Source of the DNA: Protoeuglena noctilucae | Taxonomy: Eukaryota | Length of the DNA: 64,000 nt | Direction of reading: 5' to 3' | Assembly: GCA_958009085.1 (NCBI GenBank) | Contig: OY253685.1 | Span: 372,001-436,000 of the forward strand | Shown here: one piece after another, positions 1 to 64,000 of the stretch | Position numbering within the stretch: the first letter of the stretch is position 1 | How the letters are laid out: each line of letters begins with the position of its first letter | Made by a program: the position numbers and the translations under genes | Notes under the pieces: model-generated | Told to the model about the DNA's origin: nothing | Database searches by the model: none | What the model saw: the letters and a program-made list of their open reading frames with translations, nothing else

Positions 1-416
1 GACTGCCGCCGGCACTGGTCACGCGTGCGGGTGGCAGCGGCCCTGGTGGGCGGCGCTGGCGGGGTGTGGACGACCGCCCGCATCTCCCCGGGCCTTGTCA
101 TAGGTCCTCAAGGCGTGGGTGACCGCGTCCTCATGGCGGCACTGCTCTCCTGGCGCACCACAGGGCACCAGCGTGTCTGATGCGCCCGGGAAGTTTGAGG
201 CTCAAGAAATGGCGATTCTCTCACCCCCCCCCCCCCTCCCCCAAGGCGACGCCCGTCTTTGTCTCCCCCCCCCCCAAGACTCAAGGCGTAATGGTTCAGC
301 CCGAACACGTCTGACACCGGCAGGGTCAGAGCGTGGGTCAACCGCGGCACGAGGGTGCGCACACCCTTCGTGAACACTGAGCACGGCTTCAGGGTCATCA
401 TAACCAGCCAAGAGCG

Positions 417-717
417 CCGGGCACAGGGGGGCGAAACCCCCCACTGGCCCCTTGGGAACCACACTCCCAGAGTGCGTGGGGGCTTTGCAAAGCGTCCCGG
501 GGGCGGCAGCGTCGTAAGGCCACCTGAACGCGTGCGGTGAAGGCAGCGGCAGCCCCAAGGGACTGGGGGGACCGGATCTCGGGGACCTGGGTCCCCCGCT
601 CTGTCCCACAAGGGGGCGCCAAAGCCGTACCAGCACTCCGAACATGACGTGAAACCCTCGGCCACCGCCCCCGACTCTGCTAGGCCCCCGCCCACCGGCG
701 CCCGCCCGAGGTTTCCT
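417..717. repeat. ~300-bp dispersed repeat, copy 1 (copy 2 at ~1209-1508)
   Basis: Long shared blocks, e.g. GCCGGGCACAGGGGGGCGAA, AGGCCACCTGAACGCGTGCG, CCCAAGGGACTGGGGGGACCGGATCTCGGGGACCTGGGTCCCC and CACTCCGAACATGACGTGAAACCCTCGG. Contains several short hairpins. Confidence 0.9.
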
Positions 718-931
718 TGCGGGCACCCCGTGACGAGCACCGACGGGCAGCCGGCTGTCCCGCGGGGCCGAACCCGGGCTTTAGAACCCTGGAGGGCCGG
801 CGACCTTGAACTCCTGCACGTCCAGGCGATACCGCAATGTGAAGTACTCACCACGTCCCGCGCATGCGCGAGCAGGCTACCCACACCATCACAGGAGTGC
901 CATCTAGCAGACCCGGTGCTCCCACGCCCCG

Positions 932-1178
932 AAAAAAAAAAAAAAAAGGCTCGCGGCGGGATCGGAGCTCGACACGTCAGCACCTGGTGCCAGACGCGGG
1001 TGCCTCTCACTTCTCTGGACACCAACCGTGACCCGTGAGGGACCACGACCATTGCTCCCAAAAAAAAAAAAAAAAAAGGCCCGCGGCGGGATCGGAGCTC
1101 GACACGTCAGCACCTGGTGCCAGACGCGGGTGCCTCTCACTTCTCTGGACACCAACCGTGACCCGTGAGGGACCACGA
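932..1178. repeat. Two tandem ~100-bp near-identical units, each preceded by a poly(A) tract
   Basis: A-runs at ~932-947 and ~1060-1077, each followed by GGC(T/C)CGCGGCGGGATCGGAGCTCGACACG...CCGTGAGGGACCACGA. Confidence 0.9.
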
Positions 1179-1208
1179 TCTCGAGCTCGTCATTTCCCGC
1201 CGCGGGTG

Positions 1209-1508
1209 CCGGGCACAGGGGGGCGAACCCCCCCACTGGCCCCTAGGGATCCACACTCAGAGAGTGCGAGGGAGCTTTGCAAAGCGGCCCGGGGGCGGAA
1301 GCGTCATCAGGCCACCTGAACGCGTGCGCTAGGGGAGTGGCGCGCCCAAGGGACTGGGGGGACCGGATCTCGGGGACCTGGGTCCCCCGTTCTGTCCCAC
1401 GAGGGGGGCACCGCAGCCTTTGCAACACTCCGAACATGACGTGAAACCCTCGGCTACTGCTCCCGACTCTACTAGGCTCCCGCCCGCCGGCGCCCGCCCG
1501 AGGTTTCC
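1209..1508. repeat. ~300-bp dispersed repeat, copy 2
   Basis: Aligns by eye with 417-717, with scattered substitutions, many of them C/T. Confidence 0.9.
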
Positions 1509-1674
1509 ACGACCATTGCTCCCACGCCCCGTCTTTGTCTTTGATGGTCGTGAAGCTCTGGTACGAAAGCAGCGAGCGCCGGGCATGCCAGGACGGAGAG
1601 TTGCTGTCAGAGTACCTGATGCCAATCCTTTTGCTAAATTGTTGCAGCATTTCGACTTCCGTTGTCGAAGACGT

Positions 1675-1748
1675 TCCGGCTTAGCTCAGTTGGTTAGAGC
1701 GCACGGCTGTTAACCGTGAGGTCGCAAGTTCGACCCTTGCAGTCGGAG
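1675..1748 (+). tRNA. tRNA-Asn (GTT)
   Basis: Full cloverleaf: acceptor TCCGGCT/AGTCGGA, D-arm GCTC-AGTTGGTTA-GAGC, anticodon arm CACGG-CTGTTAA-CCGTG, T-arm GCAAG-TTCGACC-CTTGC, discriminator G. A TTTT Pol III terminator follows at ~1755. Confidence 0.95.
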
Positions 1749-1882
1749 CAAATCTTTTGGTGTGCCCAAGGATTACCCTACCGGGTATTGACCTACCCGC
1801 CTTCGGAGAGAAAGTCACCTACACTGCGCATGTGTAGGTACCTGTGTAGGTCAGCGCGAGCGCGAGGTCGCAAAACCCGTGC

Positions 1883-2060
1883 CGTGCCAAATGCACTGCA
1901 ACGATGGAAACCCCGGGGTGTCAGCTGCCCCGGGGGACGGCACTTCTGCCGCAAGGCGTGGCTCTGAGAGTCATAGCACCCCTCGACTGTTGAATCGCTC
2001 ATCATCATCGCAAAACCCCTGTCATAGCACCCCTCGACTGTTGAATCGCTCATCATCATC
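1883..2060 (+). repeat. Two 5'-truncated copies of the retrotransposon 3' end
   Basis: 1883-2009 matches 11279-11405 (127 bp, one mismatch seen). 2021-2060 repeats the last 40 bp. Both end in CATCATCATC. Confidence 0.8.
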
Positions 2061-2126
2061 AAAATTGGCGAGGGGGTGCGGTTGGGTGTTTTGCGTGCAT
2101 TCGCGACGGCTGATGCGGTCGCATAT

Positions 2127-2683
2127 CCCCTGGCAGGCGCCAGGCGGCAGCACGACGCGCTCGAGTTCTGCTGGTCGGGACAAGCCGCGCCCCCGAGTCT
2201 AGGGGGGCTTTCGGGGCGCTGCGCGCTGTGTGCGTGCAGAGGGACGGCAGGCTTTCGTGTCGGGGACGCAGAGCGACCGGCGGGACGCGGGGACCGCGCC
2301 GGTGGGACCAGGGTGGGGTCCGTTGTTAGCATGGGGCGAAAGTGCTCTGCGCCGTGGCATGGGGGCTTGTCTCTGCTTCGTTGCTTCGTTGTTGTATTTG
2401 TACCCAGGGGCCCGCTCGCGTGGCATCCTGCGGTTGCTCGTCCCGGCAGGGGCGGCGGTTCGGCGAAGGGGCTAGGGGCGCTGGAGCCCGGGGCGGCGGC
2501 CCCATAGCCTTAGGGTGGGGGGACCTAGCGGGGGCGGGCCAAGTGCCATATGCACTGCGATCATGGAACCCCCGGGGTGCGGCAGCCCCGGGGGAAGGCG
2601 CCCCTGTCGCGCGGGCCTAGCTCGTGCGGCGAGGATCCTGATGGACCTCAGCACCCTCAGCCATTGAACTGCACATCATCATC
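2127..2683 (+). mobile_element. Putative non-autonomous mini-element (diverged 5' end plus 3' end of the LINE, no ORF)
   Basis: 2127-2230 resembles 2689-2790 (CCCCTGGCAGGCGCCAGG...CGGGAC(A/G)AGCCGCGCCCC). 2468-2683 resembles 11203-11405 (GGGCTAGGGG...GCCTTAGGGTGGGG...CCTAGCGGGGGCGGGCCA...CATCATCATC). Confidence 0.6.
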
Positions 2684-2806
2684 GCAAAACCCCTGGCAGG
2701 CGCCAGGTGAAGGCACAGCCGCTCGGTCTCGTTGGCTCGGGACGAGCCGCGCCCCGGAGCCGAGGGGGGCTTGCGAGGCGCCGCGCGCGTGGCAGCGTGC
2801 GGTAAA

Positions 2807-5800
2807 ATGACGATCTGTAGCATGGATGGGCCGGGCGGCCGGCGGAAGGGGGTTGCGGCGACGGGGGCGGCCCGATCAGATGGTATTGTTAGCTCGAGCG
2901 TTCGGGGCCCGCGCGGTGGCGGGGCGGGGCCGGCGTCGGGTCTTTTGCATGCAGGGGGTTCAGAAGGTATCGCAGGAGGGTCTACGGGGGGCGGAGGAGG
3001 CGGAGCGGGCGCGGGTGCGCGGCGCGGGGGCGCGCTGGGGCAGCATGGCGGCGCGAGGAGAAGGGGGGGCGGGAGCGGTCCGCGAGGCCGGGGGAGCGGG
3101 AAGAGTCGGTCTGGAGGCGTTCAAAGCTCGGGAGCGCAAGGGTCGGAGGTCGGAGAGGCGTCGGGGGCGCGTATCGGCGCGCTCCCACCCATCCCGCTGC
3201 CGCCATTGGGGAATCTGCCCCCGCCGCCGCCGCCGCCGCCGCGGATGGCGCCCTCCGCGGTGCCGGCGCGCGGGCCACGGCGACGGGGAAGGCGGAGCGC
3301 GGCGCGGGACCTCGCGCCGGACGACCTGCGGGTCGTCAGCGTCAACGTGCGGGGGCTGTCGAGCGGGGCCATGGCGGGCAAGCGGGCGACGGTGCGGCGG
3401 CTGGTGCGGAGGCTGCGGGCGGACGTGGTGGTTCTACAGGAGGTCAAGATGCGGGCGGGGCAGGAGGCGGTGGCGTCGGGATTCTTCCCCCAATACTTCT
3501 GCCACTGGTCGCTGGACGAGAACGGCGGCCCGGGGGGCGTGGGGGTGCTGGTACATCGGGAGTCGGTGGCGGGCACGCCGAAGCGGCGCGGGGCGGACGT
3601 GGAAGGGCTGGCGGGGCGGGCGTGCGCAGTCGACCTCGCATGGGCCGACCGGCGCTTCACGGTGGTGGGGGTCTACGCGCCGGCGTCTGGGGGGGCGGCA
3701 GCGCACAGGGACTTCACTGCGCGGCTGCGGCATCTGATGCCGCCTCGCCAGGCGCACAGGGAGACGATCGTCGTTGGGGACTTCAACTGCACGTCGGGTC
3801 ACCCGCTCGAGCGGGCGTCCCGGCGCCACCACGACGACCTGGCCAAGGTCATCCACTGGACGGAGAACGTGACGGGACCGCAGGGGCTGGCGGACGTGCA
3901 CGTGCAGCTGGGGCTACGCCGGGACACCTACACGTGGTTCGGGGCGCGAGCGGAGGGGGCAGCAACGCCGGCGGCGCGCATCGACCGCTGCCTGGCGCGC
4001 CCGGCCCTGCTAGCCCGGCACCCGGCGACGCTGGCGGCGCGCTTCGTGCCCGGGCTGGACCACAAGGCGCTCGTCCTGACGCTGCGGCGGCGGGCAGACA
4101 GGGCCGCGGGGCGCAACCCGCTGCGGCAGGTCCGGCCGTTCTGGGCGCCGGGGAGCCATGAGGCCGAGCGATTCCAGCGGGGCGTGTGGAGGGACTTACC
4201 GGCGGACGGGCCGGGGTGCACGTCGGTGCGAGTGGCCTAGGTCATCCGGCACCGCGCGGAGGCGATCAACCTGGTGGTGCGGCGGCGGCGGGACGGGGAG
4301 CGGAGGCGTCTGGAGAAGCAACTGGGACGGGCGGAGAGGAGGGCGCAGCGGACGAACGCGACGGAGGACTGGGACCGGATGCTAGACCTGCAGCGCCAGC
4401 TGACGGTGCTGGAGCAGCAGGAGGTCCAGTGGCAGAGCGAGCGGGCGAAGCACTTTCTGCGGGTCTTCGGGGCCGTGCCGAGTCGGCGGATCACGGCCCA
4501 TTTCAAGTGGCGGCGGCGGGCCGAGGGCGTCACGGACGACCTCGCGCGGGACCTGCAGACCAACATGGCCCAGCTCTACGCCCCTGCCGCGCCCCCGGCC
4601 TCCGCGGACGGCCAACATGAGCGGGCGCGCGCCAACTTCCTGCGCAACCCGCGGTCGCCGCTGTCGGAGGAGGCGAGGGCCGCTCTCGAGGCAGACGTGA
4701 CACGGGCGGAGGCGGCTGAGGCGATACAGGGTCTACGGGGCGACAGCTGCGGTGGCGCGGACGGCATCTCCCCGGCGCTGCTCAGGGCGTGCCAGGGCAC
4801 CGGGACCGAGGCGGGCGTCGAGCGGGTGGTCGCCTACTTCGTAAACAAGCTCCTCCGCGGCGAGGGGCACGACGGCCGCCTCGCGGACGCCGCCATCACG
4901 CTCATCCACAAGGGCGGCTCGCGGACGGACTGGCGGCGGTACCGCCCCATCTCCCTACTGTCCGTCCTCTACAAGGCTTCGGCCAAGGTGCTGACGGCGC
5001 GGCTGCTGCGGGTGCTGCCGCAGCTCGTGCACGAGGACCAGTTGGGTTTCGTCCCCGGGCGTGACATTGGGACGGCCATCTACTCGCTGCATCTGCTCGA
5101 CGAGCTCATGCGCATCCGGCGGCAGTCTGCGTGGGCGGTGCTGGTGGACTTCGAACAGGCGTACGACACGGCCTTCCGGGGGTGGGCTGCGGACGCGATG
5201 GCGTGGGGAGGGCTCCCGCCGCGTTTTGTCAAGGCGGCGGTGGCGCTGCAGAGCGACAGCCGGGCGAGCCTGGTCCTCAATGGGGCGGCGGGGGAGCCGT
5301 TCCCGCTCAACCGGGGCGTCAAGCAGGGATGCCCCCTGAGCTCATCTTCGTGCTGGCGGTGGAGCCCCTCGCAGAGAGGCTGCGGGCGTGGGGCCAGGAG
5401 CCGGTGCAGCTGCCGGGCGGCCCGCGGTGCGACCGCGTGCTCGGCATCCGGACGACGGGCGGCAGGGCCGAGACGCTTCTGGCCTTCGCCGACGACTTCA
5501 ACGTGCTGCTCCAACGGCTCGTGGCGCGCGACAGGAACCAACTCGACCCGTGGCGGGAGCTGGCCGAGGTGCTGCGGGACTTCCACCGTGTGTCCGGGCT
5601 GAAGGCGAGCCAGACCAAGACGAAGCTCTACCGACTGGGACGCATCAACAAGCGGCAGGAGGCCAAGGCCGCCGCGCAGGGCTGCCCGTGGGGGGTGGAG
5701 CTGGGGGGCGTGCGGCTGCTGGGGGCGCAGACGAGAGAGCAGGCGGCGCTGGTGTGGCCCGGGCGGCTGGGGGAGGCCCTGCGCCGCGCGGACGCGGCGT

Positions 5801-8376
5801 CATCGCTGGGGCTGCCGATCCGGGGTCGGGCGCGCGTCGCCAACGCCTACATCACCTCGCTCGCGGGGTACCACCTCGAGATGTCCCCCGCCGCCGACCA
5901 CTCGTGCGTCGCTGACCTGCGGAGGGTCCAGGAGCGCTATGTCCTCAACGCACGATCGGCGGGGCAGGTGTGGTTCCGTGTGGGCCGCATCATGCTGACC
6001 GCCCCGCCGGAGGGTGGGGGGCTGGGCGCCCTCCCGCTGGACGCGCACACGGCGGCGCGGCGGCTCCGGCACCTGGCGCGCGCCCTCATCACGAAGCGCG
6101 TGGGCGCTCACGGCCAGTTGGACGGTCTCGCTGGCATCCTCACGGCGTGCCTGGAGGGGCTCGGGGCAGGCCGGCTGGGCCTGCTGCCCTTCTCACTGCC
6201 CGAGACGGACGGTTGCCACGTGGCGCAGTTGATCGAGTCCCGCCGCCTGCGGGGCAAGCTGCCGGCGCTCGAGAGCTTCTGCGACGCCATCAAGAGCCTC
6301 GGGACCCTGCGCGCGACCCTCGGGCCCGTGCACGCGCCGCCACCTCTGGCACCCACGACGGACGAGGTCGCCCGGCAGCGCTGGACCGGCCTGGCGGCGG
6401 AGGGCCGGCTGACGCTCAACTTCGACGGGGGCTCGCGGGGCAACGGCTCCGACACGTCCACGGCTGGCGCGGGGGCGGTGCTGGCGGCCGGGGAAGGCGA
6501 GGGGGTGGAGACGCTGGAGCTCGCGGGCCCCGCCGTGCGCGGGGCCTCCAACAACCAGGCCGAGTTCGCCGCGCTTTTGGGAGGGCTGCGCGCGGCAGTC
6601 GAGCTCGGCGCCACCAAGCTCCGCGTCCGGGGGGACTCCCTCCTCGTCATCCGCGCCATGGACCCGCGGGACTGCTCGGTGCTGCGGCACCCGGCGCTGG
6701 TGCCGCTGTGGACCGAGGCGCAGAGGCTCGCGGCGGGCCTCGACATCACTTGGGAGCACGTGCCACGGGAGCAGAACGCCCTGGCGGACCGCCTGTCCAA
6801 CGTGGCCATGGACGGGCATGGCTGGCGGGGGGCGCGCATGGGCGGCGGGGGCCTGGCGGGCACGGACGGCTCGCGTTTCGCCTCTTCTACGGACTTCTTC
6901 ACCCCCGTCACTGGGACTACAAAGGGGGATCTACTCTGCGCGTCGCTTCTCACCCCGGGGGTCCTCTGTGCCGCCGGCGGGGGGGCTCCGGGCGCGGGGG
7001 TGGCAGGCCTGGGGGCGCCGGCGATGGAGGGGGCAGCTGGCCCCCTCCACAACGACATGGGACAGGACCAAGACGATTCGGCCTCATCGCTCCACAGCTT
7101 CGCGACGGGCGCCCATGGGAGGGCTGGTGGGGCGTGGGTGCACGACGGCGCGTCGGGCGACGACAATACGGATGATGGGATCGACGAGGGGGGTGCTGGG
7201 CGGCCGGCGGGGGGCGGCCGGCCCCTCCTCCTGCACCCGGTGGGGAGGGCGATGGCGTAGCGGGGGTTCGGAACTGTGGGGCATTATCTCTGCATGCGGG
7301 ACCCGGCGCGGCGATGGGACACGTGGGTCTCCTGGGCGTTCGCGCTGGGCTATGATCGGCTGCCGGGGATGGATCGGAGGGGCCTCGGCTGGGTGGTTGG
7401 GGCTTTTATGCGGGACCTGGGCCTCCTTGGGCCGGGCATACTCGTTGCCCGGCCAGACGTGGAGGGGCAATGGGACCCGTGGGACGGGCTGGCGCTCACG
7501 GAAGGCTTCATGGAGCGCCTGCGACTCGCCTCCCCGGGCGGCGGGGAGGCCAACGACTTCTACCGGCCCATGACGGCCACCGCGCCGGGCTGGGCACTGG
7601 ACCCCGGCGTCGCCTCCAAGGCGGCGCTGGACCTGGCCTCCTACACGGTGCGGGAGGCGGCGAGGACGACGTGTGACAGGGCGGCGATCCGGCAGCGGCT
7701 GGAGCGCAAGGCGGAGGGCTGGGCGGCGGCGCTGGGGGAGGGACACGGCTTAACGGGAGAGGGATTGAGGCGCACGCTGGTGGCGCTCAACGGGCTGCCG
7801 CTGTCGGACGCCCTGCACGAGCGGCTGTGGCTGACGCTGGCGGACGGGTGGGCTACGCAGGACAGGATGTACTGGGCGGAGCGGGACGAGTGCCCGCTGC
7901 TGACGGAGGAGGGGGAGGCGTGCATGGGAAAGGACAGCGCGGCCCACGCGTTCTGGGAGTGCTCGCGCGCGCGGGAGGTGTGGCGCGTGGCGAGGGGCAT
8001 CGTGGCGTGGGCGGGGGGGGCGCAGGGGGCGCCCCTCCGCCTGTCGGCCCTCTTCCTGTTGCGCGTGCCGGAGGGCGCGCGGTTGGGGCCGCTCACGTGG
8101 GCGGTCGTGGCGGGGGCGACCGTGCAGGTCATCTGGCGCAGGCGGCAGCAGCTGACGAAGGACGCGGGGGCGGACGCGTACCCGGCACAGCTGTTCGCGC
8201 AGATGGCGCGCATCATGGCCGAGGAGCTCGTCGCTCTGGCGGCGTACCGGGGCGGGCGGGCCCTCGCGCGCTGCACGCACCCTGACGACGCCCTCTTACA
8301 CCCAAGGGACCCGGCGAGGTCCACCTTCACCTACACTGCGCCCACATGGGCAGCCGTCGAGCCGCTACTCCCCTGA
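2807..8376 (+). pseudogene. Disrupted LINE polyprotein: Gly/Arg-rich N-terminus, APE endonuclease, reverse transcriptase, archaeal-type RNase H, zf-RVT
   Basis: APE motifs VSVNVRGL, VVLQEVK, GVYAP, VVGDFN, IDRCL, LDHKAL. RT motifs YRPISLL, QLGFVPGR, LVDFEQAYD, GVKQGCPLS, AFADD. RNH motifs FDGGSRGN, NNQAEF, RGDS, EQNALADRLSN. zf-RVT CPLL...C...DSAAHAFWEC. In-frame TAG at 4238-4240 and 7258-7260, frameshift at ~5340, no introns seen. Confidence 0.9.
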
Positions 8377-8420
8377 GGGGGGCTCTTCATTCGCAGCTCG
8401 CCATCACCCCACGACATTCG

Positions 8421-8485
8421 GGCCGGGGCGCCGGCGCCGGACGGGTGGCCTTCGGGCTGCTCGTTCCGGCGTCGGCGCCCCGGCC
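8421..8485 (+). other. ~30-bp RNA hairpin capped by a C(UUCG)G tetraloop in the LINE 3' UTR
   Basis: GGCCGGGGCGCCGGCGCCGGA-CGGGTGGCC-TTCG-GGCTGCTCG-TTCCGGCGTCGGCGCCCCGGCC. The non-Watson-Crick positions are mostly G-U on the + strand. Confidence 0.85.
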
Positions 8486-10512
8486 AACTGGGGCGTCCAC
8501 GGCCACACTGAGCATCTACGGAAGAGCCCGTCTGCCGGCTAAAACAAGCTCCCCTGCACCCAGGATGATGATATGGGCTGGAGCATCGCACGGCGGCGCC
8601 ACCGGCGATCCCCTGGGCTGCCTGGCCGGAGCCGGAGCCTGAGAGGGGCCGCGGGCGGGGGGTCCACGCGATGCGCGCGCAGCCGCAGGGGCGTGGGGCG
8701 CGCTGTGGCGGCAAGGGCGGGCGCCTCACGGGGAGGGTGCCGGCGCTCGGGACACCAAGGGCTTCTGCGCACCCACGCTCCATCTCTCGCATGCCTCGCA
8801 GGTTCTCGGACGCACACTCGACAGCTTTACCCACACGCCTTCTCCTCACCTGCCCCGCAGCCGGCCATGCCACCCCACCCCAATGCGCATTACTCCCACA
8901 TCCACCCGACCGCATTGCTCCCACCAGGGCCCTAAGCCAGCCCACTGCCTTCCTATGACGCACACTTTTCACCCCCCACATCACACTGCACACGCACCCT
9001 GCCCCAGCAGCACTCACCCGCATGCCACGCCTCCCCGTCCATGCCCGCAGCTAACAGATAGATGCCTCTTCCAACCAGACCACACACACCGTCTTACTCT
9101 CTGCACGCACCCTCGTCACTCATCTCACGATCTCGCCGCTCAGCACCACTCTTGCCCACTCACCGCGCATCACCACTGACATACACACGTTCACCTCTCA
9201 ACCCCCTCTCCTCTTCCACATGGACCCCCACATAAACCACCTTCCTGCTCAGCACGCATCATCTCCCACCCCTCCTCCTGGCAGCCCCACGCCACACCCT
9301 TCTCACGGACCACGCCCCCGCACACACCTCACCTCACACGCCCAACCAGACTCGCCCTTTTCGCAAGCCCTCCTGCCCCACGCACTCCCCCCCTAGCTGC
9401 ACAGGTAAGGCTCAGCACCCTCTCCTCACAGCTAATGCCCACGTGAGCACTCACACCCCTCAGCGCATCACTCCCCACGCACCAAGCACCACACACCGAT
9501 CCAGCACAGCATCTGCACCTCCTGACCTCCCCCAATCACGCACAGACCTCCTCGCATCCTCCCACGACCACCCTCTTGGCCAGCCGCAGGTCAGGACCCA
9601 CACCAACACTCATCCTCCGCCACGCACACCGTCACCTCTCCCTGACCGCAGACCTGGACGGACGCGCAGACGCACCCTTGCCTCACCCCTAGCCCTTTGC
9701 AGCCATGCCTCGCAGGCCCTTGGTGTCCCACAGCCGCCAGCGCTCACCCGTGGGGCGTCTGCTCCGTCGCCGTCGCGGCGCGCCCCGCACACCCACGGTA
9801 CTGCGCGTGCCGCGTGGCCTCCCCGCCCGTGGTCCTTCAGGGGCTCTGGCGCTGGTCGGGTGGGTCCGCGTGGGGGTCGCCAGCGCGTCGCATGTGCTCC
9901 AGCCAACGTGAGAGACCAGCCCCGCTGGGGGGGGCTGGCAAAGGGTGCGACGGGGGACAAACGTCGGGGCAGAGCTGGCACCAACGGGTTGATGGGCTCA
10001 GACAGTGGCGAGAGACGTGGCGCCCGTGGGGTGGAACGCCGGGGATGTCGTGGGAACACCCGGCAGTGGCGCAGAACGGACCAGGCGCCACAGGATCAGA
10101 GAGCGGCGTGGCTGCGACGAGGCGGGGAGAGTGGGGGCGCAAGTGGGCCGGAGGGCCTGTCTTTGGGAGTCTGCTGAGGAGGCCCTGCAGGAGAGCAACG
10201 GATGGCGAGGGGTGCTGGCGCCCGGCATGATGGCGCTGGCGGGGGCGACCCCTCGCACGACACACAGCAGGGCAGCGGGCTTTTGGGGGCGGGCGCGATG
10301 GCAGCGCGGCAAGAGCGAGCGGCGGCGGCGAGAGTAACACAAGGGGCATCGAATGGTGTGGGTGGGCATGGGCTGGGCGACACAGGGGTGTCGGGTGTTT
10401 GGGGGGGCGACGGGGGCGCGAGGCAGGCCGAGGTCCTCTGGATGCGCAGGGGCGCGTGAGCGGGGGGCAGGCCTCGGTTATCAGGGCGCGCGGGTGCGCG
10501 GAGCGGGGGGTG

Positions 10513-10680
10513 GGCCAAGGTCGTCAGCGTTAAAGGGCCAGGGTCGCCACAGCGTCGGTTGAAGGTCGTCAGCGCATTTGGCCAAGGTCGTCAGCGTGAA
10601 AGGCCAAGGTCGTCAGCGTGATGGGCCAAGGTCGTCAGCGTGATGGGCCAAGGTCGTCAGCGTGACAGGCCAAGGTCATC
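10513..10680 (+). repeat. Minisatellite of ~8 units of ~21-22 bp, GGCCAAGGTCGTCAGCGTGA(T)
   Basis: Directly visible tandem units, degenerate at the edges. Confidence 0.9.
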
Positions 10681-11547
10681 TGGGCGTGTGGGGGCGAGGA
10701 GTTGAGGGACGGGCCAAGGCCGACGGGCGCGGGAGAGGACGGGCCAAGGGCCAAGATCGACGTGCGGGAGCGAGGAGCGGGGCCGCGTCGTGGGTCTCTG
10801 GGCACACGGCCGAGTGGGTCGTGCCGGCGCACGCACCCGGAGCGGGGCGGTCTGGGGCGGTCCACATGAGAGGCAGCCGGCCCTCAGGGGCGCAGCGTGG
10901 GCGAGCGGGGCGCCCAGGGGCAACGCTGCGCCCCCCAAGGAACGCCGTCTGCGTTCGGACCGTCCCCACCGCCCTCGCGTTCGGGCCAGCGTCGCCGGGT
11001 GGGCGAGCCAGCCGGGCCGCCTGAGGAGGATGGGAGGAGGGTAGGGAGCGGGGGATGTCATGATTGGCCGCCCATAAGCTACACAGATCGTCATTAGCCT
11101 CGGCCTCACCTTTTGTAATAGACGCCCGGGGGTCTCCAAGGAGGGCCCCCGCGGCTGCATCGTCCCACTCTGGGACGGCGATTCTGCCTTAGGGCGCAGC
11201 GAGGGGGCTAGGGGTGCAAGAACCCGGGGTGGGCGACCCCTTTGCCTTAGGGTGGGGCAACCTAGCGGGGGCGGGCCACGTGCCAAATGCACTGCAACGA
11301 TGGAAACCCCGGGGTGTCAGCTGCCCCGGGGGACGGCACTTCTGCCGCAAGGCGTGGCTCTGAGAGTCATAGCACCCCTCGACTATTGAATCGCTCATCA
11401 TCATCACGACCTTCACCTTCACCTTCACGCCGAAGCGCGATTCACGTTCCGGTTGTAGCTTGGTGAGACGGGATACGGTCGGGGCTGCCTCGCCTGGGCC
11501 GAGCGTTCCTGGGACCTGCACCAGCACCCTGGGGTTCTGCTGCAGTC

Positions 11548-13823
11548 ATGTGGGGGCCCCAGTTACTTTTGGTGGAGGACCTGGAGCTTGGGGCGCCGCT
11601 GGGTGGGAGCGAGGGGGTCGTGACGGCTCAATGGGTCTCGAGGGGGCTGGACGTGGCGGTGAAGTTGCTAGAGCTGCTGGATGGCGCTAGCACGGGCACG
11701 AATCCGGCTCTGGAGTTGCGCCTGGCTTTCCATGGCTCATGGTCGCGCCGGTCGATGCCAATGCTCCGTCCCAGCGGGCGCCCACTGCCGGGTCCTGGTC
11801 GTCGCCGTCAGCGGTCGCTGCGTGCTGGTGGGGACGCCGCGTTTCGCTCGCGGGTCCCTCGCGCGGCGCCTGGGGAGCGGGACGGCCCTTCCTGCGAAGG
11901 AGGCCGTGGACGTGGCCGTGCAGCTGCTGGAGGGGCTGTGCGCCCTGCATGAGCGGGGCATCGTGCACGCCGCGCTCAAGCCCAGCAACGTGCTGGTGGA
12001 CGAGAAGGGACGACTGCGACTGTCTGACTACGGGCTCGCAGATGCTGCTGGCGTCCAGATGGGCCCCTCGGCAGGGAAGCTGTCACCTTCCTAAGGTGGG
12101 AAAGGGCAGCTACAGGGACGTTTCTTTCGTCAACACAGCGTGCTACGGAACCTTCCATGTCCGCAGTGGGAGGGTGGACAGGGTGCGCTGGTCGATGCCG
12201 CGGCCTACGTGGCCCCGAAATGCAGGGGCGAAGGGGCGGCCACGAGCTTTGCCTCGGACGCATACGCGGTGGCCGCCGTGCTGTGCCACGTGGCGTCGGG
12301 CACGGCGCTGCCCACGGATGGGCACGCCTGCGCAGGTGCCGAAGACGTTGCCGGAGCCGCTTCGGTCGGCCCTGCGAGGGGCGCTGTGCGCGGAGGCGGA
12401 GCGCAGGACAGCTGTGGCGGACATGCTGGAGGCAGCGAGAGAAGCCAGGTGCGCGTCGGAGTAAATCGACGTTGCAACGGTTGCGCGCGTGGGTGCAAGC
12501 CACGCAAGTCCGACCGCCCTCGGCGTCATCGCAGGGCGGCGCTGTGGACGTGCTGCATCTGCATGGAGGAGGAGGAGGCGCTGACGCCATGCTTGGCGGA
12601 CACGCACCGCATCTGCAGCGAGTGCCTGGCCAGCTTGGTCGGGACCCTAACGGCGAGCCACTCGGTCTTCACGGTGGATGGTCACGTGGGGTGCAAGGAG
12701 GCGACGGGGCGGGAGTGCCGGGGCGTGTTCCGACGCGCGGATGTGGTGGAGGGACTTGTGCAGTCGCGGGCCTCGGCAGCGTGCCTGGCCTTTCTGGAGC
12801 AGGGGTCACACGGAGGTGCTGTCGCAAGTATCAGCAGACGCACGCATGACCGAGCTTCAGCGCCGGAGTGCGGGAGCTCGAGAGTTGACTGAGGAAGCAA
12901 AAGCGCTCGGCGATATGGAAGAATCCGTGACCACCCATTGGCGGGCGATGAAGGACCTCCTAATCGTGGTCCGGTGCCCCAGCTGTCAGCGCCCAGGGTC
13001 GATCGACGTATCGCGCTGCATGGCGCTGCACTGCGCGCGGGGGGACGGCGGCTGCGGCTGCCATTTCTGCGCGTGGTGCATGGGGGCCTGCTCCGACTCG
13101 GGCGCGGCCCACGACCACGTGAGCGAGTGCCGGCTGAACCCCAACCGGCCGGCTTTCTTTGCATCAGAGGAAGACCTGCTTAAAAGCCGGAAGTGGGAGC
13201 AGCGTCTGCGTGTGGTGGCTTTCCTCCGGGACAGCATTGCCCCTAGACACCGAAAGGCCGCGTGGGCGCTGGGGTTTGCAAAGCTGCCGGCCATCTGTGA
13301 CTTGGGGCTACGCTGGGAGGACGTGTGTTGCGGGTGTTGCGGCGTCATGAGCCGCGGGAAGGGCAGCAAGGTGACCGTGAGGCGTGTGTCCATCACGGGC
13401 TCCAAGGCGAACGCGGGATCGCGTGCTGGGACAGTGGGGTGGGTGAGGTGTCGGACGTGCACATTACGCGGTGCAAGCTGTCGGGCATCTCCGTCATTGG
13501 GGCTGGGAGCAGCGTTAAGGTGCAGGGGGGCACAATTGAGGGCCCCATGGAGCACCACGGCGTGTGCTGCTTCAGGGGTGGGTTTGCAGACCTGAAGGAC
13601 GTTGATCGCAGACTGCGGCAAGGCGGGCGTCCAGAGTTTTGGCAATGGTAGCAAGGTGGTCGTGCGAGGGGTAAGCTTGGCGCGGATGGGTAGCAAGGGT
13701 GGTTTGTGCTGCGAGAACGGTGGTGAAGCGGAGGTGGAGGGCACGCTTGTCAGCGATCGCGGTGGCAGCAGCGGACGGGGTGGCAGCGAGCAGCGTCGCA
13801 AAGCCTCGTGCAGTTTCATGTGA
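11548..13823 (+). pseudogene. Frameshifted kinase-like + RING + IBR-like + right-handed beta-helix fusion
   Basis: Kinase motifs DVAVKLL, IVHAALKPSNVLVD, LSDYGLA, YVAP, SDAYA. RING CCIC...HRICSEC...C...C. IBR-like CPSC...CMALHC...CGCHFCAWC...H..C. Beta-helix repeats (VSDVHITRCKLSGISV, IADCGKAGVQSF). The motifs are spread over several frames. Confidence 0.7.
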
Positions 13824-15739
13824 TGGATATGCCGTGTAAAGTCGGAGAGTTGTTTTGTCATAAGCAAGCTGTTTTGTCATACATAGGCAAGCGATAGGCA
13901 AGCTTGGGCTGGGGATCTTTGACGCCGTGCGCACATTACAGACGAGACTGTGAGATGGGTGCAAGCTGGGAATGACAGGCTTCGATGCCCCTCCACCTCG
14001 GCTTGCATGCATGCGATACTGATTATGATGGGGGACGCCAGCTTGAAGGCGAGCGCCACGCTGTACACCTTGCTTGGCTCCAAGCTTTTCGTTGGCCCCT
14101 TTGTGGGCAGGGGGGCAAGCCCGCTGTGGTGCTGCTGCCCACTGCGCCGCTGCAATGGCTGGGGCGGCCCTGTCAGCTTGCTTTCTGACGGACCCTTCTC
14201 TTAACGGAACTGCTTGCCAGTTCCATGCCTGTCATGTTTTGCAAGGCACGCCAACATGCACATGGCCCACTACAGCTTCGCTGCAAGCCGGCGTACCAGG
14301 TACTCGGCAGAAGTGGGTAAGGGGCGCTGCTCATTCTCTGCGTGGCGGGATTGCTGCTGCAAAAGCACCACAGCATCCACAATGCCACTCAGCACTGGGG
14401 CCGATCAGCTACCTACCACCATGTGCTGGCTCGGCTGCCACGCACAGTCGTCAACAGGAAGTTCACGACCCTGGAGGACGCTGGGGCTGCCTAGTGGATG
14501 CCCGCCGCTCCGACCTTACGAGGGCCTGGCTCGATGGCCTTCTCCGAGGGCAGTCTGTGGAAGGATCGCCTGGAGACACAGACCTGCAAGATAGCCGCCC
14601 TTGTGGCCCTTAGTAGGACGACCCAACCCCTACCAACTCCATCTAAGCGTACCGTGCCCACGTCGCAAAGGCGCAACACTGTCGACTGGGGCCCCCGAGG
14701 GAGAGCACGACAGGCGTGCTGTGTATACCTCCTGCTGTCTCCACGAGCTGGCAGCCCACCATGCAGCTCTTTGGGGCTTTAGCATCCCTGTGCCTGTGTG
14801 GGTATTGCGTTCCTGGTACCGCACGGCCCTTTGTATACACACTAGACGCCTACTGCCCCTAACACGGGTACGAAGCCGACTCGCGTTTGGCACATCGCAA
14901 ACATGGTATGGCGTGCTTCACTGGACGCCTGTCATGCAGGAGGAGCTCGAGGCTTGACCACGGGCTTGCGCACGGGCCATTCCCCTATGGTCATTCCCTT
15001 CCTTGCTTTCGTGACGCCGCCTAGATGCACCAACGCAAATGCGACGAGTTAGTGCACATGATTGTTAGAAGCACAAGACCTTTCTGCGCATAGGGCCACC
15101 TGCACGCAACCCCAAGGGGAATATTGAAACTACGCCAGACGACGCGCAAGTTTTTTGCCCACACAGGACATTAGGGAGGGGGACCTCAGGAGGGTGGAGC
15201 AAGGCAGGAGTAGCCAAAGCGTAGGGAGCAGAGCGGTGGAGCGTGGTGCCATAGCCCCACCACAAGGCATCAGTTGAAATGCTGCCATAAGAGACGGGGA
15301 GGAGGAGACGAAGTGGCACACGATTTCAGCCATGCTGCAGGACTTTGTCGGGAGGGTGGGGGTGTTGTGGCATTCAAGGCACAGGGGCTGGGGCTTAGCC
15401 TAAAGCTCAGGGTATGCAGGGCAACCAACCGGTCAGTGGGATCGTGGAGATGGCCATGGGCCAAGGTTGACCTCAGGGTTGGCCTCAGGGTTGGCCTGAG
15501 GTCGTGCCAAAGCGGGTGGTTGTTGCCAGATGAGGTGTGTTGCGTTGTCCTCTTGCAGACACAAAAAGGGCATTTCTCTTGTCAGGTGGCGAGCGGCAGG
15601 CCTTTCGTTGCCACTACCCAGCGCAGCGGCGAGGCCGGCATCCCTGGCAGCCGGTTCAAGCTGCACTGCGACTGCTAGGGCCCGAAAATTGCGACGGCGA
15701 ACGTCCACGCTCGCGATGGCACCGGATGCGCTTGCCTCG

Positions 15740-18202
15740 CTACCTTCTCTGTCGTGAGCGAACCGCGTTAAGAACCTCCGCTGCAGTGACTAGCAGGTCG
15801 CCCTTGCCATTTTTGAGCTCGGGAAGTGGTTGCGTGCTGACCCACATCAGCAGTCGCAGCACGTCTTGCGCCAAGGACTCCTCCCCCCCATCTCCCTTCT
15901 CAAGTCGTTGCACCGCGTTGCGCTCTTTGCGACTCAGCCCTTCTTGCTCCATCATCAGTGCCGACAGCTGTTTCACGCTGGGCCCAGGCAGCACGTCCTT
16001 GAGGTTGGGAGTCGCCCTGGCAAAGCTGAGCACCCCCTTCTTCATGTCACCCTGCAGGGATATGTACCAACCAGTCCTCGAAGAGGCATAAAAAGCGCAG
16101 GTCAACTTGGCATGAGGGGCAGTAGAACGCTGCGAACTCACCCAACTCAGAGCATCGACGTCTGCATCGGGGGCGAAGTGCCCAGCGCTCTTCAGATCTT
16201 GCAGCAAAGCTGCCCAGCTGTCCTTAAAGCTGACAGTGCGTCGCGCCACGGTGGTTGTCCCATCCACGCTACCTGACGGAGACGTCTCTGCTGTCCCTTT
16301 GCTGCTGTTCTCGCCCAGGCGACGAGCACTGTGCGACCCCAGGATGGCCGCAAGGTCCACTGCAACAGAGACCGAGGAGAAAGTCAGGAAAAGCGCGCCT
16401 GAACCGGCGGCGCCCTCGCCAAGCTATCCAGAACTGACGTCCTCACCGCCCTCGAAAGCCTCCCGCACCGCTCTGGATCCTTCTTCAGCTACGGCATCCG
16501 GCACGTCTTCCTCAACGTCACGACCCGGAGTTTGCTGAAACGCTGCCCCTGGCTGCTCCGGCACCCACTCCACGTCCCCCGACTCGGCTTGGCTCGCGTC
16601 ACGTGCCTCTCCCTTGTCCTCCACGCCCTCCACGCTCGCACCCTGGCTCTCCGGAGCGTCCGCGATAATGTCGGGGCGCCCACTGCCCAGACTGCGCCCC
16701 ACAGGACGGGGAGGCACTGGCGATGTGCTGCCCCGGCCCACAGCAGGCTCCTGCGCGAGCACAGCCGCGGTTCGTTGCGGACGCGGCGGCTCCGATGCCT
16801 CGTCTTCGCCGGCGAGGTCGACCAGAGCCTCAAGGATGGAGTCGCACAGCGCAGCCGCTGGTGCCGCAAACTCGGGCGCCGCGACCACCCTCGCACGGGT
16901 CGTGGCGCTCATATACGAGTAGCACAGGCGGAGGACGGCTTCCATGAGCGCCCTGCAGCGTTCCTCGGAAGCCGCTCGACAATCTGCGCCCACGGCCTCA
17001 GCCAACACGGAAGCGGCGCCGGCCAGCCCCGGGTTGGCTTGGAAAGGTGCCGCGCCCGCGGCGAACTCTCGTAGCACGTCCGCCGGGAGCCGGCGGGCGA
17101 CCTTCCATTCCTCAGCTGCAAAGCGCTTGAGCCCGTCGCGCAGGGCGCCGTCCGGCACAGTGGAGCCCGGCTCCGGGGGGGGAATGTACCCCAGCACGGT
17201 CATCGCTTCCAGGAGCGTGCCCCACATCGCCTGCACGCGCGGGAGGGAGCTCGGCGTTGCAATGCGACTGATGAATGACACAGCGTGCCTTGATGGAACC
17301 GCCATCGTCATGCCCCGCACCTTGCAAACGACGTCCATAGCATCCGTCCCTTTCCATTCCGTCGGCTGCGGGCGAGATTGCAGGCACATGGCATGTTGTC
17401 CACACCCGCTTACTTCTTTGTGCCCTCATGAGCCCGCCGCTCGCAATGCCCGGCACCTGCTCATCCCTCCCCATGTCGTCCCCCCCCCGAGCGGCCCTGC
17501 TATCGGAGCGGCGAGCGGCACTGTAGCCGCTCGAGGGCTTCGCGGTGCCGCACTGCGCGGAATAGAGTGGAGTGATTAGCCCCAGGGCGTCACGCTGCCA
17601 CCGCCGAGACTGCGTGCCCCAAGCCATCCACGCGCCTCGCCAGCGAGCAACCCCTCACCCTGAAGCACGCATCCCTGAAAGCAAAGTTGTTGACCCCGCA
17701 ACCGGGGCACTCCCAGTCGCCTGCGCGCTGAGGAGGGGCGGGCCGCCGGTCGCGCACTTCGCGCCGCTCAGGGCCTCGCTCAAAGCCTCCTCTCCCCCCC
17801 GGGTAGGCAGCCGGAGTCTGTAGGAGTCGCGATGTCCTGCGGTGATGGATGGAAATGCCGCAGAAAGGCTGGCTTGTGCACAAACGAGCTGCCTGCACCA
17901 GCGTCCTCCCCACCTGCTCAATACCCCTCGTCCCGCCGCCCTCCATGGGTGGACTGCACACGCATGACCCAAGAGGGTCACGCCAGACGTAGGCATCTGA
18001 CCTGGGGGCCTCAGGCTTACGGAAAGCACAGTGTGGGGCTCTCAGAGGCTGTCACGACCAAACGAGCCGTGTGCCCTCTGAATTGCCTTTCTCATCAATC
18101 GCCCAGTCGCTCATGACACGACATGGCGCGTTTCGATGATGGAGTCAAGCAGGGTATTGCTGCGGCACAGGAGTGTCTCGAGGTAACTCCGCGGAATCCA
18201 TG
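15740..18202 (-). CDS. Spliced hypothetical protein with a RanBP2-type zinc finger
   Basis: RAGDWECPGCGVNNFAFRDACFR at ~17660-17730 on the minus strand, plus long coding-like ORFs at 16424-17389 and 15740-16360. Boundaries are uncertain. Confidence 0.6.
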
Positions 18203-18293
18203 CCCTCGCCACGGATACGTCGTACTCTAGGTAGCGCGAAGAGAGCATACCCACCTTCCAGCGCTTGCAACTCGCACAGTTTCGCAGTCGACG

Positions 18294-19783
18294 ATGGCGA
18301 CGGCGGTTTCCGCGACCGGCGCGGTCCAGCGCCTGGCTCCCCGCGTGGGGATGAAGCCGGCGAGGAGGGTGAGCGTCGGGATCCGGCTTGGCGTCCCGTC
18401 CCTCGCCTGGAATGCCTCGTTTCCTCGCGTCTGCCTAGCTAACCGATCCGCTGTCCATGCGTTGCCGCTCACTACGCCGATCTCGTGGTGGTGCTTTCAC
18501 TTTCGCCCCCGGGCCTGCGCTATCGAGGAAGCGTCGGGAAGTTCGTGGCTGGGGGCCCCCCGCGCCGTCGAGAGGCGCATCCTGGTCCTTTGCGACGTCG
18601 ATGGACCTGTTTCCGGCCGATGTGGATTCGAGGGGATCCCAGGGTCGTTGCCGAGCCCTGGGGTGCGCACGATCGAGGTCCTGGAATGTCACCTCATCCA
18701 CACCCCATCGCGTCGCTCCCGGCTTTCCCCCGGCTGGGAGATTCGCGTAGTCGAATTGCCGTGTCGTAGGGAGTCGGCGCTCGCTTTCCTGGGAGCCCAG
18801 GTTCTTCCTGCTAGCGAAAGACGACGCCGGGCATTTCCGTGCCTCGGCCGCGTTTTCCGACTCCCAGACGCGTCTCATTCCACAACCCCGCTAGATTCTG
18901 TCCTTGGCATACGCGTACTTCCGCATGCGCAGCCAAAAAGATCCCTCCGCTATGTGTTGTGTTGCCCAGGCTGTGGCGGCGTCGGCCGTCGAGCTCAAGG
19001 CCCCCCCGTACCCCCTCAACGCCCTCGAGCCCCACATGTCCGAGAACACGATGAACTTCCACTGGGGCAAGCACCACCGCGCGTACGTCGACAACCTCAA
19101 CAACCAGATCAAGGGCACTGAGTTTGAGAACAAGAGCCTGGAGGAGATCGTGCTCGGGAGCTGGAACAACGGCAAGCCGAACCCCATGTTCAACAACGCT
19201 GCTCAGGCAAGCGATGTTGCCGCGCCGGGAGACGCAGCGACCATCGTGCGGTCGCTTTCATCAGGTAGAGGACGTGATGTCCAGTCTCTTCGCCCACCGC
19301 AGGTGTGGAACCACACGTTCTTCTGGGAGTCGATGAAGCCCAACGGGGGCGGCAAGCCCACGGGGGAGGTGGCCAAGGCCATCGATGCGGCGTTCGGGTG
19401 CTTCGATGAGTTCAAGGTCAGGCCAAGGATCCCCCGTGCCCGACGGCACGCGGCCGGCACCGGAGTCACAACGACGCGCCCTGAGCTAGCCCGGTGCCCG
19501 TCTCCCGCAGACCCAGTTCAAGCAGGCCGGGGCCACGCAGTTCGGCTCCGGGTGGGCGTGGCTGGTGGTGGACCCCGCGGACAAGAAGCTCAAGATCGTC
19601 AAGACGCCGAACGCGGAGAACCCCGTGTGCATGGGCATGAAGCCCATCCTCACGATGGACGTCTGGGAGCACGCGTACTACCTCGACACGCAGAACCGCC
19701 GCCCCGACTACATGACCACCTTCGTCGACAAGCTCATCAACTGGGACGCGGTCGAGGCGCGCTACAAGGCCGCCATGAAGTGA
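18294..19783 (+). CDS. FSD: Iron superoxide dismutase, plastid-targeted (4 exons)
   Basis: Transit-like MATAVSAT..., then [57 protein letters not shown]. Confidence 0.93.
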
Positions 19784-19846
19784 GCGCGCGATGGGCGTAG
19801 ACCCTCGCAGCCGGGGCCCTCGCTGATTGAAGTCCGCCACGTCACT

Positions 19847-22800
19847 TCATTCGCGCCGGCCACCCCGGGCAGCGGGTGTCTCAAGCTTGGACATCACGGC
19901 CTCGTACTGGCCCATCGTCCGGGCGTGCTCCTCGCGGAGCCTGCGAGCCCAGCGACGATTCGCCGTCTTCACGTGACGTGCCTCTTGACCTTCCCCCACA
20001 CTGCTCGTGTCTGCCGTCACTCACCTCCGCAGCTTCTCTGCCGTGCTGGCCGTGTCCCCGAGCATGTCCTGTGCCTCGCCGTGTCCCTCCATGGCCAGGG
20101 CCTCCGCTGCCTCGCGGACTGCGCTGGCTTCCTGGTCCTCGGCCTGCACAGAGGGACAGCGCATCCATACATGGCGCCTTGTCAAGAGAGCAACCGACGC
20201 GCATGCACCCTTCGCATGCGGCTGCGGCCTCGCCTCCTGCTGCCGCGCCCGCAACTCCTCAGTAAAAGACTCAAAGAGCTCAGCCCTCCGCTTCTCCTCC
20301 GGCACACCGCTGTACTGGGGTTCGGCCCGGACGCGGCGCCGCACGGCCGCCCACGTGTCGCTCGGGGAAAGCGACGGATCACGCAGCGACCTGCGACGAC
20401 GTCACGTGGCAACGGTGCTGCTGACGGCAGTCGAAGCATGCCACTCCCATGCCAAGCCTCCCGGCCCACCCCACAGCACCTCAAGAGCTCCAGGAACGCG
20501 GCCTCTGCCTCCCTCGTCTGCTGCTGCACCTCCACGACCTTGACGCAGTCGATGTACACGGCCGTGAAGAGCTCCTCCCGCTCGCGTTCCTCCGTCACCC
20601 GCTGCGGGCCAAGAGACGCTGCCGCTGCTCCCATGGAGGTGCACGTGCCAGCATGCACGCGTGCATGGCTCATGGACGCAGTCTCACTCGGAAGCGCGGG
20701 TCGCGCTTCATCGCCGCACGTGCCGTGTCCCACCCCTGCGCCGCCGCGACCCCCTCCGGCCCTCCCAGGCACTCAAGCACCATCGCGCGGAATGCCTCCT
20801 CCGTCGCCTCCTTCTCCTTCTGGAGGGACTCGAGCACCATCGCTGCAGAAAGGGACGAGGCATCACTCGGCCTGCGTTGGGACTGCTTTGGCCTCCAAAC
20901 CCCGAGCAGCCGCTGCGCCTGGGGACCCTGACCTTTGAACTGGGCGAAGAGCGCCTCTCTCCTCGCCGCTGGCACGCGGCCGTACCGAGCGAAGCTTTCA
21001 ATCTTTGCCTCCACGACGTCCCACTCCGCCTCGGGGTCCCTGCGTGGGCCAAGGCGGACGTGGCTGGGCGAGAGGGAGCACGCGGACGCTGCACGGCAAA
21101 ACGCTCAGCAGCCGCGGCCCCCACCTCACGACCTCGTCCCGCAGCTCCTCGTTCAGGAGCCCCAGGAAGGCCCTCTCGGCCTCCACTGCCGCGGCCCGGC
21201 GCTGCAGCGAGTCCAGGCCCTCGATCAGTGAGCCCAGCAAGCTGCCGCCCGTGCGCAGGGCTGACGAAGTCAGGGTGTTGAAGCCGCCGACGAGGCCCCC
21301 GGTGATGGCGCCCGCAGCGCGCTTGGTGAACGTCGCACCCAGCTTCTCCGCCGAGGCAGCCGTCGAAGCCGCAGCCGCGCTCGCCTCTGCGCAGAGCGAC
21401 AGGAGACGACGGTGGGTGTCGGCTGCGTGCAAGACCCCCCCCGCATCATAAGGGCCGAAACGGCAGGCACCTTTGATCAGCGCCTCGGCCGCCGTCGGGC
21501 CCTCCGACTCCCTGCCCCGGCCTGGCTGCGAGGCTGTCGTGAGGGCCCCCATGGCCTCGTCCATGAGTTTCCGCATAAAGGCCAGGCTTCCTTCCATGCC
21601 TTTCAGCACCTCTTTCGCCTCCCTGCGCGTGCGGCGAGGGTGTGAGTCGGAAATGGACGCGAGCAGAAGCAGGGTGCACGACCTGAGGCCGCTGACTCAC
21701 GCAAGCTCCTCCCCGACCTCGTCCCCCGCCTGCGCGCGCTTCGTGAGCGCCTTGACGACCATGGTCTGCCGCTGCGTGGCCGACTCGACGCGCCGCATGT
21801 TCGCCGCAATGCCGTTCACGCGGTTGGCCAGGCGCGCAAACAGCGTGGCCGGGCGCGGCTCCGGGGCTGGCACGCTCGCCCCAGCGTCTGCGAGAGGAGC
21901 GTGCGGAGTTGACACGCCACTCCACTCGCACGCAATGGCTTGCGGACGCGCTCCAACCCCCTCGCCTGGGAGCTCGGGACTCACGCCCGAGGTCGGCGGC
22001 GACAGAAATGGGTGCGCCAGCGCCTCAGAGATGGAGATACGCGTCTGCTGGGGGTCCACCACGTCCATGACCGAGAACATGCCGCGGTACCCCTCGGCGC
22101 CAAAGCTCCGCGGCAGCAGCATCTTGGCAGCCAGGTCCCACCCCGCGCCGCCATCCATGTCCAAAATGTCCGTCTGACCTTGCAGCGCATGCATGTTCCT
22201 CTGCAGAGGGGGCGTATTGCTTCAGTCTGTCATGAAACATAAGCGGACGGCCATGGTGCCCACCGCACCCGATGCCGCTGCCCTACTGTGGCCCACCTTG
22301 CGCCATTTGGACAGGTTGTACTTGCACTGCCGCAGACCGTCCGAGAACGTCTTGAGTCCCCGGTCCGAGCGGATCATGGGAACGGCAAGCTGCATGAGGA
22401 TGAGGCCGGCGGCGTAGACGTCGAAGCGGTCGGGCTGCGGGGAAAGGCGTGTGGCGATGTCAGCGCCGGTATTCGCTGCGATGAGCCCTACGATGGCGAC
22501 CCTCGCGGCGTGCTCCTCACCTTGTGCTGCAGCCACATCACGGGCCCCATCATGGCCTGCTGGAGGCGGTTGTGCTTGGCGAGGTGCGGGGCGTGCACGG
22601 GCACCACGTACTGCTCCGGGGGGCAGTAGAGGGGGTCGAGGATGGCCTCGGCAGGGTTGAAGTTGGTGCCGGACCGGAGGTCGGCGCACGCGCCCAGGTC
22701 GATAAGCTTCAGCCGCCGGATGTCCTCCGCCACGATTATGTTGAGGGGCTTGACGTCCCGGTGCACCAGTCCGAGGCTGTGCAGCCTGTCACATGCCTCG

Positions 22801-24010
22801 AGGATCTGGCGCATGGCCACGGGGACCACCTGTGGGCGGGAGGAGGAGCACGCGAGGCATGCAACAACCGTCCAGGTGTCCCAACGGGCGTGTGGGTCTC
22901 CCCCCAACCCCCGGGACCGACCTGCTTTGTCGACACCCCCATGGCCGTCGCGAGGGCTTGCAGCGTGTCCTTGCGGCGGAGGAAGTAGGACAACGTGTGC
23001 CGCCCCTCGTACTTCCACACCAGCCATAGGCCCTCCACGATGCCCGGCGTGGCCGTCTCCGGCGTCGCCTCGATGTAACCCCTGCGCCGGGAGGAGGCGC
23101 ATTTGTGGGTCGCATCGTTTCCGAGGACCGGACACCGTGTGCCCCCGAGGCACGGGCCAAGACCCCACCTGAAGTCCGCACACACGCCCGGGGCACACTT
23201 GGACACGAAGACCTGCGGGGCAGCGCAAGGCCAGCGGATGGGGGGTCGGTGACGTCAGCGGTGCAAGGAAATATGACAGCAGGGTCCCGACTAGGCCCCC
23301 TCACGTTCAGCAGGTGCTCCATCTGCCCCATCTCGTCCGCCCCCGCCACGCGCTGCTTCACTCGCTTGACGACCACGTGCTCCGTCTCCCCGTCGAAGCG
23401 CTTGAGCCTCCCCTGAGGACGATCGGGCAAGGCAGCGCGGTTTCGGGCCTGCCTTTCGCCGCCACGCTTTGCAGGGTCGCATCCATTGCCCGCGCATGCT
23501 GCGGCCCGCTCCGATCCACGAGCGACACCGGTGGGCCGCGTGGTCGAAGTGCATCCCCTCAGAGTGCGCAGAGTGCGCCCCGGCGGACGCCGCGGCTGCG
23601 GGAAAGCCGTTGTTGCTGCGACCCCCACATCCCGCGCTGGGCTGTTTCCGGGGCCCTCGGCGGCGAGGGCCGTCGCGAGTGTTTGAAAAATGTCGTTAAC
23701 AGCAGCGACTGACCTCGAAGACCGACCCGAAGCTCCCCTCGCCGAGCAGGCGCTCGAGGCGGACGTCAGAAGGCTCGAAGCGGATGCCACGAGACCCAAT
23801 GACCGCCCGCGCGATGAGCGATGTCCTCCACGGACGACGTGGAGCCAGGGAGGGGCCGCGCCTCCTCGCCGGAGGGCAAGGGGGGGTGGCCCTGCGGTGC
23901 CACAGCGGCAGGGCTGCCCTGCCCGGGCAGGGCACAAGCCCCAGGCGAGAGACCGGCCCCAAACCCCCATCTCCCAGGGCCCCAGAAGCTTGCGTGCTTG
24001 CCAGGCTCAT
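19847..24010 (-). CDS. STT7/STN7-like plastid Ser/Thr kinase with C-terminal FF-like repeats (multi-exon)
   Basis: LGEGSFGSVF, VVVKRVK, WLVWKYEG, LVHRDVKPLN, IDLGACADLRSGTNFNP, LDPLYCPPEQY, PDRFDVYAAG, GWDLAAKML. FF-like motifs lie downstream. Confidence 0.85.
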
Positions 24011-24419
24011 GATATATGCATCGCGAAAAGGGGCTGCTGAAGAGGCACCTGAGCTCTCACCCCGGCGAGCTAGGTTGGCACTGCAATGAGCTCGATGCTT
24101 ATGACGGCCTGGGCGCCAACCGGCTGCTTCCCAGAGACAGCCGTTGCGGTGGCTGGCACGCGGAAACGCCAGTGGAGCCTGGGTAGGCGCTTTTCCAAAG
24201 GTATTAGCCGGCTGAGATGCTCAATTCGACTGCAGGAAGCTGTGAGCGTCTTGCTCCGTCGACGAGCGGCGGCATCCAGCATTCGTGGAGGGGCCTCTGC
24301 CATCCCTTTCAGCAACGCGAAGCGAGGGAGCGGGAAGAGCAAGCGCAACCGCGACGTGCGCCCCGCTGGACGATATATCTTGTTGCTCTGCATCGTCTGG
24401 TGCACTGGCAGGCTGGAGT

Positions 24420-27400
24420 ATGCGGTCTACCATCCACAGGAGCAGGATGTCGCAATGTGCGTCGCTTGTGCGGGGCCTGAGGGGCGTCCCGCCCTCTTCT
24501 TTCGCGCGATCTGCTCCCCTCGCTGCTGTGAGACTGTGCGGATTGCAACGGATGTCCGAGCCGCTCCATCTCTTCGCGGGGAGCCACCCGTACCGGTCGC
24601 GCCCCCCGGCTGCCACAGCTGCGAGGGACTCCCCGGCCGCGACCAGCGACGTCCCTCAGGTGATGATTGTTGCCAAGCCGGATGGGACTCACGCCATGCT
24701 TCTGGCGGCACTGCAGCTTGATCCCCCACCGCCATCGACTTTGCAGGCGGGTGCGCACCTCGAGTGGCCAAGGCGTTCCCACGGCGCGGGCACCATCCGT
24801 TGCAGCCACGAGGGGGAGGTGGTCGAGATATGTGGGTGGATTGACAGCGTGAGGTAAGAGGCAATCTAGGTCGAGGAGCTCTCAAGCGAGGGGTCGTGGT
24901 GCCGACAGCCAGGCTGCCGGACCTCTGCAGGGACCTGGGGGGGATGCTCTTCTTCACGGCGCGGGACCACACGGGTGTTCTACAATTCATCGTAAGCGAG
25001 GACTTCCCCGAGGCGGCTGAGGCGGCAGCCAAGCTGCGTGTGGAGGTGACGCGCCGCTCGCTCGTCGAGCGCATACCCGGCCGCCAGGCGCGCGCCCCGT
25101 GATAAGCACTTCCGATACGCTCCGCAGTGCTGCGTGAAAGCTTCGGGCAAAGTGGCGCGCCGTTCCGACCCGAACCCGAACATGCCGACGGGCGAAGTGG
25201 AGGTGGTGCTACAGCAGCTCTCCATCCTGAATGGCACGGGTGTCCTCCCCTTCTCGGGTGCGTTTGGGCCGTAGCTGCGATTACACGACACCCCACGTGA
25301 TGACTTCACGTGCCCTCGATGCGTCGCCTGGTGCGTCTGGTCGTCCATGCCCTAGGCCGACCGTGTCCGCAGTGTCCGCGATGGAGAGGTCCGCCGAAGT
25401 GCCCACGGAGGAGACACGCCTCAGGTACCGCGTGCTCGACCTACGGCGGCAGCAGATGCAGCGCAACCTGCGCCTGCGCCACGACCTCGTCCGCACCATA
25501 CGCCGGTACCTGGAGGACGAGCAGGGATTCCTGGAGCTCGAGACTCCCATGCTCACGAAGGTGCTCGGACACTATCCTGGCGTAGACATGGCCTCCTTGC
25601 TTTCCCGGCAGGGACGTGCACCCACCTCGCCCCCTCCCCCTCCCCATGGCAGTCCACCCCGGAGGGTGCCCGCGACTTCCTCGTCCCCTCCCGCCTCTCC
25701 CCTGGTGATTTCTACGCCCTGCCACAGTCTCCCCAGCTCTTCAAGCAGCTGCTCATGGTCGCGGGCTTCGACCGGTACTACCAGCTCGCCCGCTGCTTCC
25801 GCGACGAGGCTCTGCGGGCCGACCGCCAGCCCGAGTTCACCCAGCTGGACATGGAGATGGCGTTCCTCGACAGGCGAGTCGGCATGTGGACGGGTGCTGC
25901 TGCTGCCGGGTCGCCCTGGCACTCGCGTGCTGTTCCTGAGGACAGTCGAGGGCGATGGTGCGCAGGGAGGCGGTGCTGTCGCTTGTGGAGGGGATGATCT
26001 CTCGCGTGTTCAAGGCCATTTTGGGCGTGGAGCTCCCGGTGCCCCTGCCGCGCATGACGTATGCCGAGGCCATGGAGCGGTACGGCTGCGACAAGCCCGA
26101 CACTCGCTTCGGCCTCGAGCTCACCACCGTGACGGAATGCGTGCGCGGGTGCGGGTTCAAGGTGCTCGCCGAGGCCGTGCAGGGCGGGGCCACGGTGCGC
26201 GCCCTGCGCGTCCACGACGGCCAGCGCCTCTCCAACGCCCGCATCAAGCCCAAGGGGGACGTCGCCGAGGAGGCCATCAAGGGTGGCCTGCCTGGGTGAG
26301 GTGGACGAGGATCGCGTTCTAACAGCCCTCTACCTCAGTCGTGTGGGCGATGTCCCCGTGCTGGCACGCGACGTACGCGTCGATGCCCTCGCAGGCTGGT
26401 GTACATCCGCGTCGGAGAGGGCGGTGCCATCGATGCGGCCAAACCTGTCAAGGAGGGGTTGTCGCCCGAACAAGTGGCAGCCATGCTCGAGGCATGCCAG
26501 GCTCAGGTGGGTCAACGCTGCTGCATGGGGCCTTGCTCGCACAGGCATCGGCCAAGGGTCTGAGGCAGCTATGGCCTGCTGCTTAGTTCGGGAGTATGCG
26601 TGTTCGCAGCCGGGTGACCTCCTCCTCCTGGCTGCTGGGCCCGCGAGCCTCGTCAACAAGGCCATGGACCGCGTCCGCAATTTCTTGGGCGAGTCGCTGG
26701 GGGGGGTGCGGGAGGGCGAGCACAAGCTCCTGTGGATCGTCGACTTCCCCATGTTTGAGCTGAACGAGGAGGTGAGAGAGCTGCGTGGTTGCGGCGCGCT
26801 GCCATGGCCGTCTCGTGTCGGCACTGCTGACTGCAATCTCGTGACGCTCCGGGCAATCGGACGCATTCCCAGGAGAACCGTCTCCAAGCGCTCCATCACC
26901 CCTTCACCGCCCCCCACCCGGACGACCTGGGTGACCTCCCGAGGGCACGGGCGCTGGCGTACGACCTCGTCTACAACGGCGTGGAGATTGGCGGTGGCTC
27001 CCTCCGCATCTACACGGCGGAGGTGCAGAAGAAGGCGAGACGGCTGTGCCGACGGGACGCGGGTTGGGCATGGCGCCCCACACTGCGGCCATACTGACCA
27101 CTGGCCTTGGGGAGCCGCTGTATCTGCGTGACCGAGGGCTGCCGGCCGCTCGCAGGTGTTTGAGGTGATTGGACTGCAGGATGCGGAGGCGCGGCAACAG
27201 TTCGGGTTCCTGCTCGACGCGCTCGAGAACGGCGCCCCGCCCCACGCGGGCCTCGCGTTTGGGGTCGACCGCCTGGCGATGCTGCTGGCCGCGGCCAAGG
27301 TGAGGCATGGTGAGTGGGATACGGTCGCACATTCAACAGCCTCTCCGCGTTCAAGAGAGGGATCGGCGCCTTCGCAGTACGGCAAGGACGCTGCAACGTC

Positions 27401-27521
27401 CATCCGCGACGTCATCGCCTTCCCCAAGACCTCGGGAGGGCAGTGCCTACTGACGGGAGCCCCGGCGTCCGTCGCCAGCGATCAGCTGGACGAGCTGGCC
27501 ATCAAGGTTTCCGCAACATAG
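24420..27521 (+). CDS. Organellar (bacterial-type) aspartate--tRNA ligase (multi-exon)
   Basis: [98 protein letters not shown]. Confidence 0.95.
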
Positions 27522-27739
27522 ATGCTATGCTAGGGTACATGGCAGTTGTGCGCACGGGCCACCGGGACCCCAAGCGTGCCTGGGCATCACAAGGACAGCG
27601 GGGTCCCGGCGTTCTCGGCCGGGTGCACGACATACCTCCGTGGCGTTTACTTCTTGACTTTGAAGTACTGCGATCGAGAGAAGGACGCCCCCTCGTTGGC
27701 ATGCCTCGGACGGACACGGTGCAAGTGCAGGGGAAGCCT

Positions 27740-28824
27740 TCACGCAACGCTCACCACGATGAGGAAGATGGCACCCAAGAGCGCGGCGATAATGACGCCC
27801 ATGATGGCCTTATTCGTCAGCGCCCGCCGCCCCATGACCGTCAGGACGCGCCGCCCCCGGGCCAGGTGGTCGTCCACCTCGTGCAGGTGCGAGCGCACCC
27901 TGTACATGGTCTCGCGCTGGGAGTGCAGGGACCCCAGGATGCCCTGCGAGCGCCCCACGAGACGTCAACGTCGCTCGCCGTCCCCCAGCACCAGTGGCAT
28001 CGGCGTCCGTCGCGGCTGCTCACCACCCCAAGCTCCTCGGCCTGCTGCAGCTGCTGCCTTCCCTCCTTGATGCGATCCCCCTGTTTGTTGAGCCGCTCCG
28101 TCGTGTCGAGGAGGCGCTGGCGCTGGCCAGCCGAGCTGTCCGTGAAGTCACTGCCCAGGCCCAGCTCGGCGCGGGCCGCATCCCCTCCCGGCAGCGACGC
28201 AGATGCTTTCTCAATCTCCCCCTGCGGACGCCGGCCAGGGCCCGGGGGCGTCCGTGGAGGCTGCCGCGACATTGTCCGAGAGCCCCGTTCGCGCGTCGCG
28301 GCCGCTCGCCTTGAGGTTCGTCAGGTCCGCCTCGTAGTCCTTCACCTTCCGCAGCTGCTGCTGCCGCACCGGCGCCCCGGCGGATGACATCCGCACCTCC
28401 AGCTCTGCAGTCAAGGGTCTCGCGCGCGCATTTCCTCACTGCGCCCACCGCGTCCCCCGGGAGGCACGAACGGAGCGCGCGCCCTCACCCATGCGCTTGA
28501 GCAGCTTCTCGGCGTCCGCAATCTGCCCCTTCGCCTCGCTCAGCTTGGCCCTGCGCAAGGGTTGGGAGCTCGCACGTCAGCCCGCGCGCTCGCAGCGCGG
28601 GGAGAGCACCCGGCCGACTACGTGCGAACGAGAGCTCGACACTCCGTCGCCGGGGTCAGCCGTCTCGCAACCGCCGTGCGGGAACTCGCTCCCGGCCCGG
28701 CCCTCCCAGCATGCCGGCGTTTGGGACGGCACCTGCGGGCTTCGCCCCCGATGGTGAGGATGACATCCTTGAGCTTGGCAATTTGCGTGGCCAGCTCGCA
28801 GTACTCGCGCTCGTACTGCTCCAT
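27740..28824 (-). CDS. VTI1: VTI1-family Qb-SNARE (a further 5' exon is possible)
   Basis: EQYEREYCE, QRQRLLDTTERL, ILGSLHSQRETM, ARGRRVLTVMGRR, and a C-terminal TM segment. Confidence 0.88.
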
Positions 28825-29256
28825 CCCTGCGCCCAGGGTTCGCGCGCGTCACGTCCCGCCGGGGCTCACAGGAAACGCGGGGTGCGGGGAAAATAGAGGC
28901 GACGTTCGCACGCAGACGGTTCGCAAGCCGCGTTCTGGGGGCGCGGTGGCCGGCGGGCCAGGGAAGACACGCGCGCTCCGGCGAACGCGGTCAGGGGGGC
29001 GTACCGGCCCGCACCGCCGCCCCTCGGCTCGGCCCGCGCGCCTCGCGCCCTTCCACTTGCGATGCGCGTGCTGTTCCCGAGACAGCCGCATGCCCGGACG
29101 CTAGATACTTGTAAACCCCTTCCCTCGATTGGCTCGTCCCCTGTCTAGCCCGGCCACGACTCGCACTGCCGCGTCCCACGACTCCTCGTCCCTGCCGCTC
29201 GCGGGGCCCTCTCGGCGCCTGTCGGCGTGGGGAGAGCCGAGCTCGTCGCCCCCTCC

Positions 29257-31504
29257 ATGACGCCGGGGCTGCCGACCGATACGATTTACGCCAAAAACCT
29301 CCCGATAACATGGAGGTGATGGGCGGGGGGTGGCGGGCAGGCTGCGAGCAACCAGTCCCGCGCGACCGGGCTCCGCGCGGATCCTCCGCGGCCGGGCCCC
29401 GCCGATCGCGGATCGCTTTCCTCAGATGCCCGAGCGTGCGCTGCGGCGGGCTCAGCCGCGTCTCCTGCCGTCTGTGGCGCAGGGAGGCGGACCTGGCTGC
29501 GCTCTTCGGGCCCTTCGGGGCCGTGGTTGACTGCAGGCTGCTGCCGGTGAGCCTCGGATCTGCGGGGGCGCGCACGGGGGCGCGCGGGGCCTCTCGGGGA
29601 GGGGTCACTTTTTGGGCTCGGGCCGTGGATATTTGTCCCGTGCGCGTCCCGGCGTCGGCGGTCCCTTGCGCGCCGCTGCGAGCTGGAGCCTGCCTCAACG
29701 AGCGTCTGGGTGCGCCGGCGGGACGCCCCGGGGCCCGGGACGCTCGCCTTTGGGCGCCTCGCAGTAACGGTCGGGAACGCGCCGAGGGCGGACCGTTTGT
29801 CGCCGTTGGGGTCCGCTGTTGCGTCGTTCGGCTCGCTTAGTTGCCGCGTATGGACCGGGTTGGAGCCGGGGGCCGCTCGCGGGGCGGCGAAGCGGTTTCG
29901 GAAGGGGCCCGACGGCCGGCCGCCGACGGAGCCCCGCATTGCGGCCCCCGTGCGCCCAATCGGTCTTTGACGTTTCTCGAGGGCCTCCGCGTGGGATCGT
30001 GAGGGTTTGGAGTGCCCTTCGGACCTGGGAGGGGTCTCGTGTCCCTGCGGGACCAACCATGCGCCCGCCCGCCCATTCCTGGTTGCGTCCGTCCCCTGCG
30101 CGAGGTGTTGCTGCGATGCGTCTCCCCGGGCCAGCTGCACCTCGGAATATTCCGCCACACGCCGATGCGCAGGTCAAGGGGGTGGCGCCGGGGTCCTCTG
30201 CCCTCATCCGCATGGTCTCCACGGACGATGCCGCGCGAGCGATTAAGGTGACCTGCCCGCCCCTGGACCCGGTGGGTCGCAGCGCACGCCGGTGGGCCCG
30301 ATGGCCGCGACATGCCGCATGCGGGCTCTCTGGGTGACCCTTCGGCTCCCTCCTCTGCTCTGCAGCAACTGCACGGCATGGTCCCCGTCGGCGCCTCGCT
30401 GCCCCTGATCGTGCGGTTCGCCGACTCGCCGCAAGAGAAGGCGCAGAAGCAGCTGCGCAGCCAAGTGGCCGACTCGCGCTACGCCATGCTGGACCCCACC
30501 ATGACCGTGCCGTTCCACGTGAGCCGGTGGGGAACCATGTGCGGTGGCGACGCGCCGCATGGCTCGGTCCCGGCGGTGCCCGTCATCCCTGCCCCTGTTC
30601 TGCGCCCGCAGGGCCGCGCCCTCGTGCCCACTTGGGTGCGGCAGATGCCGGCGCCCCACCTCCGGACGGCGTCGGGCGCCATTCCGACTCGCGTCATTGT
30701 GTCGTGCCTGCCGAGGTACGTGGGGCCTGTGCTGCGACGCCGGCCGCGGCGCTTCGGCTGCGGGTTCGTCTTCCGAGGCCCCCACTTCCGTTCGTCCCTC
30801 GCAGGGGAACCGACCCCCTGATTCTCTACCAGCTCTTCTCTCCCCTCGGCGCCGTGGTTCAGATGCGCGTGGACGAGGACCCCTCGGGCCAGTCGTGCAC
30901 GGCCCAGCTGCTGATGGGGTCCCATGCGGAGGCCTCCGTGGCTCTCTCGGTGATGGCCGGCGGCGCGCGGCTGCGGTTGGGACTCGCGACTCGCGCTGTG
31001 CAGCTGCCCGTCACCGCGCCACGCCCACCTGCTCGCAGCTGGACGGCACGCGCATTGGCGACGCAACCATCCGCGTGGCGTTAGCCGTGGGGGAGGGCAT
31101 GCCTATGCACGGGGGCGCCGGGAGCAGCAGCAACCTCGCGGACTCGCCGTCTCGCTCACGGTCGAGCAACTCGAGCATGACCACGGCCTACTCGCAGCTG
31201 GACCCGCACGCCGCGGGCGACATGCCCTCCCTGTACCAGGCGCGTGCCTGTGCCACGCCTGCGCGTGGGTCCAGCGGTGGACGCAGCTTTCAGGCTCACA
31301 GTTCGATGTGTCTCCCGCCCGCAGCAGCTCCTGCCCCACCTGTACTCGAGCGCGACGCAGCTGGCCCCGACGGGGATGGCCAGCGACCCGGGCGAGGGCC
31401 AGCAGGGCCCGGGCGGCTTCCAGAGCCCCGCGTTCCAGGACCTCGTCAACGCCATCAGCGGCCTCAACTTCATGCACAACCGGCCCCACTCGGATGGCAA
31501 CTAG
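29257..31504 (+). CDS. RRM RNA-binding protein (ELAV/CELF-like, two RRMs)
   Basis: IYAKNLP, LAALFGPFGAVVDCRLL, LHGMVPVGASLPLIVRFAD, LYQLFSPLGAV, LDGTRIGDATIRV. Confidence 0.8.
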
Positions 31505-32420
31505 GGCGACAAGGTCCGAGCGCATCCCTAGATGCCCCAAGCGGACCCTGCGCGTCACTGGCCCATGCGGGCCCCGGCGTCTTTACGCCGGCTCTGGCTT
31601 TCCTCATGGTCAAGGTTTTCTCAGGGCAAGGCTCATGGGGGCTGCGCTCACGGGTGGGGGGGGGCGAGGGAGCCCTATGCGTCCCTCGTGGGGCACCGCA
31701 GTGCAGACCCTTCTGCCGTCCTTCTCGCGCCCGCCCCCGCCGGTGGTGTGCCTACTATGCCCCATGCCCTTGCAATACCGCCCACGCCGCCTGCGCTGCC
31801 ACCAGTTTTTCCCTTGCTCGCTGCAGGGGGTACCCTTTTCTGCCACCTGACATTTGCTCCTGACCTCCGCCGCTGCGCGGGTGGCGCTTGCATACCCGCA
31901 TCTCTGCACCCCGAACCTGCCTTTGCCTAATCTCGCCTGCGCGCTGACCTGCCCTCTCCACGCTGACTGGCCGCATTGGCACAGGCGCGCCGGGGCTCCC
32001 CCCGCGCCGAGCTGCATTCCCTCGTCCATCTCCTCGCCTACCCGTCAACCATGCAGGCTTGCGCAGCGGCGGTGCTCGTTTTCCCGTCTCGACTTGACGG
32101 CGTTTGATCCTGTCTACGGCCCAATTTCACGCGCCCTTTCCTTTCTAACGGGCTGAAATGGGCTCTCTGCTCTGGGCAGTGCTGTGCTGGGGCAGGGTGC
32201 CGTTTAGGCCTAGACCATATCATCAGTACCTGCGGCTGCCGTCCCCCAAAGCACCCTTGGGGCAAAGTTGATCCCTAGTTGAAGGTAACAAGTGTCGGAG
32301 ACACGTCAGGCACATCAGAATCAGCAAAGTTCGGAGCTTAGCTTTCTTCTGCGGGACGTGCTGCCTGGGCCACATCATGAATCCCGGGGATGCCCAGGTT
32401 GCTCTTCGCATTCTGAGACG

Positions 32421-34828
32421 ATGGACGAAGAGGTGCAGTCCAGCCCGCCCTTCCCCGTCGGGGTGCAGAAGAACGTGACGGACGACGGTGGCGTCCGCAA
32501 GCTCGTTCGGGTCGAGGGGCAGGGATGGAGAACGCCGCAGGAGGGTGACCGCGTCACCGTGCACTACGTGGGCACGTTGACGGGCACGGGGGAGCTCTTC
32601 GACTCGTCCCGCGAGCGCGGGGAGCCCTTCAGGCGAGGCGTGCATTTGATCAGCCGGGAAGCTGATCCCCTGTTCTACTGGTGACGACGCGAATCGCGGC
32701 TGACGCTGGCGCGCGCGCAGCTTCACGGCGGGTGTGGGGGAAGTCATTGCGGGCTGGGACAAGGGCGTCTTGACGATGCGCAAAGGGGAGCGCGCCGTGA
32801 TAACGTGTTCTGCTGATAACGCGTATGGGGATGGGGGTGCGCCGCCGAAGATCCCCCCCGGCGCGTCGCTGGACTTCGACATCGAGCTGCTAGCTTGGGA
32901 GAACTCGAGGCGAGGCCTGCGAGCCGGAAGATGAGATGGATCGACACTCGTTCCATATACGAATGCTTGGGGACATTGCTTGCCTCGCATCTAACCTCAG
33001 GGACATTTCTCCTGGCCGAGACGAGACGCTGGTCAAGCACGTGGTGAAGCCCGGGGAGGGTTTCGACCGCCCGCAGGCGCGCGACGAGGTGGTGATGACC
33101 GTCACCGCGAGCCTTGAGGATGGCACCGTTGTCCTGGACGGCGCTGATGCCACGTTCACTGTCCGCGAAGGGTGCGTGCGCCCATGCGCAGAGCGTGTCC
33201 GTGATCCACCTCTGCCTCAGCCACGATGTCACGGGACGCCCCTTCCCGATTCAGGTACTGGTGCCCGGCAGTGGCCACCACAGCGAGCACCATGTTGTTG
33301 GGTGAGGAGTGTCGGGTCGAGGCCGCGGCATGCCACTGCTTTGGGGACGCGGGGCTCCCTGGCAAGGTCCCCGGCGGGCAGAGGTTGGTTTTGGACATGG
33401 CGCTGCGAGAGGTGCATCCCGTGGACGACCTGCCTGTGCGGGTGAGTCCCAGAGCCATCGTGCACAGTGCGGCTGGAGGGGGGGCAGTGCTGTGAAGAAG
33501 AGATGCTGGCAGAGCGTTCAATGTACGCCGTGTCGGTGGCCTCTCTGCCCCCGCAGGGACTGGAGCTGTCCCGCAAGATCGTGCGCATTGGGGAAGGGTT
33601 CGACCGCCCCGACGATGAGGCGACCGTGACGATGCGGTACCGCATGTGGTGCGTCTCCCGCGAACGGGGATACCGGCACGCCGTCGAGGACCGGCATTGG
33701 GACGAAGCAGAGGCCCGGACCTTCGTGATAGGCACGGATGGACGGGGAGGCCGGGGCTCAACTTGCTGACGGCCATGGCCAGTGCCCGATATATGCATGG
33801 CCCCTGGACTTTTCGCAGACGAGGACGCCGTGGCACCCGCGCTGGACGAGTTGGCGAAGAGGATGAAGAAGCGGGAGCTTGCAGTCTTGCTCGTGCCGCG
33901 AGAGCAGGCGGCGGGCCTGGTGGGTGTCACAATGCCAGATGAGGTCAAAGGCGAGTGGCCAGCGCAAGCGGTACAGCTGTCATGTAGACCTGGTCAGGGA
34001 GCAGGACAGGCCTCGCCCGCTGGGCGTGCAGACGCGGCCGACGCGGCCGTGGAGGTGGAGGCGGAGATGCTCGAGTTCGTCAAGGACCGGATGACGTGGC
34101 AGCTGGCGGACGCCGAGCGGCTGCCGTTCGCGGAGGCCAAGAAGAACAGCGGGAACCACTGGTTCAAGGCGGGGGACCTGGACAGGGCGCTTGTGAGGGG
34201 TGCCACGCGGCAGGCCGCCCTGCTCGGCGCTTTGTGCTATGGCTCCCATGGCACAGCAACCCACGTGTCTACCCCGCAGAAACGGTATCAGAAAGGGTGC
34301 GAAGCGCTGGACTTCGAACAGGACGCGCCGCCCGAGGCGGCAGATCTCAAGGTGCGCCGCGTGCCGCGCATGGGGGGGCTGCCGCTCTGCGCCCGCGGCT
34401 CGTGCCTACGCGCTTGCGCTCCCTCTCCAGGCGTCGTGCATGCTCAACCAGGCGGCCGTGCACCTCAAGCGGCGGAGCTTCCACGACGTGATCCGGTGCT
34501 GCAAGGAGGTCCTGCACCACAGCCCGGCCAGCATCAAGGCGCTGTTCCGCAAAGCCCAGGCGCACGCCCATCTCGGGTAAGCGCCCGCGGGGCGACTGGG
34601 TGGCGCGCGGGCCCAGGAGCACAGCGCTCGCATCGACACGTGCACCCACGCCGTCTCGCCTCGCGCAGGGACCTCGACCAGGCCGTCCTGGACCTGCAGT
34701 CGGCGCTCCAGTCGCAGCCCGACGAGGCGACGGCGCGGTCCATCCAGGCCGAGCTCCGCCGCGTGCAGCACGAGCTCCGAGAGTCCAGCCGCAAGCAGGA
34801 CTTCTTCGCCCGCATGTTCCAGGCGTGA
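32421..34828 (+). CDS. Multi-domain FKBP peptidyl-prolyl isomerase with TPRs (FKBP62/65-like)
   Basis: [71 protein letters not shown]. Confidence 0.92.
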
Positions 34829-34853
34829 GATGTCGAGACGGACCAGGCGCCGG

Positions 34854-37800
34854 TCACGCCGAGGCCGTGAGCCGGATCTTGAGGCGGTTCGTGTACTCGG
34901 GGGACTTGCCCCGCCGCGCCTTGGGGACCAGCTGCTTGAGGTTGCGCAGCGTCGGCGACGTGGGCTTGGCGAACAGCCGCAGGGAGATGGTGCCGTCCTT
35001 GATGGAGAAGCTCCCGTCGGGGTTGGGCCGGACCACGTCGTCGAGGCGCTGCGGGGGTCGAGCAGGGGCTGGGTCGTTCAACGACCGTACTTGGCCCGGC
35101 ACCTACACGTTCTGAAACCTGTCCATGCGATTGGCAACCGTGCGTGGCAGCTGCGGCCCCGTGTCAGGCAGGGCGGCGTCTCACCACGGCCGCCCACGCC
35201 CGCACGGACTCCTTGCCCTTCTTCCTGTCTTTCACGTGAAGGATCTCCAGTATGACGGCCATGCCCGGCTGCAGCAGGTGCAGCGGCGTCTCCATCTGCA
35301 GACACAATCCCACACGTGCATGGGGCCGGCACGCAGCGGTGCCCCCCCGGCTGGGCCCGCCCAAGCCGCGTCACGGCGCCCGCGGCTCACCTTGATCTCA
35401 ACCCCCACGTGCCAGTTGGCCGGCCCCGTGGGCTGCGCCTCGTTGGTGCGCTGCGGGTTCTCCACCCGCACCCCCTCGACGTTGACCACCGACATGACCA
35501 CGAAGGGCTTGGCCATGTTGTCCTTCCCCGGGTCGCACGACAGCTCCCCCAGGAGCACCCGCAGCTGCACGTCCCCCGGCACCGCAGGCCCGAACCCGTC
35601 CGCCCCCCCCGACGCCGTCGCCGTCTCGCTGGGGGGGTAGTAGACCCCGTTCCCGGCGCGGCTCGACACCACCGAGTCGGGCGCCACGTCGAACGAGGAC
35701 CCGCGCTGCGGCCAGTCCGCGCCCGTGTCCCCGCTGTAGCCGCCGCTGTGGGGCGCCCCCTGCCCCACGCCCCCGCCCTCCGCGAGCCAGTTGGCCGCCG
35801 CGTCGGTGGACCCGAACCGCTGGAGCGCCACGGACGCGTCCGCCTCGCTGAAGCCCATCCCCACCAGCTGCTGCACCTGGGGCGAGGGCGCGGCCCCGTC
35901 CCCCGCCGTGGGCGTCTCCCCCGGCCAGCCCCAACCCCCCGCGGATGCCTCCGGCGTCGCGGGCGCGTCCCAGCTCTGGCCCGCGTGCGGCGCGTCCCCC
36001 GCCAGGATGCGGTGCCGCTGCGCCGGGGGGATCGTCCCCGGCAGCGTGCGGCCCTCCTTGGACGCCTTGAGCAGGTACATGAAGAGCAGGAAGCTGTCCG
36101 CGTCCAGCTGGCTCTGACCCGAGCCCCCGGACGCCAGCGCGAACGTCGGGGGGAACAGGTCCCCCGGCAGCTTGGCCCGCTCAAACATGGCCAGCGCGTC
36201 CTGCCGGGACACGCCCCCCTGCGCGCGGTACACCTTGTCGAAGGCGTCCACGCACCGCTGACGCTCCGCAGCGCCTAGCGGCGGCCACGTCTCCAGGCCG
36301 TCGCCCTCCCGGGCCGGGCTCGGTGCCCCGGACCCGGCCGGGAACGACTCCCACTGTGCGTCGTCGAAGCCGCCACCGCCACCCCCGGCGGCCCCGCCCC
36401 CGAACTGCGCCCATGGGTCGTCGTCGACAGGCGCCGGCGCCGCGGCCCCGCCCCACCCGCCCGCCTGGGCAGCGGGCCCCGCTCCCCCCTGGGGCACCGG
36501 CACCCCTCCGGCGCCCGCCCCGGCGCGCATGTCCCCCACTTGGCGCTGCAAGTCCCGGACCTGCGCTTCCAGGTCCTGCTTCTCCCGGCGCAACCGCGCC
36601 ACGTCGCTCATCAGCGCGTCCCTCTCCCTCTGCAGCGACCCCACGTCGCTACCCCCGTGCCCCCCAGCCACGTCGAACTCCACGCTGCCCATGGCCAGCC
36701 CCGCACCCGCGCCCCCGCCCGAACCGTGGCCACCCCGCAGATGATCCTGGCTCGCGGGTGCTTGGGGCGGCACCAGCGCGTTGGCGCCAGAGTCCCACGC
36801 GCTGCTCCCCAGCAGAGAGTCAGCTCCCGTCAGGGGGGCGCTCGTGGCCGGGGCGCCGAATGTGGCGTCGAAATCCGTGAAAGGGTCCGCCGCAGGCGGC
36901 GCCTGCGCCGTTGACCGGCCTTTGGATGGATCCAGCTGCGGGGGCAAGCACAGACGGCCGTGGACCTGCAAGCACACACCGCCAAGATCGCCGGCGGCGG
37001 GCCTCGGTTACCTCGGAGAAGAAGTCGGCGTCCAACGGGGCGTGTATGGCCCCGGGGGCTGCCGCGCGGTGGCCGCCCAGGCTCCCCATGGTGGCCTGGC
37101 TCATCCAGTCGGGCCCCTCGGCGGCGAACCCGACAGGCGCGCCCACGGACTCGGCCCGATTGCCCTCGGACGCCTCCACGCTGCCACGGAGGGGCCCGTC
37201 GTTCTCCTGTGGCTCGCGGCGGAGCGGGGTGAGTCCCCCTGACGCCGGCTACCGGGCTCGCTGAGCGAGAGCAGGAGACGCAAGCACCCTTACCATGGCA
37301 CCGACACCCGCGGACAAGAGGTTGGTGGGGTGGCTGAGCTGGTTGTCCCACGACGCGTCGTGCGTGGGCCGGTGCCCGATGCCGTCGGCGTGATCGGGGG
37401 GTTGTGCCGAGGGTCTGCGGCGTTGAAGAAGGGGGAGGATGGGTTACGTGAGACCCGCGGCGATGGCTGGCCCAGCGCTTAAATGCCTACGGCAGGGAGC
37501 ACGCACCCCTGGGTCGGTTCAGGCTCTGTTCCCGGGGCCGCGTGCGATTCGCCCTTGCCGCCGTCTCTGTCGTCCCCGCCAGTCTGCGGATTCGTCTCCA
37601 GTTCCTCCAGGACCATCCTGCGCGCACGGCGGGCAGGTGCTCTCGCGCACGTCGCGACGTGCTGCGAGGCTACGGCCAGGGCGGGGTCGCGGGCCCCTCA
37701 CCGCAGCGACATGCGGAAGTCTTCCAACCCCGTGATGTACTTGAGTTCGCCATGCGTCGCCGCTTTCCAGACCGTGGAGAGGAACTTGCACTGGAGTTTG

Positions 37801-38315
37801 GAGCCCACGTAGAAACTCTTGGCGTCCGCAGGGCCGATCCTGCCGTCCCCGTCGCCATCTGCGGCAGGCACGGGAAGTTGAGCCCGGTATGCGGCCCACT
37901 GCGACCCTGGCGCAAGAGACGGCCGCAGCGACGCGCGCGCGGCTCCCACGCGCACCGGCAATCTCGAATGCCCTCTCGAGCAGGGCGTCGTCGTGAATCG
38001 CCCTCCGCAGGCCCTCCACTGCAGAGGATAGCGAAATGGAGCTGGTGAGAGGCACGGGGAGTCGCGGGAGGCCCAGGGTTCCCGGGGGGGACATGCCGCA
38101 GTGGGCACGAAGGAGGCCGCGATGGCGCCCGTGACACCACGTCTGGGGGCCACGCGGGCCGGGGACGTAGCGCACGACAAGATCCGCAATGCAGGCACGC
38201 TGGGCGCGGACGACGGCTCGCGCTGCTGGCGATCTCGCCGCGGGTCACCCCGGCCCATGCCGCAGTAGCGCTGGCCAGAGGACGCACCCGACCAATCAAA
38301 GCCCTCCGCCTCCAT
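34854..38315 (-). CDS. EH-domain protein with coiled coil, UBA and C-terminal AIDA-type C2-like domain
   Basis: EH1 ADGDGDGRIGPADAKSF...LSTVWK. EH2 FERAKLPGDLFPPTFALA...FLLFMYL. DPF/DDPW motifs. UBA VQQLVGMGFSEADASVALQRF...AAANWL. C2-like PFVVMSVVNVEG...LEILHVK...LRLFAKPT. Confidence 0.8.
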
Positions 38316-38520
38316 TTTCCAAGGACCCCGCTTGCGCGATGGGAGGCCGGCGTCGACCGGGCGCGGAAAAGTGACCGCGAGGGCCTCTCCCGACCCCGCG
38401 ACGGATGCCAGCCGCCTTTCAACCGTTGACGGCCGCCAGGAGACGGCGAGGTCCTCTTTTGCGCGGCTGCGACGTGATCACTGGCACAAAAACCGCCAGA
38501 ACATAGAGAGAGCACAGAAA

Positions 38521-39805
38521 TCACTGCCTCCGAGTGAAATCGTCCCATCCCTTCGGCGGCCGCCACAGGGACTTCGCTGCCTCATCGGACAGGCGCTGGC
38601 GGCCGGATGGGTCGACGGCCCCCTCCCACCCCTGGCGATCCATGGCACGGTTGCTAAGCTCGTCCGCACGCGTATTCTGAGCTCTGCGTCCGTTGAAATC
38701 GAAGAGTCTTCGTCAGCAGCGGGAACAGGGGCCACGCTGGTGACGTCGTGACATTCGTGACATGGTGGCCCAGGTGGCACCTGGGCACGTGGCGGATCGA
38801 CGCCGAGTCGAAGCGGCCCATCAGGGCTTGCGCCTCATCCCGCAGAACAGACAGGCCGTGCTGATTGCACTGCCATTTCCCCTTGAGCTGTTCGACCACC
38901 AGTTTGGAGTCCCTGCGTGCAAAGCGAGGACATGTGTAGGAGACCTGACAGCGAACAGGCGCGACGGCCACTCCTGGCGGGGAGCTCAGCTCGTAACCGC
39001 TCCGCACAGCACCGCACCCTTCAATCTCGAGCTTCTTGATGCCCATCGCCGCGGCACAGCGCAGGCCGGCGACGAGGGCCATGTATTCTGCCCGGTTGTT
39101 CGTCGTCTGCTCCGTAAAGCCGGCCATGGCAGCCACCTCCTGGCCCTTCGAATCCATGATCTGAGTGCGGCCAAGCCCCCAGACGTGAACAAGCTGCCAC
39201 CCCCAGCAGCGCAGCAGCGCTCTCAGTAAGGATAACCATGCCGCGCCCTCACCACAGCCCCACTGCCGGCAACACCCGTATGGGAGTTGGACCTGCTCCC
39301 GCCGTCGAACATCAGCTTGTACACCTCGCTGTGGGCCGGCTTCTCTGGCGCACTGCGAGGCACTCCCGCGGGGCTCTCGTCGGGGCTGTCCGCTCGAGCC
39401 GTGTGGGACGGAGGGACCGAAGATACGTGCCGGCAACTTGGCCCCGACTCATGGCGCTGCCCGCCTGGAAACACCGCCGGCCTCTTCGCCGATGTGTATG
39501 TGCCGCTCGTTCCCGCCGCGAACGCCCTGGCATCCGCCTCGCTGTCGAACCGCTTGTGAACAGCCCCAGGAAACCCCTTAACCCGCGCTTCCGCCTCCGC
39601 CCACGACGAATAGACCCCGACCTCGCGTCCCTGCTGCACGGCGTAGTACGCCTCGCGCGGCCGCTTTCCACCCATCCCCTCCGCGCCTGGATCCGGCACA
39701 GCACGATGCCCTCCCACCGCCTGCACCCTCGGTAAGCGAAGCGCGCGAGACGCGAGGGTCGGGGGAGCCCAGCGCCACAGCGGGACGTGCGAGAGGCGGG
39801 GCATG
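38521..39805 (-). CDS. RNH1: Host RNase H1: hybrid-binding domain plus archaeal-type RNase H domain, with probable organellar transit peptide
   Basis: YYAVQQGREVGVYSSWAEAEARVKGFPGAVHKRF, LMFDGGSRSN, TNNRAEYMAL, EGDSKLVVEQL, HVPRAQNTRADELSNRAMD. Confidence 0.9.
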
Positions 39806-39939
39806 CGAAGGGAGCGCGAGGGTGGAGGACAGGAACAACGCAAATACATGCCACGCAGCAGACTGGCTGGCGGGCAACAGGGGCGCGAGATAATCGCACG
39901 TGGAGAGAGCAGTCAGTTGCCGCGCCAGAGCTGCGACTT

Positions 39940-42900
39940 ATGGAAATTTTCGCGCGGGATGCCCCGCCTGCCGCACATCCCAGACCCATCGGGGCGCAGC
40001 TAGCGGGGGGGCTGACATGGATGGGTGGCAGGTTGGCGCTCCTGCCCGCTCGATGAGAGGCCGCACTTCTTGACGTGCTGCCGGTCTATCTTACCGATCG
40101 TTTCGCCCCCGCAGGATGAACTTGGTTCGCCGACATGGCGCCTGTCCGATGCCTTTGAACGCGAGATGCTTCGGCTGGTCGGGTGCGGGCCTCGCGTCCG
40201 CGCACGCTGGGGCGCTCTGGTTTGCTGTCGATGTGCCCGTGGCTGCGTCATCCCCTCCCGCTATTCGGCTCGCAGGGAGGGGCGTCTCTCGCTCCGGGAC
40301 CTCACGACGAGCCTGGGCCCGGCGCTGACGAGCACGACCGACGCGCGGCGGGCCGACGGTACGCGCCTCCTCTCCCAGACGCTCGCGCGGTGTCCATCCG
40401 CCGCGGTGTCGTCCAATGAGCTCCACTTCTTCGCGGAATTCTTCGCCTCGCGGCTGAAGGACATGGCCTGCCTGGAGGGCGTCCTTAGAGGACTCGTCGC
40501 CCTAGGTGCTCGACTGCGACTCTCAGAAGCCACCCCGCCGCCGGGTCCCCCGAGCGTCAGCTTTCCCTGGTCATGCTTGCGATGGATGCTTTCTCCCCCG
40601 CCACAGTTCGGCGCCGGGAAAGGCCCGACATCGCGCCCCTGTCTGCTGACGACGCGAGGGAGGTGGCAAAGCAGTTCTTGACCGTCGTCCATCTCCCGTC
40701 AGGTGGGATGACGCGCGCATGCAATACTGGATACGGCATAGGGGCTCGTGCTCCACCCGCGGCACACCCCCGAGCCTTCTGCAGTGGCGTTCGGGCCGAG
40801 GCTCGCGGGCCTGGAGCTGCTGCTGCTCTTGATTCGGGGATACGGGTGAGCCTGGGCTGCTGTGCGTCGGGCTGGCGTGTCGCCTCAGCTTCGTGCTTCA
40901 CAGGGATGAGTCGCCCCTGCCCGTGCTCCCAGGGACGCGCTGATGCAGAGCGGTGTGGACGTCTTTGACGCCACAATCACTCAGATTGACGGAGAGAGAG
41001 ACCCGCGGTGCCTCTTGGTCGTCGCGGACGTCCTGGAGGCCCTGTCCCAGGTACGCAGCCGATCCTCCACAGCACCGCGTCGAATGAGCAGCCGGGGTGG
41101 CGCCGAGTCGCATGCGGCGAGCGAAGCTCGACAAAACGCCGCAGCGTACGTGCCTGGGCTCGCTCCTTCGCCGCAGGTGTCCCCCAGCCTCCAGCCCGCC
41201 TACGAGAGCGGGGGCGGCACCGTCCACGAACTCCACGAGGTCCTCAGCGTGTACTTCCCCGTCAAGTTCACGCCATTGAAGGACACGGGTGCGCACGGCG
41301 AGGTCACGCCGCATGGGTTGTGGGCTGCGCGGTTGGCAAGGGCTGGGCCTGAACCCTGGCTGCAGACATCACGAGGGAGGGCGTCAAGGCGGCAGTGCAC
41401 CGCGCGCTCACCGCGCTGCCTCAGTTCCGGCCCTGCCTCGTGCCGTGGCTGTTCGAGAAGCTCCAGGGCCGGGAGGACGTGGCCGAGGTGCTGGACCTCC
41501 TCGCGCACTGCGTGGAGCGGTTCGGGGCGTCAGAGAAGGCGACGAGCGAGCGACACGACGCAGCTGCCCCGGTGGGACCTGCTGCAGGAAGTTTGAACGA
41601 GCTTGTTGTCTGAACTTGTGACTTGCAGGGCATGGGGGACCATGAGGACGCGCTGTGGGCGGCGCTGCGGTCCGAGATCACCCTCGCCTACTCCGAGGGC
41701 CTGGTGGCATCCGAGGCGCAGGCGCGCCGCGTCACGGCGGCCGCGGCGGAGGCGTCCTTTCAGAGGGCCATTCGGTGGGTGCCCGCGCCATTGGCAGCAG
41801 GGGCTGATGTTTGGGCCGTTGGCGCATCACAGATGGCAGACGCCTCGCCACCGCAGGGCGGGGATGACGGGCCTGGTGCAGAGGGCGCTGCGCGACGCGC
41901 TCCTGATGCGCGAGATGCGGGAGGTGCTCGAGCGTGCGGGCCACTGGCAGTACGAGGAAGACAGGAAGCTCGAAGGGCGGGTGGCGGCGGCGGGGTCCCT
42001 GCTGCGCGCCCTGTGCGGAGGATCGCTGGCCTCATGTTCTCTGACGCTTGCGGCCGTGGTGCCTGTGGTGGTGGACGTCGCGCAGGCGAGACTGCAGCGT
42101 TTTGTGGAACGGCTTGCCCCTGTGCGGTGGCGTGCCTGGCTGACAAAAGACTGCCACGTGAGTCTTTGCTATTGCAGAGCACGAAGAAGAGGCTGGCAGC
42201 CTGGCCCCAGCAGAGCACCCAAGCTCTGCAGTGGACCCTGGCGATCATTCAGTCCCTCTGCGACGGCATCGGCATCGCCATCGAGGCATCCTCGGGTGTC
42301 AGTGACGCCGAGCACGCACGCGACGTCGCCGACGCCCTGGCTGCCCTCGCCAGGCGAGCTCAGTGATGCAGCAGACGGTCTTTGCGTGACAAACCCTTGC
42401 CTCATGGCGTCCACATCCCTGTCCCTGCGCCTGGGACTACATGCCCATGCTGTGTGTCAACGCTTGACAACTACAAATGCAATCTCCCACGCACTTGCAG
42501 GGCTGTGACGGCAGACGAGGTCGCTGCGGCGCTGTGCGCCCTGGCCCGGACCCCCCTGCAGGTCCTGGCGTCCTCCCTGGATGTCCTCGAGTCGATCGTC
42601 GTCCTGTCAGGCCGCGTCTCCGTTAATCCCAAGCACGCCGAGGACGTCCTGCTCCTGGCCTCCGCGCATGTCGTCTCGATTTCGGACCGGTGGAAAGACA
42701 CGAGTGCTGGGCCTGACGCCACCAACAGGGCCCCCGACGTGGCCCAGCAACTCTCTGCATGCACTGGCGCGCTCGTCGGGGCCCTGTCCAAGATCGGGAC
42801 CCTGGCCAAGGTGCTCCTGCAGCCCCTGGCCGGGGTCCTGGACCGTCGCATGACCTCGTCCCTGCGCCCGGCGCTGTCGTGCCTGGAGGTGCTGGCCTCG

Positions 42901-44932
42901 TGCGATGCACGGGAAGCAGCACAGGGGGCTGTCACGTCCATCCTCGCCGCCGTCGAAACCACATGCCAAGGTGCCTCGTGCGATCAGAATGCCCAGGCCC
43001 ATCTATGTTGGGTGCGTGAGCCTCACACCAGCCAGTGGCCCCTCGCTATCGCTGCAGGGGAATGGGGCGCGGGCTCGGCGCCGCGTCAGGCGGCCATCGT
43101 GGCGCTGCTCCATTCGCTCCGGAGGGTGGCTGGGCGATGCCACCGGGGCGGTGCTTTGTTGCAAAGCATGCCCCTGTCGGTGCTGAGGGCCCTCTACAGG
43201 AACCCCCTCCCCCTCTGCCAAGCGCGACAGGAACTCTTGGAAGCAGGGGCTCTGGCTGCTTTTCATGGCATGGCCATTTTGGAGGAGCAGGCACAGGCGA
43301 GGTGGTTGATGGGATGACGCAAACTGGTGGGAGCTGTCAATGTGCCACTAGTTCTGCGTAGACCTTTACTCTTCTCTGTTCCTCCGCAGCTCGAGGCAGT
43401 GCGCGCTGCATCCGCCACTCTTGTGGGCGACACGTCGGCGGGCGTGGCGGTGGCGGCGGGGATCGTGGCCGGTGCAGATTTTGCCGAGGCCTTGCAAGAG
43501 GTCGGCCCGGGTGCGCTGGACGGTCTGCATCGTCTCAGCACGCTCGAGGGACCGTCAGTCGCCGTGGCTGCGGCGTCCCAAGCCCTGGCCGCCACGCTGG
43601 CGAGACGGGGTGGCAGTGACCCCGTCATCTCAGAGGAGGTCCGCAAGCTGACGAGCGCCGTGCAGCAGAGTGCCCCGGGCGCGCAAACAGCTCGCTCCTG
43701 TCACGCGCTGGCGCTCCTGGCCGGCGCCCTGGCTGCAAGTGGCCGCGACCCCTCTGCCGCGATCGATGCGCTTGTCCATGCGTGCATCGCGGGGTGTGAG
43801 GACGGGTCCAGCAGTAGCTCTCTGCGGGCCTGCTCCGCACTGCCGTCCCTGTTTGTCATGCACTCCCTGCCAGGGTGAGGCCGCCAGGGTGCTGGAGAGG
43901 GCCCTTACTTTATCGTCACAAGCGACGTTCCGACTCTGGCGCTCTTGCATCCGCGCAGGGCCCTCCTGTCGTCCCTTCCCAGGGCCTTTCTGTGGCAGCA
44001 GCGCCTGCTCTCCCAGACGCTTGGCGCCACGGCGTCAGCGGCCGGGGACCCTGCCTTGTCGCTCTGTGCCCTGCACGTTGTGGCTGGCTGCGAGTGGGCA
44101 GCAGTGAAGGCGGATTTCAAGGCGAGACTCGCGACAGGTGCTGGAGCGACCACGCACGAGCTTGCTAGCCTTAGTGACTGCTGTTCGTTCCCCGCAGAGG
44201 TGCTGGCCAATGCTGGTCCGGGGACTTGCAGCTGTCCAGTTGCTGCTGGCCGAGCCCAGAGACGAAGACGTCGACCTGTATCCAAGCCTGGTGAGTGCCG
44301 CTCGTGCTCTTGCACGCCGTGGAGACGGCAGAGCAGGGAACACAGCTGCCAGTGGCGGGCCCCATGCCGTCGCGTCGTGTCGCCCAGGTTGAGCCAGGGT
44401 CGTCGACCAGGCCGGCGAGCGTTGAGACCGCTACCATAGCCGGCCTCAAGCACGTCATGGCTGGTCTGCGCGACGAGGCTGTCCGGTGAGGGGCAGGAGG
44501 TGTGACCGCGCTTCAACAATAACGATTGCTGATGCTAGTCAGACCTAAGCTGACTCCCTTTTCCTTTAAGAAGGAACGCGCTGCTGAGTCCCGAGGAGCC
44601 TGACCTCGACGCGCTCGTGCATGGCCTGCACGGAGCCTCGCGACAAGCACGCAGCGCCAGCATCCGCCAGGCGGCTCTGGAGGCGCTGCGGTGAGTGCTG
44701 GACGGCGAAACAAGACCTGCCTGCATTCGTGAGCTGAGTTTCCGCACACATGACCCCCGCGATAAGCCGTCCTCGCAGGGAGCTGGCGACCGCCGCGCAC
44801 AGCGCTGGGAGGTGGTCGCGGGTGGCCAGGGCCCGAGCAGCAGTGCTGCAGTCGCTGGACGCGTCGTTGGATGACCCGAAACGTCGCGTCCGGCTGCTCG
44901 CCGTACAGTGCAAGGAGGCCTGGGGGGTTTGA
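39940..44932 (+). CDS. MMS19: MMS19/MET18 HEAT-repeat protein (multi-exon)
   Basis: LTTSLGPALTST, FFASRLKD, IDGERDPRCLL, VYFPVKFTP, C-terminal LDDPKRRVRLLAVQCKEAW. Start is uncertain. Confidence 0.85.
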
Positions 44933-44958
44933 TCGGCACTGATAGGAAAGACAGGTCA

Positions 44959-47394
44959 CTATGGCCGTTGCCCAAGCCCCGCGTAGGCACCTAGGGGCAG
45001 AGCGCCACTGCTCCGCCGTCTTACCGCTAGTCGATGGGCACGCTCAGTTGAGTCACAACATCGTGGCAGAATTCCGTCTTGCGACCCTCCGGCGGCGGCG
45101 GCATGATGTCCTGCGGCGGGAGGCCCCAGCACAAGGTATTCAGGCCAAGCATGTAAGGAAGCACATTTGCATGGCTGACTCCACCACCACCCCGGCCCCG
45201 GATTACCTGCGGCCACCGGTAGTTGCTCAAAAAGTCCACGAAGAGCATGTGCGTGACGTTGAAGGTCGTGTAGTCTGGATACTGCCGCGCCGCCACGAGC
45301 TTCTTCTCCTTGCGCCCCTCCCACCAGAAGTAGAATGTCCCGAAGATCCAGGCCATGCCCTCCGAGACGATCTGGTTGGTGAGGAAGCTGATGAAGAAGC
45401 CGCCCAGATGGGGCTGCGGGATGAGGCCCTGGCTGGCCGCATTGTCCAGCCTGCGCACCACGATGACGCCCGCGACGATGGCGGCGAGGGTGCTAGTGAA
45501 GCAGGAGAACAGGAGGAGCGAGCGGGAGAGGGAGGTCTGGCACCACTCGAGCATAGGGCCGCGACCGGTGCAGCAGGTGGCGGCCGCGCTCTTCGTGAGG
45601 ACCAGGACAAACACGAAGGAGCAGGCACCGAAGAGCACGGTTAAGCCCCGGTAGCGGGTCGAGGTGGGGCTGCCCGCGCCCGGGCGCGTGCGCTCGTAGT
45701 ACAGGATCGAGGCGAGGAACATGTTGCATGCCAGGCGCGCCTGCGGGCAGCATGCGGGAATTCAGCTGTGGGCCACGACTGTGCACCACCGCAGCCCTCG
45801 CAGTCCCAGCCGCATGCCATGTCCCCAGGTCATGCCGCGACCTCACCCACGTGACGAAGAGTCGCTCGTTCCTCGTGAGCGAGTGGAACCGGCTCGCGAA
45901 CCGCATACTCGTGAAGGTGCACGTGGACGAGTTCATCACGAAGATGAGCCAGTTGGCCACGGTGGACTCGCTCCACAGGCACCGCTGGCGGACGAGCATG
46001 TACTGCACGAAGCGCTCGGAGATGTACCCCCACTCCTTCCCCTTGAAGCCCATGTACCCCGCAGCAGAGAGCATGTGACCACGCAGCACGATCTGGTTGA
46101 TGTACCGGTCCACGTACCCCACGTCGCCGTACCGGGAGAGACCCGGGAGCGCCTCCTCCGTCTCCACCCATTCCCTGCAAGCACGGGGTCGCGGGGCATG
46201 CCCAGTCCGCACGTGGCAAGCGAGGGCAGGGGGCGTGCAGCCAGGGCCCTCCTGCGACGGAGTGCCAACCTGCGCACGACCACGCCCTTCCGGTTGTCGA
46301 ACACGCGGATGGGCATGAGCTTCGGGTTGATGCGGCGGCTGCTCAGCAGGAGCTGCAGGACGTGGATGTTCCACCCGTCGTGCCATTGCAGCCCCAGCAC
46401 GAACCACGAGTAGAGCACCTCGGTGGCCGCCTCGCTGCGGCAGAACAGGTACATGAAGGGGGAGGCCACGCTGATGGCGTAGAGGACGAAGGGCGTGAAG
46501 AGGAGCAGCGCCACGATGGAGCGGTAGAACGCGTAGCCCCCCGTGGGGCGGCCCGCCTCGTGCGCCTGCCGCTCCCACCGCAGCAGCAGCCAGTTCTGGG
46601 GCATGAGGTGGAAGATCACTAGCGCCAGCACCTGTGGTGGACCACGGCAGGTGCAAGTCGTGCTGGGCTCAGGCACGCAGCGCACCGCAGCTGATGCGCG
46701 GTCCCACACCCACCTTGTAGGGAACAATCAGGACGTAGTGGACGCCGATCACGGCCACGATTGCGATGGGCGCCTGGACAAATATCTGGATCATCCCCCC
46801 CAACTGCGTGCTGCTGACCGGCAGGTACTGCGCGCTGTACCACGGGCGCCCGCGCTCGTCCCGCTCTCCTCGACGGTCGTCCGCGTCCGTCAGCATGAGG
46901 ACTGCTTGCTGTCGCTGGACTTGGTCGCCCGGACGCCCGGAAGTAGCCCCTCTCGCCATTCGCGGGCTCGCCACCTCGACATCCTGGCTCTCCGGATCGA
47001 CAACACCCCGCGGTGGGCCCTCACTGCGCACGGGAGCGCCATATGGCGCGGGGATCCCCGAAGCCTGCGGGTGACATCGCAGCGGCTCAAATCGCTGCAG
47101 TGCTCCAAGCATGCCAGCGCGACCGCCCAGCCTCCGAGGCGGGTATCTTCCCTCCGCGCCGTCGTCAATGGCTTTTCCTGGCTCAAGGATGCTTTGCGTC
47201 ATTGTGGCGCGGCTCGCCTGGACGGTCCGCGTTCGGGCATACTGGGGGTGCCCCTGCACACCAGCAAGTTCTGGAGGGAAGCGCTCGCTGTCCGAGGCGC
47301 TTGGGCCGGGGTTGGCGGGGTTTCCTCCACCATAGTGCGGCGCTGGATACTTCTGGTCCGCGCCCTGCCAGCCCGTGGGCAGAAACGCTGGCAT
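44959..47394 (-). CDS. Multi-pass membrane protein of unknown function (spliced)
   Basis: Several hydrophobic segments in coding-biased exons at 45027-45722, 45850-46175, 46270-46632 and 46715-47394. Confidence 0.65.
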
Positions 47395-47676
47395 GCTTTG
47401 CTTTTCGGCTTTAACAGAGCTTAAAGACACTGCGCGGACATCGATACATGCATAGAAACGAGTGATAACGCGGTGGGCCAACAAACGCGCGTCCGCGGCC
47501 CGCGTCCCCTGGGGACCCCAGCCCTACCAGGTCATGTTAACTGGCGCTGCAGCACAAGCTGGCCCGAGACTTCTCCCTTGGACTCTTGACAGCCCTCAGC
47601 GCGCTTCTCATTATTGACGTGTCCCCGTATCGGGTCATAGCAGTACTGTCCCCAACCAGCAACACCGCTGCTAGCT

Positions 47677-49011
47677 CTAGCGGTAGTCTGGGTCGACGTA
47701 ACGCATGACGAGCTCCCACGTCAGCCATTGGCAGGCGTTGGCAGGGAACGCACGCAACATGACAGGCATCAAACCCGCGTAGAAACCACGATACCCACTC
47801 TCCTGGATGACGCGCCGGCAGTGCCACAGAGCACCCCTGCGAGGAGAGACCAGGTGCGTTGAGGGAACAGACACGGTCTCAGCGCCCAGCGGTACACCAG
47901 GCACCCGCAGGCACACCTGTCGTCGGCGTCCCCCGCGCGTGCAACCTGCACCCGACTCTTGCATATGTCGATGGGGAGGACGCACAGCCACATGAGCATG
48001 CCCGCCGTGCCCCCGCAGAGGACAGTCAACCCTATGTCACGGGCCAGGTCTGCTGCCGTCTGCTCTGACCGAGGGCCCAGGGCGCCCCTGCGCACCCCGA
48101 ATGTGCGCTGCAGAGCCTCATACGACGTGAAGTAAATGGAGTTCCCTGCAGGGACGATGGGCTATGCAGCGCCACGCTCCTATCAGCACGCGCACTCGGC
48201 TAGCATGGCACCCTTTTCACACGCACCTGGAATCTCTCGCATGGCGGTGCTGGGGAGGCCCCGAAAAAGGAATCGCCAGCCCTCCGTCCGGAGGCCGTCC
48301 ATAAAGCAGGACCACGAGGACGCGTGCAGGTCGTGCCCCGCCTGCATCCGGCACTTCACGAGCTCCGCCGGGCTCAGCACGGGGCTCAGGGCCGCACCGG
48401 CTGCTGCCGCGGCGACGGCCACTGCAGGCAGGGGCGCCTCGCTGGGGAGCTTGCTCGCCTGCAAGCCACCGCGGGGGGTACTTCGCTGCACGCAGCGGGA
48501 CACAACGACCACACACCACAGTGCTGACGACCTCACCAGCGTCACGGAGACGGAGTTGTAGACCACGTAGTTGACGCCCGTCTCCGCGGCCCCGCCCAGC
48601 ACGGGCGGCAACAGGCCCCTGAAAAGCGCTGCAGGCATGGAGCGGCCAGGTCTAAGCGGCGTGAGCTGTGCGTGGCCCTCGGCCTGGCAGCTGGGCCTTC
48701 ATAGCAGGGTCGGGCCCTTGGTCACCCGTCGAATCCCAGCCGTCCATGGTGGCGAAGCTACTCCGCGTGTGTTGTCGAACGCACCTCGTGGTCCCTCGTT
48801 GCGCACGATCTTGCGGAAGCAGTCCCAGGCGCCGGCATATTGGCCACGCTGGGCTTGTAGCCGGACCTTCACCGTGTCCAAGGGGAATCCCGTAAAAATA
48901 TTGGCCGCCCCCGCCAGGCACCCCACCACCGTGTGTACACCAGCTGTCTCGCCCTGCCGCTCCTCTGCAGGGGGCCCCGTCGGCGCCAGGGGCGAGCTTG
49001 GCCGGGCCATC
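47677..49011 (-). CDS. Mitochondrial carrier family protein (carnitine/basic amino acid carrier-like)
   Basis: Three PX(D/E)XXK signatures: PLDTVKVRLQ, PAELVKCRMQ, PIDICKSRVQ. Also RAFPANA. Confidence 0.9.
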
Positions 49012-49370
49012 AAAGCGGCAGGCACGCCGCGTCACAGACGTCCCATCGCGCCGAGATCGCCAGCGCGCGGGACGTGGACAACGCTTGGCCCATGCAGCTG
49101 AGGATTCAGAGACGGCAAGAATGACAAGATAGGGGGAGCAGCCCCCAGAGTCTGAGTCAGATTTCAGCAGTGGGTTTCAAGCGCTGGCAGCTAAGGCAGG
49201 CACCCAGATGTCGCCGGATTGAAAGCTTCATCAGCAGACGAGCGAAGAGAGCGTCCCGCGGCTTCCGGGCGTCCTTCGCGCTGCGCTCGGCGCGGTGTTC
49301 CAACATTTCACATGCGCCCTTCCGCTTTTCACTCGGGGCATTGCTGGGCCTCTCGCGCAGTGTCCTTGAA

Positions 49371-51397
49371 ATGCCAGGGAGCCCCGCGGACCGGCGCAGG
49401 CCGCCTGCGCCGGGCGGGAGTGGCGCTGCGGACCCGCCGAGCACCTCAGGCGCCCGGGACGACGCGTGGAGGAAGGCAGAGTGGGTCAAGGCGCTGCATC
49501 GCCTCGAGCAAAGGTTGCGGGTCCTGGAGCAGGGCACGAGGTAACAGACGCGCGTCACCCGGAGGGGAGCACGACACGAGCAGGTGCCAACAGCCCTGGA
49601 TGTCGCCGTGCTCTCCCCCCGCGCGTCCAGGTACAAAGTCGAGCTGGCTGTTGAGCTCCGGCCGGTGGAGGGAGAGCTCGTGGAGCGCGGGAAGGAGCGG
49701 GAGACGGTCGCACGGGCACTCGCCTCCCAGCTCCAGGCAGTGCAGGGAAGTGTCAGGTGTGAGGCCGCTCCCCAGCTGCCACGATCCGCTCAAGCAAAGC
49801 CGTGGCTCTGATAAATGCTCTGAACTTCGCAGGAGACTCCAAAGCCTGCTGGCAGGGGTGGAGGAGGGCGAGGCGTTTGTGGAGGCCTTGGCGGCGACGA
49901 TGGAGAAGGCCGAGGCGGCTGTCGGGGAGATGAAGGATTCGCAACGGGTCGAGTACGATGCTTTGGCGAGGGAGGAGGCACTGGTGAGGGGCACTCCTTG
50001 GACGGTTGTTGCTGTGCGTGGCCCGGAGCGCGACGACAGGAACATTCGTTTTCTCGCGCAGCTCAGCAGGGAGATCGATCTCATGCAGAGGCGCTTCGAT
50101 GCGCCTGGCTGGGGGGAGCCCTCCCCATCGCCCGGCCCCGCGCATGGACCCGACCGCCCCCCGCAGCGAGCGAGGAGCCCGGCTGCCCGGGGGGCGGGAG
50201 CCGTGCACCCGGACGTGCAAGCCTTTGCAGATTTCCTGGACATGCACGGCCCAACGGGTGAGGCACTCGCCTCGCCTCCTTTCTACGGACGCTGCAGTGT
50301 TCCTGGCAGCTTGCAACTAAGCAGTGGGTCGTGTCCCGCAGGTGGCTGGCACCCTGAGGATCACGCGGAGTGGGTGCGGATCTTGGCCCTCAGCAAGCGG
50401 GACTGGGCCGTGGCGGTGGAGGTGGCGTGCGAGGAGATGGTGGGCATGGGCCGCGAGGCGATCGTGGCGCACGCGCGGTGGCATGCCGAGTTCGAGGACC
50501 TTGCGTTTCGAAAGCGCGCCGCCATCGCGTCCTGGCGGGTCCAGGTGGACTGCCAGAAGGACGAACAGATGCTTCAGGCGGCCATGGAGGTGGCCCAGGG
50601 CGAGCTCCGAGAGGAGGCCCAAGCTGCCCAGCGGGCCGAGCTCGACCGGCGGAGGCGCGCGGCGCAGAGGGAGGCCGTCGCGGAGTGGAGGGCGAGCTCC
50701 CGGCAGGCCCAGGAAGAGGAGCGGAGGAGGGAGGAGGAGGAGGCGGAGCGACGGCGACAGGCAGAACGCGCGGCACGGCTGGCGCGCCAGAGAGCCAACA
50801 GGGCGGCCCTGGCGGAGCGCAGGGCGCTCGCGGATGCACAGAGCGTGCCACAAACACCTTCACGCGACTCCGGCTCCCCCTCCACGTCCGCCAGCGGGGC
50901 CCCCACGCCGTCGGCGGCAGAGCGCCGCGCCGAACTCTTCGAGCGTCACCGGAGGTGCTCCGCGCGCCCGCGTCGCTCTCGCACGTAAGTCACTCTCGGC
51001 TCTGCCCCTGCCGAGGCAATTGACGCCCTCCATCCCTCCCACTGCAGGAACCTGGCACTGGTCCAAGAGCGGCAGGCGATGATCGAGAGGAAGGCAGAGG
51101 CCGCGCAGCTGAGGTGGGTGGCGCAGTTCACGCCCGGGTCCACGCCTGCTCTCGAGCTCGCGAGCGGGCACAGCCACTTCCCGCCCCTCGTCTCTCTCTG
51201 GCTGCAGGGAGCAGCGCGCCCTGTCACTCGCTGCCTTCCGCTCGGTGGTCGCCCCTCGCGACCCTGAGCGCCTTCTGAAGAAGACGGTGGCCTGCCTCGC
51301 GCGGGACGCCGCCGAACGCGAGCAGGGGGGGCTGGGGAACGTGCGCCACATCCAGCGCCGCGCCATCCCCGCCTGGCGCAGGGGCGCGGATGGTTAG
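49371..51397 (+). CDS. CCDC112-like coiled-coil protein
   Basis: HGPT|GGWHPEDH motif, RKRAAIASW, an E/R-rich coiled coil, and C-terminal RRAIPAWR. Confidence 0.7.
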
Positions 51398-51936
51398 AGG
51401 GCGGAGACGACGAAGGGATGCGTCTTCAGGCTCGCTTTCAATCGCTCTGGCTCCACTGCGTGACTCACTTGCGATATATCAAACCAAACGCGCCAGGCGG
51501 TTCAGATTCTGAGGGAACAGCCACGAGGGTAAACGTCTTCTCTGGCACCAACGTCCCTCGCGCATCTGGAGCGCCGCGCCCTCCCTCTCGCCCCCAATAC
51601 ATCGCCAAGAATCCGGCCCGAGCGGAGGAGGCGCCAACGTGAGCTGGCCGTGGATTTTCCGACCGGGGCCACGTCACGGCCCGCCAGCCCTCGCGCAGGG
51701 CCCTATATCACACACCTTGGTGCGCCCGGAGGAGCTTCCGTCGCCTCGTTGGCGGGGTCATTCGAGCCGCGGGCGTCTCCTCAGGTGGGCCGGATAGCCG
51801 TGCATCGTGCGCGCTGCACTCAGCGTTCGAACAATAGCGACTTTCCGGGGAATCTTCTGCCCTTTCGTGTCCTGTCGGGCGCGTTTACGTCGCGCTTCTC
51901 AATCCCAGCCGCAGTCGACGTGATACCCCGGCGGAT

Positions 51937-54658
51937 ATGAGAGTTTCGTCTCAGCATGGCCCGGGGACTCGCGACGGTGCGGCGCGCCGGGTGACGGGTG
52001 CCCCTGGGTCTCTGACGGACGGCGAGGGGTCCTGGGGCGCGCGCACCCCGGGCTGCGGCGCGTACACTTTCGCATCCTTGGTCGCTGAGGCAGGCTCGCG
52101 GTGGTCTGGCCCCCTGGCCGGCCTCGCGGGCCCTGCGCTCCACGGGACCATGCCGTGGGCCCTCGACGCCTCGGCGCTCCACACATCGCTTGAGGGCAAC
52201 GCGGTGGATGGTTCAAGTCGTGGACGCTCCGTCACCGAGCGCCCGTCCGCCAAATCGGGCGAGCCGCCCTTGTTGTACCGGTCAACATGGGACGGCCAGG
52301 TGCGGCCCAGCGGCTCGCCGGCGCGTCGCGCACGCTCGTGCTCCGCCTGTGGCTCGCTTCGATGCCGGTGCCGGGGCAACACATCTCTCGCTCCCAACCC
52401 GCAGAGCCTCGGGAGCGAGGGCGCACTGGGCAAGTCGGGCGAGCCCCTCCCTCGTGCTCTGGAAGCCCTCTCGGTGGCGGGCACCGCGCGGTACTACGAG
52501 TCGTGGGCTGCGGACTCGCTGCGCCGGGACTACCCGACCGGCTCCGAGGACTGGGCGCCCTCCCTCTCCCTCGACCGACGCCACACCCACGGCTCCCGCA
52601 TGCCCAAGGCGGCGGCTTCCCTCAGGTGCGCCGCGGTGTGGCAGGAGGCGCGTGCGCTGCTGTCCCTGCGTGCCCCGCGACGCCTCGCCCGTCTGCGCCC
52701 GCCCAGGCACACGATCGACGGCGGCGTGCACCCCAAGGCACCCACCACGTCCTGGGGTCCGGCCCACAGCCGGCACTCCCTGTCCGGGCTCCTCCTGCCG
52801 AGCGCGTCCCAGTCGCTCGCCGCGGGCTTCGGGCCCCCCTCCCTCCGCACCATGGCCGCGTCGGACAAGGCGCCGGCCCTGAGCGACGGCCAGGAGGACG
52901 CCTCGGCCTCGGCGGGGGCCTCGGACGACCCCGGCGTGGGCCTTCTGGTGCAGGTGGAGGGCCGCAAGAAGCCCACCCCCGCGGCCGTGCTCCTGGACGA
53001 GGCATACCTGAAGGACACGGCGGAGGCGCTGGGGGCGACCGAGGAGGGCATGGCGGCGTGGACGGCGCGGGTGGGGGTGGACATGAGCAAGCCTGCGTTT
53101 CTGGACACGGCTGAGGCGCACCTGCTGCTGCGGCAGAGCAGCAAGCGCGGGGGCGTGGGCCGGGGGTCGCGGCGCTACATCGGCATGATCTACCGCAAGG
53201 GCATGGCGAAGTGGTGCATGCAGCTATGGTTCCGCCGCCGCACGCACACCCTCTCGCTCGCCTTCGAGTCGGCGCTCCTCTGCGCCCGCGCCCGCGACCG
53301 CCTCATGCTGCACCTGCGCGGTCGGGAGGTGAGGGGCGGGGGACGGGGGCCAAAGCTGCGCTGCAGCTTCAGCCGCGCTCGCCCGGACAGGCTCACCCGT
53401 CACGTCGTAGCCCGCGTCCCCAGGAGTGCATTGACAAGTACTACCTCAACTTCCCTGTGGAGGCTGACCTCCACCTCCACGACATCGACGTTATCCGAGC
53501 CACGCGGCCCCTTCCGACTCCCCCCGACGACTCGCCCCTGGGCTCCTTCGTGGGCCCCGTGCTGGCGCGGCAGGCCAACGCGAAGCTTCCCGCGCCCCTC
53601 GTGGCGCCCCGACCCGCGTCAGGCCGGCCCAGCCATCGGTCGCCGCAGCTCCCGCCCCACGACCCCGCGCCCTTCCGGGCCCCCTCGGAGCCCTGGGGCA
53701 GCCCCCGCGCCACCACGACGCCCGAGACGGACGGCCCCTCCGTGACGGAGCGCAGCGTCCGACTGAGCTCGGGGGAGCACGGTGCCGGCCCCGCACCGCA
53801 CTGCGCGGAGACGATGACCAGCAGGCCGCCGGCCCCGCCCCTGGGGTCCGAGGAAGGCCGTCGCCTCGGGCCGGCGTGGAGCGGCAACGCCGAGTGGGGC
53901 GCCCTGCCCGCGCCGATGCCTGCTCCAGCGGCCCCCTCCCTCCCGGCACTCCTCGAAGTGCTGGCGCAGGCCGTCCCAGGGGGCCTCGCCTTGCAGCAGG
54001 TCCTGGCGGCCCTCGGCGTCAGCCACCCGCCCGACCGCAGCCCCGGCATCGACCCCGCGTCGTGGGACCGGATCCTCTTCGATGCCATCCGCGTGGTGAG
54101 GAGCGGGCCAGGGGTGCAGCGCACATTACTCCATGATTACGCACCCACCGCTGCGTCACCGCCATCCTCCGTTTGGTGCGCAGGCCTTGTCCGGCGCCCC
54201 GTCATGCCCCGCCCCCCCTCGGACTGAGCTTTTCCGGCCAAACCCCGTCCGGCCTTCCGCCCCGGACCCCCTGCGCCCCCCGTGGGGCGCCGCCCCGCCC
54301 AATGATGTCCTTGATCGCCGGTGGATGGACGGGCCCCTTGTCAGCGGGTGACTGGCAGCGCCAGGCTGTGCCGATGCGCGTCGGATGCCTCCCTCTCCTG
54401 TTAGATGGACTGCGCTCAGCAAGTGAGCCCACGTGCTGTGCTGTGCCTTCCCGCAGACCCAGGCCGTGGCCCGGCGTGGGTGCACACGCAGCACCGCACC
54501 CGGGGCAGCTGCAGCAGGGGGACGCGCCATTCCGCGCCAGTCCCCAGCTCCCAGGCATGAGCAACGGCGGGGCTTGGGGCTGTGGCGCGGCAAGTCCCTC
54601 CGGCACTCCGGTGGCCGTGACGACGGGAACGGGGACCGCCGCCGCGAGGCCCTTCTGA
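51937..54658 (+). CDS. AP2/ERF-domain transcription factor-like protein
   Basis: SRRYIGMIYRKGMAKW...FESALLCARARDRLMLHLRG...LNFP at ~53170-53460. The flanks are low-complexity. Confidence 0.7.
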
Positions 54659-55843
54659 GATCGCCCGCGGCCGGACTCCGCAGGCCAGCCGCCACCATGT
54701 TCTCACATCGCCTCATGTCCATCGGGGCCCTACCTGAGCCCGGATGACGCAGCACTGACCGAGAGACGCTGCGGCCTTCCACAACAACTCCGACTCTACC
54801 AGACCAGGGCTGCAGACTGGCAGTTTCATTACGCCGCGGCCAGGGAGCGCGATGCGAGCGCTTTCCTGGCACGTGGCGGGTTATTCGCCTCGTTCGCCCC
54901 AGCACGGGCGACGGGCAGCTTCACACAACGGTGTGGCATAGCACCCTGTGCACCGACGCACCCTCCGTAGCCACGCATGGCGTTTCGGGGCGAAGCGGGG
55001 CTGGCCCGGCACGCCCTTGCCCGGTTCAGCTCCCTCCGCGCTCCGTTCCACACATGCATGAACCTGTAGCGAGGCCCCACAGAGCTCCCCCTCTGTGCCA
55101 ATACGGCCTCGGGCGCCGCAGACGCTTGTGTCGCGGCTAGCACCACCGCACCTTCGCTTAGAATCCTAGGCTACGAATGCGCCGGTCCCCCCGGGCATTA
55201 GCAGGTAGCACCGAGCGCGCCCCCACCATGTAGCTGGCCTGGGGACCGCGCCGTGTCTCTGGGGCCTATCCCCCGGAGACACCCTAGAGCCCCGGAGATC
55301 CCCACGCCATGGGCTCCCCGTCGCGTTTCAGAGGCGACAGTGGGTGCCCCGTTTGCAATACTGTGGTGCGCCCCTAGCTGCGCCCATCCCGGGCGTGTGT
55401 TTCCCGACGTGCCTGTCCCTCCGACACCGCTCAGGTCTCCCGATCATATCATTCCCACCCCCACCAGCTTTTGTCCTCAGGTGCCCGCACCTGGCGCTCT
55501 GCTTTTGGCTGCCCACCGTGTGGACAGGGGGCATGCCTAGCACAGCCACACGGCGCGTCCCTTTCGAGTTGCCAGAGTGTCCCGTGTAGTGTAAGAAGCA
55601 TGACAGCAACGACAGTGCCAGCGAGTGTTGCCCTCTAGCTGTGGAGCCGGCCTGCCCTGACTGACTTACGCGCACGGTTCTGGATGAGCGGACACGGCGC
55701 AAAACTCCGTGACAGCCTGTGACTGTGCCGTGGACGCTTCACCCGAGTGACTGTGTAGATAGTCGGCTGCCGAGTACGCTAGTTGCTCCTTGAATGCCCG
55801 TCACATTCCGGAAAACGGGACGGTAGACAGAGGTCGCTGACTG

Positions 55844-58226
55844 TCACTCAGGCAGCGCAGCTGGCGAGGTACATATGAGCCAGACACAGGTGAGATATCT
55901 TGATCTCAGGGTGCAGCCTGCTCCCACTCGTCCTTGCATGCCACCAGGGTCACCACCTCGTCCACCACCATCTCGACCAGCAGCCCCTGGGCGCGCATGA
56001 GCGCGAGGCTGGGGCTCTCGGCCTCCATGAAGGGGTCTGCAATGGACTGGGGGAGCACCTCTGCGTCTGCGTCTGTCCTGCCCCCGCCGACCCCATCGGC
56101 ATCGCTTTGCCCCTCCGCGTTGCCCTGAGGAGACTCGGAGAGGGGCATGGCGTCCACGCCCAGGCCCCTCTCTCGGAGGACCTGGGAAAGGACGCGGACG
56201 ACGAAGTCCGCCTGCGGAGAGAGGAGAGACGCAAGGGTGCAACTATGGGTCGCTGCAGCTATCGTCAACCGAAGCCGCCATGCACGCTGCCCCGGTGCGA
56301 GGGAGCGAGAAGCACGTGGCATGTGCAGCCTCCCTTCCCATCTCACCACAGACAGCGCTTCGAAGGACCCCTCTGTACGGTCCGCCATCACCCACGCCCA
56401 GCCCTCCTCCCCGCCCTGGGCCGGCCGCGGCACTGCCATCTCGGCGAGCGCCACAAAGCACACCCCCAGCCACTGCGCCAGGAGCTGGGCATCCACCGCC
56501 ACCGCCGTCGCCATGGCCCCGCAAGGGAGCTGCGGGTCACCCTCTCCCGCCGCTGCCCCCGCGGCCCTGGGATGGCAGGAGCAGAGGGAAGCCTCGGGGC
56601 GTCGCACGCGTGTTCGAACCGTGCCAGCCGTGCGCCGTCGCGCGTGATGGAGGCGTGCTGGCCCGGCGCTTTGCACTCACGTGGTCAGGGCGGGCGACGC
56701 GACGGGGAGTAGGCCGCCCGCCTGCTCAAAGTCCGCCGCGGAGAGCAGAGAGAAGATGCCCCTGGCCGACCACCCGGCGACGTAGGCGTACGTGCCGATG
56801 CGAGCGAAGGCCCTGCGCTCGGCCGGAGGGAAAAGCGTCACAAACACTCTCACTGAGAGAGAGTGACAGAGTCACGTCCTGCAAGCGCTGGGGTGGCTGC
56901 ACATGCCCGGCACCGTCTCTCTCTCCGTGCCTTGGCACACCCATAGACAAGGAACTGCGCATGTGCACCTGAGGCTGTACTGGGACCCCAACACGGCCCC
57001 CATGAAGCACAGGAGCATCGCAGCCGCCGTGCCCCGCGCGTCGCCCGACTCAGCGTCGATGGGCATGCCCTCGGACGTGGGCGACGCGAGCGGGCCCCAG
57101 CGCGCCCGGAGAGCGTCCGCGGCCAGCGACGACCGCCAGGGGAGCACCCCCACGGGTCGCGTGTCCACGGGTTGCCCCGCCGCTGGCAACTCGTCGCCAT
57201 CCACCTCCGCCCCCTCGCCGGCCCCGTCCTGCCCGGCTGCCTCGTTGCTTGGTGAAGGCAGAGGTCCCTCGCTGACGCCCAGGTGAGCCAGCATCTCCGC
57301 CGTCAGCATCACCAGGCGCGCACTCTGCCGCATAAACTCGGCGGCCTGGCTGAAACCCTCCCCGGAGGCGGACAGGCGGTCCCGCGCGGCCATGAGGGCC
57401 AGGGACTCGTCGCCCGCACGCCACCTCTGCAGCGTGTGATCCACAAAGCCCGCCAGACCAGCGGCACGAGGGTCTGAGGGCAGGGCAGGGGAGGGCACGC
57501 TGCAGGTCGCGACGGGGTGGCGGCGGTGCAGAGCAGCGCGACGATGCGCGAGGCGAGCTGCCTCCCACCATCTGCGGCGGCTGGGGCATCGCCTGCCTCG
57601 AGGCCGGCCCTGGCGGCCTCGCTGTCGGGGCCGAGGAAGTGCGAGAGCAGGTCGCCGCGGCTGGCACCGCAGGATCGGGCCGTGAGGAAAACGACCGCTG
57701 CCCAGGACGTCAGGACCTCAGTGTCAAGAGGGGACAGCACGCCTCCCGAGGCCAGGGCGAGGCCCGAGACTTCGACTTGCACCTCGTCCACCGACATGCC
57801 GGCCGCGTAGCATTGGAGAAGGAGCTCTACGGTCGCCTGGAGATGAAGGACGGTGGATGAACGTTTGCAATTGCCGAGACGGACAGGGATTGCAGGAATT
57901 ACATGCGCCCTCACCTTCACAGCAAACAGGGAGCGCGCCTTGCTTGCGAGGAAGGCGAGGACAAGGGATCGCGCGAGGGCTCTTGACAGGCTCTCCGCCG
58001 AGGAGGCGCTGACGGGACCAAGCAGAGGGAGCAAGGGCGGGGCCTCATCGGGTCTCCCCACCGCCGCGATGGGCAGGCATTGGAATGATCGATTCCTCCG
58101 CCCCCCGCTGATGCTGGCGCTGGCGGACGTGGGCGAGAACGGCGCAAATCGCCATGCAGGCCGGGGACGGAATCTGAAGGCGCACGCACAGGGGGCGCAC
58201 GGGGCCCGCAGTGGCAGCGCAGACAT
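55844..58226 (-). CDS. Hypothetical, probably plastid-targeted protein (spliced)
   Basis: Transit-peptide-like N-terminus and coding-biased exons with GT-AG borders. No domain recognised. Confidence 0.55.
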
Positions 58227-58501
58227 GATCCTCCCACACGCAGCGAAGCGACCGGGACCTGTGCCACACGCGCGCTCAGAGGCTCACCCGGTCACTGACC
58301 GGGTCAGGCACGCATTGACGCCAGCGAGCGCCGTTTTCACCTGATTCCATCAAGAAATGCGTCGTTGATGCAGTGCGTCTGTATCACCGATGTTCTAACT
58401 CGTCAGTCCCAGCTCACGTTTCTCAGAGAAAGGATTACATTGCGCCCACTGTAGTGCGTCGTGTCGTGGACAGTCCTGAAGCCACGACAAACACTGCTGA
58501 G

Positions 58502-60295
58502 ATGGCGTCGAATCGTGATGCGGGTTTCCGGACAACCAGCAAGACGCAACAGGCACGTGCAGCGGAAATCGAGGCCCTGGGGAGGCGTGCACCCTTCATC
58601 CATGCCTTTTGGACCCTGGCTACACGAACCCTACGATTTCTCTCATTCACGTATCTGGCGCTTAGTCTGTAAACTCCCGGCAATTCTCTGCCCCCTCACG
58701 CAGCCGGCGGTGCGTGTGACCTTGGCGCACCAGGAGGGAGATGCAGAAAACGAGCTGGCGTCGCCGGGCTTGACGTGCGCCGGCGTCTCCCGGGGCAGGT
58801 TCATGCTTGAGAAGGATGAGGTGGACGCTCTGGTTGCAAAACAGGCGAGTCACCTCAAGCGTACAGTGCCCCTGAAGAGGTGCGCAATTGTCCGCTTGTT
58901 GTATGAGGCTTACCTCCCCGCCCCGCCGCAGGGTGCCAGTCACCACGAGCTTCTCGTGTCGCTCATCCGGCCAGCAGCTCAGAATGCCCGACCCCCCGTC
59001 TCGTCCTTCAAGGTCGGCGCTGTGGGCCTGGGCGGCAGCGGCAATGTGTACGTGGGCGTCAACCTGGAGCTGCTCGGGCTGCCGCTGTTCCACTCGGTTC
59101 ACGCCGAGCAGTTCCTGGTCGTCAATGCGCTCAGGTGTGGTGTCACCCCGGGCACCTGCCCTCACGCGCCCCTTCCCTCGGGTGCCATCCCTGTGCCCCT
59201 GCCAACTGGGCCGCGAGGACGTCCTGCTTGCTGCCCCATGCGCGCAGTAACGGAGAGACCGTCCTACGCGCCGTCGCCATCTCGGCCGCGCCGTGTGGCC
59301 ACTGCCGCCAGTTCTTCTGCGAGCTGTCTGGCGCGGACGACATCAAGTTCCTATTCGGCGATCCGCTCGGGCACTTTACGCTCGAGGAGCTCCTGCCATT
59401 CAGGTGCGACGCCGGGGGGAAGGGGGGTGCAGCAGACGGAACCTGTTTGGGGGAATGAGCCCAGCACCGTCACCGGCACGATCATACCCAAACTCGCATG
59501 TCCATGCAGGTTCTCGCCAAGGGACTTGCTGGGGCCCGCGCTGGACTCTGAGGCTGGAGGGAGCGAGAGCCGGGTCGGGGAGCCTGGAGGCACGGGCACC
59601 AGTGCGGACGGTGGCCGGGGTCATGGCAGCACGCTGGAGCTGCTGATGGAGCCGCGGGACAACGGGTGCGTGCGATGCGCAGCGATCAAAGTCTTCCGCG
59701 GTCTCTCAATTTCAGCCTGATGTGTCGGTCCCGACATCGATGCAGGTTGGCGCTGAGCGCCGAGGCGTGCGAGTGGGTCGAGGGCGTGCGAGGGCGCGAA
59801 GGGGAGTCAAGCGCTCTCGTCAGGGCGTGCTCCGCGGCGTTAACCCAGGCCAACATGTCATACGCCCCCTACAGGTTCGGGATGTTTTGCAAGGGTTGGG
59901 AGGGGCCCAATTGCCCAGTCGGATTGAAAGTGCCCCATAGAGCAGGGCGTCACGGTGCTCCCCCTTCCCCCCGCCGCAGCAAATGCCCCTCCGCGGTGGC
60001 TCTCGTGACCCGGGCGGGTGACGTTTACGCCGGGGGGTACATCGAGAGCGCGGCCTACAACCCCAGCCTGCCGCCCCTCCAGAGCGCCCTGGTGCAGGCG
60101 GTCGCGAACGGGATGCCCAGCTACGCCGAGGCTCAGCACGTGATTCTGGCCGAGCTGCAGGGGGGAGCCGTAGGGCAGGAGGCAACGCTGCGCCACGCAC
60201 TGGAGACCATCGCCCCGCAGGCCTCCCTGCATGTGCTCCACTTGGTATGGCAGTCCAGCAAGCGCAGCGAGGATGGGGTCCCTAGACGAGAGTAG
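58502..60295 (+). CDS. CDA: Homodimeric-type cytidine deaminase
   Basis: PVSSFKVGAVG, VGVNLE, SVHAEQF, APCGHCRQF, SYAPYS, YIESAAYNPSLPPLQ. Confidence 0.92.
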
Positions 60296-60354
60296 TTCAA
60301 CTTCGCACGATATCACGCACGGGGATCGGCCACAAGCGAAGGGAAGGGGGCGCC

Positions 60355-61306
60355 TCACGCCATAGCGCAGCCGCAGCCGTCGCTCGAGGACAGCAGCAAG
60401 TTGGCCATCTCCCGCGTCGGCTTGCGGAAGAAGACAAAGTGGCCCAGGCCGACGCCGAGCACGACCGCGAAGAAGATGCCTGCAAGCGCAGTTGCAGTTG
60501 GGGCCTCCTGTATTGGGGCCTGCACACCCACCCAAAGCGACACCCTTGTGCCGCCCTCGCCGCCCGTGTCGCGCCAGCTCGGCGCAGGCAATTATGAGCA
60601 CATCCGCATGCTCACCGACGTCGAAGGTCATGGCCGCAAGCATGAGAAGGTAGCCCAGGGTGGCGCTGAAGAGGTACAGGAGGCTAACCACGAGGCGCCC
60701 GACGGGCTTGGTGGCATGGGCGAAGGCGTCCACGGGCGTGGGCACCTTGCGCTTCTTGCACGGGTTGTTGCGCTTCGGGAGCACCTTGATCTCCCCCAAG
60801 GACGTCCCGCAGCAGTCCGAGCTGCTGTTGGCGCTCCCGTCCGCGCACGAATGCTGCGCGGGGGCAGGAGATCACGGATTGGCCGCGCGAGCTCGTCGAC
60901 TGGCAAGGGACGGAGGCTGGGCGAGGCCAGGCGCGTCTCGCCTCGGTTCCGCAGGGGAAGTAGGCCTGGTGCAGCTTCGTCCGGAACGTGATCACCGCCT
61001 CATTGAGGACTCCGATGAGAATGACCCCAATGAAGGCAGCCGCGTACGCCCCTGGGTCCGTGGACGCGTTCACGGTCCACTTCCGCAGCCACAGCGAGAT
61101 GGTCGTTCCCTGCGCTCGTGCGAGCGATCCGCGAGCGTTGCGGCGCTGTCCCGCGATGAAACATGAGCCCAAGTGTCGGCGGTTGCAGCGGGGAGGGCGC
61201 GGGGCCTCACCGTCGTGAAGTACATGCTCATGTTCATCTCCATCCCCCCCGAGGAGCCCCCCATGGACATCCCCCCCATCCCGCCCATGCCGCTCATCCC
61301 GTTCAT
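60355..61306 (-). CDS. COPT: Ctr/COPT copper transporter
   Basis: Met-rich N-terminus MNGMSGMGGM...MSMYF, GYLLMLAAMTF (MxxxM), GVGLG (GxxxG). Confidence 0.92.
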
Positions 61307-62263
61307 TTTGTCCTCCGTCTATACTCCCAGTTCCAGCAGCACATCAGCCCGGGGGGCAACGAGGGCGCGGAGGACTTCGCGGATCACAAGGCAGCAGGGC
61401 TCACTAAAGGCCTTGCACAACTGGCGGGGTTGCCATCGCGTTAAATTGTCACTTTGGCCTGCGGATCGCCCGCCGTGAAGCGCTACAGCACTTGGCTAGG
61501 GCTAGGGTTTTGGGCGCTCGTCGCCGCGATCGTCCCCCTGGGCGTCCTTCCGCAGTTGGCGTTCAAGCTTTTCGAACGGGTCTTCCGGAATGTCGTGCCC
61601 CTGCGACGGACGACCAGGCACGCGGGTCCATCGCCCACTTCGCGCACCCGTGGTCTGCGCCATCGCTGCAGCCACCAACCTTGATTTTCGCAACCTTCTG
61701 CTGATACTCGAGCATCTCTTGCTGGTAGATGGTCCACACGCAGTTCCTGCGCTCCGCAGAGAGGGTGTCTCATGCGGGGAGCTCCGCGGTGCCAAGCCCT
61801 AGGCTGATGGGTCTCGACAGCTACTCACGGGCAGCTGTTTTGGCAGCATTCATCCGGACCAGGCTGCCGAGGGGGTTCAGGAAGCCGGTCGTCTCTAGAC
61901 GGCGCAGCGAAGGACCGCAGCACTTGCGTGGGCCAGGCTGGGACACCCTGCCTGCGCAGATAGCGTGCCGGTCGCTTGCAAACGTCAATGTCAAACCCCC
62001 GTGCCTGCCAGCGAGCGCAAAGCACGAGCAAGCGCAGGCCCTGGCGCATGCTCGCACGGTCGGATCGAGCCGGCCTACATTGTCGGCGAGAAGGGTGGCG
62101 GCTGCGCTGCGACCTCGGTTCGTCGGCCGGCAAAGTTCCGCATAACCTGCTTTCACTCGCTGGTGTGGCCGGACGCCGTTTCAAACTCTTGCGTCACGAG
62201 GGCAAGATCGAGGGAGGAAAGGACGAGACCAAGACATTCCTTTTTTAAGGTCATTCCAGACAA

Positions 62264-63550
62264 CTAGTCCAGAAGGCTCCCCGCACTGCCAAAGAGTCTC
62301 ACCGCCCCCTTCTTTACCGCAAACTCCAGGGCAGCTGCCGCGAACAGGAAGGTCAGCATGGACTCCCCCACTTGAGCAAGGGCCACCACGGCACCTATCC
62401 TGTCCCCACCTCCCAGGACCTGCCGCGTGGCATACGAGACTCGACCGCGTCATCGTCTCAACGGTGTCGCAGGGCCCAAGTGCATGTCTCAGCACCCGTC
62501 AGCAAATCCCAGGCGTTGTCACCTGGGATACCGTGTCCTGCGCTTCCGAGAGCCCCCGCACAATCCCAAATGCTCCCACGACTCCTGAGCGCAAATGAGG
62601 GTTCTCGAGGTCCTCCCGCACCGCATACCTCCACACGGGTCCGAACAAGAAGCACGACATCGCCACGATGAGGGCTCCTGCCACGGCACCCGGGCCTGCG
62701 CGAATGCGACAATCACGGGATTGGTAAGGCTCGCACCCAGTCTGGCACGGCCCAACACGCTATGCCGCGCTTGCACCTGTGCCACTCGTCACCACGTACG
62801 GCAGGGAGCCCAGCGTCCCACCCACGGCAGCGACGAGAGCGGCCTTCACGCTCTCCACCCTCTCAGCGTCGCTCCTTGCGCTGGCCTCAATCTGGGTGCG
62901 CGAGGCTTGCGCCTCCTGCACCGCCAGCTCCGCCGCGCGCATCCTGGGGGCAGAGTGGCCTGGAGATGCGCGCAAGCTCCCACCCGTCGCATCATGGAGC
63001 ACGCAACGCAACTATCCTCACCTCTGCTCAGCCTGGGCAACCGTGATGTCAGCGAGCCGGTCCAAGACCCTCTGCCCGGCGCGGTCTGCCTCCTCCGCAA
63101 TCCGCCTCTCCTCCTCGGCGCCACGCTTCCGGACCTCGATGATCTCCATCTCGATCTCCGCAGATTGCTTCTGCAGCTCGGCGACCTTCTCCGCCGCAGC
63201 GGCGATGCGGTCGAGCCGATCCCTCACCTGCAGCGAGGACAACGGGAGGAGATTGTTTTGTCACGGGCCATCCTCGCGAAGCAGATGCGTTCACCATGCG
63301 AACTGCACCTCGGGGTCCTGCTGGAGGATTCGGCCCGCCATGTCCGTCATCTCATCGTCCGCCGCGCTCCCAGACCCCGGCTGGGCCATCGAGGGCCGCC
63401 ATCTCCTCCGTCCAACCGCACCCCTACATCCCGTACATGCAGATGTACGCACTGGCAACCGTGTCCACGCGCTCATGCCGCTTTGGGAGATAGAAAATTT
63501 GGATGATCCCTTGGTACCAGGAGAAAGGCAGCGGCAGGAAGAGGCGTGAC
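62264..63550 (-). CDS. Conserved plastid/cyanobacterial-type membrane protein with coiled coil (start uncertain)
   Basis: Coiled coil, then ERVESVKAALVAAVGG and LFGPVWRYAVREDLENPHLRSGVVGAFGIVRGL. Confidence 0.65.
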
Positions 63551-64000
63551 TCGGGGGCACCACAACATCAAATCGAATGCGCTCGGTGCTCGAGATATGC
63601 TGCCATTCGCGCTGCCGGCGTGCCAGGCTCAAGTTGCAAGCTGAGTCAGTGCGAGGGAGCAGCGGAGGGCCATCTTCCCCGGCGCGATTCCGTTCACGTC
63701 GACACAGGAAGGCTCTGGTAGCTCGGCTTCGGGGGGGCAGGCGGGCATCGATGGCGAGCCACCTCCGATATGCTCCTGGGGCCGCGAGCTCGTCTGCTGC
63801 TGCGCCTCACAATGCGCTCAAGGTGACCAACAGTGGGCTGGGCCGGCCATCGGTCGCCCATCACGCCTCGGGAGCGGAGCCGGGCCCCCGGCAGTCTTCT
63901 TCGCTGTGGAGCGCGCCGGTGCGCGTTTCGTCCGGCCCTGCCGTCTCCTCCGTCAACTTGGATAGAGATCGGTCGCGCACTGACGCGGGCGCCCGTGGGC

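Follow-up and report, generated by a model that had tools for sequence, protein, structure and literature searches.

A head-to-tail stack of truncated LINE ends downstream of a tRNA-Asn gene, read as nested insertions of one L1-like family in a marine green alga

Downstream of a tRNA-Asn gene, in the DNA analysed here, several short segments follow one another head to tail; each is closed by the same tail, and one short motif recurs where they meet. The arrangement raises the question whether the stack was built by repeated insertion at a single place and, if so, whether that place was set by the tRNA gene or by the inserted element itself. The locus was analysed within the window, which is the whole 64-kb stretch of DNA. 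The motif GCAAAACCC has three matches in the 64 kb, all on the + strand (at 1870, 2010 and 2684), and the tail CATCATCATC has four (ending at 2009, 2060, 2683 and 11405); three motif matches and four tail matches were each reached in 0 of 100 shuffles. Both recurrences had been noticed in the preliminary description and are borne out. Its first two motif positions hold, the third motif lies at 2684 rather than 2683, and the third tail ends at 2683 rather than 2682. The recurrence of the unit stands as well, its length being greater than noted: the full repeated unit comprises 14 nt, TCGCAAAACCCgTG at 1868 and TCGCAAAACCCCTG at 2008 and 2682. The distance of about 135 bp that had been given between the tRNA gene and the stack agrees with our measurements, since the first motif begins 120 nt past the end of the tRNA-Asn gene and the 127-bp unit A begins 133 nt past it. 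The features of the locus are the following.

1675 to 1749, + strand: tRNA-Asn gene (anticodon GTT), found with ARAGORN and with Rfam RF00005 (66.8 bits); TTTT at 1755-1758
1750 to 1867: single-copy spacer between the tRNA gene and the stack (left flank); contig 1479-1912 with 0 differences in X1 and X6
1868 to 1881, + strand: site copy 1, TCGCAAAACCCgTG; left target-site duplication (TSD) of unit A, identical over 11 nt, or over 14 nt apart from one mismatch
1883 to 2009, + strand: unit A, a 127-bp 5'-truncated element 3' end with tail CATCATCATC; 126/127 identical to 11279-11405
2008 to 2021, + strand: site copy 2, TCGCAAAACCCCTG; right TSD of A and left TSD of B plus C
2021 to 2060, + strand: unit B, a 40-bp 5'-truncated element 3' end with tail CATCATCATC; 39/40 against 11366-11405
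2061 to 2064, + strand: AAAA filler between the tail of B and the truncated start of C (contig comparison)
2065 to 2683, + strand: unit C, a 5'-truncated short non-coding related element with tail CATCATCATC (sequence alignment)
2682 to 2695, + strand: site copy 3, TCGCAAAACCCCTG; the resident's first bases from 2684 plus TC common to the tail of C
2684 to 11405, + strand: resident non-LTR retrotransposon, 8722 bp (Pfam Exo_endo_phos, RVT_1 and RVT_3/RNase_H)
3245 to 8376, + strand: APE-RT-RNase H open reading frame (ORF), interrupted by in-frame TAG codons at 4238-4240 and 7258-7260 and by a frameshift near 5339
11406 to 11430: right flank, ACGACC followed by three TTCACC-like units; the left flank is not duplicated here

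Units A, B and C are all 5'-truncated. The equality of 1883-2009 and 11279-11405 except for one base, as described before, was confirmed (126 of 127 positions), and the lone difference is a G at 1989 against an A at 11385. Unit B is identical to 1970-2009 at 40 of its 40 positions. Site copy 2 overlaps both of its neighbours, its first TC being common to the tail of A and its last G being the first base of B. Unit C is 619 bp long and resembles the big element at both ends: 2121-2365 agrees with the first 244 nt of that element at 66% (80% in the core, 2119-2226), and 2463-2683 agrees with its last 207 nt at 74% (83% in the core). Unit C is probably a non-autonomous partner that has in common with the LINE the 3' end recognised by the enzyme. 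In C-family contigs from three runs the alignment starts at 2065, with differing letters before it.

The resident element has a leader of ~560 nt, a single long ORF and a 3' UTR of ~3 kb, and it ends in (ATC)3; tandem repeats of 22/44/66 bp occupy 10422-10719 in the 3' UTR. A poly(A) tail is absent, all four ends in the window (4/4) being CATCATCATC. A 9-bp GC hairpin, ~70-95 nt from the 3' end, is conserved in two independent sequences, too small a sample to speak for a function. The protein database contains relatives with 99% identity; one of them, P0019, has an intact ORF of 1711 aa whose start and end match those of the resident's ORF, and it belongs to a protein cluster with 49 members. 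The domains of P0019 (PF03372 at residues 32-262 and PF00078 at residues 563-798) occur in like order in the window copy. Majority contigs of public runs have an A at 4238 and four additional bases after 5339, and thus lack two of the resident ORF's three defects. The ORF2 frame is open upstream as far as an ATG at 2807, and upstream of 3245 neither a separate ORF1 nor a Pfam domain was found in this possibly 5'-truncated copy. The best solved relative is human L1 ORF2p (E values of 4e-29 to 1e-28, over residues 128-831), and R2 proteins score well behind it (1e-9 to 1e-7). Among 30 look-alikes from the Atlas, all family sets listed include RVT_1 and/or an endonuclease family, several with RNase H in addition, and one of the look-alike clusters carries the automatic name Tx1. 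On these matches the resident is assigned to the APE+RT+RNase H LINEs of the L1/Tx1 group. A minus-strand ORF that runs across the junction at 2684 was also used in a protein search, in order to reach the upstream flanks of further copies, and 0 of 69 candidates were significant. The RNA-family search of 1-14000 (E <= 1) returned no ribozyme; it gave the tRNA and one chance-level sRNA match outside the element.

The rest of the window is gene-rich and ordinary. Its remaining genes are split by introns and code for an Fe-SOD, a kinase, a class II aminoacyl-tRNA synthetase, RNase H1, MMS19, a cytidine deaminase and a copper transporter. Among named proteins, the SOD is related to chloroplast Fe-SODs from green algae and plants, and the host is therefore taken to be a green alga. 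The host is marine and its DNA is GC-rich, and DNA of the window is found in marine metagenomes and metatranscriptomes. No further transposon protein domain was found among 86 long ORFs elsewhere in the window, and the tRNA-Asn(GTT) gene is the sole tRNA gene in the 64 kb. A separate pile of retroposon ends, with tails of A16-A18, lies at 900-1180 and ends ~135 nt upstream of the tRNA-Asn gene.

The repeated motif itself is best understood from its neighbours. In its three copies (1868, 2008 and 2682) the site has the form TCGCAAAACCC(C/g)TG. Site copies 1 and 2 each lead into a 5'-truncated 3' end, the junction showing filler or microhomology of 1-4 nt, and site copies 2 and 3 sit directly behind a tail. 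The order TSD, truncated insert, tail, TSD is thus present twice with the middle copy shared, which points to two target-primed insertions at one staggered cut. We infer that the motif is a TSD, 11-14 bp long, of the resident copy's own 5' edge. Site copy 1 departs from copies 2 and 3 at 1 of 14 positions, so that the TSD would be either 11 nt followed by filler or 14 nt of which one has since changed; the right end of this copy (1879-1882) may be filler instead of TSD. Behind the window's four tails come GC, AA, GC and AC, so that the endonuclease is not strictly sequence-specific. The shared TC permits 2-nt pairing of the nicked strand with the 3' end of the RNA.

Whether GCAAAACCCC marks the true start of the element bears on what the extra copies are. 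In one contig of run X6 the site is unbroken, and 176 other letters precede it. Among the 30 upstream letters listed, a 10-nt block and the last 8 nt match, by eye, the sequence upstream of the homologous site of unit C, TCGCATATCCCCTG. This similarity suggests that GCAAAACCCC is probably not the canonical 5' end of the family, and the extra copies would then be local duplications and not mini-elements composed of a 5' and a 3' end. The leader of the family probably reaches upstream of GCAAAACCCC, the resident itself being slightly 5'-truncated. The last 8 nt of the left flank match the last 8 upstream nt of the X6 contig at 7 of 8 positions, which we take as microhomology at the resident's 5' junction. 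A comparison of the left flank with the sequence upstream of unit C gave a score of 12 (shuffle mean 13.4), so that no significant similarity was found there. For the resident's own TSD, left and right flank were compared; the score of 15 was matched by 221 of 2000 shuffles and no TSD is visible, so that its entry will have involved either a blunt cut or a deletion.

With moderate confidence, we favour the reading that the stack was formed in a marine green alga by nested target-primed reverse-transcription events, all from a single young L1-like LINE family. In the order that seems most plausible to us, the first event would be the insertion of the 8.7-kb copy (2684-11405) at 120 bp downstream of the tRNA-Asn gene. 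At least two later insertions would have reused one staggered cut at the resident's 5' edge, with a bottom-strand nick just before (TC)GCAAAACCCC and a top-strand nick 11-14 nt onward. Every such event would copy the first 11-14 bases of the resident and keep the site whole for further insertion. One event would have delivered unit A, the 127-bp 5'-truncated copy, and the other truncated unit C together with, upstream of it, unit B (40 bp of LINE 3' end). The joint B-AAAA-C could stem from a template switch of the reverse transcriptase or from a separate insertion into the tail of B. As to why the site was reused, a preference of the family for inserting at or into its own copies, as in the green-algal Zepp, is favoured over guidance by the tRNA gene. 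The preliminary description had proposed that 5'-truncated retroelement 3' ends were stacked head to tail by repeated insertion at one place, and the APE+RT+RNase H LINE and the repeated motif both speak for this. Of the two places it had offered, beside the tRNA gene or at the element's own end, the latter fits better, the motif being a TSD-like copy of the resident's 5' edge.

The behaviour of the family at other loci was assessed from Logan contigs, mainly those of runs X1 (organism A) and X6 (a marine metagenome from a different study). From 887 pieces, 22 joints and 206 loose ends, the listing gave 32, 15 and 22, respectively, and these form the contig evidence. Among the 15 joints, one (2060 to 8216, in X1 and X6) has the tail abutting a 5'-truncated copy, a second (2684 to 4294, in X1) has 10 letters between the tail and a 5'-truncated copy, and a third (2683 to 2625, in X1) has 34 letters followed by 59 nt of a C-type 3' end. 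The shorter side of the joints at other loci measures just 21-36 letters. These joints meet the truncation points without GCAAAACCCC, and template switching thus fits them at least as well as reuse of a site. Contigs of the RNA run X8 cover the element at a depth of 20-88 against 0 over the silent flank 12601-13500, and one of them (1624 nt) holds a C-type unit with 562 nt upstream of it and 443 nt past its tail. The intact 1711-aa ORF at 99% identity, the 49-member cluster and the X8 RNA contigs together indicate that the LINE family is young, active and apparently expressed.

Searches in other collections did not extend the family. In JGI metagenomes, the five loci obtained with the 20-nt 3' end were all chance matches (5/5), their upstream sequence being unlike the element and without a blastn match to the window. 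Viral contigs gave 0 DNA matches, and the protein query gave 3 pattern matches of which 0 were confirmed. Prokaryote contigs searched with P0019 gave 129 pattern matches; two weak tblastn matches in bacterial MAGs (32% over 87 aa and 57% over 23 aa) were rejected as not belonging to this family.

A rival reading is serial template jumping in one or two insertion events. On reaching the 5' end of an RNA the enzyme would move on to the 3' end of another, the outcome would be a head-to-tail concatemer, and the copies of GCAAAACCC would be true 5' ends of short or broken template RNAs and not TSDs. R2 proteins are described as jumping to further 3'-UTR RNAs and leaving head-to-tail transgene copies (available parts of PMC11371274). 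The B-AAAA-C joint resembles a jump with untemplated bases, and jumping explains the joints at 8216 and 4294, with their 0-10 extra letters, without any site preference. However, the stack would then require two departures of the enzyme from the 3' region (one after 40 nt, one after 127 nt), each with a new start 9-14 nt from an RNA 5' end, an extra step that is needless if the motif is a TSD, and the three 14-mer copies require at least two events regardless. In addition, the X6 contig suggests that the RNA reaches upstream of GCAAAACCCC, so that the motif would be no RNA end. On balance, we regard template jumping as unlikely to account for the stack.

A variant of the target-primed reading attributes the reuse to the site itself. 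The family might home to the ~14-nt leader site TCGCAAAACCCCTG, or to a fixed spot behind Pol III genes, and arrays would then lengthen through self-homing, with the site regenerated each time. This is a possibility to which we give the same low standing as template jumping. Self-homing, if true, would make the element an L1-like LINE of a marine green alga with specificity for a sequence or a position, and a possible seed for Zepp-like centromeric clusters.

Less probable than either is that the tRNA gene and its Pol III complex steer insertions to ~120 bp downstream, in the manner of TRE3, so that the reuse reflects distance and not the sequence of the element. All events share the left flank and lie 119-120 nt past the sole tRNA gene in 64 kb, TRE3 elements are found ~100 bp downstream of tRNA genes (available parts of PMC5006619), the second pile with its A16-A18 tails stops ~135 nt upstream of the same gene, and the 86 long ORFs elsewhere in the window show no other transposon protein domain. 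Set against this, the observation concerns a single locus (n=1), and the window of Dd_TRE3-A is 14-228 bp and not a single nucleotide (same parts of PMC5006619). The foreign flanks listed (before 2682, behind 11405 and before 2065) are not tRNA-like within 30 letters, and the tail-to-truncated-copy joints at other loci indicate nesting of element on element. The element is also unlike the TREs in having one ORF, an RNase H and no poly(A).

A local misassembly of a repeat-rich spot was also considered. The region consists of multicopy sequence, and the inner junctions (2009/2010, 2020/2021, 2060/2061 and 2683/2684) are carried by the assembly, being absent among the 32 of 887 contig pieces listed. 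The depth of the junction contig in X1 is 121, below the 394 of the right-flank contig; in X6 the values are 13.5 and 15.8, and depth was taken as copy number solely for a rough rise from 5' to 3'. On the other hand, the outer junctions recur with 0 differences in X1 and X6, which come from different studies: a single 434-nt contig spans 1479-1912 in X1 and likewise in X6, and single-copy contigs of 58,888 nt (X1) and 10,588 nt (X6) lead from the last 30-50 nt of the element into the right flank. The single-copy contigs of the left flank end at 1912; since this position lies 30 nt (k-1) inside unit A, the border between unique and repeated sequence is at 1882/1883. Contig ends lie 30 nt inside the inferred repeat borders 1508/1509, 1882/1883 and 11405/11406, as expected of 31-mer graphs. 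The structure is moreover coherent internally, with its TSDs and fillers. Taken together, we consider misassembly very improbable. In run X13 (organism B) the right flank is uncovered and the left flank almost uncovered except for the bin of the tRNA gene.

Least credible of all is that the 127 bp are a terminal repeat or a very long TSD, two alternatives named in the preliminary description. A terminal direct repeat could be LTR-like, a pseudo-LTR of the Penelope type or a 5' tag of the HeT-A type. In favour are the 99% identity of 1883-2009 and 11279-11405, their direct orientation and their bracketing of the rest. Both alternatives are rejected, since the protein is of the APE+RT+RNase H type and of neither the Penelope nor the LTR type, no ribozyme family is present at E <= 1 in 1-14000, a 40-bp copy and a different element intervene between the 127-bp copies, the upstream copy breaks off at an arbitrary internal point, this copy and the 40-bp copy are both truncated, to different lengths, and have short TSDs of their own, and nothing to the right of 11405 repeats the sequence to the left of 1883.

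Under the favoured reading of nested target-primed insertions, the locus offers a base-resolved example of how a LINE array grows, in which an insertion at the edge duplicates the edge and so recreates the target. It also presents a young, apparently expressed L1-like family together with what is probably its short non-autonomous partner. Should the reuse prove to be directed by sequence or by the tRNA gene, it would be a green-algal addition to the few 'safe-haven' strategies known for retrotransposons in compact genomes, and it might also bear on the origin of Zepp-type clusters.

Several known systems share parts of this picture. The hallmarks of classical L1 elements are 5' truncation, short filler or microhomology at the 5' junctions and duplications of 11-14 bp. 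Human L1 ORF2p, the best solved relative, likewise carries APE and then RT in one protein; it differs in that here no ORF1 was found, poly(A) is absent, an RNase H is present and the 3' UTR extends over 3 kb. Site-specific LINEs of the Tx1 and R1 type cut recurrently at one position and leave a constant duplication. With these, and with LINEs that have microsatellite tails, the element shares a simple-repeat tail other than poly(A) and the 2 nt (TC) that are common with the target, but the sequences at the resident's 3' junction and at one foreign 3' flank are unrelated, which departs from strict sequence specificity. Penelope-like elements are different in that they have their own type of RT with a GIY-YIG endonuclease and carry hammerhead ribozyme motifs in the repeat, whereas the present element has APE, RT and RNase H, and no ribozyme family was found at E <= 1 in 1-14000.

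For R2, the available parts of PMC11371274 describe a tail that is joined to the next copy via a few untemplated bases, as is seen here. R2 differs in having a restriction-like endonuclease and rDNA targets, and jumping alone leaves the three 14-mers unexplained. TRE3 of Dictyostelium, as described in the available parts of PMC5006619, is an APE-type LINE that inserts ~100 bp downstream of tRNA genes in a gene-dense genome, and the position of the present element at 119-120 bp downstream of a tRNA gene, at one locus, is similar. In TREs two ORFs, a zinc finger and poly(A) occur, and insertions are scattered over tens of bp; the present element has one ORF with RNase H, ends in (ATC)3 and reuses a single nucleotide position.

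The closest comparison is with Zepp and ZeppL, which the available parts of PMC8226300 and PMC3446292 describe as L1-group LINEs of the green algae Chlorella, Coccomyxa and Chlamydomonas. Their copies enter existing copies, which leads to head-to-tail arrays composed mostly of 5'-truncated 3' ends (same parts of PMC8226300 and PMC3446292). The green-algal host, the L1-like LINE and the nested array of 3' ends (stack 1868-2694) are held in common. The differences are that the tail here is a fixed (ATC)3 and in Zepp poly(A), that the element here has an RNase H domain, and that the cluster here is small and located in gene-rich DNA beside a tRNA gene; reuse of one nucleotide position with an identical 14-nt duplication is not described in those parts. 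Overall, the pile-up is of an ordinary retrotransposon kind, an L1-group LINE with Zepp-like nesting.

The units beside the tRNA-Asn gene that are 5'-truncated copies of the element's 3' end, unit A (127 bp, 1883-2009) and unit B (40 bp, 2021-2060), both carry a G (at 1989 and 2040, respectively), whereas the resident copy of the L1-like LINE (2684-11405) has an A at 11385. Because of this difference, as read from the sequence, the two units were probably copied from another member of the family, or the resident copy was changed later. In run X1 (organism A), the contig spanning 1479-1912, from the tRNA flank into unit A, had a depth of 121 versus 394 for the right-flank contig; the corresponding depths in X6, a marine metagenome from another study, were 13.5 and 15.8. 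The gap in X1 may reflect heterogeneity of the insertion in that sample or a coverage artefact.

No separate ORF1 was found in the resident copy. Upstream of 3245, the ORF2 frame (APE, RT and RNase H) stays open back to an ATG at 2807, and this extension (2807-3244) would contribute about 146 residues, rich in Gly and Arg. Each of the four runs has a contig that shares only the 33 nucleotides at 7814-7846 with the element's C-terminal coding region; the block has the same foreign sequence on both sides, and the left flank terminates in a sequence resembling the 3' end of an intron. The contig may represent a host or domesticated sequence that has a short block in common with the element.

At about 3 kb, the 3' UTR (8377-11405) is unusually long, with an inverted repeat (8631-8769 and 9711-9850, 74%) and tandem repeats of 22/44/66 bp (10422-10719); the GC skew reverses at 8001-10000. 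As judged from the run contigs, other genomic copies of the element lack either 8072-9334, with 25 other letters in its place, or 10368-11135, replaced by 15 letters.

The rest of the window holds seven ordinary, intron-split host genes, and no further transposon domains were detected among the 86 long ORFs scanned there.

Host genes in the window (all intron-split)
18895-19797, Fe-SOD
22491-23300, protein kinase
25231-26319, class II aminoacyl-tRNA synthetase
38657-39912, RNase H1
40016-41593, MMS19
59552-60292, cytidine deaminase
59861-60871, Ctr copper transporter

Upstream of the tRNA-Asn gene, a second pile of retroposon pieces, distinct from the LINE stack, occupies 1-1545. A 340-nucleotide unit is present in two copies (379-716 and 1171-1508, 84-91% identity), and 932-1178 comprises two tandem units of 130 nucleotides, each preceded by a run of A16-A18; no other homopolymer run in the 64 kb reaches a length of 10. 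Ends of run contigs are consistent with the repeat border at 1508/1509. A larger transposon cluster may have its edge at the start of the window.

Follow-up and report, generated by a model that had tools for sequence, protein, structure and literature searches.

A candidate 5'-3' RNA junction at the start codon of an L1-like retrotransposon of Protoeuglena noctilucae and its counterpart in a short non-autonomous relative

To our knowledge, the passage of LINE RNA from translation to template and the copying of its full-length 5' ends are open questions. Pairing of RNA ends is known from RNA viruses and, among LTR elements, from Ty1; our literature search found no report of it in a non-LTR element. 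In Ty1, short complementary sequences near the RNA ends, CYC5 and CYC3, are needed for replication, according to PMC7969010, while PMC6765113 describes flavivirus genome circularisation as yielding a closed form that inhibits translation initiation and favours copying. Here, we present an analysis of a helix, P3, predicted to join the 5' and 3' regions of an L1-like element, F1, and of its counterpart in a short relative, S1. Both lie in a 64,000-nucleotide stretch of P. noctilucae DNA (the window), where F1 has the following parts:

2684 to 11406, + strand: F1, an L1-like non-LTR retrotransposon (APE-RT-RNase H), from sister copies, Pfam and PDB
2807 to 8376, + strand: single ORF, broken in this copy
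3338 to 4027, + strand: apurinic-type endonuclease domain PF03372 (Pfam E 1.1e-16)
4931 to 5640, + strand: reverse transcriptase PF00078, split by the frameshift, its end approximate and taken from copy C17
6442 to 6804, + strand: RNase H domain PF13456 (Pfam and PDB)
7891 to 7962, + strand: C-terminal CCHC motif, read from the sequence
11396 to 11406, + strand: (ATC)n tail, the element end

The first 95 nt of the family 5' end are missing from this copy, and its ORF is interrupted by stops at 4238-4240 and 7258-7260 and by a frameshift near 5340. Four more near-full-length sister copies (C17, C19, C6 and C15) were found at 96.6-98%. Copies of F1 have a common 3' end with a simple-repeat (ATC)n tail, vary in 5' truncation and carry no LTRs. 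The endonuclease stands N-terminal to the non-LTR reverse transcriptase (PF03372, PF00078), as in the L1/Tx1 group, and the best PDB match of the protein is LINE-1 ORF2p (E 4e-28, residues 278-976), R2 being matched at E 3.5e-9. The nearest solved relatives of the RNase H are Rv2228c and archaeal-type RNase HI (PDB search). The CCHC motif gave a weak BLASTP match (E 0.001) to the C-terminus of the zf-RVT-bearing P0003, and Pfam zf-RVT was not matched. No separate ORF1 was recognised in F1, whose single ORF of 1856 aa starts with 172 aa of low complexity; ORF1 is absent from some L1s too, as stated in PMC5203782.

Homologues of the F1 protein comprised one 99% cluster, all others having less than 40% identity, with no intermediate relative in that search. 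A metagenome scan with a two-sequence RT alignment returned 80 loci, distant only (at most 35% identity over long segments), and following up two motifs at loose contig ends turned up short, old pieces of 3' sequence and an unrelated site, with no third family. No third relative of F1 and S1 was found in the species' own genome, in metagenomes or among proteins.

The original prediction held that positions 2806-2821, which contain the in-frame start codon, are complementary to 11078-11095. Around them, folding models, run on segments or contexts around the arms (15 copy/context runs), predict a compact three-way junction with long-range pairs of about 16, 6 and 5 bp:

2766 to 2770, + strand: P0 5' arm, weaker outer helix, with one G-C to G-U change in S1
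2774 to 2779, + strand: P1 5' arm CGAGGC (cofold), retained in S1 with two G-U changes
2781 to 2802, + strand: P2, a local hairpin immediately 5' of the AUG (probability 0.96-1.0)
2806 to 2821, + strand: P3 5' arm AATGACGATCTGTAGC, containing the AUG at 2807-2809 (pairing check)
11078 to 11095, + strand: P3 3' arm GCTACACAGATCGTCATT (pairing check)
11097 to 11102, + strand: P1 3' arm GCCTCG (cofold)
11103 to 11107, + strand: P0 3' arm, pairing with 2766-2770

The core of the prediction was recovered. P3 has 13 contiguous Watson-Crick pairs (2806-2818 with 11083-11095) and three more past a 2-nt bulge, at -20.5 kcal/mol, and the frame opened by the ATG at 2807 inside its 5' arm runs for 1856 codons in C17 and C6. 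In the first 172 codons, changes are mostly non-synonymous (9 vs 4-5), and use of this AUG is putative. The arms lie about 8.3 kb apart in F1 RNA and are not terminal as had been supposed: 217 nt separate the 5' arm from the family 5' end, and 311 nt follow the 3' arm; F1 has no extended complementarity at its very termini of the kind that makes a terminal inverted repeat or a viral panhandle. The cofold probability of P1 was 0.82-0.99 in 14 of the 15 runs, and that of P0 ranged with context from 0.02 to 0.98. Pairing energy is -22.6 on the sense strand, -3.5 on the antisense strand and -7.4 for DNA. An antisense ORF of 145 codons, starting MTICV, also runs from the 3' arm; it has no Pfam match, is frameshifted in C6 and was taken as a by-product.

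The 5' arm sequence is the same in all six distinct 5' copies, and the 13-mer of the 3' arm is confined to the F1 family (29 genome matches, against 0 for a control pattern). In C17, whose ORF is intact, a G to T change in the 3' arm breaks one of the pairs, and the probability falls to 0.13 in the widest context. Arm changes were absent from the 40 of 45 differences listed between public-run contigs and the natural 3'-end/5'-end tandem L057:6130-7465; four runs were used, one of which gave nothing, the 5' arm was covered by X6 only, and the comparison is uninformative. At the candidate ATGs of two other families, F2 and F3, no comparable pairing was seen, the longest helix there having 7 bp.

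The wider panhandle was not supported. Of 24 distinct 3' sites, only that of this copy has the adjoining match GGCCGCCC, all the rest reading GGCCGCAC, and three of the six distinct 5' copies have GGGAGGCC. The further short matches claimed between 2855-2930 and 10940-11000 lie at the shuffle mean (2855-2930 x 10930-11000, 249/500), as does the duplex of 2684-3000 with 10800-11406 (15/40), and extended inverted homology between the F1 ends was rejected, local alignment being no better than shuffles (149/300).

How unusual P3 is by size depends on the comparison. It is the top composition-weighted long-range inverted match of F1 (30.2 bits), a level reached by none of 75 block shuffles, whereas among 14 natural host stretches of 6.4-8.7 kb one has a 31.0-bit match and three have at least 29 bits; F2 holds a 29.6-bit inverted match inside its ORF. 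Since equal or near matches occur in natural stretches, the size of the match is not decisive alone, and by size it is only mildly unusual. The segment pair 2760-2830 x 11070-11115 reaches -47.6, against -32.3 +/- 3.9 in shuffles, none of 500 being as low. Within F1, each arm pairs best with the opposite end, which ranks first among 842 and among 1704 windows, with small margins (-36.1 vs -34.4; -23.0 vs -20.4), and 7 of 24 internal segments do as well as or better than the true pairing in net ensemble gain (-14.6). A second inverted match of 17 bp (4019-4035/10985-11001) was set aside as private to this copy, because none of the four sister copies has it among its five best matches.

More weight falls on S1, which precedes F1 in the window:

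1675 to 1749, + strand: tRNA-Asn(GTT) gene, about 130 nt downstream of which the nested F1/S1 cluster begins
1883 to 2060, + strand: two short pieces of the F1 3' end carrying ATC tails, which entered the nest earlier
2061 to 2683, + strand: this copy of the non-autonomous S1, without its first ~165 nt (787 nt when complete)
2212 to 2239, + strand: S1 P1 5' arm (2212-2217, partner 2375-2380) and hairpin P2 (2219-2239)
2241 to 2259, + strand: S1 P3 5' arm, with an unbroken run of 14 pairs (2246-2259) as well as GGA and a bulged C
2358 to 2374, + strand: S1 P3 3' arm, homologous to the F1 3' arm

S1 is an F1-like 5' domain fused to an F1-like 3' domain. Its flanks agree with F1 at about 78% of aligned letters (92 of 118 in one, 227 of 290 in the other), and its first ~135 nt have no F1 counterpart. 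Like other SIDEs, it has both ends homologous to an autonomous element, lacks the middle and has copies of its own. Its 5' arm is present in 13 copies at the fetched loci, and among the ten copies in which both arms were detected nine keep 14 of 14 pairs and one keeps 13. ACG stands at the position of the F1 ATG. The 14-bp helix occupies positions homologous to those of F1 with changed letters, has six G-U pairs and folds with probability 0.85-1.0; P2 shows a C-G to U-A change.

The original prediction proposed a search for compensatory changes in other copies. Sister copies, being 96-100% alike, allow no covariation test of P3; such changes were found in S1, a different element, so that the comparison covers two lineages only. 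Among ten aligned pairs of P3, six are changed and kept, three of them on both sides, and none is broken. P3 ranks first among 108 possible F1 5'-3' stems of at least 7 bp, which together have 139 pairs kept and 183 broken; in a hand register over P0-P3, 11 of 29 pairs are changed and none broken. In windows defined by flanking anchors, not by structure, F1 gives 13 bp at -23.0 and S1 14 bp at -22.8, against 5 bp at -11.0 and 5 bp at -8.3 for the cross pairs. In nulls of 5000 each, a helix of at least 14 bp arose four times with shuffles, four times with natural S1 window pairs and never with ORF window pairs, and neutral mutation retained all ten pairs in 102-1687 of 200000 trials. The arms themselves are poorly conserved between F1 and S1, which agree at 7 of 16 aligned letters in one arm and at 7 of 11 in the other, the exact register was recovered in three of six aligner settings, and the S1 helix was noticed by eye before the tests were set. 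In this two-lineage comparison, F1 shares with functional cyclisation elements (Ty1 CYC, flavivirus) a pair of 5' and 3' segments whose complementarity is preserved through covariation, and on this ground the F1 5'-3' pairing is probably selected. What remains of the panhandle is this 5'-3' pairing as a probably selected structure, in the form of a compact junction rather than an extended one.

The best explanation as a whole (probability about 0.55) is, we consider, that selection maintains a three-way junction on the sense RNA with P3 as its central helix. That the helix is real only as a local fold of a compact S1-like RNA, its complementarity in F1 being a relic left after a coding cassette was inserted into the loop or after the need was lost, is rather unlikely. 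The S1 arms lie only ~100 nt apart in a strong fold, internal F1 segments compete equally (the 7 of 24 above), and the candidate HDV-like 5' module of S1 is absent from all F1 copies. However, neutral drift on the F1 side would be expected to break pairs, and the F1 helix has 13 bp, all Watson-Crick, though its arms differ from S1 at about half of the positions; ACG in place of ATG also fits descent of S1 from a coding element. Chance, by which a 13-mer in F1, AT-rich as it is, finds a match and S1 happens to have an unrelated local helix, rich in G-U pairs, at similar positions, we hold to be unlikely. The match was chosen out of a very large scan and equalled in one host stretch of 14, the wider regions lie at the shuffle mean, and both the six G-U pairs and the varying register leave room for it; against this, the F1 helix had been named before S1 was examined, retention in S1 has p ~0.001-0.008 in four nulls, and both junction spacings as well as helices P1 and P2 agree between the elements.

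It is improbable that P3 is chiefly a translation repressor, the 3' UTR blocking the AUG and S1 keeping the helix for RNA stability only. The position of the AUG within P3, directly behind P2, and its predicted opening cost would suit a repressor, yet compensatory changes occurred in S1, which lacks that AUG, so selection there acts without ORF translation. Still less probable is an intermolecular pairing, in dimers or head-to-tail arrays of F1 RNA instead of cyclisation; cis and trans look the same in sequence, and chimeric S1/F1 insertions show the reverse transcriptase moving between RNAs, but the S1 arms pair locally in cis and the F1 and S1 arms do not cross-pair. A DNA-level feature, either a shared TGACG-type factor site or an inverted terminal repeat, has the slightest probability. 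TGACG recurs, reversed, in the 22-nt tandem repeat at 10511-10677, and AAATGACGA lies near both ends of F2. In S1, however, letters have changed while pairing is kept via G-U, which is possible on the sense RNA alone; neither arm is terminal, and F1 has a TPRT-type tail. Judged by the S1 comparison, this reading is largely refuted.

If the selected junction is accepted, P3 would form in full-length F1 RNA, joining the 5' UTR and AUG to the 3' UTR with 8.3 kb looped out. Its conserved job may be to make a retrotransposition-competent template with both ends presented to the element protein, or else to hold the 5' end near the reverse transcriptase. In F1, the same helix could hide the AUG, the closed form being poorly translated and serving as template and the open form being translated. 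Folding models put the cost of opening the AUG at 1.8-2.0 kcal/mol alone and at 12.0 kcal/mol with the 3' part, and such occlusion is a plausible coupling. Because S1 keeps P3 without an AUG there, translation control is not the whole reason for conservation, and template or RNP architecture is the more likely conserved role. S1 itself was probably produced when the sequence looped out between the arms was lost. Whether F1 would cyclise its 8.8-kb RNA through the AUG-containing junction as a flavivirus-like switch from translation to TPRT, S1 being permanently closed, is a tentative analogy that we regard as doubtful. P3, at 16 bp and with a compensatory variant available in nature, lends itself to a direct mutate-and-rescue test, and the 787-nt S1, in which the two ends are joined, defines a minimal template.

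The S1 5' end was compared with HDV-like ribozyme models, scoring 18.4 bits for drz-agam-1 (gathering 37; E 0.17) and 15.7 bits for HDV. All helices of a P1-P4 double pseudoknot of that type can be drawn by eye, the core sought being CCUCCUCG(U/C)GG plus a catalytic C, and the HDV-like fold is a modelled candidate; ten S1 5' junctions start at the same G run. An Rfam scan of window positions 1-13000 returned tRNA only, Rfam at the F1 5' end gave nothing convincing, and a hammerhead ribozyme at the junction was rejected, its core being absent by eye.

The family may target tRNA genes. At loci chosen by the elements, with no background set, F1 or S1 starts 52-208 nt downstream on the same strand in 14 of 30 tRNA calls of normal length, and at most others the element lies upstream, pointing away. 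In Dictyostelium, TRE3 inserts ~100 bp downstream and TRE5 ~100 bp upstream of tRNA genes, as given in PMC5006619. F1 and S1 may resemble these non-LTR elements in placement, and differ in lying on either side of the tRNA with the 5' end towards it at 50-350 nt and in nesting in each other's ATC tails.

Among known systems, F1 shares with L1/Tx1 elements, including the RNase H-bearing plant L1s, APE and RT with an RVT_3-type RNase H after the RT, a putative C-terminal CCHC and frequent 5' truncation (PMC5203782). It departs from them in its single ORF without recognised ORF1, RNase H before the CCHC, 3-kb 3' UTR, (ATC)n tail instead of poly(A), and long-range 5'-3' helix over the AUG, of which we found no report in that group. 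Like Ty1 with CYC5/CYC3, it is a retrotransposon whose RNA has short stretches of complementarity close to either end, Ty1 being an LTR element and F1 a TPRT element. Cyclisation in Ty1 is tied to tRNA-primed reverse transcription and strand transfer, a step that a TPRT element lacks. Flaviviruses offer a similar long-range end pairing near the start codon, in an RNA virus with an RdRp and many covarying isolates, whereas F1 is a retrotransposon and its switch is putative. Comparable to S1 are the R2 SIDEs and the trypanosome elements RIME and NARTc; S1 likewise is short and internally deleted, keeps 5' and 3' domains with compensatory changes and has a fixed 5' end, there with a putative HDV-like fold. 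R2 is RLE-type and F1 APE-type; in the portion of PMC3414825 available, the conserved structures of SIDEs are local (the ribozyme and the 3' UTR), whereas the S1 helix joins the 5' and 3' domains.

F1 (2684-11406) encodes APE, RT and RNase H domains, with LINE-1 ORF2p as the best solved relative of its protein, and judged by its sequence it is an L1-like non-LTR element. Its reading frame is broken by two stops and one frameshift in the window copy and is a single open frame of 1856 codons, starting at the same ATG, in the sister copies C17 and C6; four other copies have a 5' end 95 nt further upstream than the window copy, and the 3' UTR, 3 kb long, terminates in (ATC)n. The original prediction, that the ends of F1 are complementary over the start codon (2806-2821 with 11078-11095), was confirmed at both positions. 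This helix, P3, comprises 13 contiguous Watson-Crick pairs (2806-2818 with 11083-11095), a 2-nt bulge and three more pairs (-20.5 kcal/mol), and is the top composition-weighted long-range inverted match of the element, its 30.2 bits being reached in none of 75 block shuffles. Natural DNA is the stricter control for this score: 14 host stretches of 6.4-8.7 kb gave best matches of 24-31 bits, one of them reaching the score of P3, and the second non-LTR family F2 holds a 29.6-bit inverted match within its own ORF, so the size of the match alone does not rule out chance. The core region 2760-2830 x 11070-11115 alone stands out from shuffles (0/500); the wider pairing was not borne out, since the further matches (2855-2930 x 10930-11000) and the whole ends (2684-3000 x 10800-11406) score at the shuffle mean (249/500 and 15/40, respectively), and the adjacent match GGCCGCCC is present in one of 24 distinct 3' sites.

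Cofolding of the F1 ends gave a three-way junction of the following helices, together with a weaker outer helix, P0:
2774-2779/11097-11102, long-range helix P1
2781-2802, hairpin P2
2806-2821/11078-11095, AUG helix P3

P1 and P3 reached probabilities of 0.82-0.99 in all but one of 15 copy/context runs, C17 in the widest context giving 0.12-0.13. In the models, opening of the AUG costs 1.8-2.0 kcal/mol when only the 5' region is present and 12.0 once the 3' part is included. Two figures count against the pairing: 7 of 24 internal segments match or surpass its net gain of -14.6, and the other end is the best partner of each arm by a margin of just 1.7-2.6 kcal/mol. On such models, a protein or a co-folding effect would be needed for P3 to dominate in F1. 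Candidate ATGs of F2 and of a third family, F3, showed at most 7 bp of such pairing.

All 29 genomic occurrences of the 3' arm's 13-mer lie within F1, and at 18 of the 24 distinct 3' sites the 18-mer and its flank are unchanged or altered upstream only; among the remaining sites, C17 has a G to T that breaks a pair and C6 a duplication of 4 nt by which the bulge becomes wider, one further copy carries two changes, and another is truncated. Being 96-100% alike, the sister copies cannot show selection.

S1, a non-autonomous element of 787 nt (window copy 2061-2683, directly upstream of F1), lacks the middle 8.1 kb of F1. Its flanks match those of F1 at 92 of 118 (5' part) and 227 of 290 (3' part) aligned letters, and its homologues of the P3 arms have diverged, sharing 7 of 16 and 7 of 11 aligned letters with F1. 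ACG stands in place of ATG and there is no ORF at that site; the helix is nonetheless kept, GGCAGGCTTTCGTG (2246-2259) pairing with CATGGGGGCTTGTC (2358-2371) in 14 contiguous pairs, six of them G-U, with a probability of 0.85-1.0 in the whole-S1 fold; the helix also appears in both the MFE and the centroid of 2200-2420. In 24-nt windows placed by flanking anchors, F1 x F1 gave 13 bp, S1 x S1 14 bp and each cross combination 5 bp. A helix of at least 14 within four registers arose in 4/5000 shuffles, 4/5000 natural S1 window pairs and 0/5000 ORF window pairs; when the observed 5+5 changes were placed at random, all ten pairs survived in 102 of 200000 trials at a transition share of 0.5, in 428 at 0.67 and in 1687 at 0.8. 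Compensatory changes, for which the original prediction was to be checked in other copies, are seen here in the relative S1: among 108 possible F1 5'-3' stems (at least 7 bp) mapped onto S1 by structure-blind alignment, under one of the three of six aligner settings that return the exact register, P3 ranked first, with ten aligned pairs, six changed and kept, three of these on both sides, and none broken. The other three settings gave a shifted register, in which 7-9 of 16 pairs map to canonical pairs. The 108 stems together show 139 changed pairs that still pair and 183 that no longer do; by arithmetic this gives about 0.43^6 = 0.006 for a pre-named stem. In the register set by hand, 11 of the 29 pairs that make up P0-P3 differ in S1, and no pair is broken. 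The energy of the S1 helix is -22.6 as sense RNA, -3.5 as antisense and -7.4 as DNA, which marks it as a structure of the sense RNA, as opposed to an inverted repeat of the DNA.

The covariation counts as real evidence, drawn from two lineages, and the function is putative. The helix is probably under selection. Since S1 keeps it with neither ATG nor ORF at that site, the selected step must be one common to S1 and F1, candidates being recognition by the F1 protein, TPRT, 5' end completion or RNA stability. PMC3414825 describes binding of the R2 protein to both RNA ends of its element, which makes juxtaposition of the ends plausible. We put at roughly 0.55 the whole reading, in which the three-way junction would form in full-length F1 RNA, be selected and hold the two RNA ends together in the RNP, its closing also damping translation because the AUG lies within the helix. 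A true switch between translation and TPRT, as originally proposed, appears rather unlikely.

The window corresponds to G000:C18:372001-436000 of a eukaryotic genome (26.3 Mb, 27 contigs, TTAGGG telomere repeats). Near-identical sequence is present in marine metagenomes and metatranscriptomes: 15 of 24 listed runs contain the stretch or part of it, four being RNA runs, all from one study. The RNase H of F1 (6442-6804) is of archaeal/Rv2228c type and placed between RT and a CCHC motif. Its 3' UTR holds an old inverted repeat of about 140 nt (8631-8769/9711-9850, 74%) around 940 nt of opposite strand skew, an arrangement kept in 4/4 sister copies, and a 22-nt tandem repeat (10511-10677) with CGTCA (TGACG reversed) in variable copy number. 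An antisense frame of 145 codons (10657-11094, minus) begins at the 3' arm (MTICV), is shifted in C6 and had no Pfam match. Just downstream of F1, 11691-12464 is kinase-like by eye (HAALKPSNVL ... DYG motifs); the one frame searched against Pfam gave no match. At the 5' ends in loci L052 and L053, C19 and C6 share an upstream flank of 110 nt or more, and C15 part of it, possibly by 5' transduction or duplication. At L057:7196-7695 an F1 5' end breaks off 50 nt past the ATG, where TTAGGG repeats take over, and an S1 copy in L012 ends likewise. F2 (379-1540, minus; L078:1271-7095), a sister family at 47-48% RT identity (F3, about 30%), gave no RNase H match; its sense strand ends in a poly(T) run, a TAG stands just ahead of the APE domain, and an in-frame ATG upstream is absent from all three copies seen. 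Beside an F2 copy in L081 (G000:C19:143001-153000), a stretch with long minus-strand ORFs has 48% GC, host DNA having 67%.

Of the 30 tRNA calls of normal length (12 of the 42 in total were left out for odd length or coordinates), 14, each a different gene, have an F1/S1 nest that starts 52-208 nt downstream on their own strand, at loci chosen by the presence of elements:
window 1675-1749; L002, L004, L009, L012, L014, L017, L020, L025, L032, L033, L057, L092, L176, nests downstream of tRNA genes

Most other tRNAs have an F1, S1 or F2 piece upstream, oriented away. This apparent placement resembles the targeting of Dictyostelium TRE3/TRE5.

By comparison with passages of PMC3414825, S1 belongs to the SIDE type of element; its 5' end is fixed and carries a candidate HDV-like fold. 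That fold, with a hairpin in J1/2, was seen at L094:2695-2800 and is absent from the window copy of S1 and from F1 copies, its Rfam matches lying below threshold; ten S1 5' junctions begin at the same G run. About 40 nt of S1 5' end are fused to F1 3' sequence at L057:5968-6115 and G000:C15:685272 (minus), which suggests template jumps between the two RNAs. The structures described for R2Tg in sections of PMC12222951 are local, a 5' ribozyme and the 3' UTR only, and we found no report of 5'-3' pairing over the start codon of a non-LTR element in searches of CC-licensed PMC papers and bioRxiv. End pairing itself is an already known device: by analogy with Ty1 CYC5/CYC3 and flavivirus cyclisation, as outlined in parts of PMC7969010 and PMC6765113, that of F1 would work alike, and in flaviviruses the latter source describes circularisation as damping translation.

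What the first reader, a model, noticed from the sequence alone, without database searches (positions are those of the whole stretch)
8089..10463. LINE 3' region folds into a giant G-U-rich RNA rod that includes the end of the ORF
Seen: 8089-8762 is antiparallel-complementary to 9716-10463 along one diagonal. Perfect anchors are 8749-8762/9716-9729 (14 bp), 8576-8585/9895-9904 and 8408-8417/10045-10054. Weaker anchors lie inside the ORF (CCCAAGGGAC/GTCTTTGGG, CATCATG/CATGATG). In 8690-8731/9747-9790 almost every non-Watson-Crick position is a G-U pair on the + strand, and a cUUCGg hairpin (8421-8485) branches off. A decaying DNA inverted duplication would give A-C mismatches as often as G-U. 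Inference: selection acts on transcript structure, giving an interrupted duplex of several hundred bp in an ~3-kb 3' UTR. I do not know of this in L1/Tx1 elements. Possible roles are RNP scaffold, replacement of ORF1p packaging, or small-RNA self-regulation.
Basis: partly seen in the sequence, partly recalled or inferred. Interest (0 to 1): 0.88.

Follow-up and report, generated by a model that had tools for sequence, protein, structure and literature searches.

The report
Split hairpin in a LINE tail
The 3' untranslated tail of a LINE-type jumping gene holds a real but much smaller inverted repeat than claimed, about 190 bases per arm and split by a 0.9-kb C-rich insert, so it is a modest curiosity and not a giant RNA rod.

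Summary
The three perfect anchors exist. Only 8576-8769 / 9711-9904 is complementary beyond chance: z about 12 against shuffles, and a cofold gain of -127.7 kcal/mol on + against -80.9 on -. The rest of the claimed rod, 8089-8575 / 9905-10463 including the ORF end, is at chance level (z -1.3 to 1.8). The third anchor recurs near the diagonal in 83 of 1000 shuffles.

In the real repeat G-U outnumbers A-C 22:7. Simple composition drift predicts 1.07-1.26. The UUCG hairpin 8421-8485 is real (z -8.8).

The arms flank a C-rich, G-poor 914-nt segment. It is bracketed by a 12/13-nt direct repeat and GT...AG ends, so it looks like a later insertion into a once compact hairpin.

With the segment in place, the folding model prefers arm-to-middle pairing by 49 kcal/mol. 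The UTR is no more stable than shuffles, and the - strand folds better.

The layout is family-wide and also stands in RNA-library contigs. No other copies could be fetched, so covariation is untested.

Verdict: a real sense-strand hairpin module or relic, with low to moderate interest.

The parts
2676..11406 (+). One unit of an L1-like non-LTR retrotransposon. The 5' start reads CAAAACCCCTG and the 3' end reads ...CATCATCATCA.
   Evidence: The 3' end 11279-11405 equals 1883-2009 at 99%. Further 3'-end/5'-start junctions lie at 2001-2022 and 2672-2693. Contig joints 11405->8268 and 11259->7687 show 5'-truncated copies that carry the whole UTR.
2732..8376 (+). Broken ORF with APE, RT and RNase H domains. 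It has two in-frame TAG stops (4238-4240, 7258-7260), one frameshift in the RT near 5400, and a terminal TGA at 8374-8376.
   Evidence: Pfam: Exo_endo_phos 1e-16, RVT_1 7e-15, RVT_3 5.1e-13. The best solved relatives are human LINE-1 ORF2p at 2.8e-19 to 1.1e-18, against R2 at 1.9e-7.
8421..8485 (+). Hairpin of 30 bp capped by c(UUCG)g, 45 nt after the stop codon.
   Evidence: RNA fold on + is -71.5 kcal/mol, z -8.8. On - it is -56.3, z -6.65. By my reading of the sequence and dot-bracket, the departures from Watson-Crick pairing are about four G-U pairs and one single-base bulge. The tool does not count pair types.
8576..8769 (+). Left arm of the real inverted repeat.
   Evidence: blastn self-hit 8631-8769/9711-9850, E 6e-13.
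8790..8802 (+). First copy of the 13-nt direct repeat CATGCCTCGCAGG. The next bases read GTTCTCGGAC, counting the last G of the repeat.
   Evidence: It is the only exact direct repeat of 12 nt or more in 8377-10463.
8803..9703 (+). C-rich, G-poor middle (C 0.49, G 0.14). It is nearly unstructured on its own and looks like a later insertion into the hairpin apex.
   Evidence: Composition. MFE is -0.155 kcal/mol per nt against -0.44 to -0.57 in its neighbours. It shows no sequence-specific complementarity to its flanks, z about 0. Contigs bridge both junctions.
9704..9716 (+). Second copy of the 13-nt direct repeat. It ends CTCGCAG|G, like host intron acceptors.
9711..9904 (+). Right arm of the real inverted repeat.
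10511..10686 (+). 22-nt tandem repeat in the distal UTR. It is not part of the hairpin.
   Evidence: One contig of X13 has one unit fewer.

Best explanation
Shown:
- The element is an L1-like LINE (APE-RT-RNase H) with a 3-kb 3' UTR.
- Its UTR holds an old inverted duplication of about 190 nt per arm, 8576-8769 and 9711-9904. Between the arms the model forms about 170 predicted base pairs, of which 24-27 are G-U.
- A separate 30-bp UUCG-capped hairpin sits 45 nt after the stop codon.
- The arms are separated by a 914-nt C-rich, G-poor segment, bracketed by a 12/13-nt direct repeat.
- The layout is shared by the family's other copies.

Inferred:
- The repeat began as a compact hairpin of about 400 nt with a loop of about 40 nt. 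The C-rich segment was inserted into its apex later, with the direct repeat as a target-site duplication.
- In the sense transcript the arms pair into a long imperfect duplex that loops out 0.9 kb or more of the UTR.
- The G-U over A-C bias suggests that pairing in the + strand RNA has been weakly maintained. The duplex would then be a cis-acting structural module of the LINE RNA, for example compacting the long UTR or giving the RNP a platform.

It is not a rod of about 700 bp and it does not involve the ORF end. The confidence given is for this whole statement. The structural description alone I hold at about 0.85.
For: - Inner arms: alignment z 12-15. The cofold gain is -127.7 on + (z -17) and -80.9 on - (z -12). 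None of 33 non-cognate natural windows comes near.
- Mismatches: G-U 22 against A-C 7, p 0.008. A second gap setting gives 25:7. A composition-driven model expects 1.07-1.26, p 0.009-0.038.
- Between-copy differences show no such asymmetry (41:31, 31:25 and 19:22, my tally). Fisher p is 0.04 pooled.
- Of the 5 variants that one search lists inside the arms, 3 lie at modelled pairs and all 3 switch between C-G and U-G. The other 2 lie in internal loops.
- With the 914 nt left out, the arms are the MFE structure: 169 bp, z -13.2 on + and -8.9 on -. They also form in the UTR context, with 162 pairs.
- The direct repeat sits exactly at the apex.
- Family-wide: X2 and X8 cover 30 of 30 bins and X13 covers 26 of 30. 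Contigs bridge the arm/middle junctions. 4 RNA-library runs hold 47-62% of the sampled words.
Against: - With the middle present, the MFE of 8377-10463 has no arm-to-arm pairs. Enforcing them costs 49.2 kcal/mol on + and 151.5 on -.
- The UTR is not more stable than its shuffles on either strand, and the - strand folds lower.
- The arms carry 33 gap columns and 14 transversion-type mismatches, which looks like decay.
- A 914-nt insertion into the apex was tolerated.
- The ORF has a GC skew of +0.16 to +0.24 at third positions. A strand-asymmetric mutation process therefore exists and could exceed my simple model.
- The comparison with the chance-aligned outer part (about 24:20) gives only p 0.085.
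- Three of 3 pair-keeping variants is not significant.
- No compensatory double changes could be examined.
- RNA-library contigs do not prove transcription and give no strand.
Confidence: 0.45

Rival explanations
1. Neutral relic. The repeat is an inverted duplication in the master lineage, for example from template switching or snap-back during reverse transcription. It is simply decaying in a long, unconstrained UTR. The G-U excess comes from + strand-specific mutation, such as C-to-U on the RNA or on single-stranded DNA, and not from selection for pairing.
For: - 33 gap columns and about 22-25% mismatches between the arms.
- The outer third is already near chance, z 2.0-3.7.
- The + strand is G over C at third codon positions, skew +0.16 to +0.24.
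- The full-length fold does not use the repeat, and the UTR is not unusually stable.
- The insertion into the apex was tolerated.
- Fisher tests against the internal controls are marginal, p 0.04-0.11.
Against: - A reversible composition-driven model predicts only 1.07-1.26 G-U per A-C, against 3.1 observed.
- Copy-to-copy differences show no 3:1 asymmetry.
- The neighbouring UUCG hairpin also departs from Watson-Crick pairing almost only by + strand G-U (my reading), and is 15 kcal/mol better on +.
- The extreme C-richness of the middle argues against a strong general drive towards G on the + strand, unless the middle is young.
Confidence: 0.4
2. Nested foldback or MITE-type DNA transposon. 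A palindromic element of about 400 bp landed in the UTR of an ancestral master copy and has been carried along since.
For: With the middle left out, the arms and a short loop make a compact palindrome of about 400 nt, a typical MITE size. Marine algae hold many MITE-like elements (PMC9860276, passages read).
Against: - I saw no target-site duplication at the outer ends (8566-8575 against 9905-9914, read).
- There is no other copy in the 64-kb window.
- The arm bins do not stand above their neighbours (1207-1920 in the four arm bins of X2; all bins of that run span 1150-10201). That table is a poor measure of copy number.
- No listed loose ends fall at the arm boundaries (64 rows were not shown).
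Confidence: 0.08
3. A rod of several hundred bp, 8089-8762 with 9716-10463, includes the ORF end and is maintained by selection.
For: - Cofold gain for the outer parts exceeds shuffles modestly, z -2.9 and -3.8 on +. It also exceeds all 33 and 32 natural control windows.
- The anchors exist.
Against: - Alignment with or without G-U gives z -1.3 to 1.8.
- The helices behind the energy gain lie about 200 nt off the diagonal and reflect C-rich against G-rich composition.
- The 10-mer anchor is matched near the diagonal in 83 of 1000 shuffles.
- G-U against A-C in the outer part is about 24:20.
- The full fold pairs 10099-10428 with the C-rich middle instead.
Confidence: 0.03

Closest known systems
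3' stem-loops of 'stringent-type' LINEs recognised by their own ORF2 protein (zebrafish ZfL2 and the like; PMC4176376 and PMC5135761, seen only as search listing and start of abstract)
   Same: An RNA hairpin in the 3' UTR of a LINE's sense transcript, proposed to act in cis.
   Different: As I recall, those are short stems placed directly before the 3' tail. Here the stem is about 170 bp, lies 1.5-2.8 kb upstream of the 3' end, and is split by 0.9 kb. No protein recognition was tested.
Long inverted-repeat (hairpin RNA) sources of small RNAs inside transposons (for example maize TE hairpins, PMC10760457, listing and start of abstract only)
   Same: An intramolecular duplex of more than 100 bp in a transposon transcript, which could be a Dicer substrate.
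   Different: The duplex has 15-16% G-U and many bulges. No small-RNA data were available, and I did not check whether the host has the RNAi machinery.
Inverted duplications and inversions made by reverse-transcriptase template switching in L1 ('twin priming'; recalled, no paper read)
   Same: It would give an inverted copy of LINE sequence inside a LINE.
   Different: Twin priming inverts the 5' part of a single insertion. Here the inverted duplication is internal to the UTR, old (about 22-25% arm divergence) and inherited by the whole family.
Introner-type insertions whose target-site duplication supplies a splice site (PMC9860276, passages read)
   Same: The 914-nt middle is bracketed by a direct repeat that ends in ...CAG|G. 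It starts with GT and ends like host acceptors (CTCGCAG|G).
   Different: The paper reports 3-9 bp duplications, whereas this repeat is 12-13 nt. The one introner whose coordinates appear in the passages I read is about 77 nt, against 914 nt here. This is a single case, not a family. No spliced joint appears in the RNA contigs.

Membership tests
L1-like (APE-type) non-LTR retrotransposon | N-terminal apurinic-type endonuclease domain | tested here: met
   Pfam Exo_endo_phos, E 1e-16, aa 203-432 of the 2732-4240 frame.
L1-like (APE-type) non-LTR retrotransposon | Reverse transcriptase closest to L1 ORF2p | tested here: met
   RVT_1 at 7e-15. phmmer against PDB gives human LINE-1 ORF2p at 2.8e-19 to 1.1e-18 over 345 aa, against R2 at 1.9e-7. 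No clade phylogeny was made, so L1 against Tx1 is not resolved.
L1-like (APE-type) non-LTR retrotransposon | 5'-truncated copies and a simple-repeat 3' tail | tested here: met
   Tail ...CATCATCATCA. Joints show copies that start at 7687 and 8268.
L1-like (APE-type) non-LTR retrotransposon | Separate ORF1 | tested here: not met
   There is no separate upstream ORF. The 200 aa before the APE domain have no Pfam match. This copy is damaged, so the result is weak.
Stringent-type LINE 3' recognition stem-loop | Short stem-loop directly upstream of the 3' tail | tested here: not met
   The repeat ends 1.5 kb before the 3' end at 11406 and is about 170 bp long. The defining feature itself is recalled.
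Hairpin-RNA small-RNA locus | Long intramolecular duplex in a transcript | tested here: inconclusive
   The duplex is strong in isolation (-127.7 kcal/mol gain). It is out-competed by arm-to-middle pairing in the full-length model. The region stands in RNA-library contigs, but the strand and its RNA origin are not shown.
Hairpin-RNA small-RNA locus | Small RNAs of 21-24 nt mapping to both arms | not testable with these tools
   No small-RNA runs were laid.
MITE / foldback DNA transposon | Target-site duplication outside the terminal inverted repeats, and independent copies | tested here: not met
   No flanking duplication was seen by eye at 8566-8575 / 9905-9914. There is no other copy in the window. 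The genome-wide test could not be run because no genome is held.
Spliceosomal intron or introner (for the 914-nt middle only) | GT...AG boundaries that fit host splice signals | tested here: met
   The boundaries read CAG|GTTCTCGGAC ... CCTCGCAG|G. I placed the host aaRS introns by eye between Pfam-matched exons. On that reading two end in CTCGCAG|G and one starts GTGCTCGGAC. The comparison was made after the fact.
Spliceosomal intron or introner (for the 914-nt middle only) | Spliced junction in RNA | tested here: not met
   No 8801->9716 joint appears in the RNA run X8 or in any of the 4 runs. RNA contigs run across 8802 and start inside the segment's last 18 nt. Contigs drop rare forms, so this is weak.

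The most novel reading that the evidence does not exclude
The hairpin of about 170 bp and the UUCG hairpin behind the stop codon are selected sense-strand RNA modules of this LINE family. The C-rich 914-nt middle is an intron-like insertion whose 3' splice site came from its own target-site duplication. Looping it out or splicing it out brings the arms together and shortens the effective 3-kb UTR. A retrotransposon would then carry a conditional, structure-restoring intron in its UTR.
Probability: 0.12. Interest if true: 0.65.

Novelty: new member of a known kind. Interest (0 to 1): 0.27.

Why it matters
If the G-U bias reflects selection, this family would give a clean case of a long sense-strand RNA duplex kept in a LINE 3' UTR far from the 3' end. 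That differs from the short terminal stem-loops known for LINE recognition.

The split-hairpin layout would also give a natural test of how much apical insertion such a structure tolerates.

If it is a relic, the case is a caution. In strand-skewed, GC-rich elements, long 'rods' read by eye and a G-U excess both arise easily. C-rich against G-rich tracts dominate predicted folds.

Tried and rejected
- Whole genome for other copies: none is held.
- Other copies in the window: none; only self-hits and the terminal repeats.
- Metagenome pattern scan with a 20-mer from the arm/middle junction: 3 loci (L001-L003). They share only the 21-mer and no flanks, so they are chance matches. That used the single scan.
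- Viral contig scan: 0 hits.
- Earlier findings of this scan: nothing by place or by sequence.
- Rfam over 1800-11700 at E up to 1: only a sub-threshold match outside the UTR. Rfam over the whole window at gathering score: only the tRNA.
- A second inverted repeat between the C-rich middle and the G-rich flanks, as the MFE suggested: rejected, z -1.1 to 0.9 on either strand and in direct orientation.
- Protein search with the RT-RNase H part: 2 near-identical unnamed proteins. The other 6 hits, four of them named bacterial RNase H/acid phosphatase proteins, matched only the RNase H part. This gave no help with clade or relatives.
- Pfam on the ORF's last 371 aa and first 203 aa: nothing credible.
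- Depth in the laid runs was not used to rank parts or to infer copy number.
- No spliced joint or empty-site form was seen. I treat that as weak, because contigs drop rare variants and 307 pieces and 64 loose ends were not shown.
Full report
**What the element is**

The window is 68% G+C. Positions 2676-11406 are one unit of a non-LTR retrotransposon on the + strand.

- Pfam finds an apurinic-type endonuclease (1e-16), a reverse transcriptase (7e-15) and an RNase H-like domain (RVT_3, 5.1e-13).
- The RT part is closest to human LINE-1 ORF2p among solved structures, at 2.8e-19 to 1.1e-18 over about 345 residues. R2 scores 1.9e-7.
- This copy is damaged. It has two in-frame TAG stops and one frameshift in the RT. 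The frame ends at TGA 8374-8376.
- The unit ends in ...CATCATCATCA at 11406, so the 3' UTR is about 3.0 kb.
- The last 127 nt recur at 1883-2009 at 99% identity. Junctions of a 3' end with a 5' start recur at 2001-2022 and 2672-2693, so pieces lie head to tail.

**The observation**

All three perfect anchors are exact. The claim of one long antiparallel diagonal does not hold.

| Segment | z against shuffles |
|---|---|
| 8560-8762 / 9716-9935 | 12.3 (Watson-Crick), 14.9 (+ strand G-U allowed), 13.2 (- strand G-U allowed) |
| 8377-8559 / 9936-10110 | 1.2-1.8 |
| 8089-8376 / 10111-10463 (ORF end) | -1.3 to 0.6 |

- Cut finer with 500 shuffles, 8631-8769/9711-9850 gives z 8-10 per half and 8576-8630/9851-9904 gives z 2.0-3.7. 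Everything outside 8576/9904 gives z 0.4-1.5.
- blastn finds only 8631-8769/9711-9850 (E 6e-13).
- The third anchor (8408-8417/10045-10054) is not remarkable. An exact 10-mer complement within +-40 of the diagonal appears in 83 of 1000 shuffles.
- Cofold energies give the outer parts a modest excess: z -2.9 and -3.8 on +, -2.2 and -2.0 on - (40 shuffles). No natural control window reached the observed gain (0 of 33 and 0 of 32).
- The helices responsible sit about 200 nt off the claimed diagonal. They pair the locally C-rich ORF end with a G-rich tract. A post-hoc alignment test of that diagonal gives z 0.5-2.6.

**The real repeat**

- In isolation the arms form 168-175 intermolecular pairs, 24-27 of them G-U.
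- The cofold gain is -127.7 kcal/mol on the + strand and -80.9 on the - strand.
- A plain alignment that treats all mismatches alike gives 152 matches, 22 G-U, 7 A-C, 14 transversion-type mismatches and 33 gap columns. The binomial p is 0.008. A second gap setting gives 25:7.
- The small hairpin 8421-8485 is real: -71.5 kcal/mol and z -8.8 on +, against -56.3 and z -6.65 on -. By my reading, its departures from Watson-Crick pairing are about four G-U pairs and one single-base bulge.

**Is the G-U excess selection?**

- Third codon positions of the ORF are G 0.52-0.56 against C 0.34-0.38.
- I therefore computed what a composition-driven, HKY-type drift would give for an inverted copy relaxing to the + strand composition. 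The result is 1.07-1.26 G-U per A-C, against 3.1 observed (p 0.009-0.038).
- Internal controls point the same way, but weakly. In my tally, differences between this copy and others split 41:31 (X2), 31:25 (X8) and 19:22 (X13) in the G-U-making against A-C-making sense, if this copy is taken as derived.
- The chance-aligned outer part gives about 24:20. Fisher p is 0.04-0.11.
- Of the 5 variants that one search lists inside the arms, 3 fall at modelled pairs and all 3 are C-G/U-G switches. The other 2 fall in loops. This is too few to count as evidence.

**Folding in context**

- The MFE of 8089-10463 holds no pair between the two real arms on either strand. Each G-rich arm pairs with the C-rich middle, and 8947-9452 pairs with 10099-10428.
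- For 8377-10463, enforcing the repeat costs 49.2 kcal/mol on + and 151.5 on -.
- The native energies are -924.7 on + and -1051.5 on -. They are not below those of dinucleotide shuffles: z +0.84 (n=14) and +1.26 (n=7).
- The middle-to-flank pairing is purely compositional, z -1.1 to 0.9.

**The middle segment**

- 8803-9703 is C 0.49 and G 0.14. It is almost unstructured alone, at -0.155 kcal/mol per nt against -0.44 to -0.57 around it.
- It is bracketed by the only exact direct repeat of 12 nt or more in the UTR, CATGCCTCGCAG(G) at 8790-8802 and 9704-9716.
- Some 13-mer direct repeat occurs in 44 of 300 shuffles of the region. The placement of both copies within about 30 nt of the repeat's apex is my own rough estimate of about 1e-4.
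- With the 914 nt left out and one repeat copy kept, the arms become the MFE structure. That gives 169 pairs, an apical loop of about 41 nt, and z -13.2 on + and -8.9 on -. They also form within the UTR context, with 162 pairs.
- The simplest reading is a later insertion, with a target-site duplication, into the apex of a once compact hairpin.
- The boundaries also read CAG|GT...CTCGCAG|G. I placed introns of a host aminoacyl-tRNA synthetase gene in the window by eye between Pfam-matched exons. On that reading two end in CTCGCAG|G and one begins GTGCTCGGAC, against GTTCTCGGAC here. Insertions whose duplication supplies a splice site are described for marine algae (PMC9860276, passages read).
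- This is a lead only. No spliced joint or empty site is listed in any of the four runs, and RNA-library contigs run across the 5' boundary.

**Other copies and RNA**

- 15 listed runs from 6 studies hold the stretch or part of it. Four of them are RNA libraries, with 47-62% of the sampled words.
- Laid at 80% likeness, X2 and X8 cover 30 of 30 bins, X13 covers 26 and X15 covers 8.
- Contigs bridge the ORF end into the UTR and both arm/middle junctions. Examples are 8308-9076, 8663-9034, 9562-9777 and 9621-9832.
- Joints show 5'-truncated copies starting at 7687 and 8268 that carry the whole UTR.
- The layout is thus a family feature, not a private rearrangement. Contigs give no strand and do not prove transcription.
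- Covariation could not be tested. No genome is held and the window has no second copy. The metagenome scan gave three chance 21-mer matches and the viral scan gave none.

**Verdict**

There is a real, + strand-favoured, G-U-biased inverted repeat of about 190 nt per arm, plus a real UUCG hairpin. There is no rod of several hundred bp and no involvement of the ORF.

I put 0.45 on a weakly maintained sense-strand RNA module, whose role is inferred and not shown. I put 0.40 on a decaying relic with mutational G-U bias, 0.08 on a nested foldback transposon, and 0.03 on the original giant-rod reading.

Known LINE 3' stem-loops (PMC4176376 and PMC5135761, listings only) are, as I recall, short and terminal. 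This one is longer, internal and split. I found no description of such a feature in the two literature searches I ran, which is a narrow basis.

Interest is low to moderate.

Noticed in passing
window 8790-8802 and 9704-9716, bracketing 8803-9703: A 13-nt exact direct repeat sits at the apex of the inverted repeat and flanks the C-rich 914-nt middle. The boundaries read GT...AG, and the 3' end matches host acceptor-like CTCGCAG|G. This may be an insertion with a target-site duplication, perhaps intron-like.
   Followed up: partly
window 1675-1749 (+): A tRNA-Asn(GTT) gene lies about 130 bp upstream of the first LINE 3'-end fragment (1883), in the same orientation. tRNA-gene-targeted LINEs are known in other protists (recalled), but here it may be coincidence.
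   Followed up: no
window 1868-2061, 2463-2698 and 11199-11406: LINE 3' ends (...CATCATCATCG) are followed at once by the 5' start CAAAACCCCTG, three times within 800 bp. Contig joints 11405->8268 and 11259->7687 show the same head-to-tail habit elsewhere, which suggests insertion into or next to the family's own tail.
   Followed up: partly
window 4238-4240 and 7258-7260: Both in-frame stops that break the LINE ORF are TAG, while the terminal stop is TGA. Two of two is not significant, and I did not check whether other copies share them.
   Followed up: no
window 10511-10686: A 22-nt tandem repeat (about 5-7 units, consensus AAGGTCGTCAGCGTGATGGGCC) lies in the distal UTR. One contig of run X13 lacks one unit.
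   Followed up: partly
window 9905-10463 and 10464-11406: The distal UTR is very G-rich on the sense strand. It has 30 and 50 runs of GGG or longer, and 4 and 2 canonical G-quadruplex motifs. The C-rich middle has 41 C-runs.
   Followed up: no
window 7814-7846: In all four laid runs, a contig matches only these 33 nt of the ORF and then runs on into unrelated sequence on both sides. The left flank ends like an intron acceptor, ...CTCCGCAG. This may be a host exon derived from, or similar to, the LINE.
   Followed up: no
window 24900-27450 (+): A class II aminoacyl-tRNA synthetase gene (D/K/N type) is split into at least 6 Pfam-matched pieces by short introns of about 80-110 nt.
   Followed up: partly

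Follow-up and report, generated by a model that had tools for sequence, protein, structure and literature searches.

The window, the 64-kb stretch of DNA analysed here, contains a LINE with an RNase H (RNH) domain, and 32 kb away a cellular RNase H1 gene of the host. This raises the question of where the LINE obtained its RNase H, and whether the domain is a working part of the element or an accident of this locus. The original prediction, made from the sequence alone, proposed an independent capture, possibly from an algal host gene, defining an undescribed L1/Tx1 lineage.

The RNase H lies within a LINE reading frame

The LINE frame is made up of four entries in the ORF list (2711-4240, 4241-5602, 5065-7260 and 7261-8376). 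The features of the element are as follows.

1883..2788, + strand: repeat unit in two diverged copies (~80-83% identical), directly 5' of the LINE ORF (self-BLAST)
2807..8376, + strand: one long ORF of the LINE, opening at ATG 2807 and closing at TGA 8374-8376 (ORF list and sequence)
3338..4027, + strand: APE endonuclease domain (Pfam Exo_endo_phos, E 1.1e-16, residues 210-439 of ORF 2711-4237)
4238..4240, + strand: in-frame TAG between APE and reverse transcriptase, in this copy only (AAG, Lys, in other copies)
4931..5634, + strand: reverse transcriptase (RT; Pfam RVT_1)
6325..6390, + strand: Pro-rich linker ahead of the RNase H, PVHAPPPLAPTTDEVARQRW... (translation)
6391..6825, + strand: predicted type-1 RNase H domain of the archaeal type (aRNH; Pfam RVT_3, E 5.2e-13; envelope of our own RNH profile, residues 443-587)
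6826..7257, + strand: linker of 144 aa, acidic, low in complexity and rich in Gly (24%) (translation)
7258..7260, + strand: in-frame TAG, in this copy only (Leu in paralogues)
7261..8373, + strand: C-terminal domain (CTD) with an atypical zinc-knuckle-like motif (our own knuckle profile)

The encoded protein runs from a Gly/Arg-rich N-terminus of ~175 aa through APE, RT, ~250 aa of post-RT sequence, the Pro-rich linker, aRNH and the Gly-rich linker to the knuckle-like CTD. Translation and Pfam matches agree with the prediction: the RNase H is encoded in frame with the APE and RT of the LINE, as an integral part of its protein, and is flanked by Pro-rich and Gly-rich linkers. The APE domain also matches an exodeoxyribonuclease in the PDB (2jc5, E 1.7e-5). 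Neither the ORF list nor the sequence shows an obvious separate ORF1 ahead of ATG 2807. In the self-BLAST, 2119-2226 pairs with 2682-2788, while 1883-2009 and 2463-2610 pair with 11199-11405; contigs from three RNA-library runs join position 2541 back to 1883. The upstream repeat copies at 1883-2788 may be 5'UTR monomers. Neither the ends of the LINE, nor target-site duplications, nor a 3' tail were found within the 64-kb window. In a search for a tRNA or snRNA that might serve as target, the sole Rfam/ARAGORN match is a tRNA-Asn at 1675-1749, with no visible link to the LINE.

A dead copy of an apparently young family

With two in-frame TAG codons and a 4-bp deletion, this copy of the LINE is dead. 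At the first TAG, position 4238 is A (AAG, Lys) in contigs of all four runs. Four bases are absent after 5339, causing a frameshift within RT; relative to the window copy, 4/4 runs have GCCC inserted behind 5339, and the protein P0151 translates GCPLSPLIFVL across the deletion site. At the second TAG (7258-7260), P0151 and P0001 read ...GRAMALRGFG.... P0151 (1121 aa, 98% identical, from a cluster of 49 sequences), a protein without its C-terminal end, has an uninterrupted RT-RNH-linker-CTD frame and is open at two of the three breaks, with other copies open at the third.

These copies bear on whether the RNase H could be a separate gene fragment, a nested insertion or a product of misassembly, as the three breaks and the low-complexity linkers on either side of the domain might suggest. 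Against this, the frame is continuous in P0151, P0001, P0152 and the contigs of four independent runs, making such an explanation highly improbable. In our view, the same frame in P0151 and the run contigs already refutes an artefact confined to this locus.

The family is present in both marine DNA and marine RNA libraries. Among the matches listed, 15 runs from six studies contain the stretch, four of the 15 being metatranscriptomes, and a 2232-nt RNA-library contig covers 4742-6969, from RT into the linker. A quarter of the sampled words occur under a second organism label. Since DNA can occur in such libraries, RNA-library contigs are no proof of transcription. We counted substitutions among the 40 best-supported of 139 differences; the 37 listed substitutions in the coding region comprise 23 synonymous and 14 nonsynonymous changes (3 to 1 within the RNase H). 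The LINE family appears to be young and under purifying selection.

An archaeal-type RNase H with intact catalytic residues

Positions 6391-6825 (+ strand) are predicted to encode a complete enzyme, an archaeal-type type-1 RNase H. The domain scores 49.4 bits against Pfam RVT_3 (PF13456, cut-off 21.6) and 21.6 bits against the general RNase_H model (PF00075), below the latter's cut-off of 25.8. Its closest solved structures are Rv2228c (3hst, E 8.2e-20) and the RNases HI of Halobacterium (4e19, 5.5e-14) and Sulfolobus (3aly, 1.2e-9). All four motif pairs quoted for the element and the host gene in the original prediction exist in the sequence, those of the element in the frame of ORF 5065-7260: FDGGSRGN (D at 6424-6426), NNQAEFA (E at 6562-6564), RGDSLLV (D at 6634-6636) and HVPREQNALADRLSN (R at 6766-6768 and D at 6787-6789). 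These conserved residues (D454, E500, D524, R568 and D575, numbered in ORF 5065-7257) form D-E-D-R-D columns that align with Rv2228c and the Halobacterium enzyme, and this alignment to solved structures bears out an intact catalytic D-E-D-D. According to PMC5348765 and PMC4640811, aRNHs can be told from the Fungi/Metazoa type by the fifth of the conserved residues, which is Arg rather than His. The element has Arg at this position and an RVT_3 score above the cut-off, in keeping with the archaeal type originally assigned.

The RNase H precedes an atypical zinc-knuckle-like motif

The C-terminal domain had been read as a zf-RVT knuckle. Part of this stands: a knuckle-like motif is recovered by our own profile, but Pfam zf-RVT does not match the C-terminal ORF even at E<=10, nor does any other Pfam domain. 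The profile, built from 64 LINE knuckle regions, scores 18.3 bits on this ORF, a value reached by 0/2000 shuffles (best 11.1). The motif is C-x9-C-x7-H-x4-C at 7891-7962 (H-AFWEC-SRAREVW); in this sole copy seen for the region, the canonical first Cys is Gly and another Cys lies seven residues upstream. The weak BLAST matches of the C-terminal ORF are confined to the part of other LINE ORF2s that holds their knuckle, and phmmer against 112 LINE proteins returned its own family only. The C-terminal half of P0151 gave best scores of 0.77 and 0.75 against the ESM Atlas, which is an uninformative level.

The aRNH (6391-6825) lies ~360 aa upstream of the knuckle (7891-7962). The distance from the YxDD motif to the knuckle is 802-812 aa in the element, compared with a median of 359 aa (range 303-534) in 55 relatives with no RNase H and 321-361 aa in eight relatives with an RNase H after the knuckle. 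Because this distance exceeds that of the relatives, the RNase H would have been inserted upstream of the knuckle. Ta11-type L1 elements of land plants were reportedly described by Smyshlyaev et al. in 2013. In Ta11 and oomycete L1 elements, as passages of Ustyantsev et al. (2017; PMC5348765) describe them, the aRNH is at the C-terminal end and the CCHC upstream of it. The motif distances thus agree with the predicted order, RNase H before knuckle, the reverse of Ta11. The Ta11 and oomycete elements resemble ours in being APE-RT LINEs of the L1 kind with an acquired aRNH and the D-E-D-R-D residues, but their aRNH follows the knuckle, as can be seen in P0094 from the oomycete Globisporangium. 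The RT of our element has no supported grouping with plant L1 or P0094, and its RNase H does not group with P0094 or P0029.

The RT-RNH-knuckle order appears in other LINEs. The Dualen/RandI elements are reportedly due to Kojima and Fujiwara in 2005. Dualen is given as APE-RT-RNH-CCHC-RLE in a passage of PMC5029228, sharing the order APE-RT-RNH-CCHC with our element, and a passage of PMC8226300 places it in algae, including relatives of Chlamydomonas. Two database proteins, P0201 and P0202, are RT-fmRNH-knuckle, the same order again. Since these and a statement in PMC5348765, that the CCHC lies downstream of RNH in other RNH-bearing non-LTR elements, all describe this order, it is, on the proteins compared, uncommon yet not new among LINEs overall. 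Nor is the element a new kind of system.

An L1-like RT, plausibly of an undescribed lineage

The RT is L1-like by sequence comparison, with APE N-terminal to it. In P0151, the RT matches human L1 ORF2p with E 2.7e-25 and R2 with 6e-10. Human LINE-1 ORF2p (PDB 8c8j, 8sxt) is also the best solved match for the RT and the sequence preceding it, residues 9-485 of P0151 aligning to 323-773 of ORF2p; each combines APE, RT and a Cys-rich domain at the C-terminus in a single protein, but human ORF2p has no RNase H. The closest RTs are 35-39% identical and belong to APE-RT elements of oomycetes, amphibians, lizards and plants. In RT trees of 111 and 59 database RTs, built without reference Tx1, L1, Ta11 and Zepp sequences, the element stands as an orphan on a long branch, within an L1-like radiation whose branching order the trees do not resolve.

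The shared domain order raises the question of whether the element belongs to a described family (Repbase/Dfam L1, Dualen/RandI or the I-group). Dualen's order and algal hosts, the downstream CCHC of other RNH-bearing elements and the order in P0201 and P0202 are all consistent with membership, yet several features set the element apart. By its published description, Dualen has a restriction-like endonuclease at its end. Our element shows no such domain: the 140 aa past the knuckle have no Pfam match (though Pfam may have no model for this endonuclease) and no PD-(D/E)xK motif evident by eye. Its knuckle is of the H-x-F-W-E-C...W kind, whereas R2/Dualen-like matches have the H..N.C...RHN kind; the RT falls outside the R2/Dualen-like clade; and the RNase H is an aRNH rather than of the PF00075 type. 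A screen of Repbase 20.08, as reported in a passage of PMC5348765, found aRNH solely in higher-plant and oomycete elements. In our own data, PF13456 occurs in 1/108 RT relatives, that one being of the element's own family, and our literature searches brought up no algal LINE with an aRNH. Membership in a described family is therefore doubtful, if conceivable. That the element represents an undescribed L1/Tx1 lineage is plausible, its RT being an orphan.

A word-index search with the RT-RNH part among proteins of near length gave four matches in 8000 scored candidates (the element's own family and one bacterial RNH fusion), and among longer proteins one weak match; because shared 5-mers were required, these searches are weak evidence of rarity. 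A scan of JGI metagenome contigs with P0151 found the pattern in 132 stretches, of which 0 were confirmed.

Likeness to the host RNase H1

The host gene is modelled as follows.

38521..39675, - strand: host RNase H1 gene of four exons and 286 aa, with a hybrid-binding domain (HBD) and an aRNH-type catalytic domain (gene model, BLASTP, Pfam)

Its exons, which contain the quoted host motifs, are 39675-39253, 39160-39018, 38912-38781 and 38683-38521, every intron being GT-AG, and its domains match Pfam RVT_3 (E 3.2e-14) and, for the HBD, Cauli_VI (E 6.8e-18). The gene had originally been given a span of 38521-39805.

The two RNases H are identical at 62/141 positions in BLASTP (44%, E 3e-26), a likeness that chance cannot account for. 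The original description of the element's domain as closely resembling the host's overstates this, as 44% is ordinary for the RNH family. The element domain shares 45-52% identity with many RNases H that stand alone, and the host ranks only ~18th among non-family database representatives by similarity to it (81.8 bits); both P0007 (104.9) and the trebouxiophyte RNase H1 P0025 (86.4) score higher. The host domain is itself closer to the cellular P0066 (52-53%) than to the element. Cellular RNases H1 with HBD and aRNH (the host's, and P0025 and P0099 of trebouxiophytes) belong to the element's catalytic family at 44-50% identity, but they have an HBD, introns and no RT fusion, and show no specific phylogenetic tie to the element. 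The likeness between element and host thus points to a shared family, perhaps a shared subgroup, rather than a recent copy of the host gene.

Origin of the RNase H

A structural feature narrows the comparison. The loop after the first Asp is four residues long in 114/145 measurable RNH rows and lengthened in 15/145, the latter including the element (seven residues), the host RNase H1 (six), HBD-bearing RNases H1 and two other groups of LINE aRNHs. A seven-residue loop of the form N-G-[ST]-x4 is common to the element, Diplonema and P0107.

Could the LINE have taken its RNase H from the RNase H1 of this lineage, the gene 32 kb away being its source or descendant? Both domains are of the aRNH type with a lengthened loop and E 3e-26 between them, and the element's RNase H is intronless, as would be the case for an mRNA-derived capture. 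Three ML trees, however, do not group the pair. Forcing a clade of element and host costs 23.8 lnL units, with an AU test of p 0.173 that neither rejects nor supports it. The host's rank of ~18th, its greater nearness to other cellular RNases H and the lack of any trace of a hybrid-binding domain upstream of the element's RNase H also weigh against this origin. Capture from a host gene such as this one, as first suggested, is consequently unlikely.

A second possibility is that the RNase H came from another aRNH-bearing LINE of the Diplonema/P0107 kind, by descent or recombination, and subsequently changed sides relative to the knuckle. Diplonema papillatum P0002 (KAJ9460018.1) and P0107 are L1-like LINEs whose aRNHs have the element's seven-residue loop, and the careful ML tree places the element's RNase H as their sister, with 30 bootstrap / 80 SH-aLRT support. 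This group is not recovered in the quick RNH trees, and since the loop columns were in the alignment, the loop and the grouping are not independent. Moreover, the knuckle of these LINEs lies upstream of the RNase H, their RNases H are 44-49% identical to the element's, and their RTs are distant, P0107 forming a long branch elsewhere in the RT trees. We consider this origin improbable too. As the proposal of a separate lineage would have it, separate RT and RNH trees join the element to no other sampled aRNH-bearing LINE with support.

The evidence is probably best explained jointly: the RNase H would be a functional domain of an L1-like LINE that is young and present in multiple copies, gained once, long ago, from a cellular long-loop aRNH. 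Because even the nearest non-family RNase H is only 44-52% identical, the acquisition would be ancient rather than recent. The domain would derive from a cellular aRNH that came without its hybrid-binding domain and belonged to the subgroup whose beta1-beta2 loop is lengthened, and the insertion point would lie upstream of the knuckle, unlike the C-terminal end used in Ta11 and oomycete L1. On the trees and alignments, the element is probably a further, independent case of aRNH acquisition by a LINE.

Possible role and significance

From established LINE biology, the RNase H is likely to act in second-strand synthesis. Once target-primed reverse transcription has produced an RNA:DNA hybrid, it would clear away the template RNA and thus permit second-strand synthesis, and the element would thereby be independent of host RNase H. 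By the title of one paper (PMC6068448), RNase H2 is said to promote LINE-1 retrotransposition. The family's apparent youth, the purifying selection that seems to act on it and its presence in ocean RNA libraries would make it suitable for testing how its own RNase H benefits a LINE.

Uptake of aRNH has happened repeatedly, in plant Ta11 L1, plant Tat LTR elements, oomycete L1, Chronos, Archon and Utopia, and is cited to illustrate evolution that is modular and convergent. One more case, in another host group and with the aRNH on the opposite side of the knuckle, would show that aRNH gain is not tied to one insertion point, and would also broaden the known host range. More specifically, we put forward, tentatively and as something short of probable, that the element belongs to an undescribed, currently active L1-like lineage of a marine, GC-rich protist or alga, which took up a cellular long-loop aRNH independently of Ta11, oomycete L1, Utopia and the Diplonema-type elements and placed it between the post-RT region and the knuckle. 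If true, this would be the first described aRNH LINE outside land plants and oomycetes, and the first with the aRNH before the knuckle. It would add one more independent aRNH capture and offer a natural experiment on how far the placement of RNase H within ORF2p is of consequence.

The aRNH-bearing element of Diplonema surfaced in the same search.

Archaeal-type RNase H in the LINE

GC content across the window is 60-74% per 2 kb. The LINE lies in four stop-to-stop frames, the last of which (7261-8376, +) has no Pfam match:

2711-4240 and 4241-5602, + strand: stop-to-stop frames sharing a common frame
within 2711-4240, + strand: APE-type endonuclease (Pfam Exo_endo_phos, E 1.1e-16)
within 4241-5602, + strand: RVT_1 (Pfam, E 7.4e-15)
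5065-7260 and 7261-8376, + strand: stop-to-stop frames sharing a second common frame, other than that of 2711-5602
within 5065-7260, + strand: RVT_3, the archaeal/plant-type RNase H family (Pfam, E 5.2e-13, 49.4 bits against a cut-off of 21.6)
6325-6390, + strand: Pro-rich linker before the RNase H (translation)
6391-6825, + strand: RNase H profile envelope, residues 443-587 of frame 5065-7260
D 6424, E 6562, D 6634, R 6766 and D 6787, + strand: conserved RNase H residues (translation)
6826-7257, + strand: 144-aa linker behind the RNase H, 24% Gly (translation)

The original prediction placed the RNase H (RNH) at 6400-6815, in agreement with this envelope; all the motifs it quoted were found in the sequence, and the acidic residues at 6424, 6562, 6634 and 6787 that it read as an intact catalytic set are present. 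Of the solved structures, M. tuberculosis Rv2228c comes nearest with its RNase H domain (E 8.2e-20), followed by the RNases HI of Halobacterium (5.5e-14) and Sulfolobus tokodaii (1.2e-9), and the catalytic columns align. The element carries, in HVPREQN, the Arg that is described as a mark of the archaeal-like subgroup (PMC5348765, PMC4640811). By sequence, this is an archaeal-type RNase H (aRNH) domain whose active site is predicted to be intact.

Domain order and C-terminal knuckle

The RNH had also been predicted to lie between the reverse transcriptase (RT) and a zf-RVT domain, with Pro- and Gly-rich linkers on either side. The order and the linkers were borne out; a Pfam match to zf-RVT was not, with no hit to the last ORF (7261-8376) even at E<=10, and the knuckle was recognised by a profile of our own. 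We built this from 64 regions (C-x2-4-C-x6-9-H-x4-C plus flanks) cut from RT-found LINE proteins. It matches the last ORF where expected with 18.3 bits, while 2000 shuffles of the ORF reach 11.1 at best:

7891-7962, + strand: knuckle-like motif C-x9-C-x7-H-x4-C, then SRAREVW (profile match)

Gly stands at the column of the canonical first knuckle Cys. A phmmer comparison of the ORF with 112 LINE proteins matched the element's own family alone, and its weak BLAST matches to other ORF2s, among them Lactuca, Aphanomyces-like and Globisporangium ones, lie in every case on the knuckle region of the matched protein. There is moderate evidence from these comparisons that the ORF is a diverged L1-type C-terminal domain.

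From the RT FADD motif to the knuckle, the element measures 802-812 aa. By the same heuristic, 55 LINE relatives that lack an RNH span 303-534 aa (median 359), and 8 relatives with RNase H behind the knuckle span 321-361 aa, indicating that the RNH and both linkers are added material between RT and knuckle.

Among 12 RNH-bearing LINE relatives, the knuckle lies upstream of the RNH in nine, of which three carry an aRNH (P0002, P0094, P0107) and six the general RNase_H model PF00075 (P0213, P0216, P0221, P0224, P0247, P0255). A knuckle-like motif follows the RNH in two (P0201 and P0202, both PF00075), and in one (P0236) the RNH sits between APE and RT. Ta11 and the oomycete L1 are described with CCHC upstream of a C-terminal aRNH, and the remaining RNH-bearing non-LTR elements with CCHC downstream (PMC5348765); the order reported for Dualen is APE, RT, RNase H, CCHC, restriction-like endonuclease (PMC5029228). 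Unlike Ta11 and the oomycete L1, where the aRNH is behind the CCHC, the element has it ahead of the knuckle, as Dualen has its RNase H. Set against these relatives and published orders, the arrangement is uncommon both among L1-like elements and for an aRNH, though not new for LINEs as a whole.

Outside plants and oomycetes, aRNH is also present in the L1-like LINE proteins P0002 (Diplonema papillatum, KAJ9460018.1) and P0107/P0261. P0002 has three RNH copies around one RT, probably tandem elements. P0107 reads APE-RT-knuckle-aRNH, and its N-terminal stretch resembles an OTU protease motif (DGNC).

Host RNase H1 and the origin of the domain

38521-39675, - strand: host RNase H1 (RNH1), modelled gene of 4 exons with GT-AG introns of ~92-105 nt, 286 aa

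The host gene joins an RNase H1 hybrid-binding domain (HBD; Cauli_VI, E 6.8e-18) to an RVT_3 catalytic domain and is an ordinary cellular RNase H1 of the plant/algal/protist kind. An MMS19 fragment adjoins it.

The element's RNH had been said to closely resemble this gene. The two are identical at 62/141 positions (44%, E 3e-26), an ordinary value, and the likeness is one of family level. A phmmer search of 1.84 billion cluster representatives gave 6338 matches at E<=1e-3, of which the sole close one (97%) is P0001, a chimeric gene model with a fragment of the same family. Multi-domain proteins at <=44% follow, then a long flat run of stand-alone RNases H at 45-52%. By score, the host ranks 21st of 155, or 18th without three same-family rows, with 81.8 bits; the best non-family domain, P0007, scores 104.9 and the trebouxiophyte RNH1 P0025 (Elliptochloris) 86.4.

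In a quick-search tree of 192 RNH domains, the element branches by itself, with P0146 as a weakly supported neighbour (SH-aLRT 81) and the host elsewhere; a quick tree of a 71-row subset also sets them apart. The careful tree of those 71 rows puts the element beside the LINE RNases H of D. papillatum (P0002) and P0107 (support 30/80) and the host among cellular and multi-RNH proteins. Forcing the two together costs 23.8 log-likelihood units (AU test p 0.173), a result that neither supports nor rejects a common clade. The proposed capture from the host RNH1 is unsupported, and the acquisition may have been independent of the other LINE aRNHs or shared with them. The tree backbone is unresolved over its ~140 columns, as earlier authors likewise reported for theirs (PMC10508981, PMC4640811).

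The loop after the first catalytic Asp was measurable in 145 of the 192 rows (47 not). It usually has 4 residues (N-PGPA-G; 114/145). The 15 rows with 6-8 residues take in the element (7) and the host RNH1 (6), along with two HBD-bearing RNH1s, several stand-alone proteins and the LINE domains of Diplonema and P0107. This character suggests an origin of the element's RNH in a eukaryote-centred 'long-loop' subgroup, with no pointer to this particular host.

Tandem aRNH domains (two or three), some behind a SAP domain, occur in many protist proteins (P0003-P0006, P0009-P0015, P0022, P0049, P0073, P0134), with the first repeat often the divergent one. One such cluster includes a Dinobryon (chrysophyte) protein.

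Placement of the reverse transcriptase

The best solved match of P0151, a database protein of the element's family, is human L1 ORF2p (E 2.7e-25, over the RT and the region ahead of it); R2 proteins match down to 6e-10. A word-index search with the element's RT found 108 proteins, the best outside its own family being 34-40% identical: APE-RT proteins of Aphanomyces, amphibians, lizards and other contigs, with land-plant L1s bearing zf-RVT ranking lower. PF13456 (RVT_3) occurs in one of the 108, the element's own family, and PF00075 RNase H in nine.

Two RT trees were built, one of 111 rows (FastTree) and one of 59 (IQ-TREE quick). In both, the element forms a long orphan branch (1.3-1.45 substitutions per site) within an L1-like radiation that the trees do not resolve. 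It stands apart from the oomycete aRNH L1, from P0107 and from an R2/Dualen-like clade, whose knuckles read H..N.C...RHN. Because these trees hold database RTs and no Tx1, Ta11, Zepp or Dualen references, the element would be classed as L1/Tx1-like at most.

A screen of Repbase 20.08 is summarised as finding aRNH in higher-plant and oomycete elements alone (PMC5348765). In 40 green-algal genomes, a study that did not deal with LINEs reports no LTR elements bearing aRH (PMC10508981). Chlorophyte L1/ZeppL elements have been described, in L1 passages that do not mention RNase H (PMC8226300, PMC9940879). Our full-text literature searches yielded no algal LINE with aRNH; an unpublished library entry, as in Repbase or Dfam, may exist. 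The element is thus an L1-like LINE of an orphan lineage that bears an aRNH at an uncommon place, and it adds a further case to a known evolutionary theme.

A dead copy of a family that looks recently active

The window copy is dead, with in-frame TAGs at 4238-4240 and 7258-7260 and a frameshift near 5340. P0151 (1121 aa, 98% identical to the element) is the representative of a cluster of 49 sequences formed at 90%. Its frame is unbroken: it starts ahead of the RT, takes in the RNH and Gly-rich linker and ends 127 aa into the C-terminal domain, reading Leu at the second TAG and GCPLSPLIFVL over the frameshift site. The RNH belongs to the LINE itself.

We compared contigs of four runs (three metatranscriptomes, one organism run) with 1800-9000. 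Those of all four runs read A at 4238 (AAG, Lys) and carry, behind 5339, four extra bases (GCCC). A 2232-nt contig of one RNA library covers 4742-6969; since DNA may also occur in such libraries, their contigs are no proof of transcription. The element stretch is present in 15 listed runs from 6 studies, 12 of them with at least half of the sampled words; four of the 15 are RNA libraries, and the majority bear the label marine metagenome. Of the sampled words, 25% also occur under a second organism label.

The substitution count took in 40 of 139 contig-versus-window differences; dropping 3 upstream of the ORF left 37 coding ones, 23 synonymous and 14 nonsynonymous (3 against 1 in the RNH), as expected of a family whose protein is maintained by selection. 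The lineage appears recently active.

Against contigs of all four runs, the window copy also has an extra base at 7439 and lacks one after 7445, a compensated frameshift that turns GPGNEYARP into GPGILVARP. P0001 joins calcium-binding EGF-like domains to an element-family fragment (post-RT region, RNH, linker, start of the C-terminal domain), and is most likely a gene prediction that starts in a host gene and continues into a 5'-truncated LINE copy inserted there.

Repeats and neighbouring features

1675-1749, + strand: tRNA-Asn(GTT) (Rfam 66.8 bits, ARAGORN), just upstream of the pre-LINE repeats

Two diverged copies of a repeat unit lie directly 5' of the LINE ORF (2119-2226 and 2682-2788, 80%). 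Further, 2463-2610 is 83% identical to 11199-11348, and a third piece, standing alone at 11279-11405, matches 1883-2009 at 99% identity. In three RNA-library runs, contigs link 2541 to 1883, as expected of tandem units, and depth in run X1 over 1800-2040 is roughly tenfold that across the LINE body. The repeats at 1883-2788 may be 5'UTR promoter monomers or a separate small repeat.

Summed contig depth in X1 is 200-350 over most of 2764-6378, 444-902 over 7825-8788 and 1419 at 8789-9000, a rise towards the 3' side, and contigs ~98-99% identical continue downstream of the stop codon as far as 9000. Such a profile is consistent with many 5'-truncated copies together with a 3'UTR reaching beyond 9000, where a C/A-rich low-complexity stretch follows.

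Local repeats (395-716 and 1187-1508, 87%; 932-1048 and 1062-1178, 99%) lie beside A/T runs translating as poly-K/poly-F and may be tails of other retroposons. Host gene fragments were found by Pfam at:

18895-19797: Fe/Mn superoxide dismutase
22491-23300: protein kinase
25231-26319: class II aminoacyl-tRNA synthetase
40016-41593: MMS19
59552-60292: cytidine deaminase
59861-60871: Ctr copper transporter

Each match is confined to ~40-70 aa of its frame, the extent expected of short exons.
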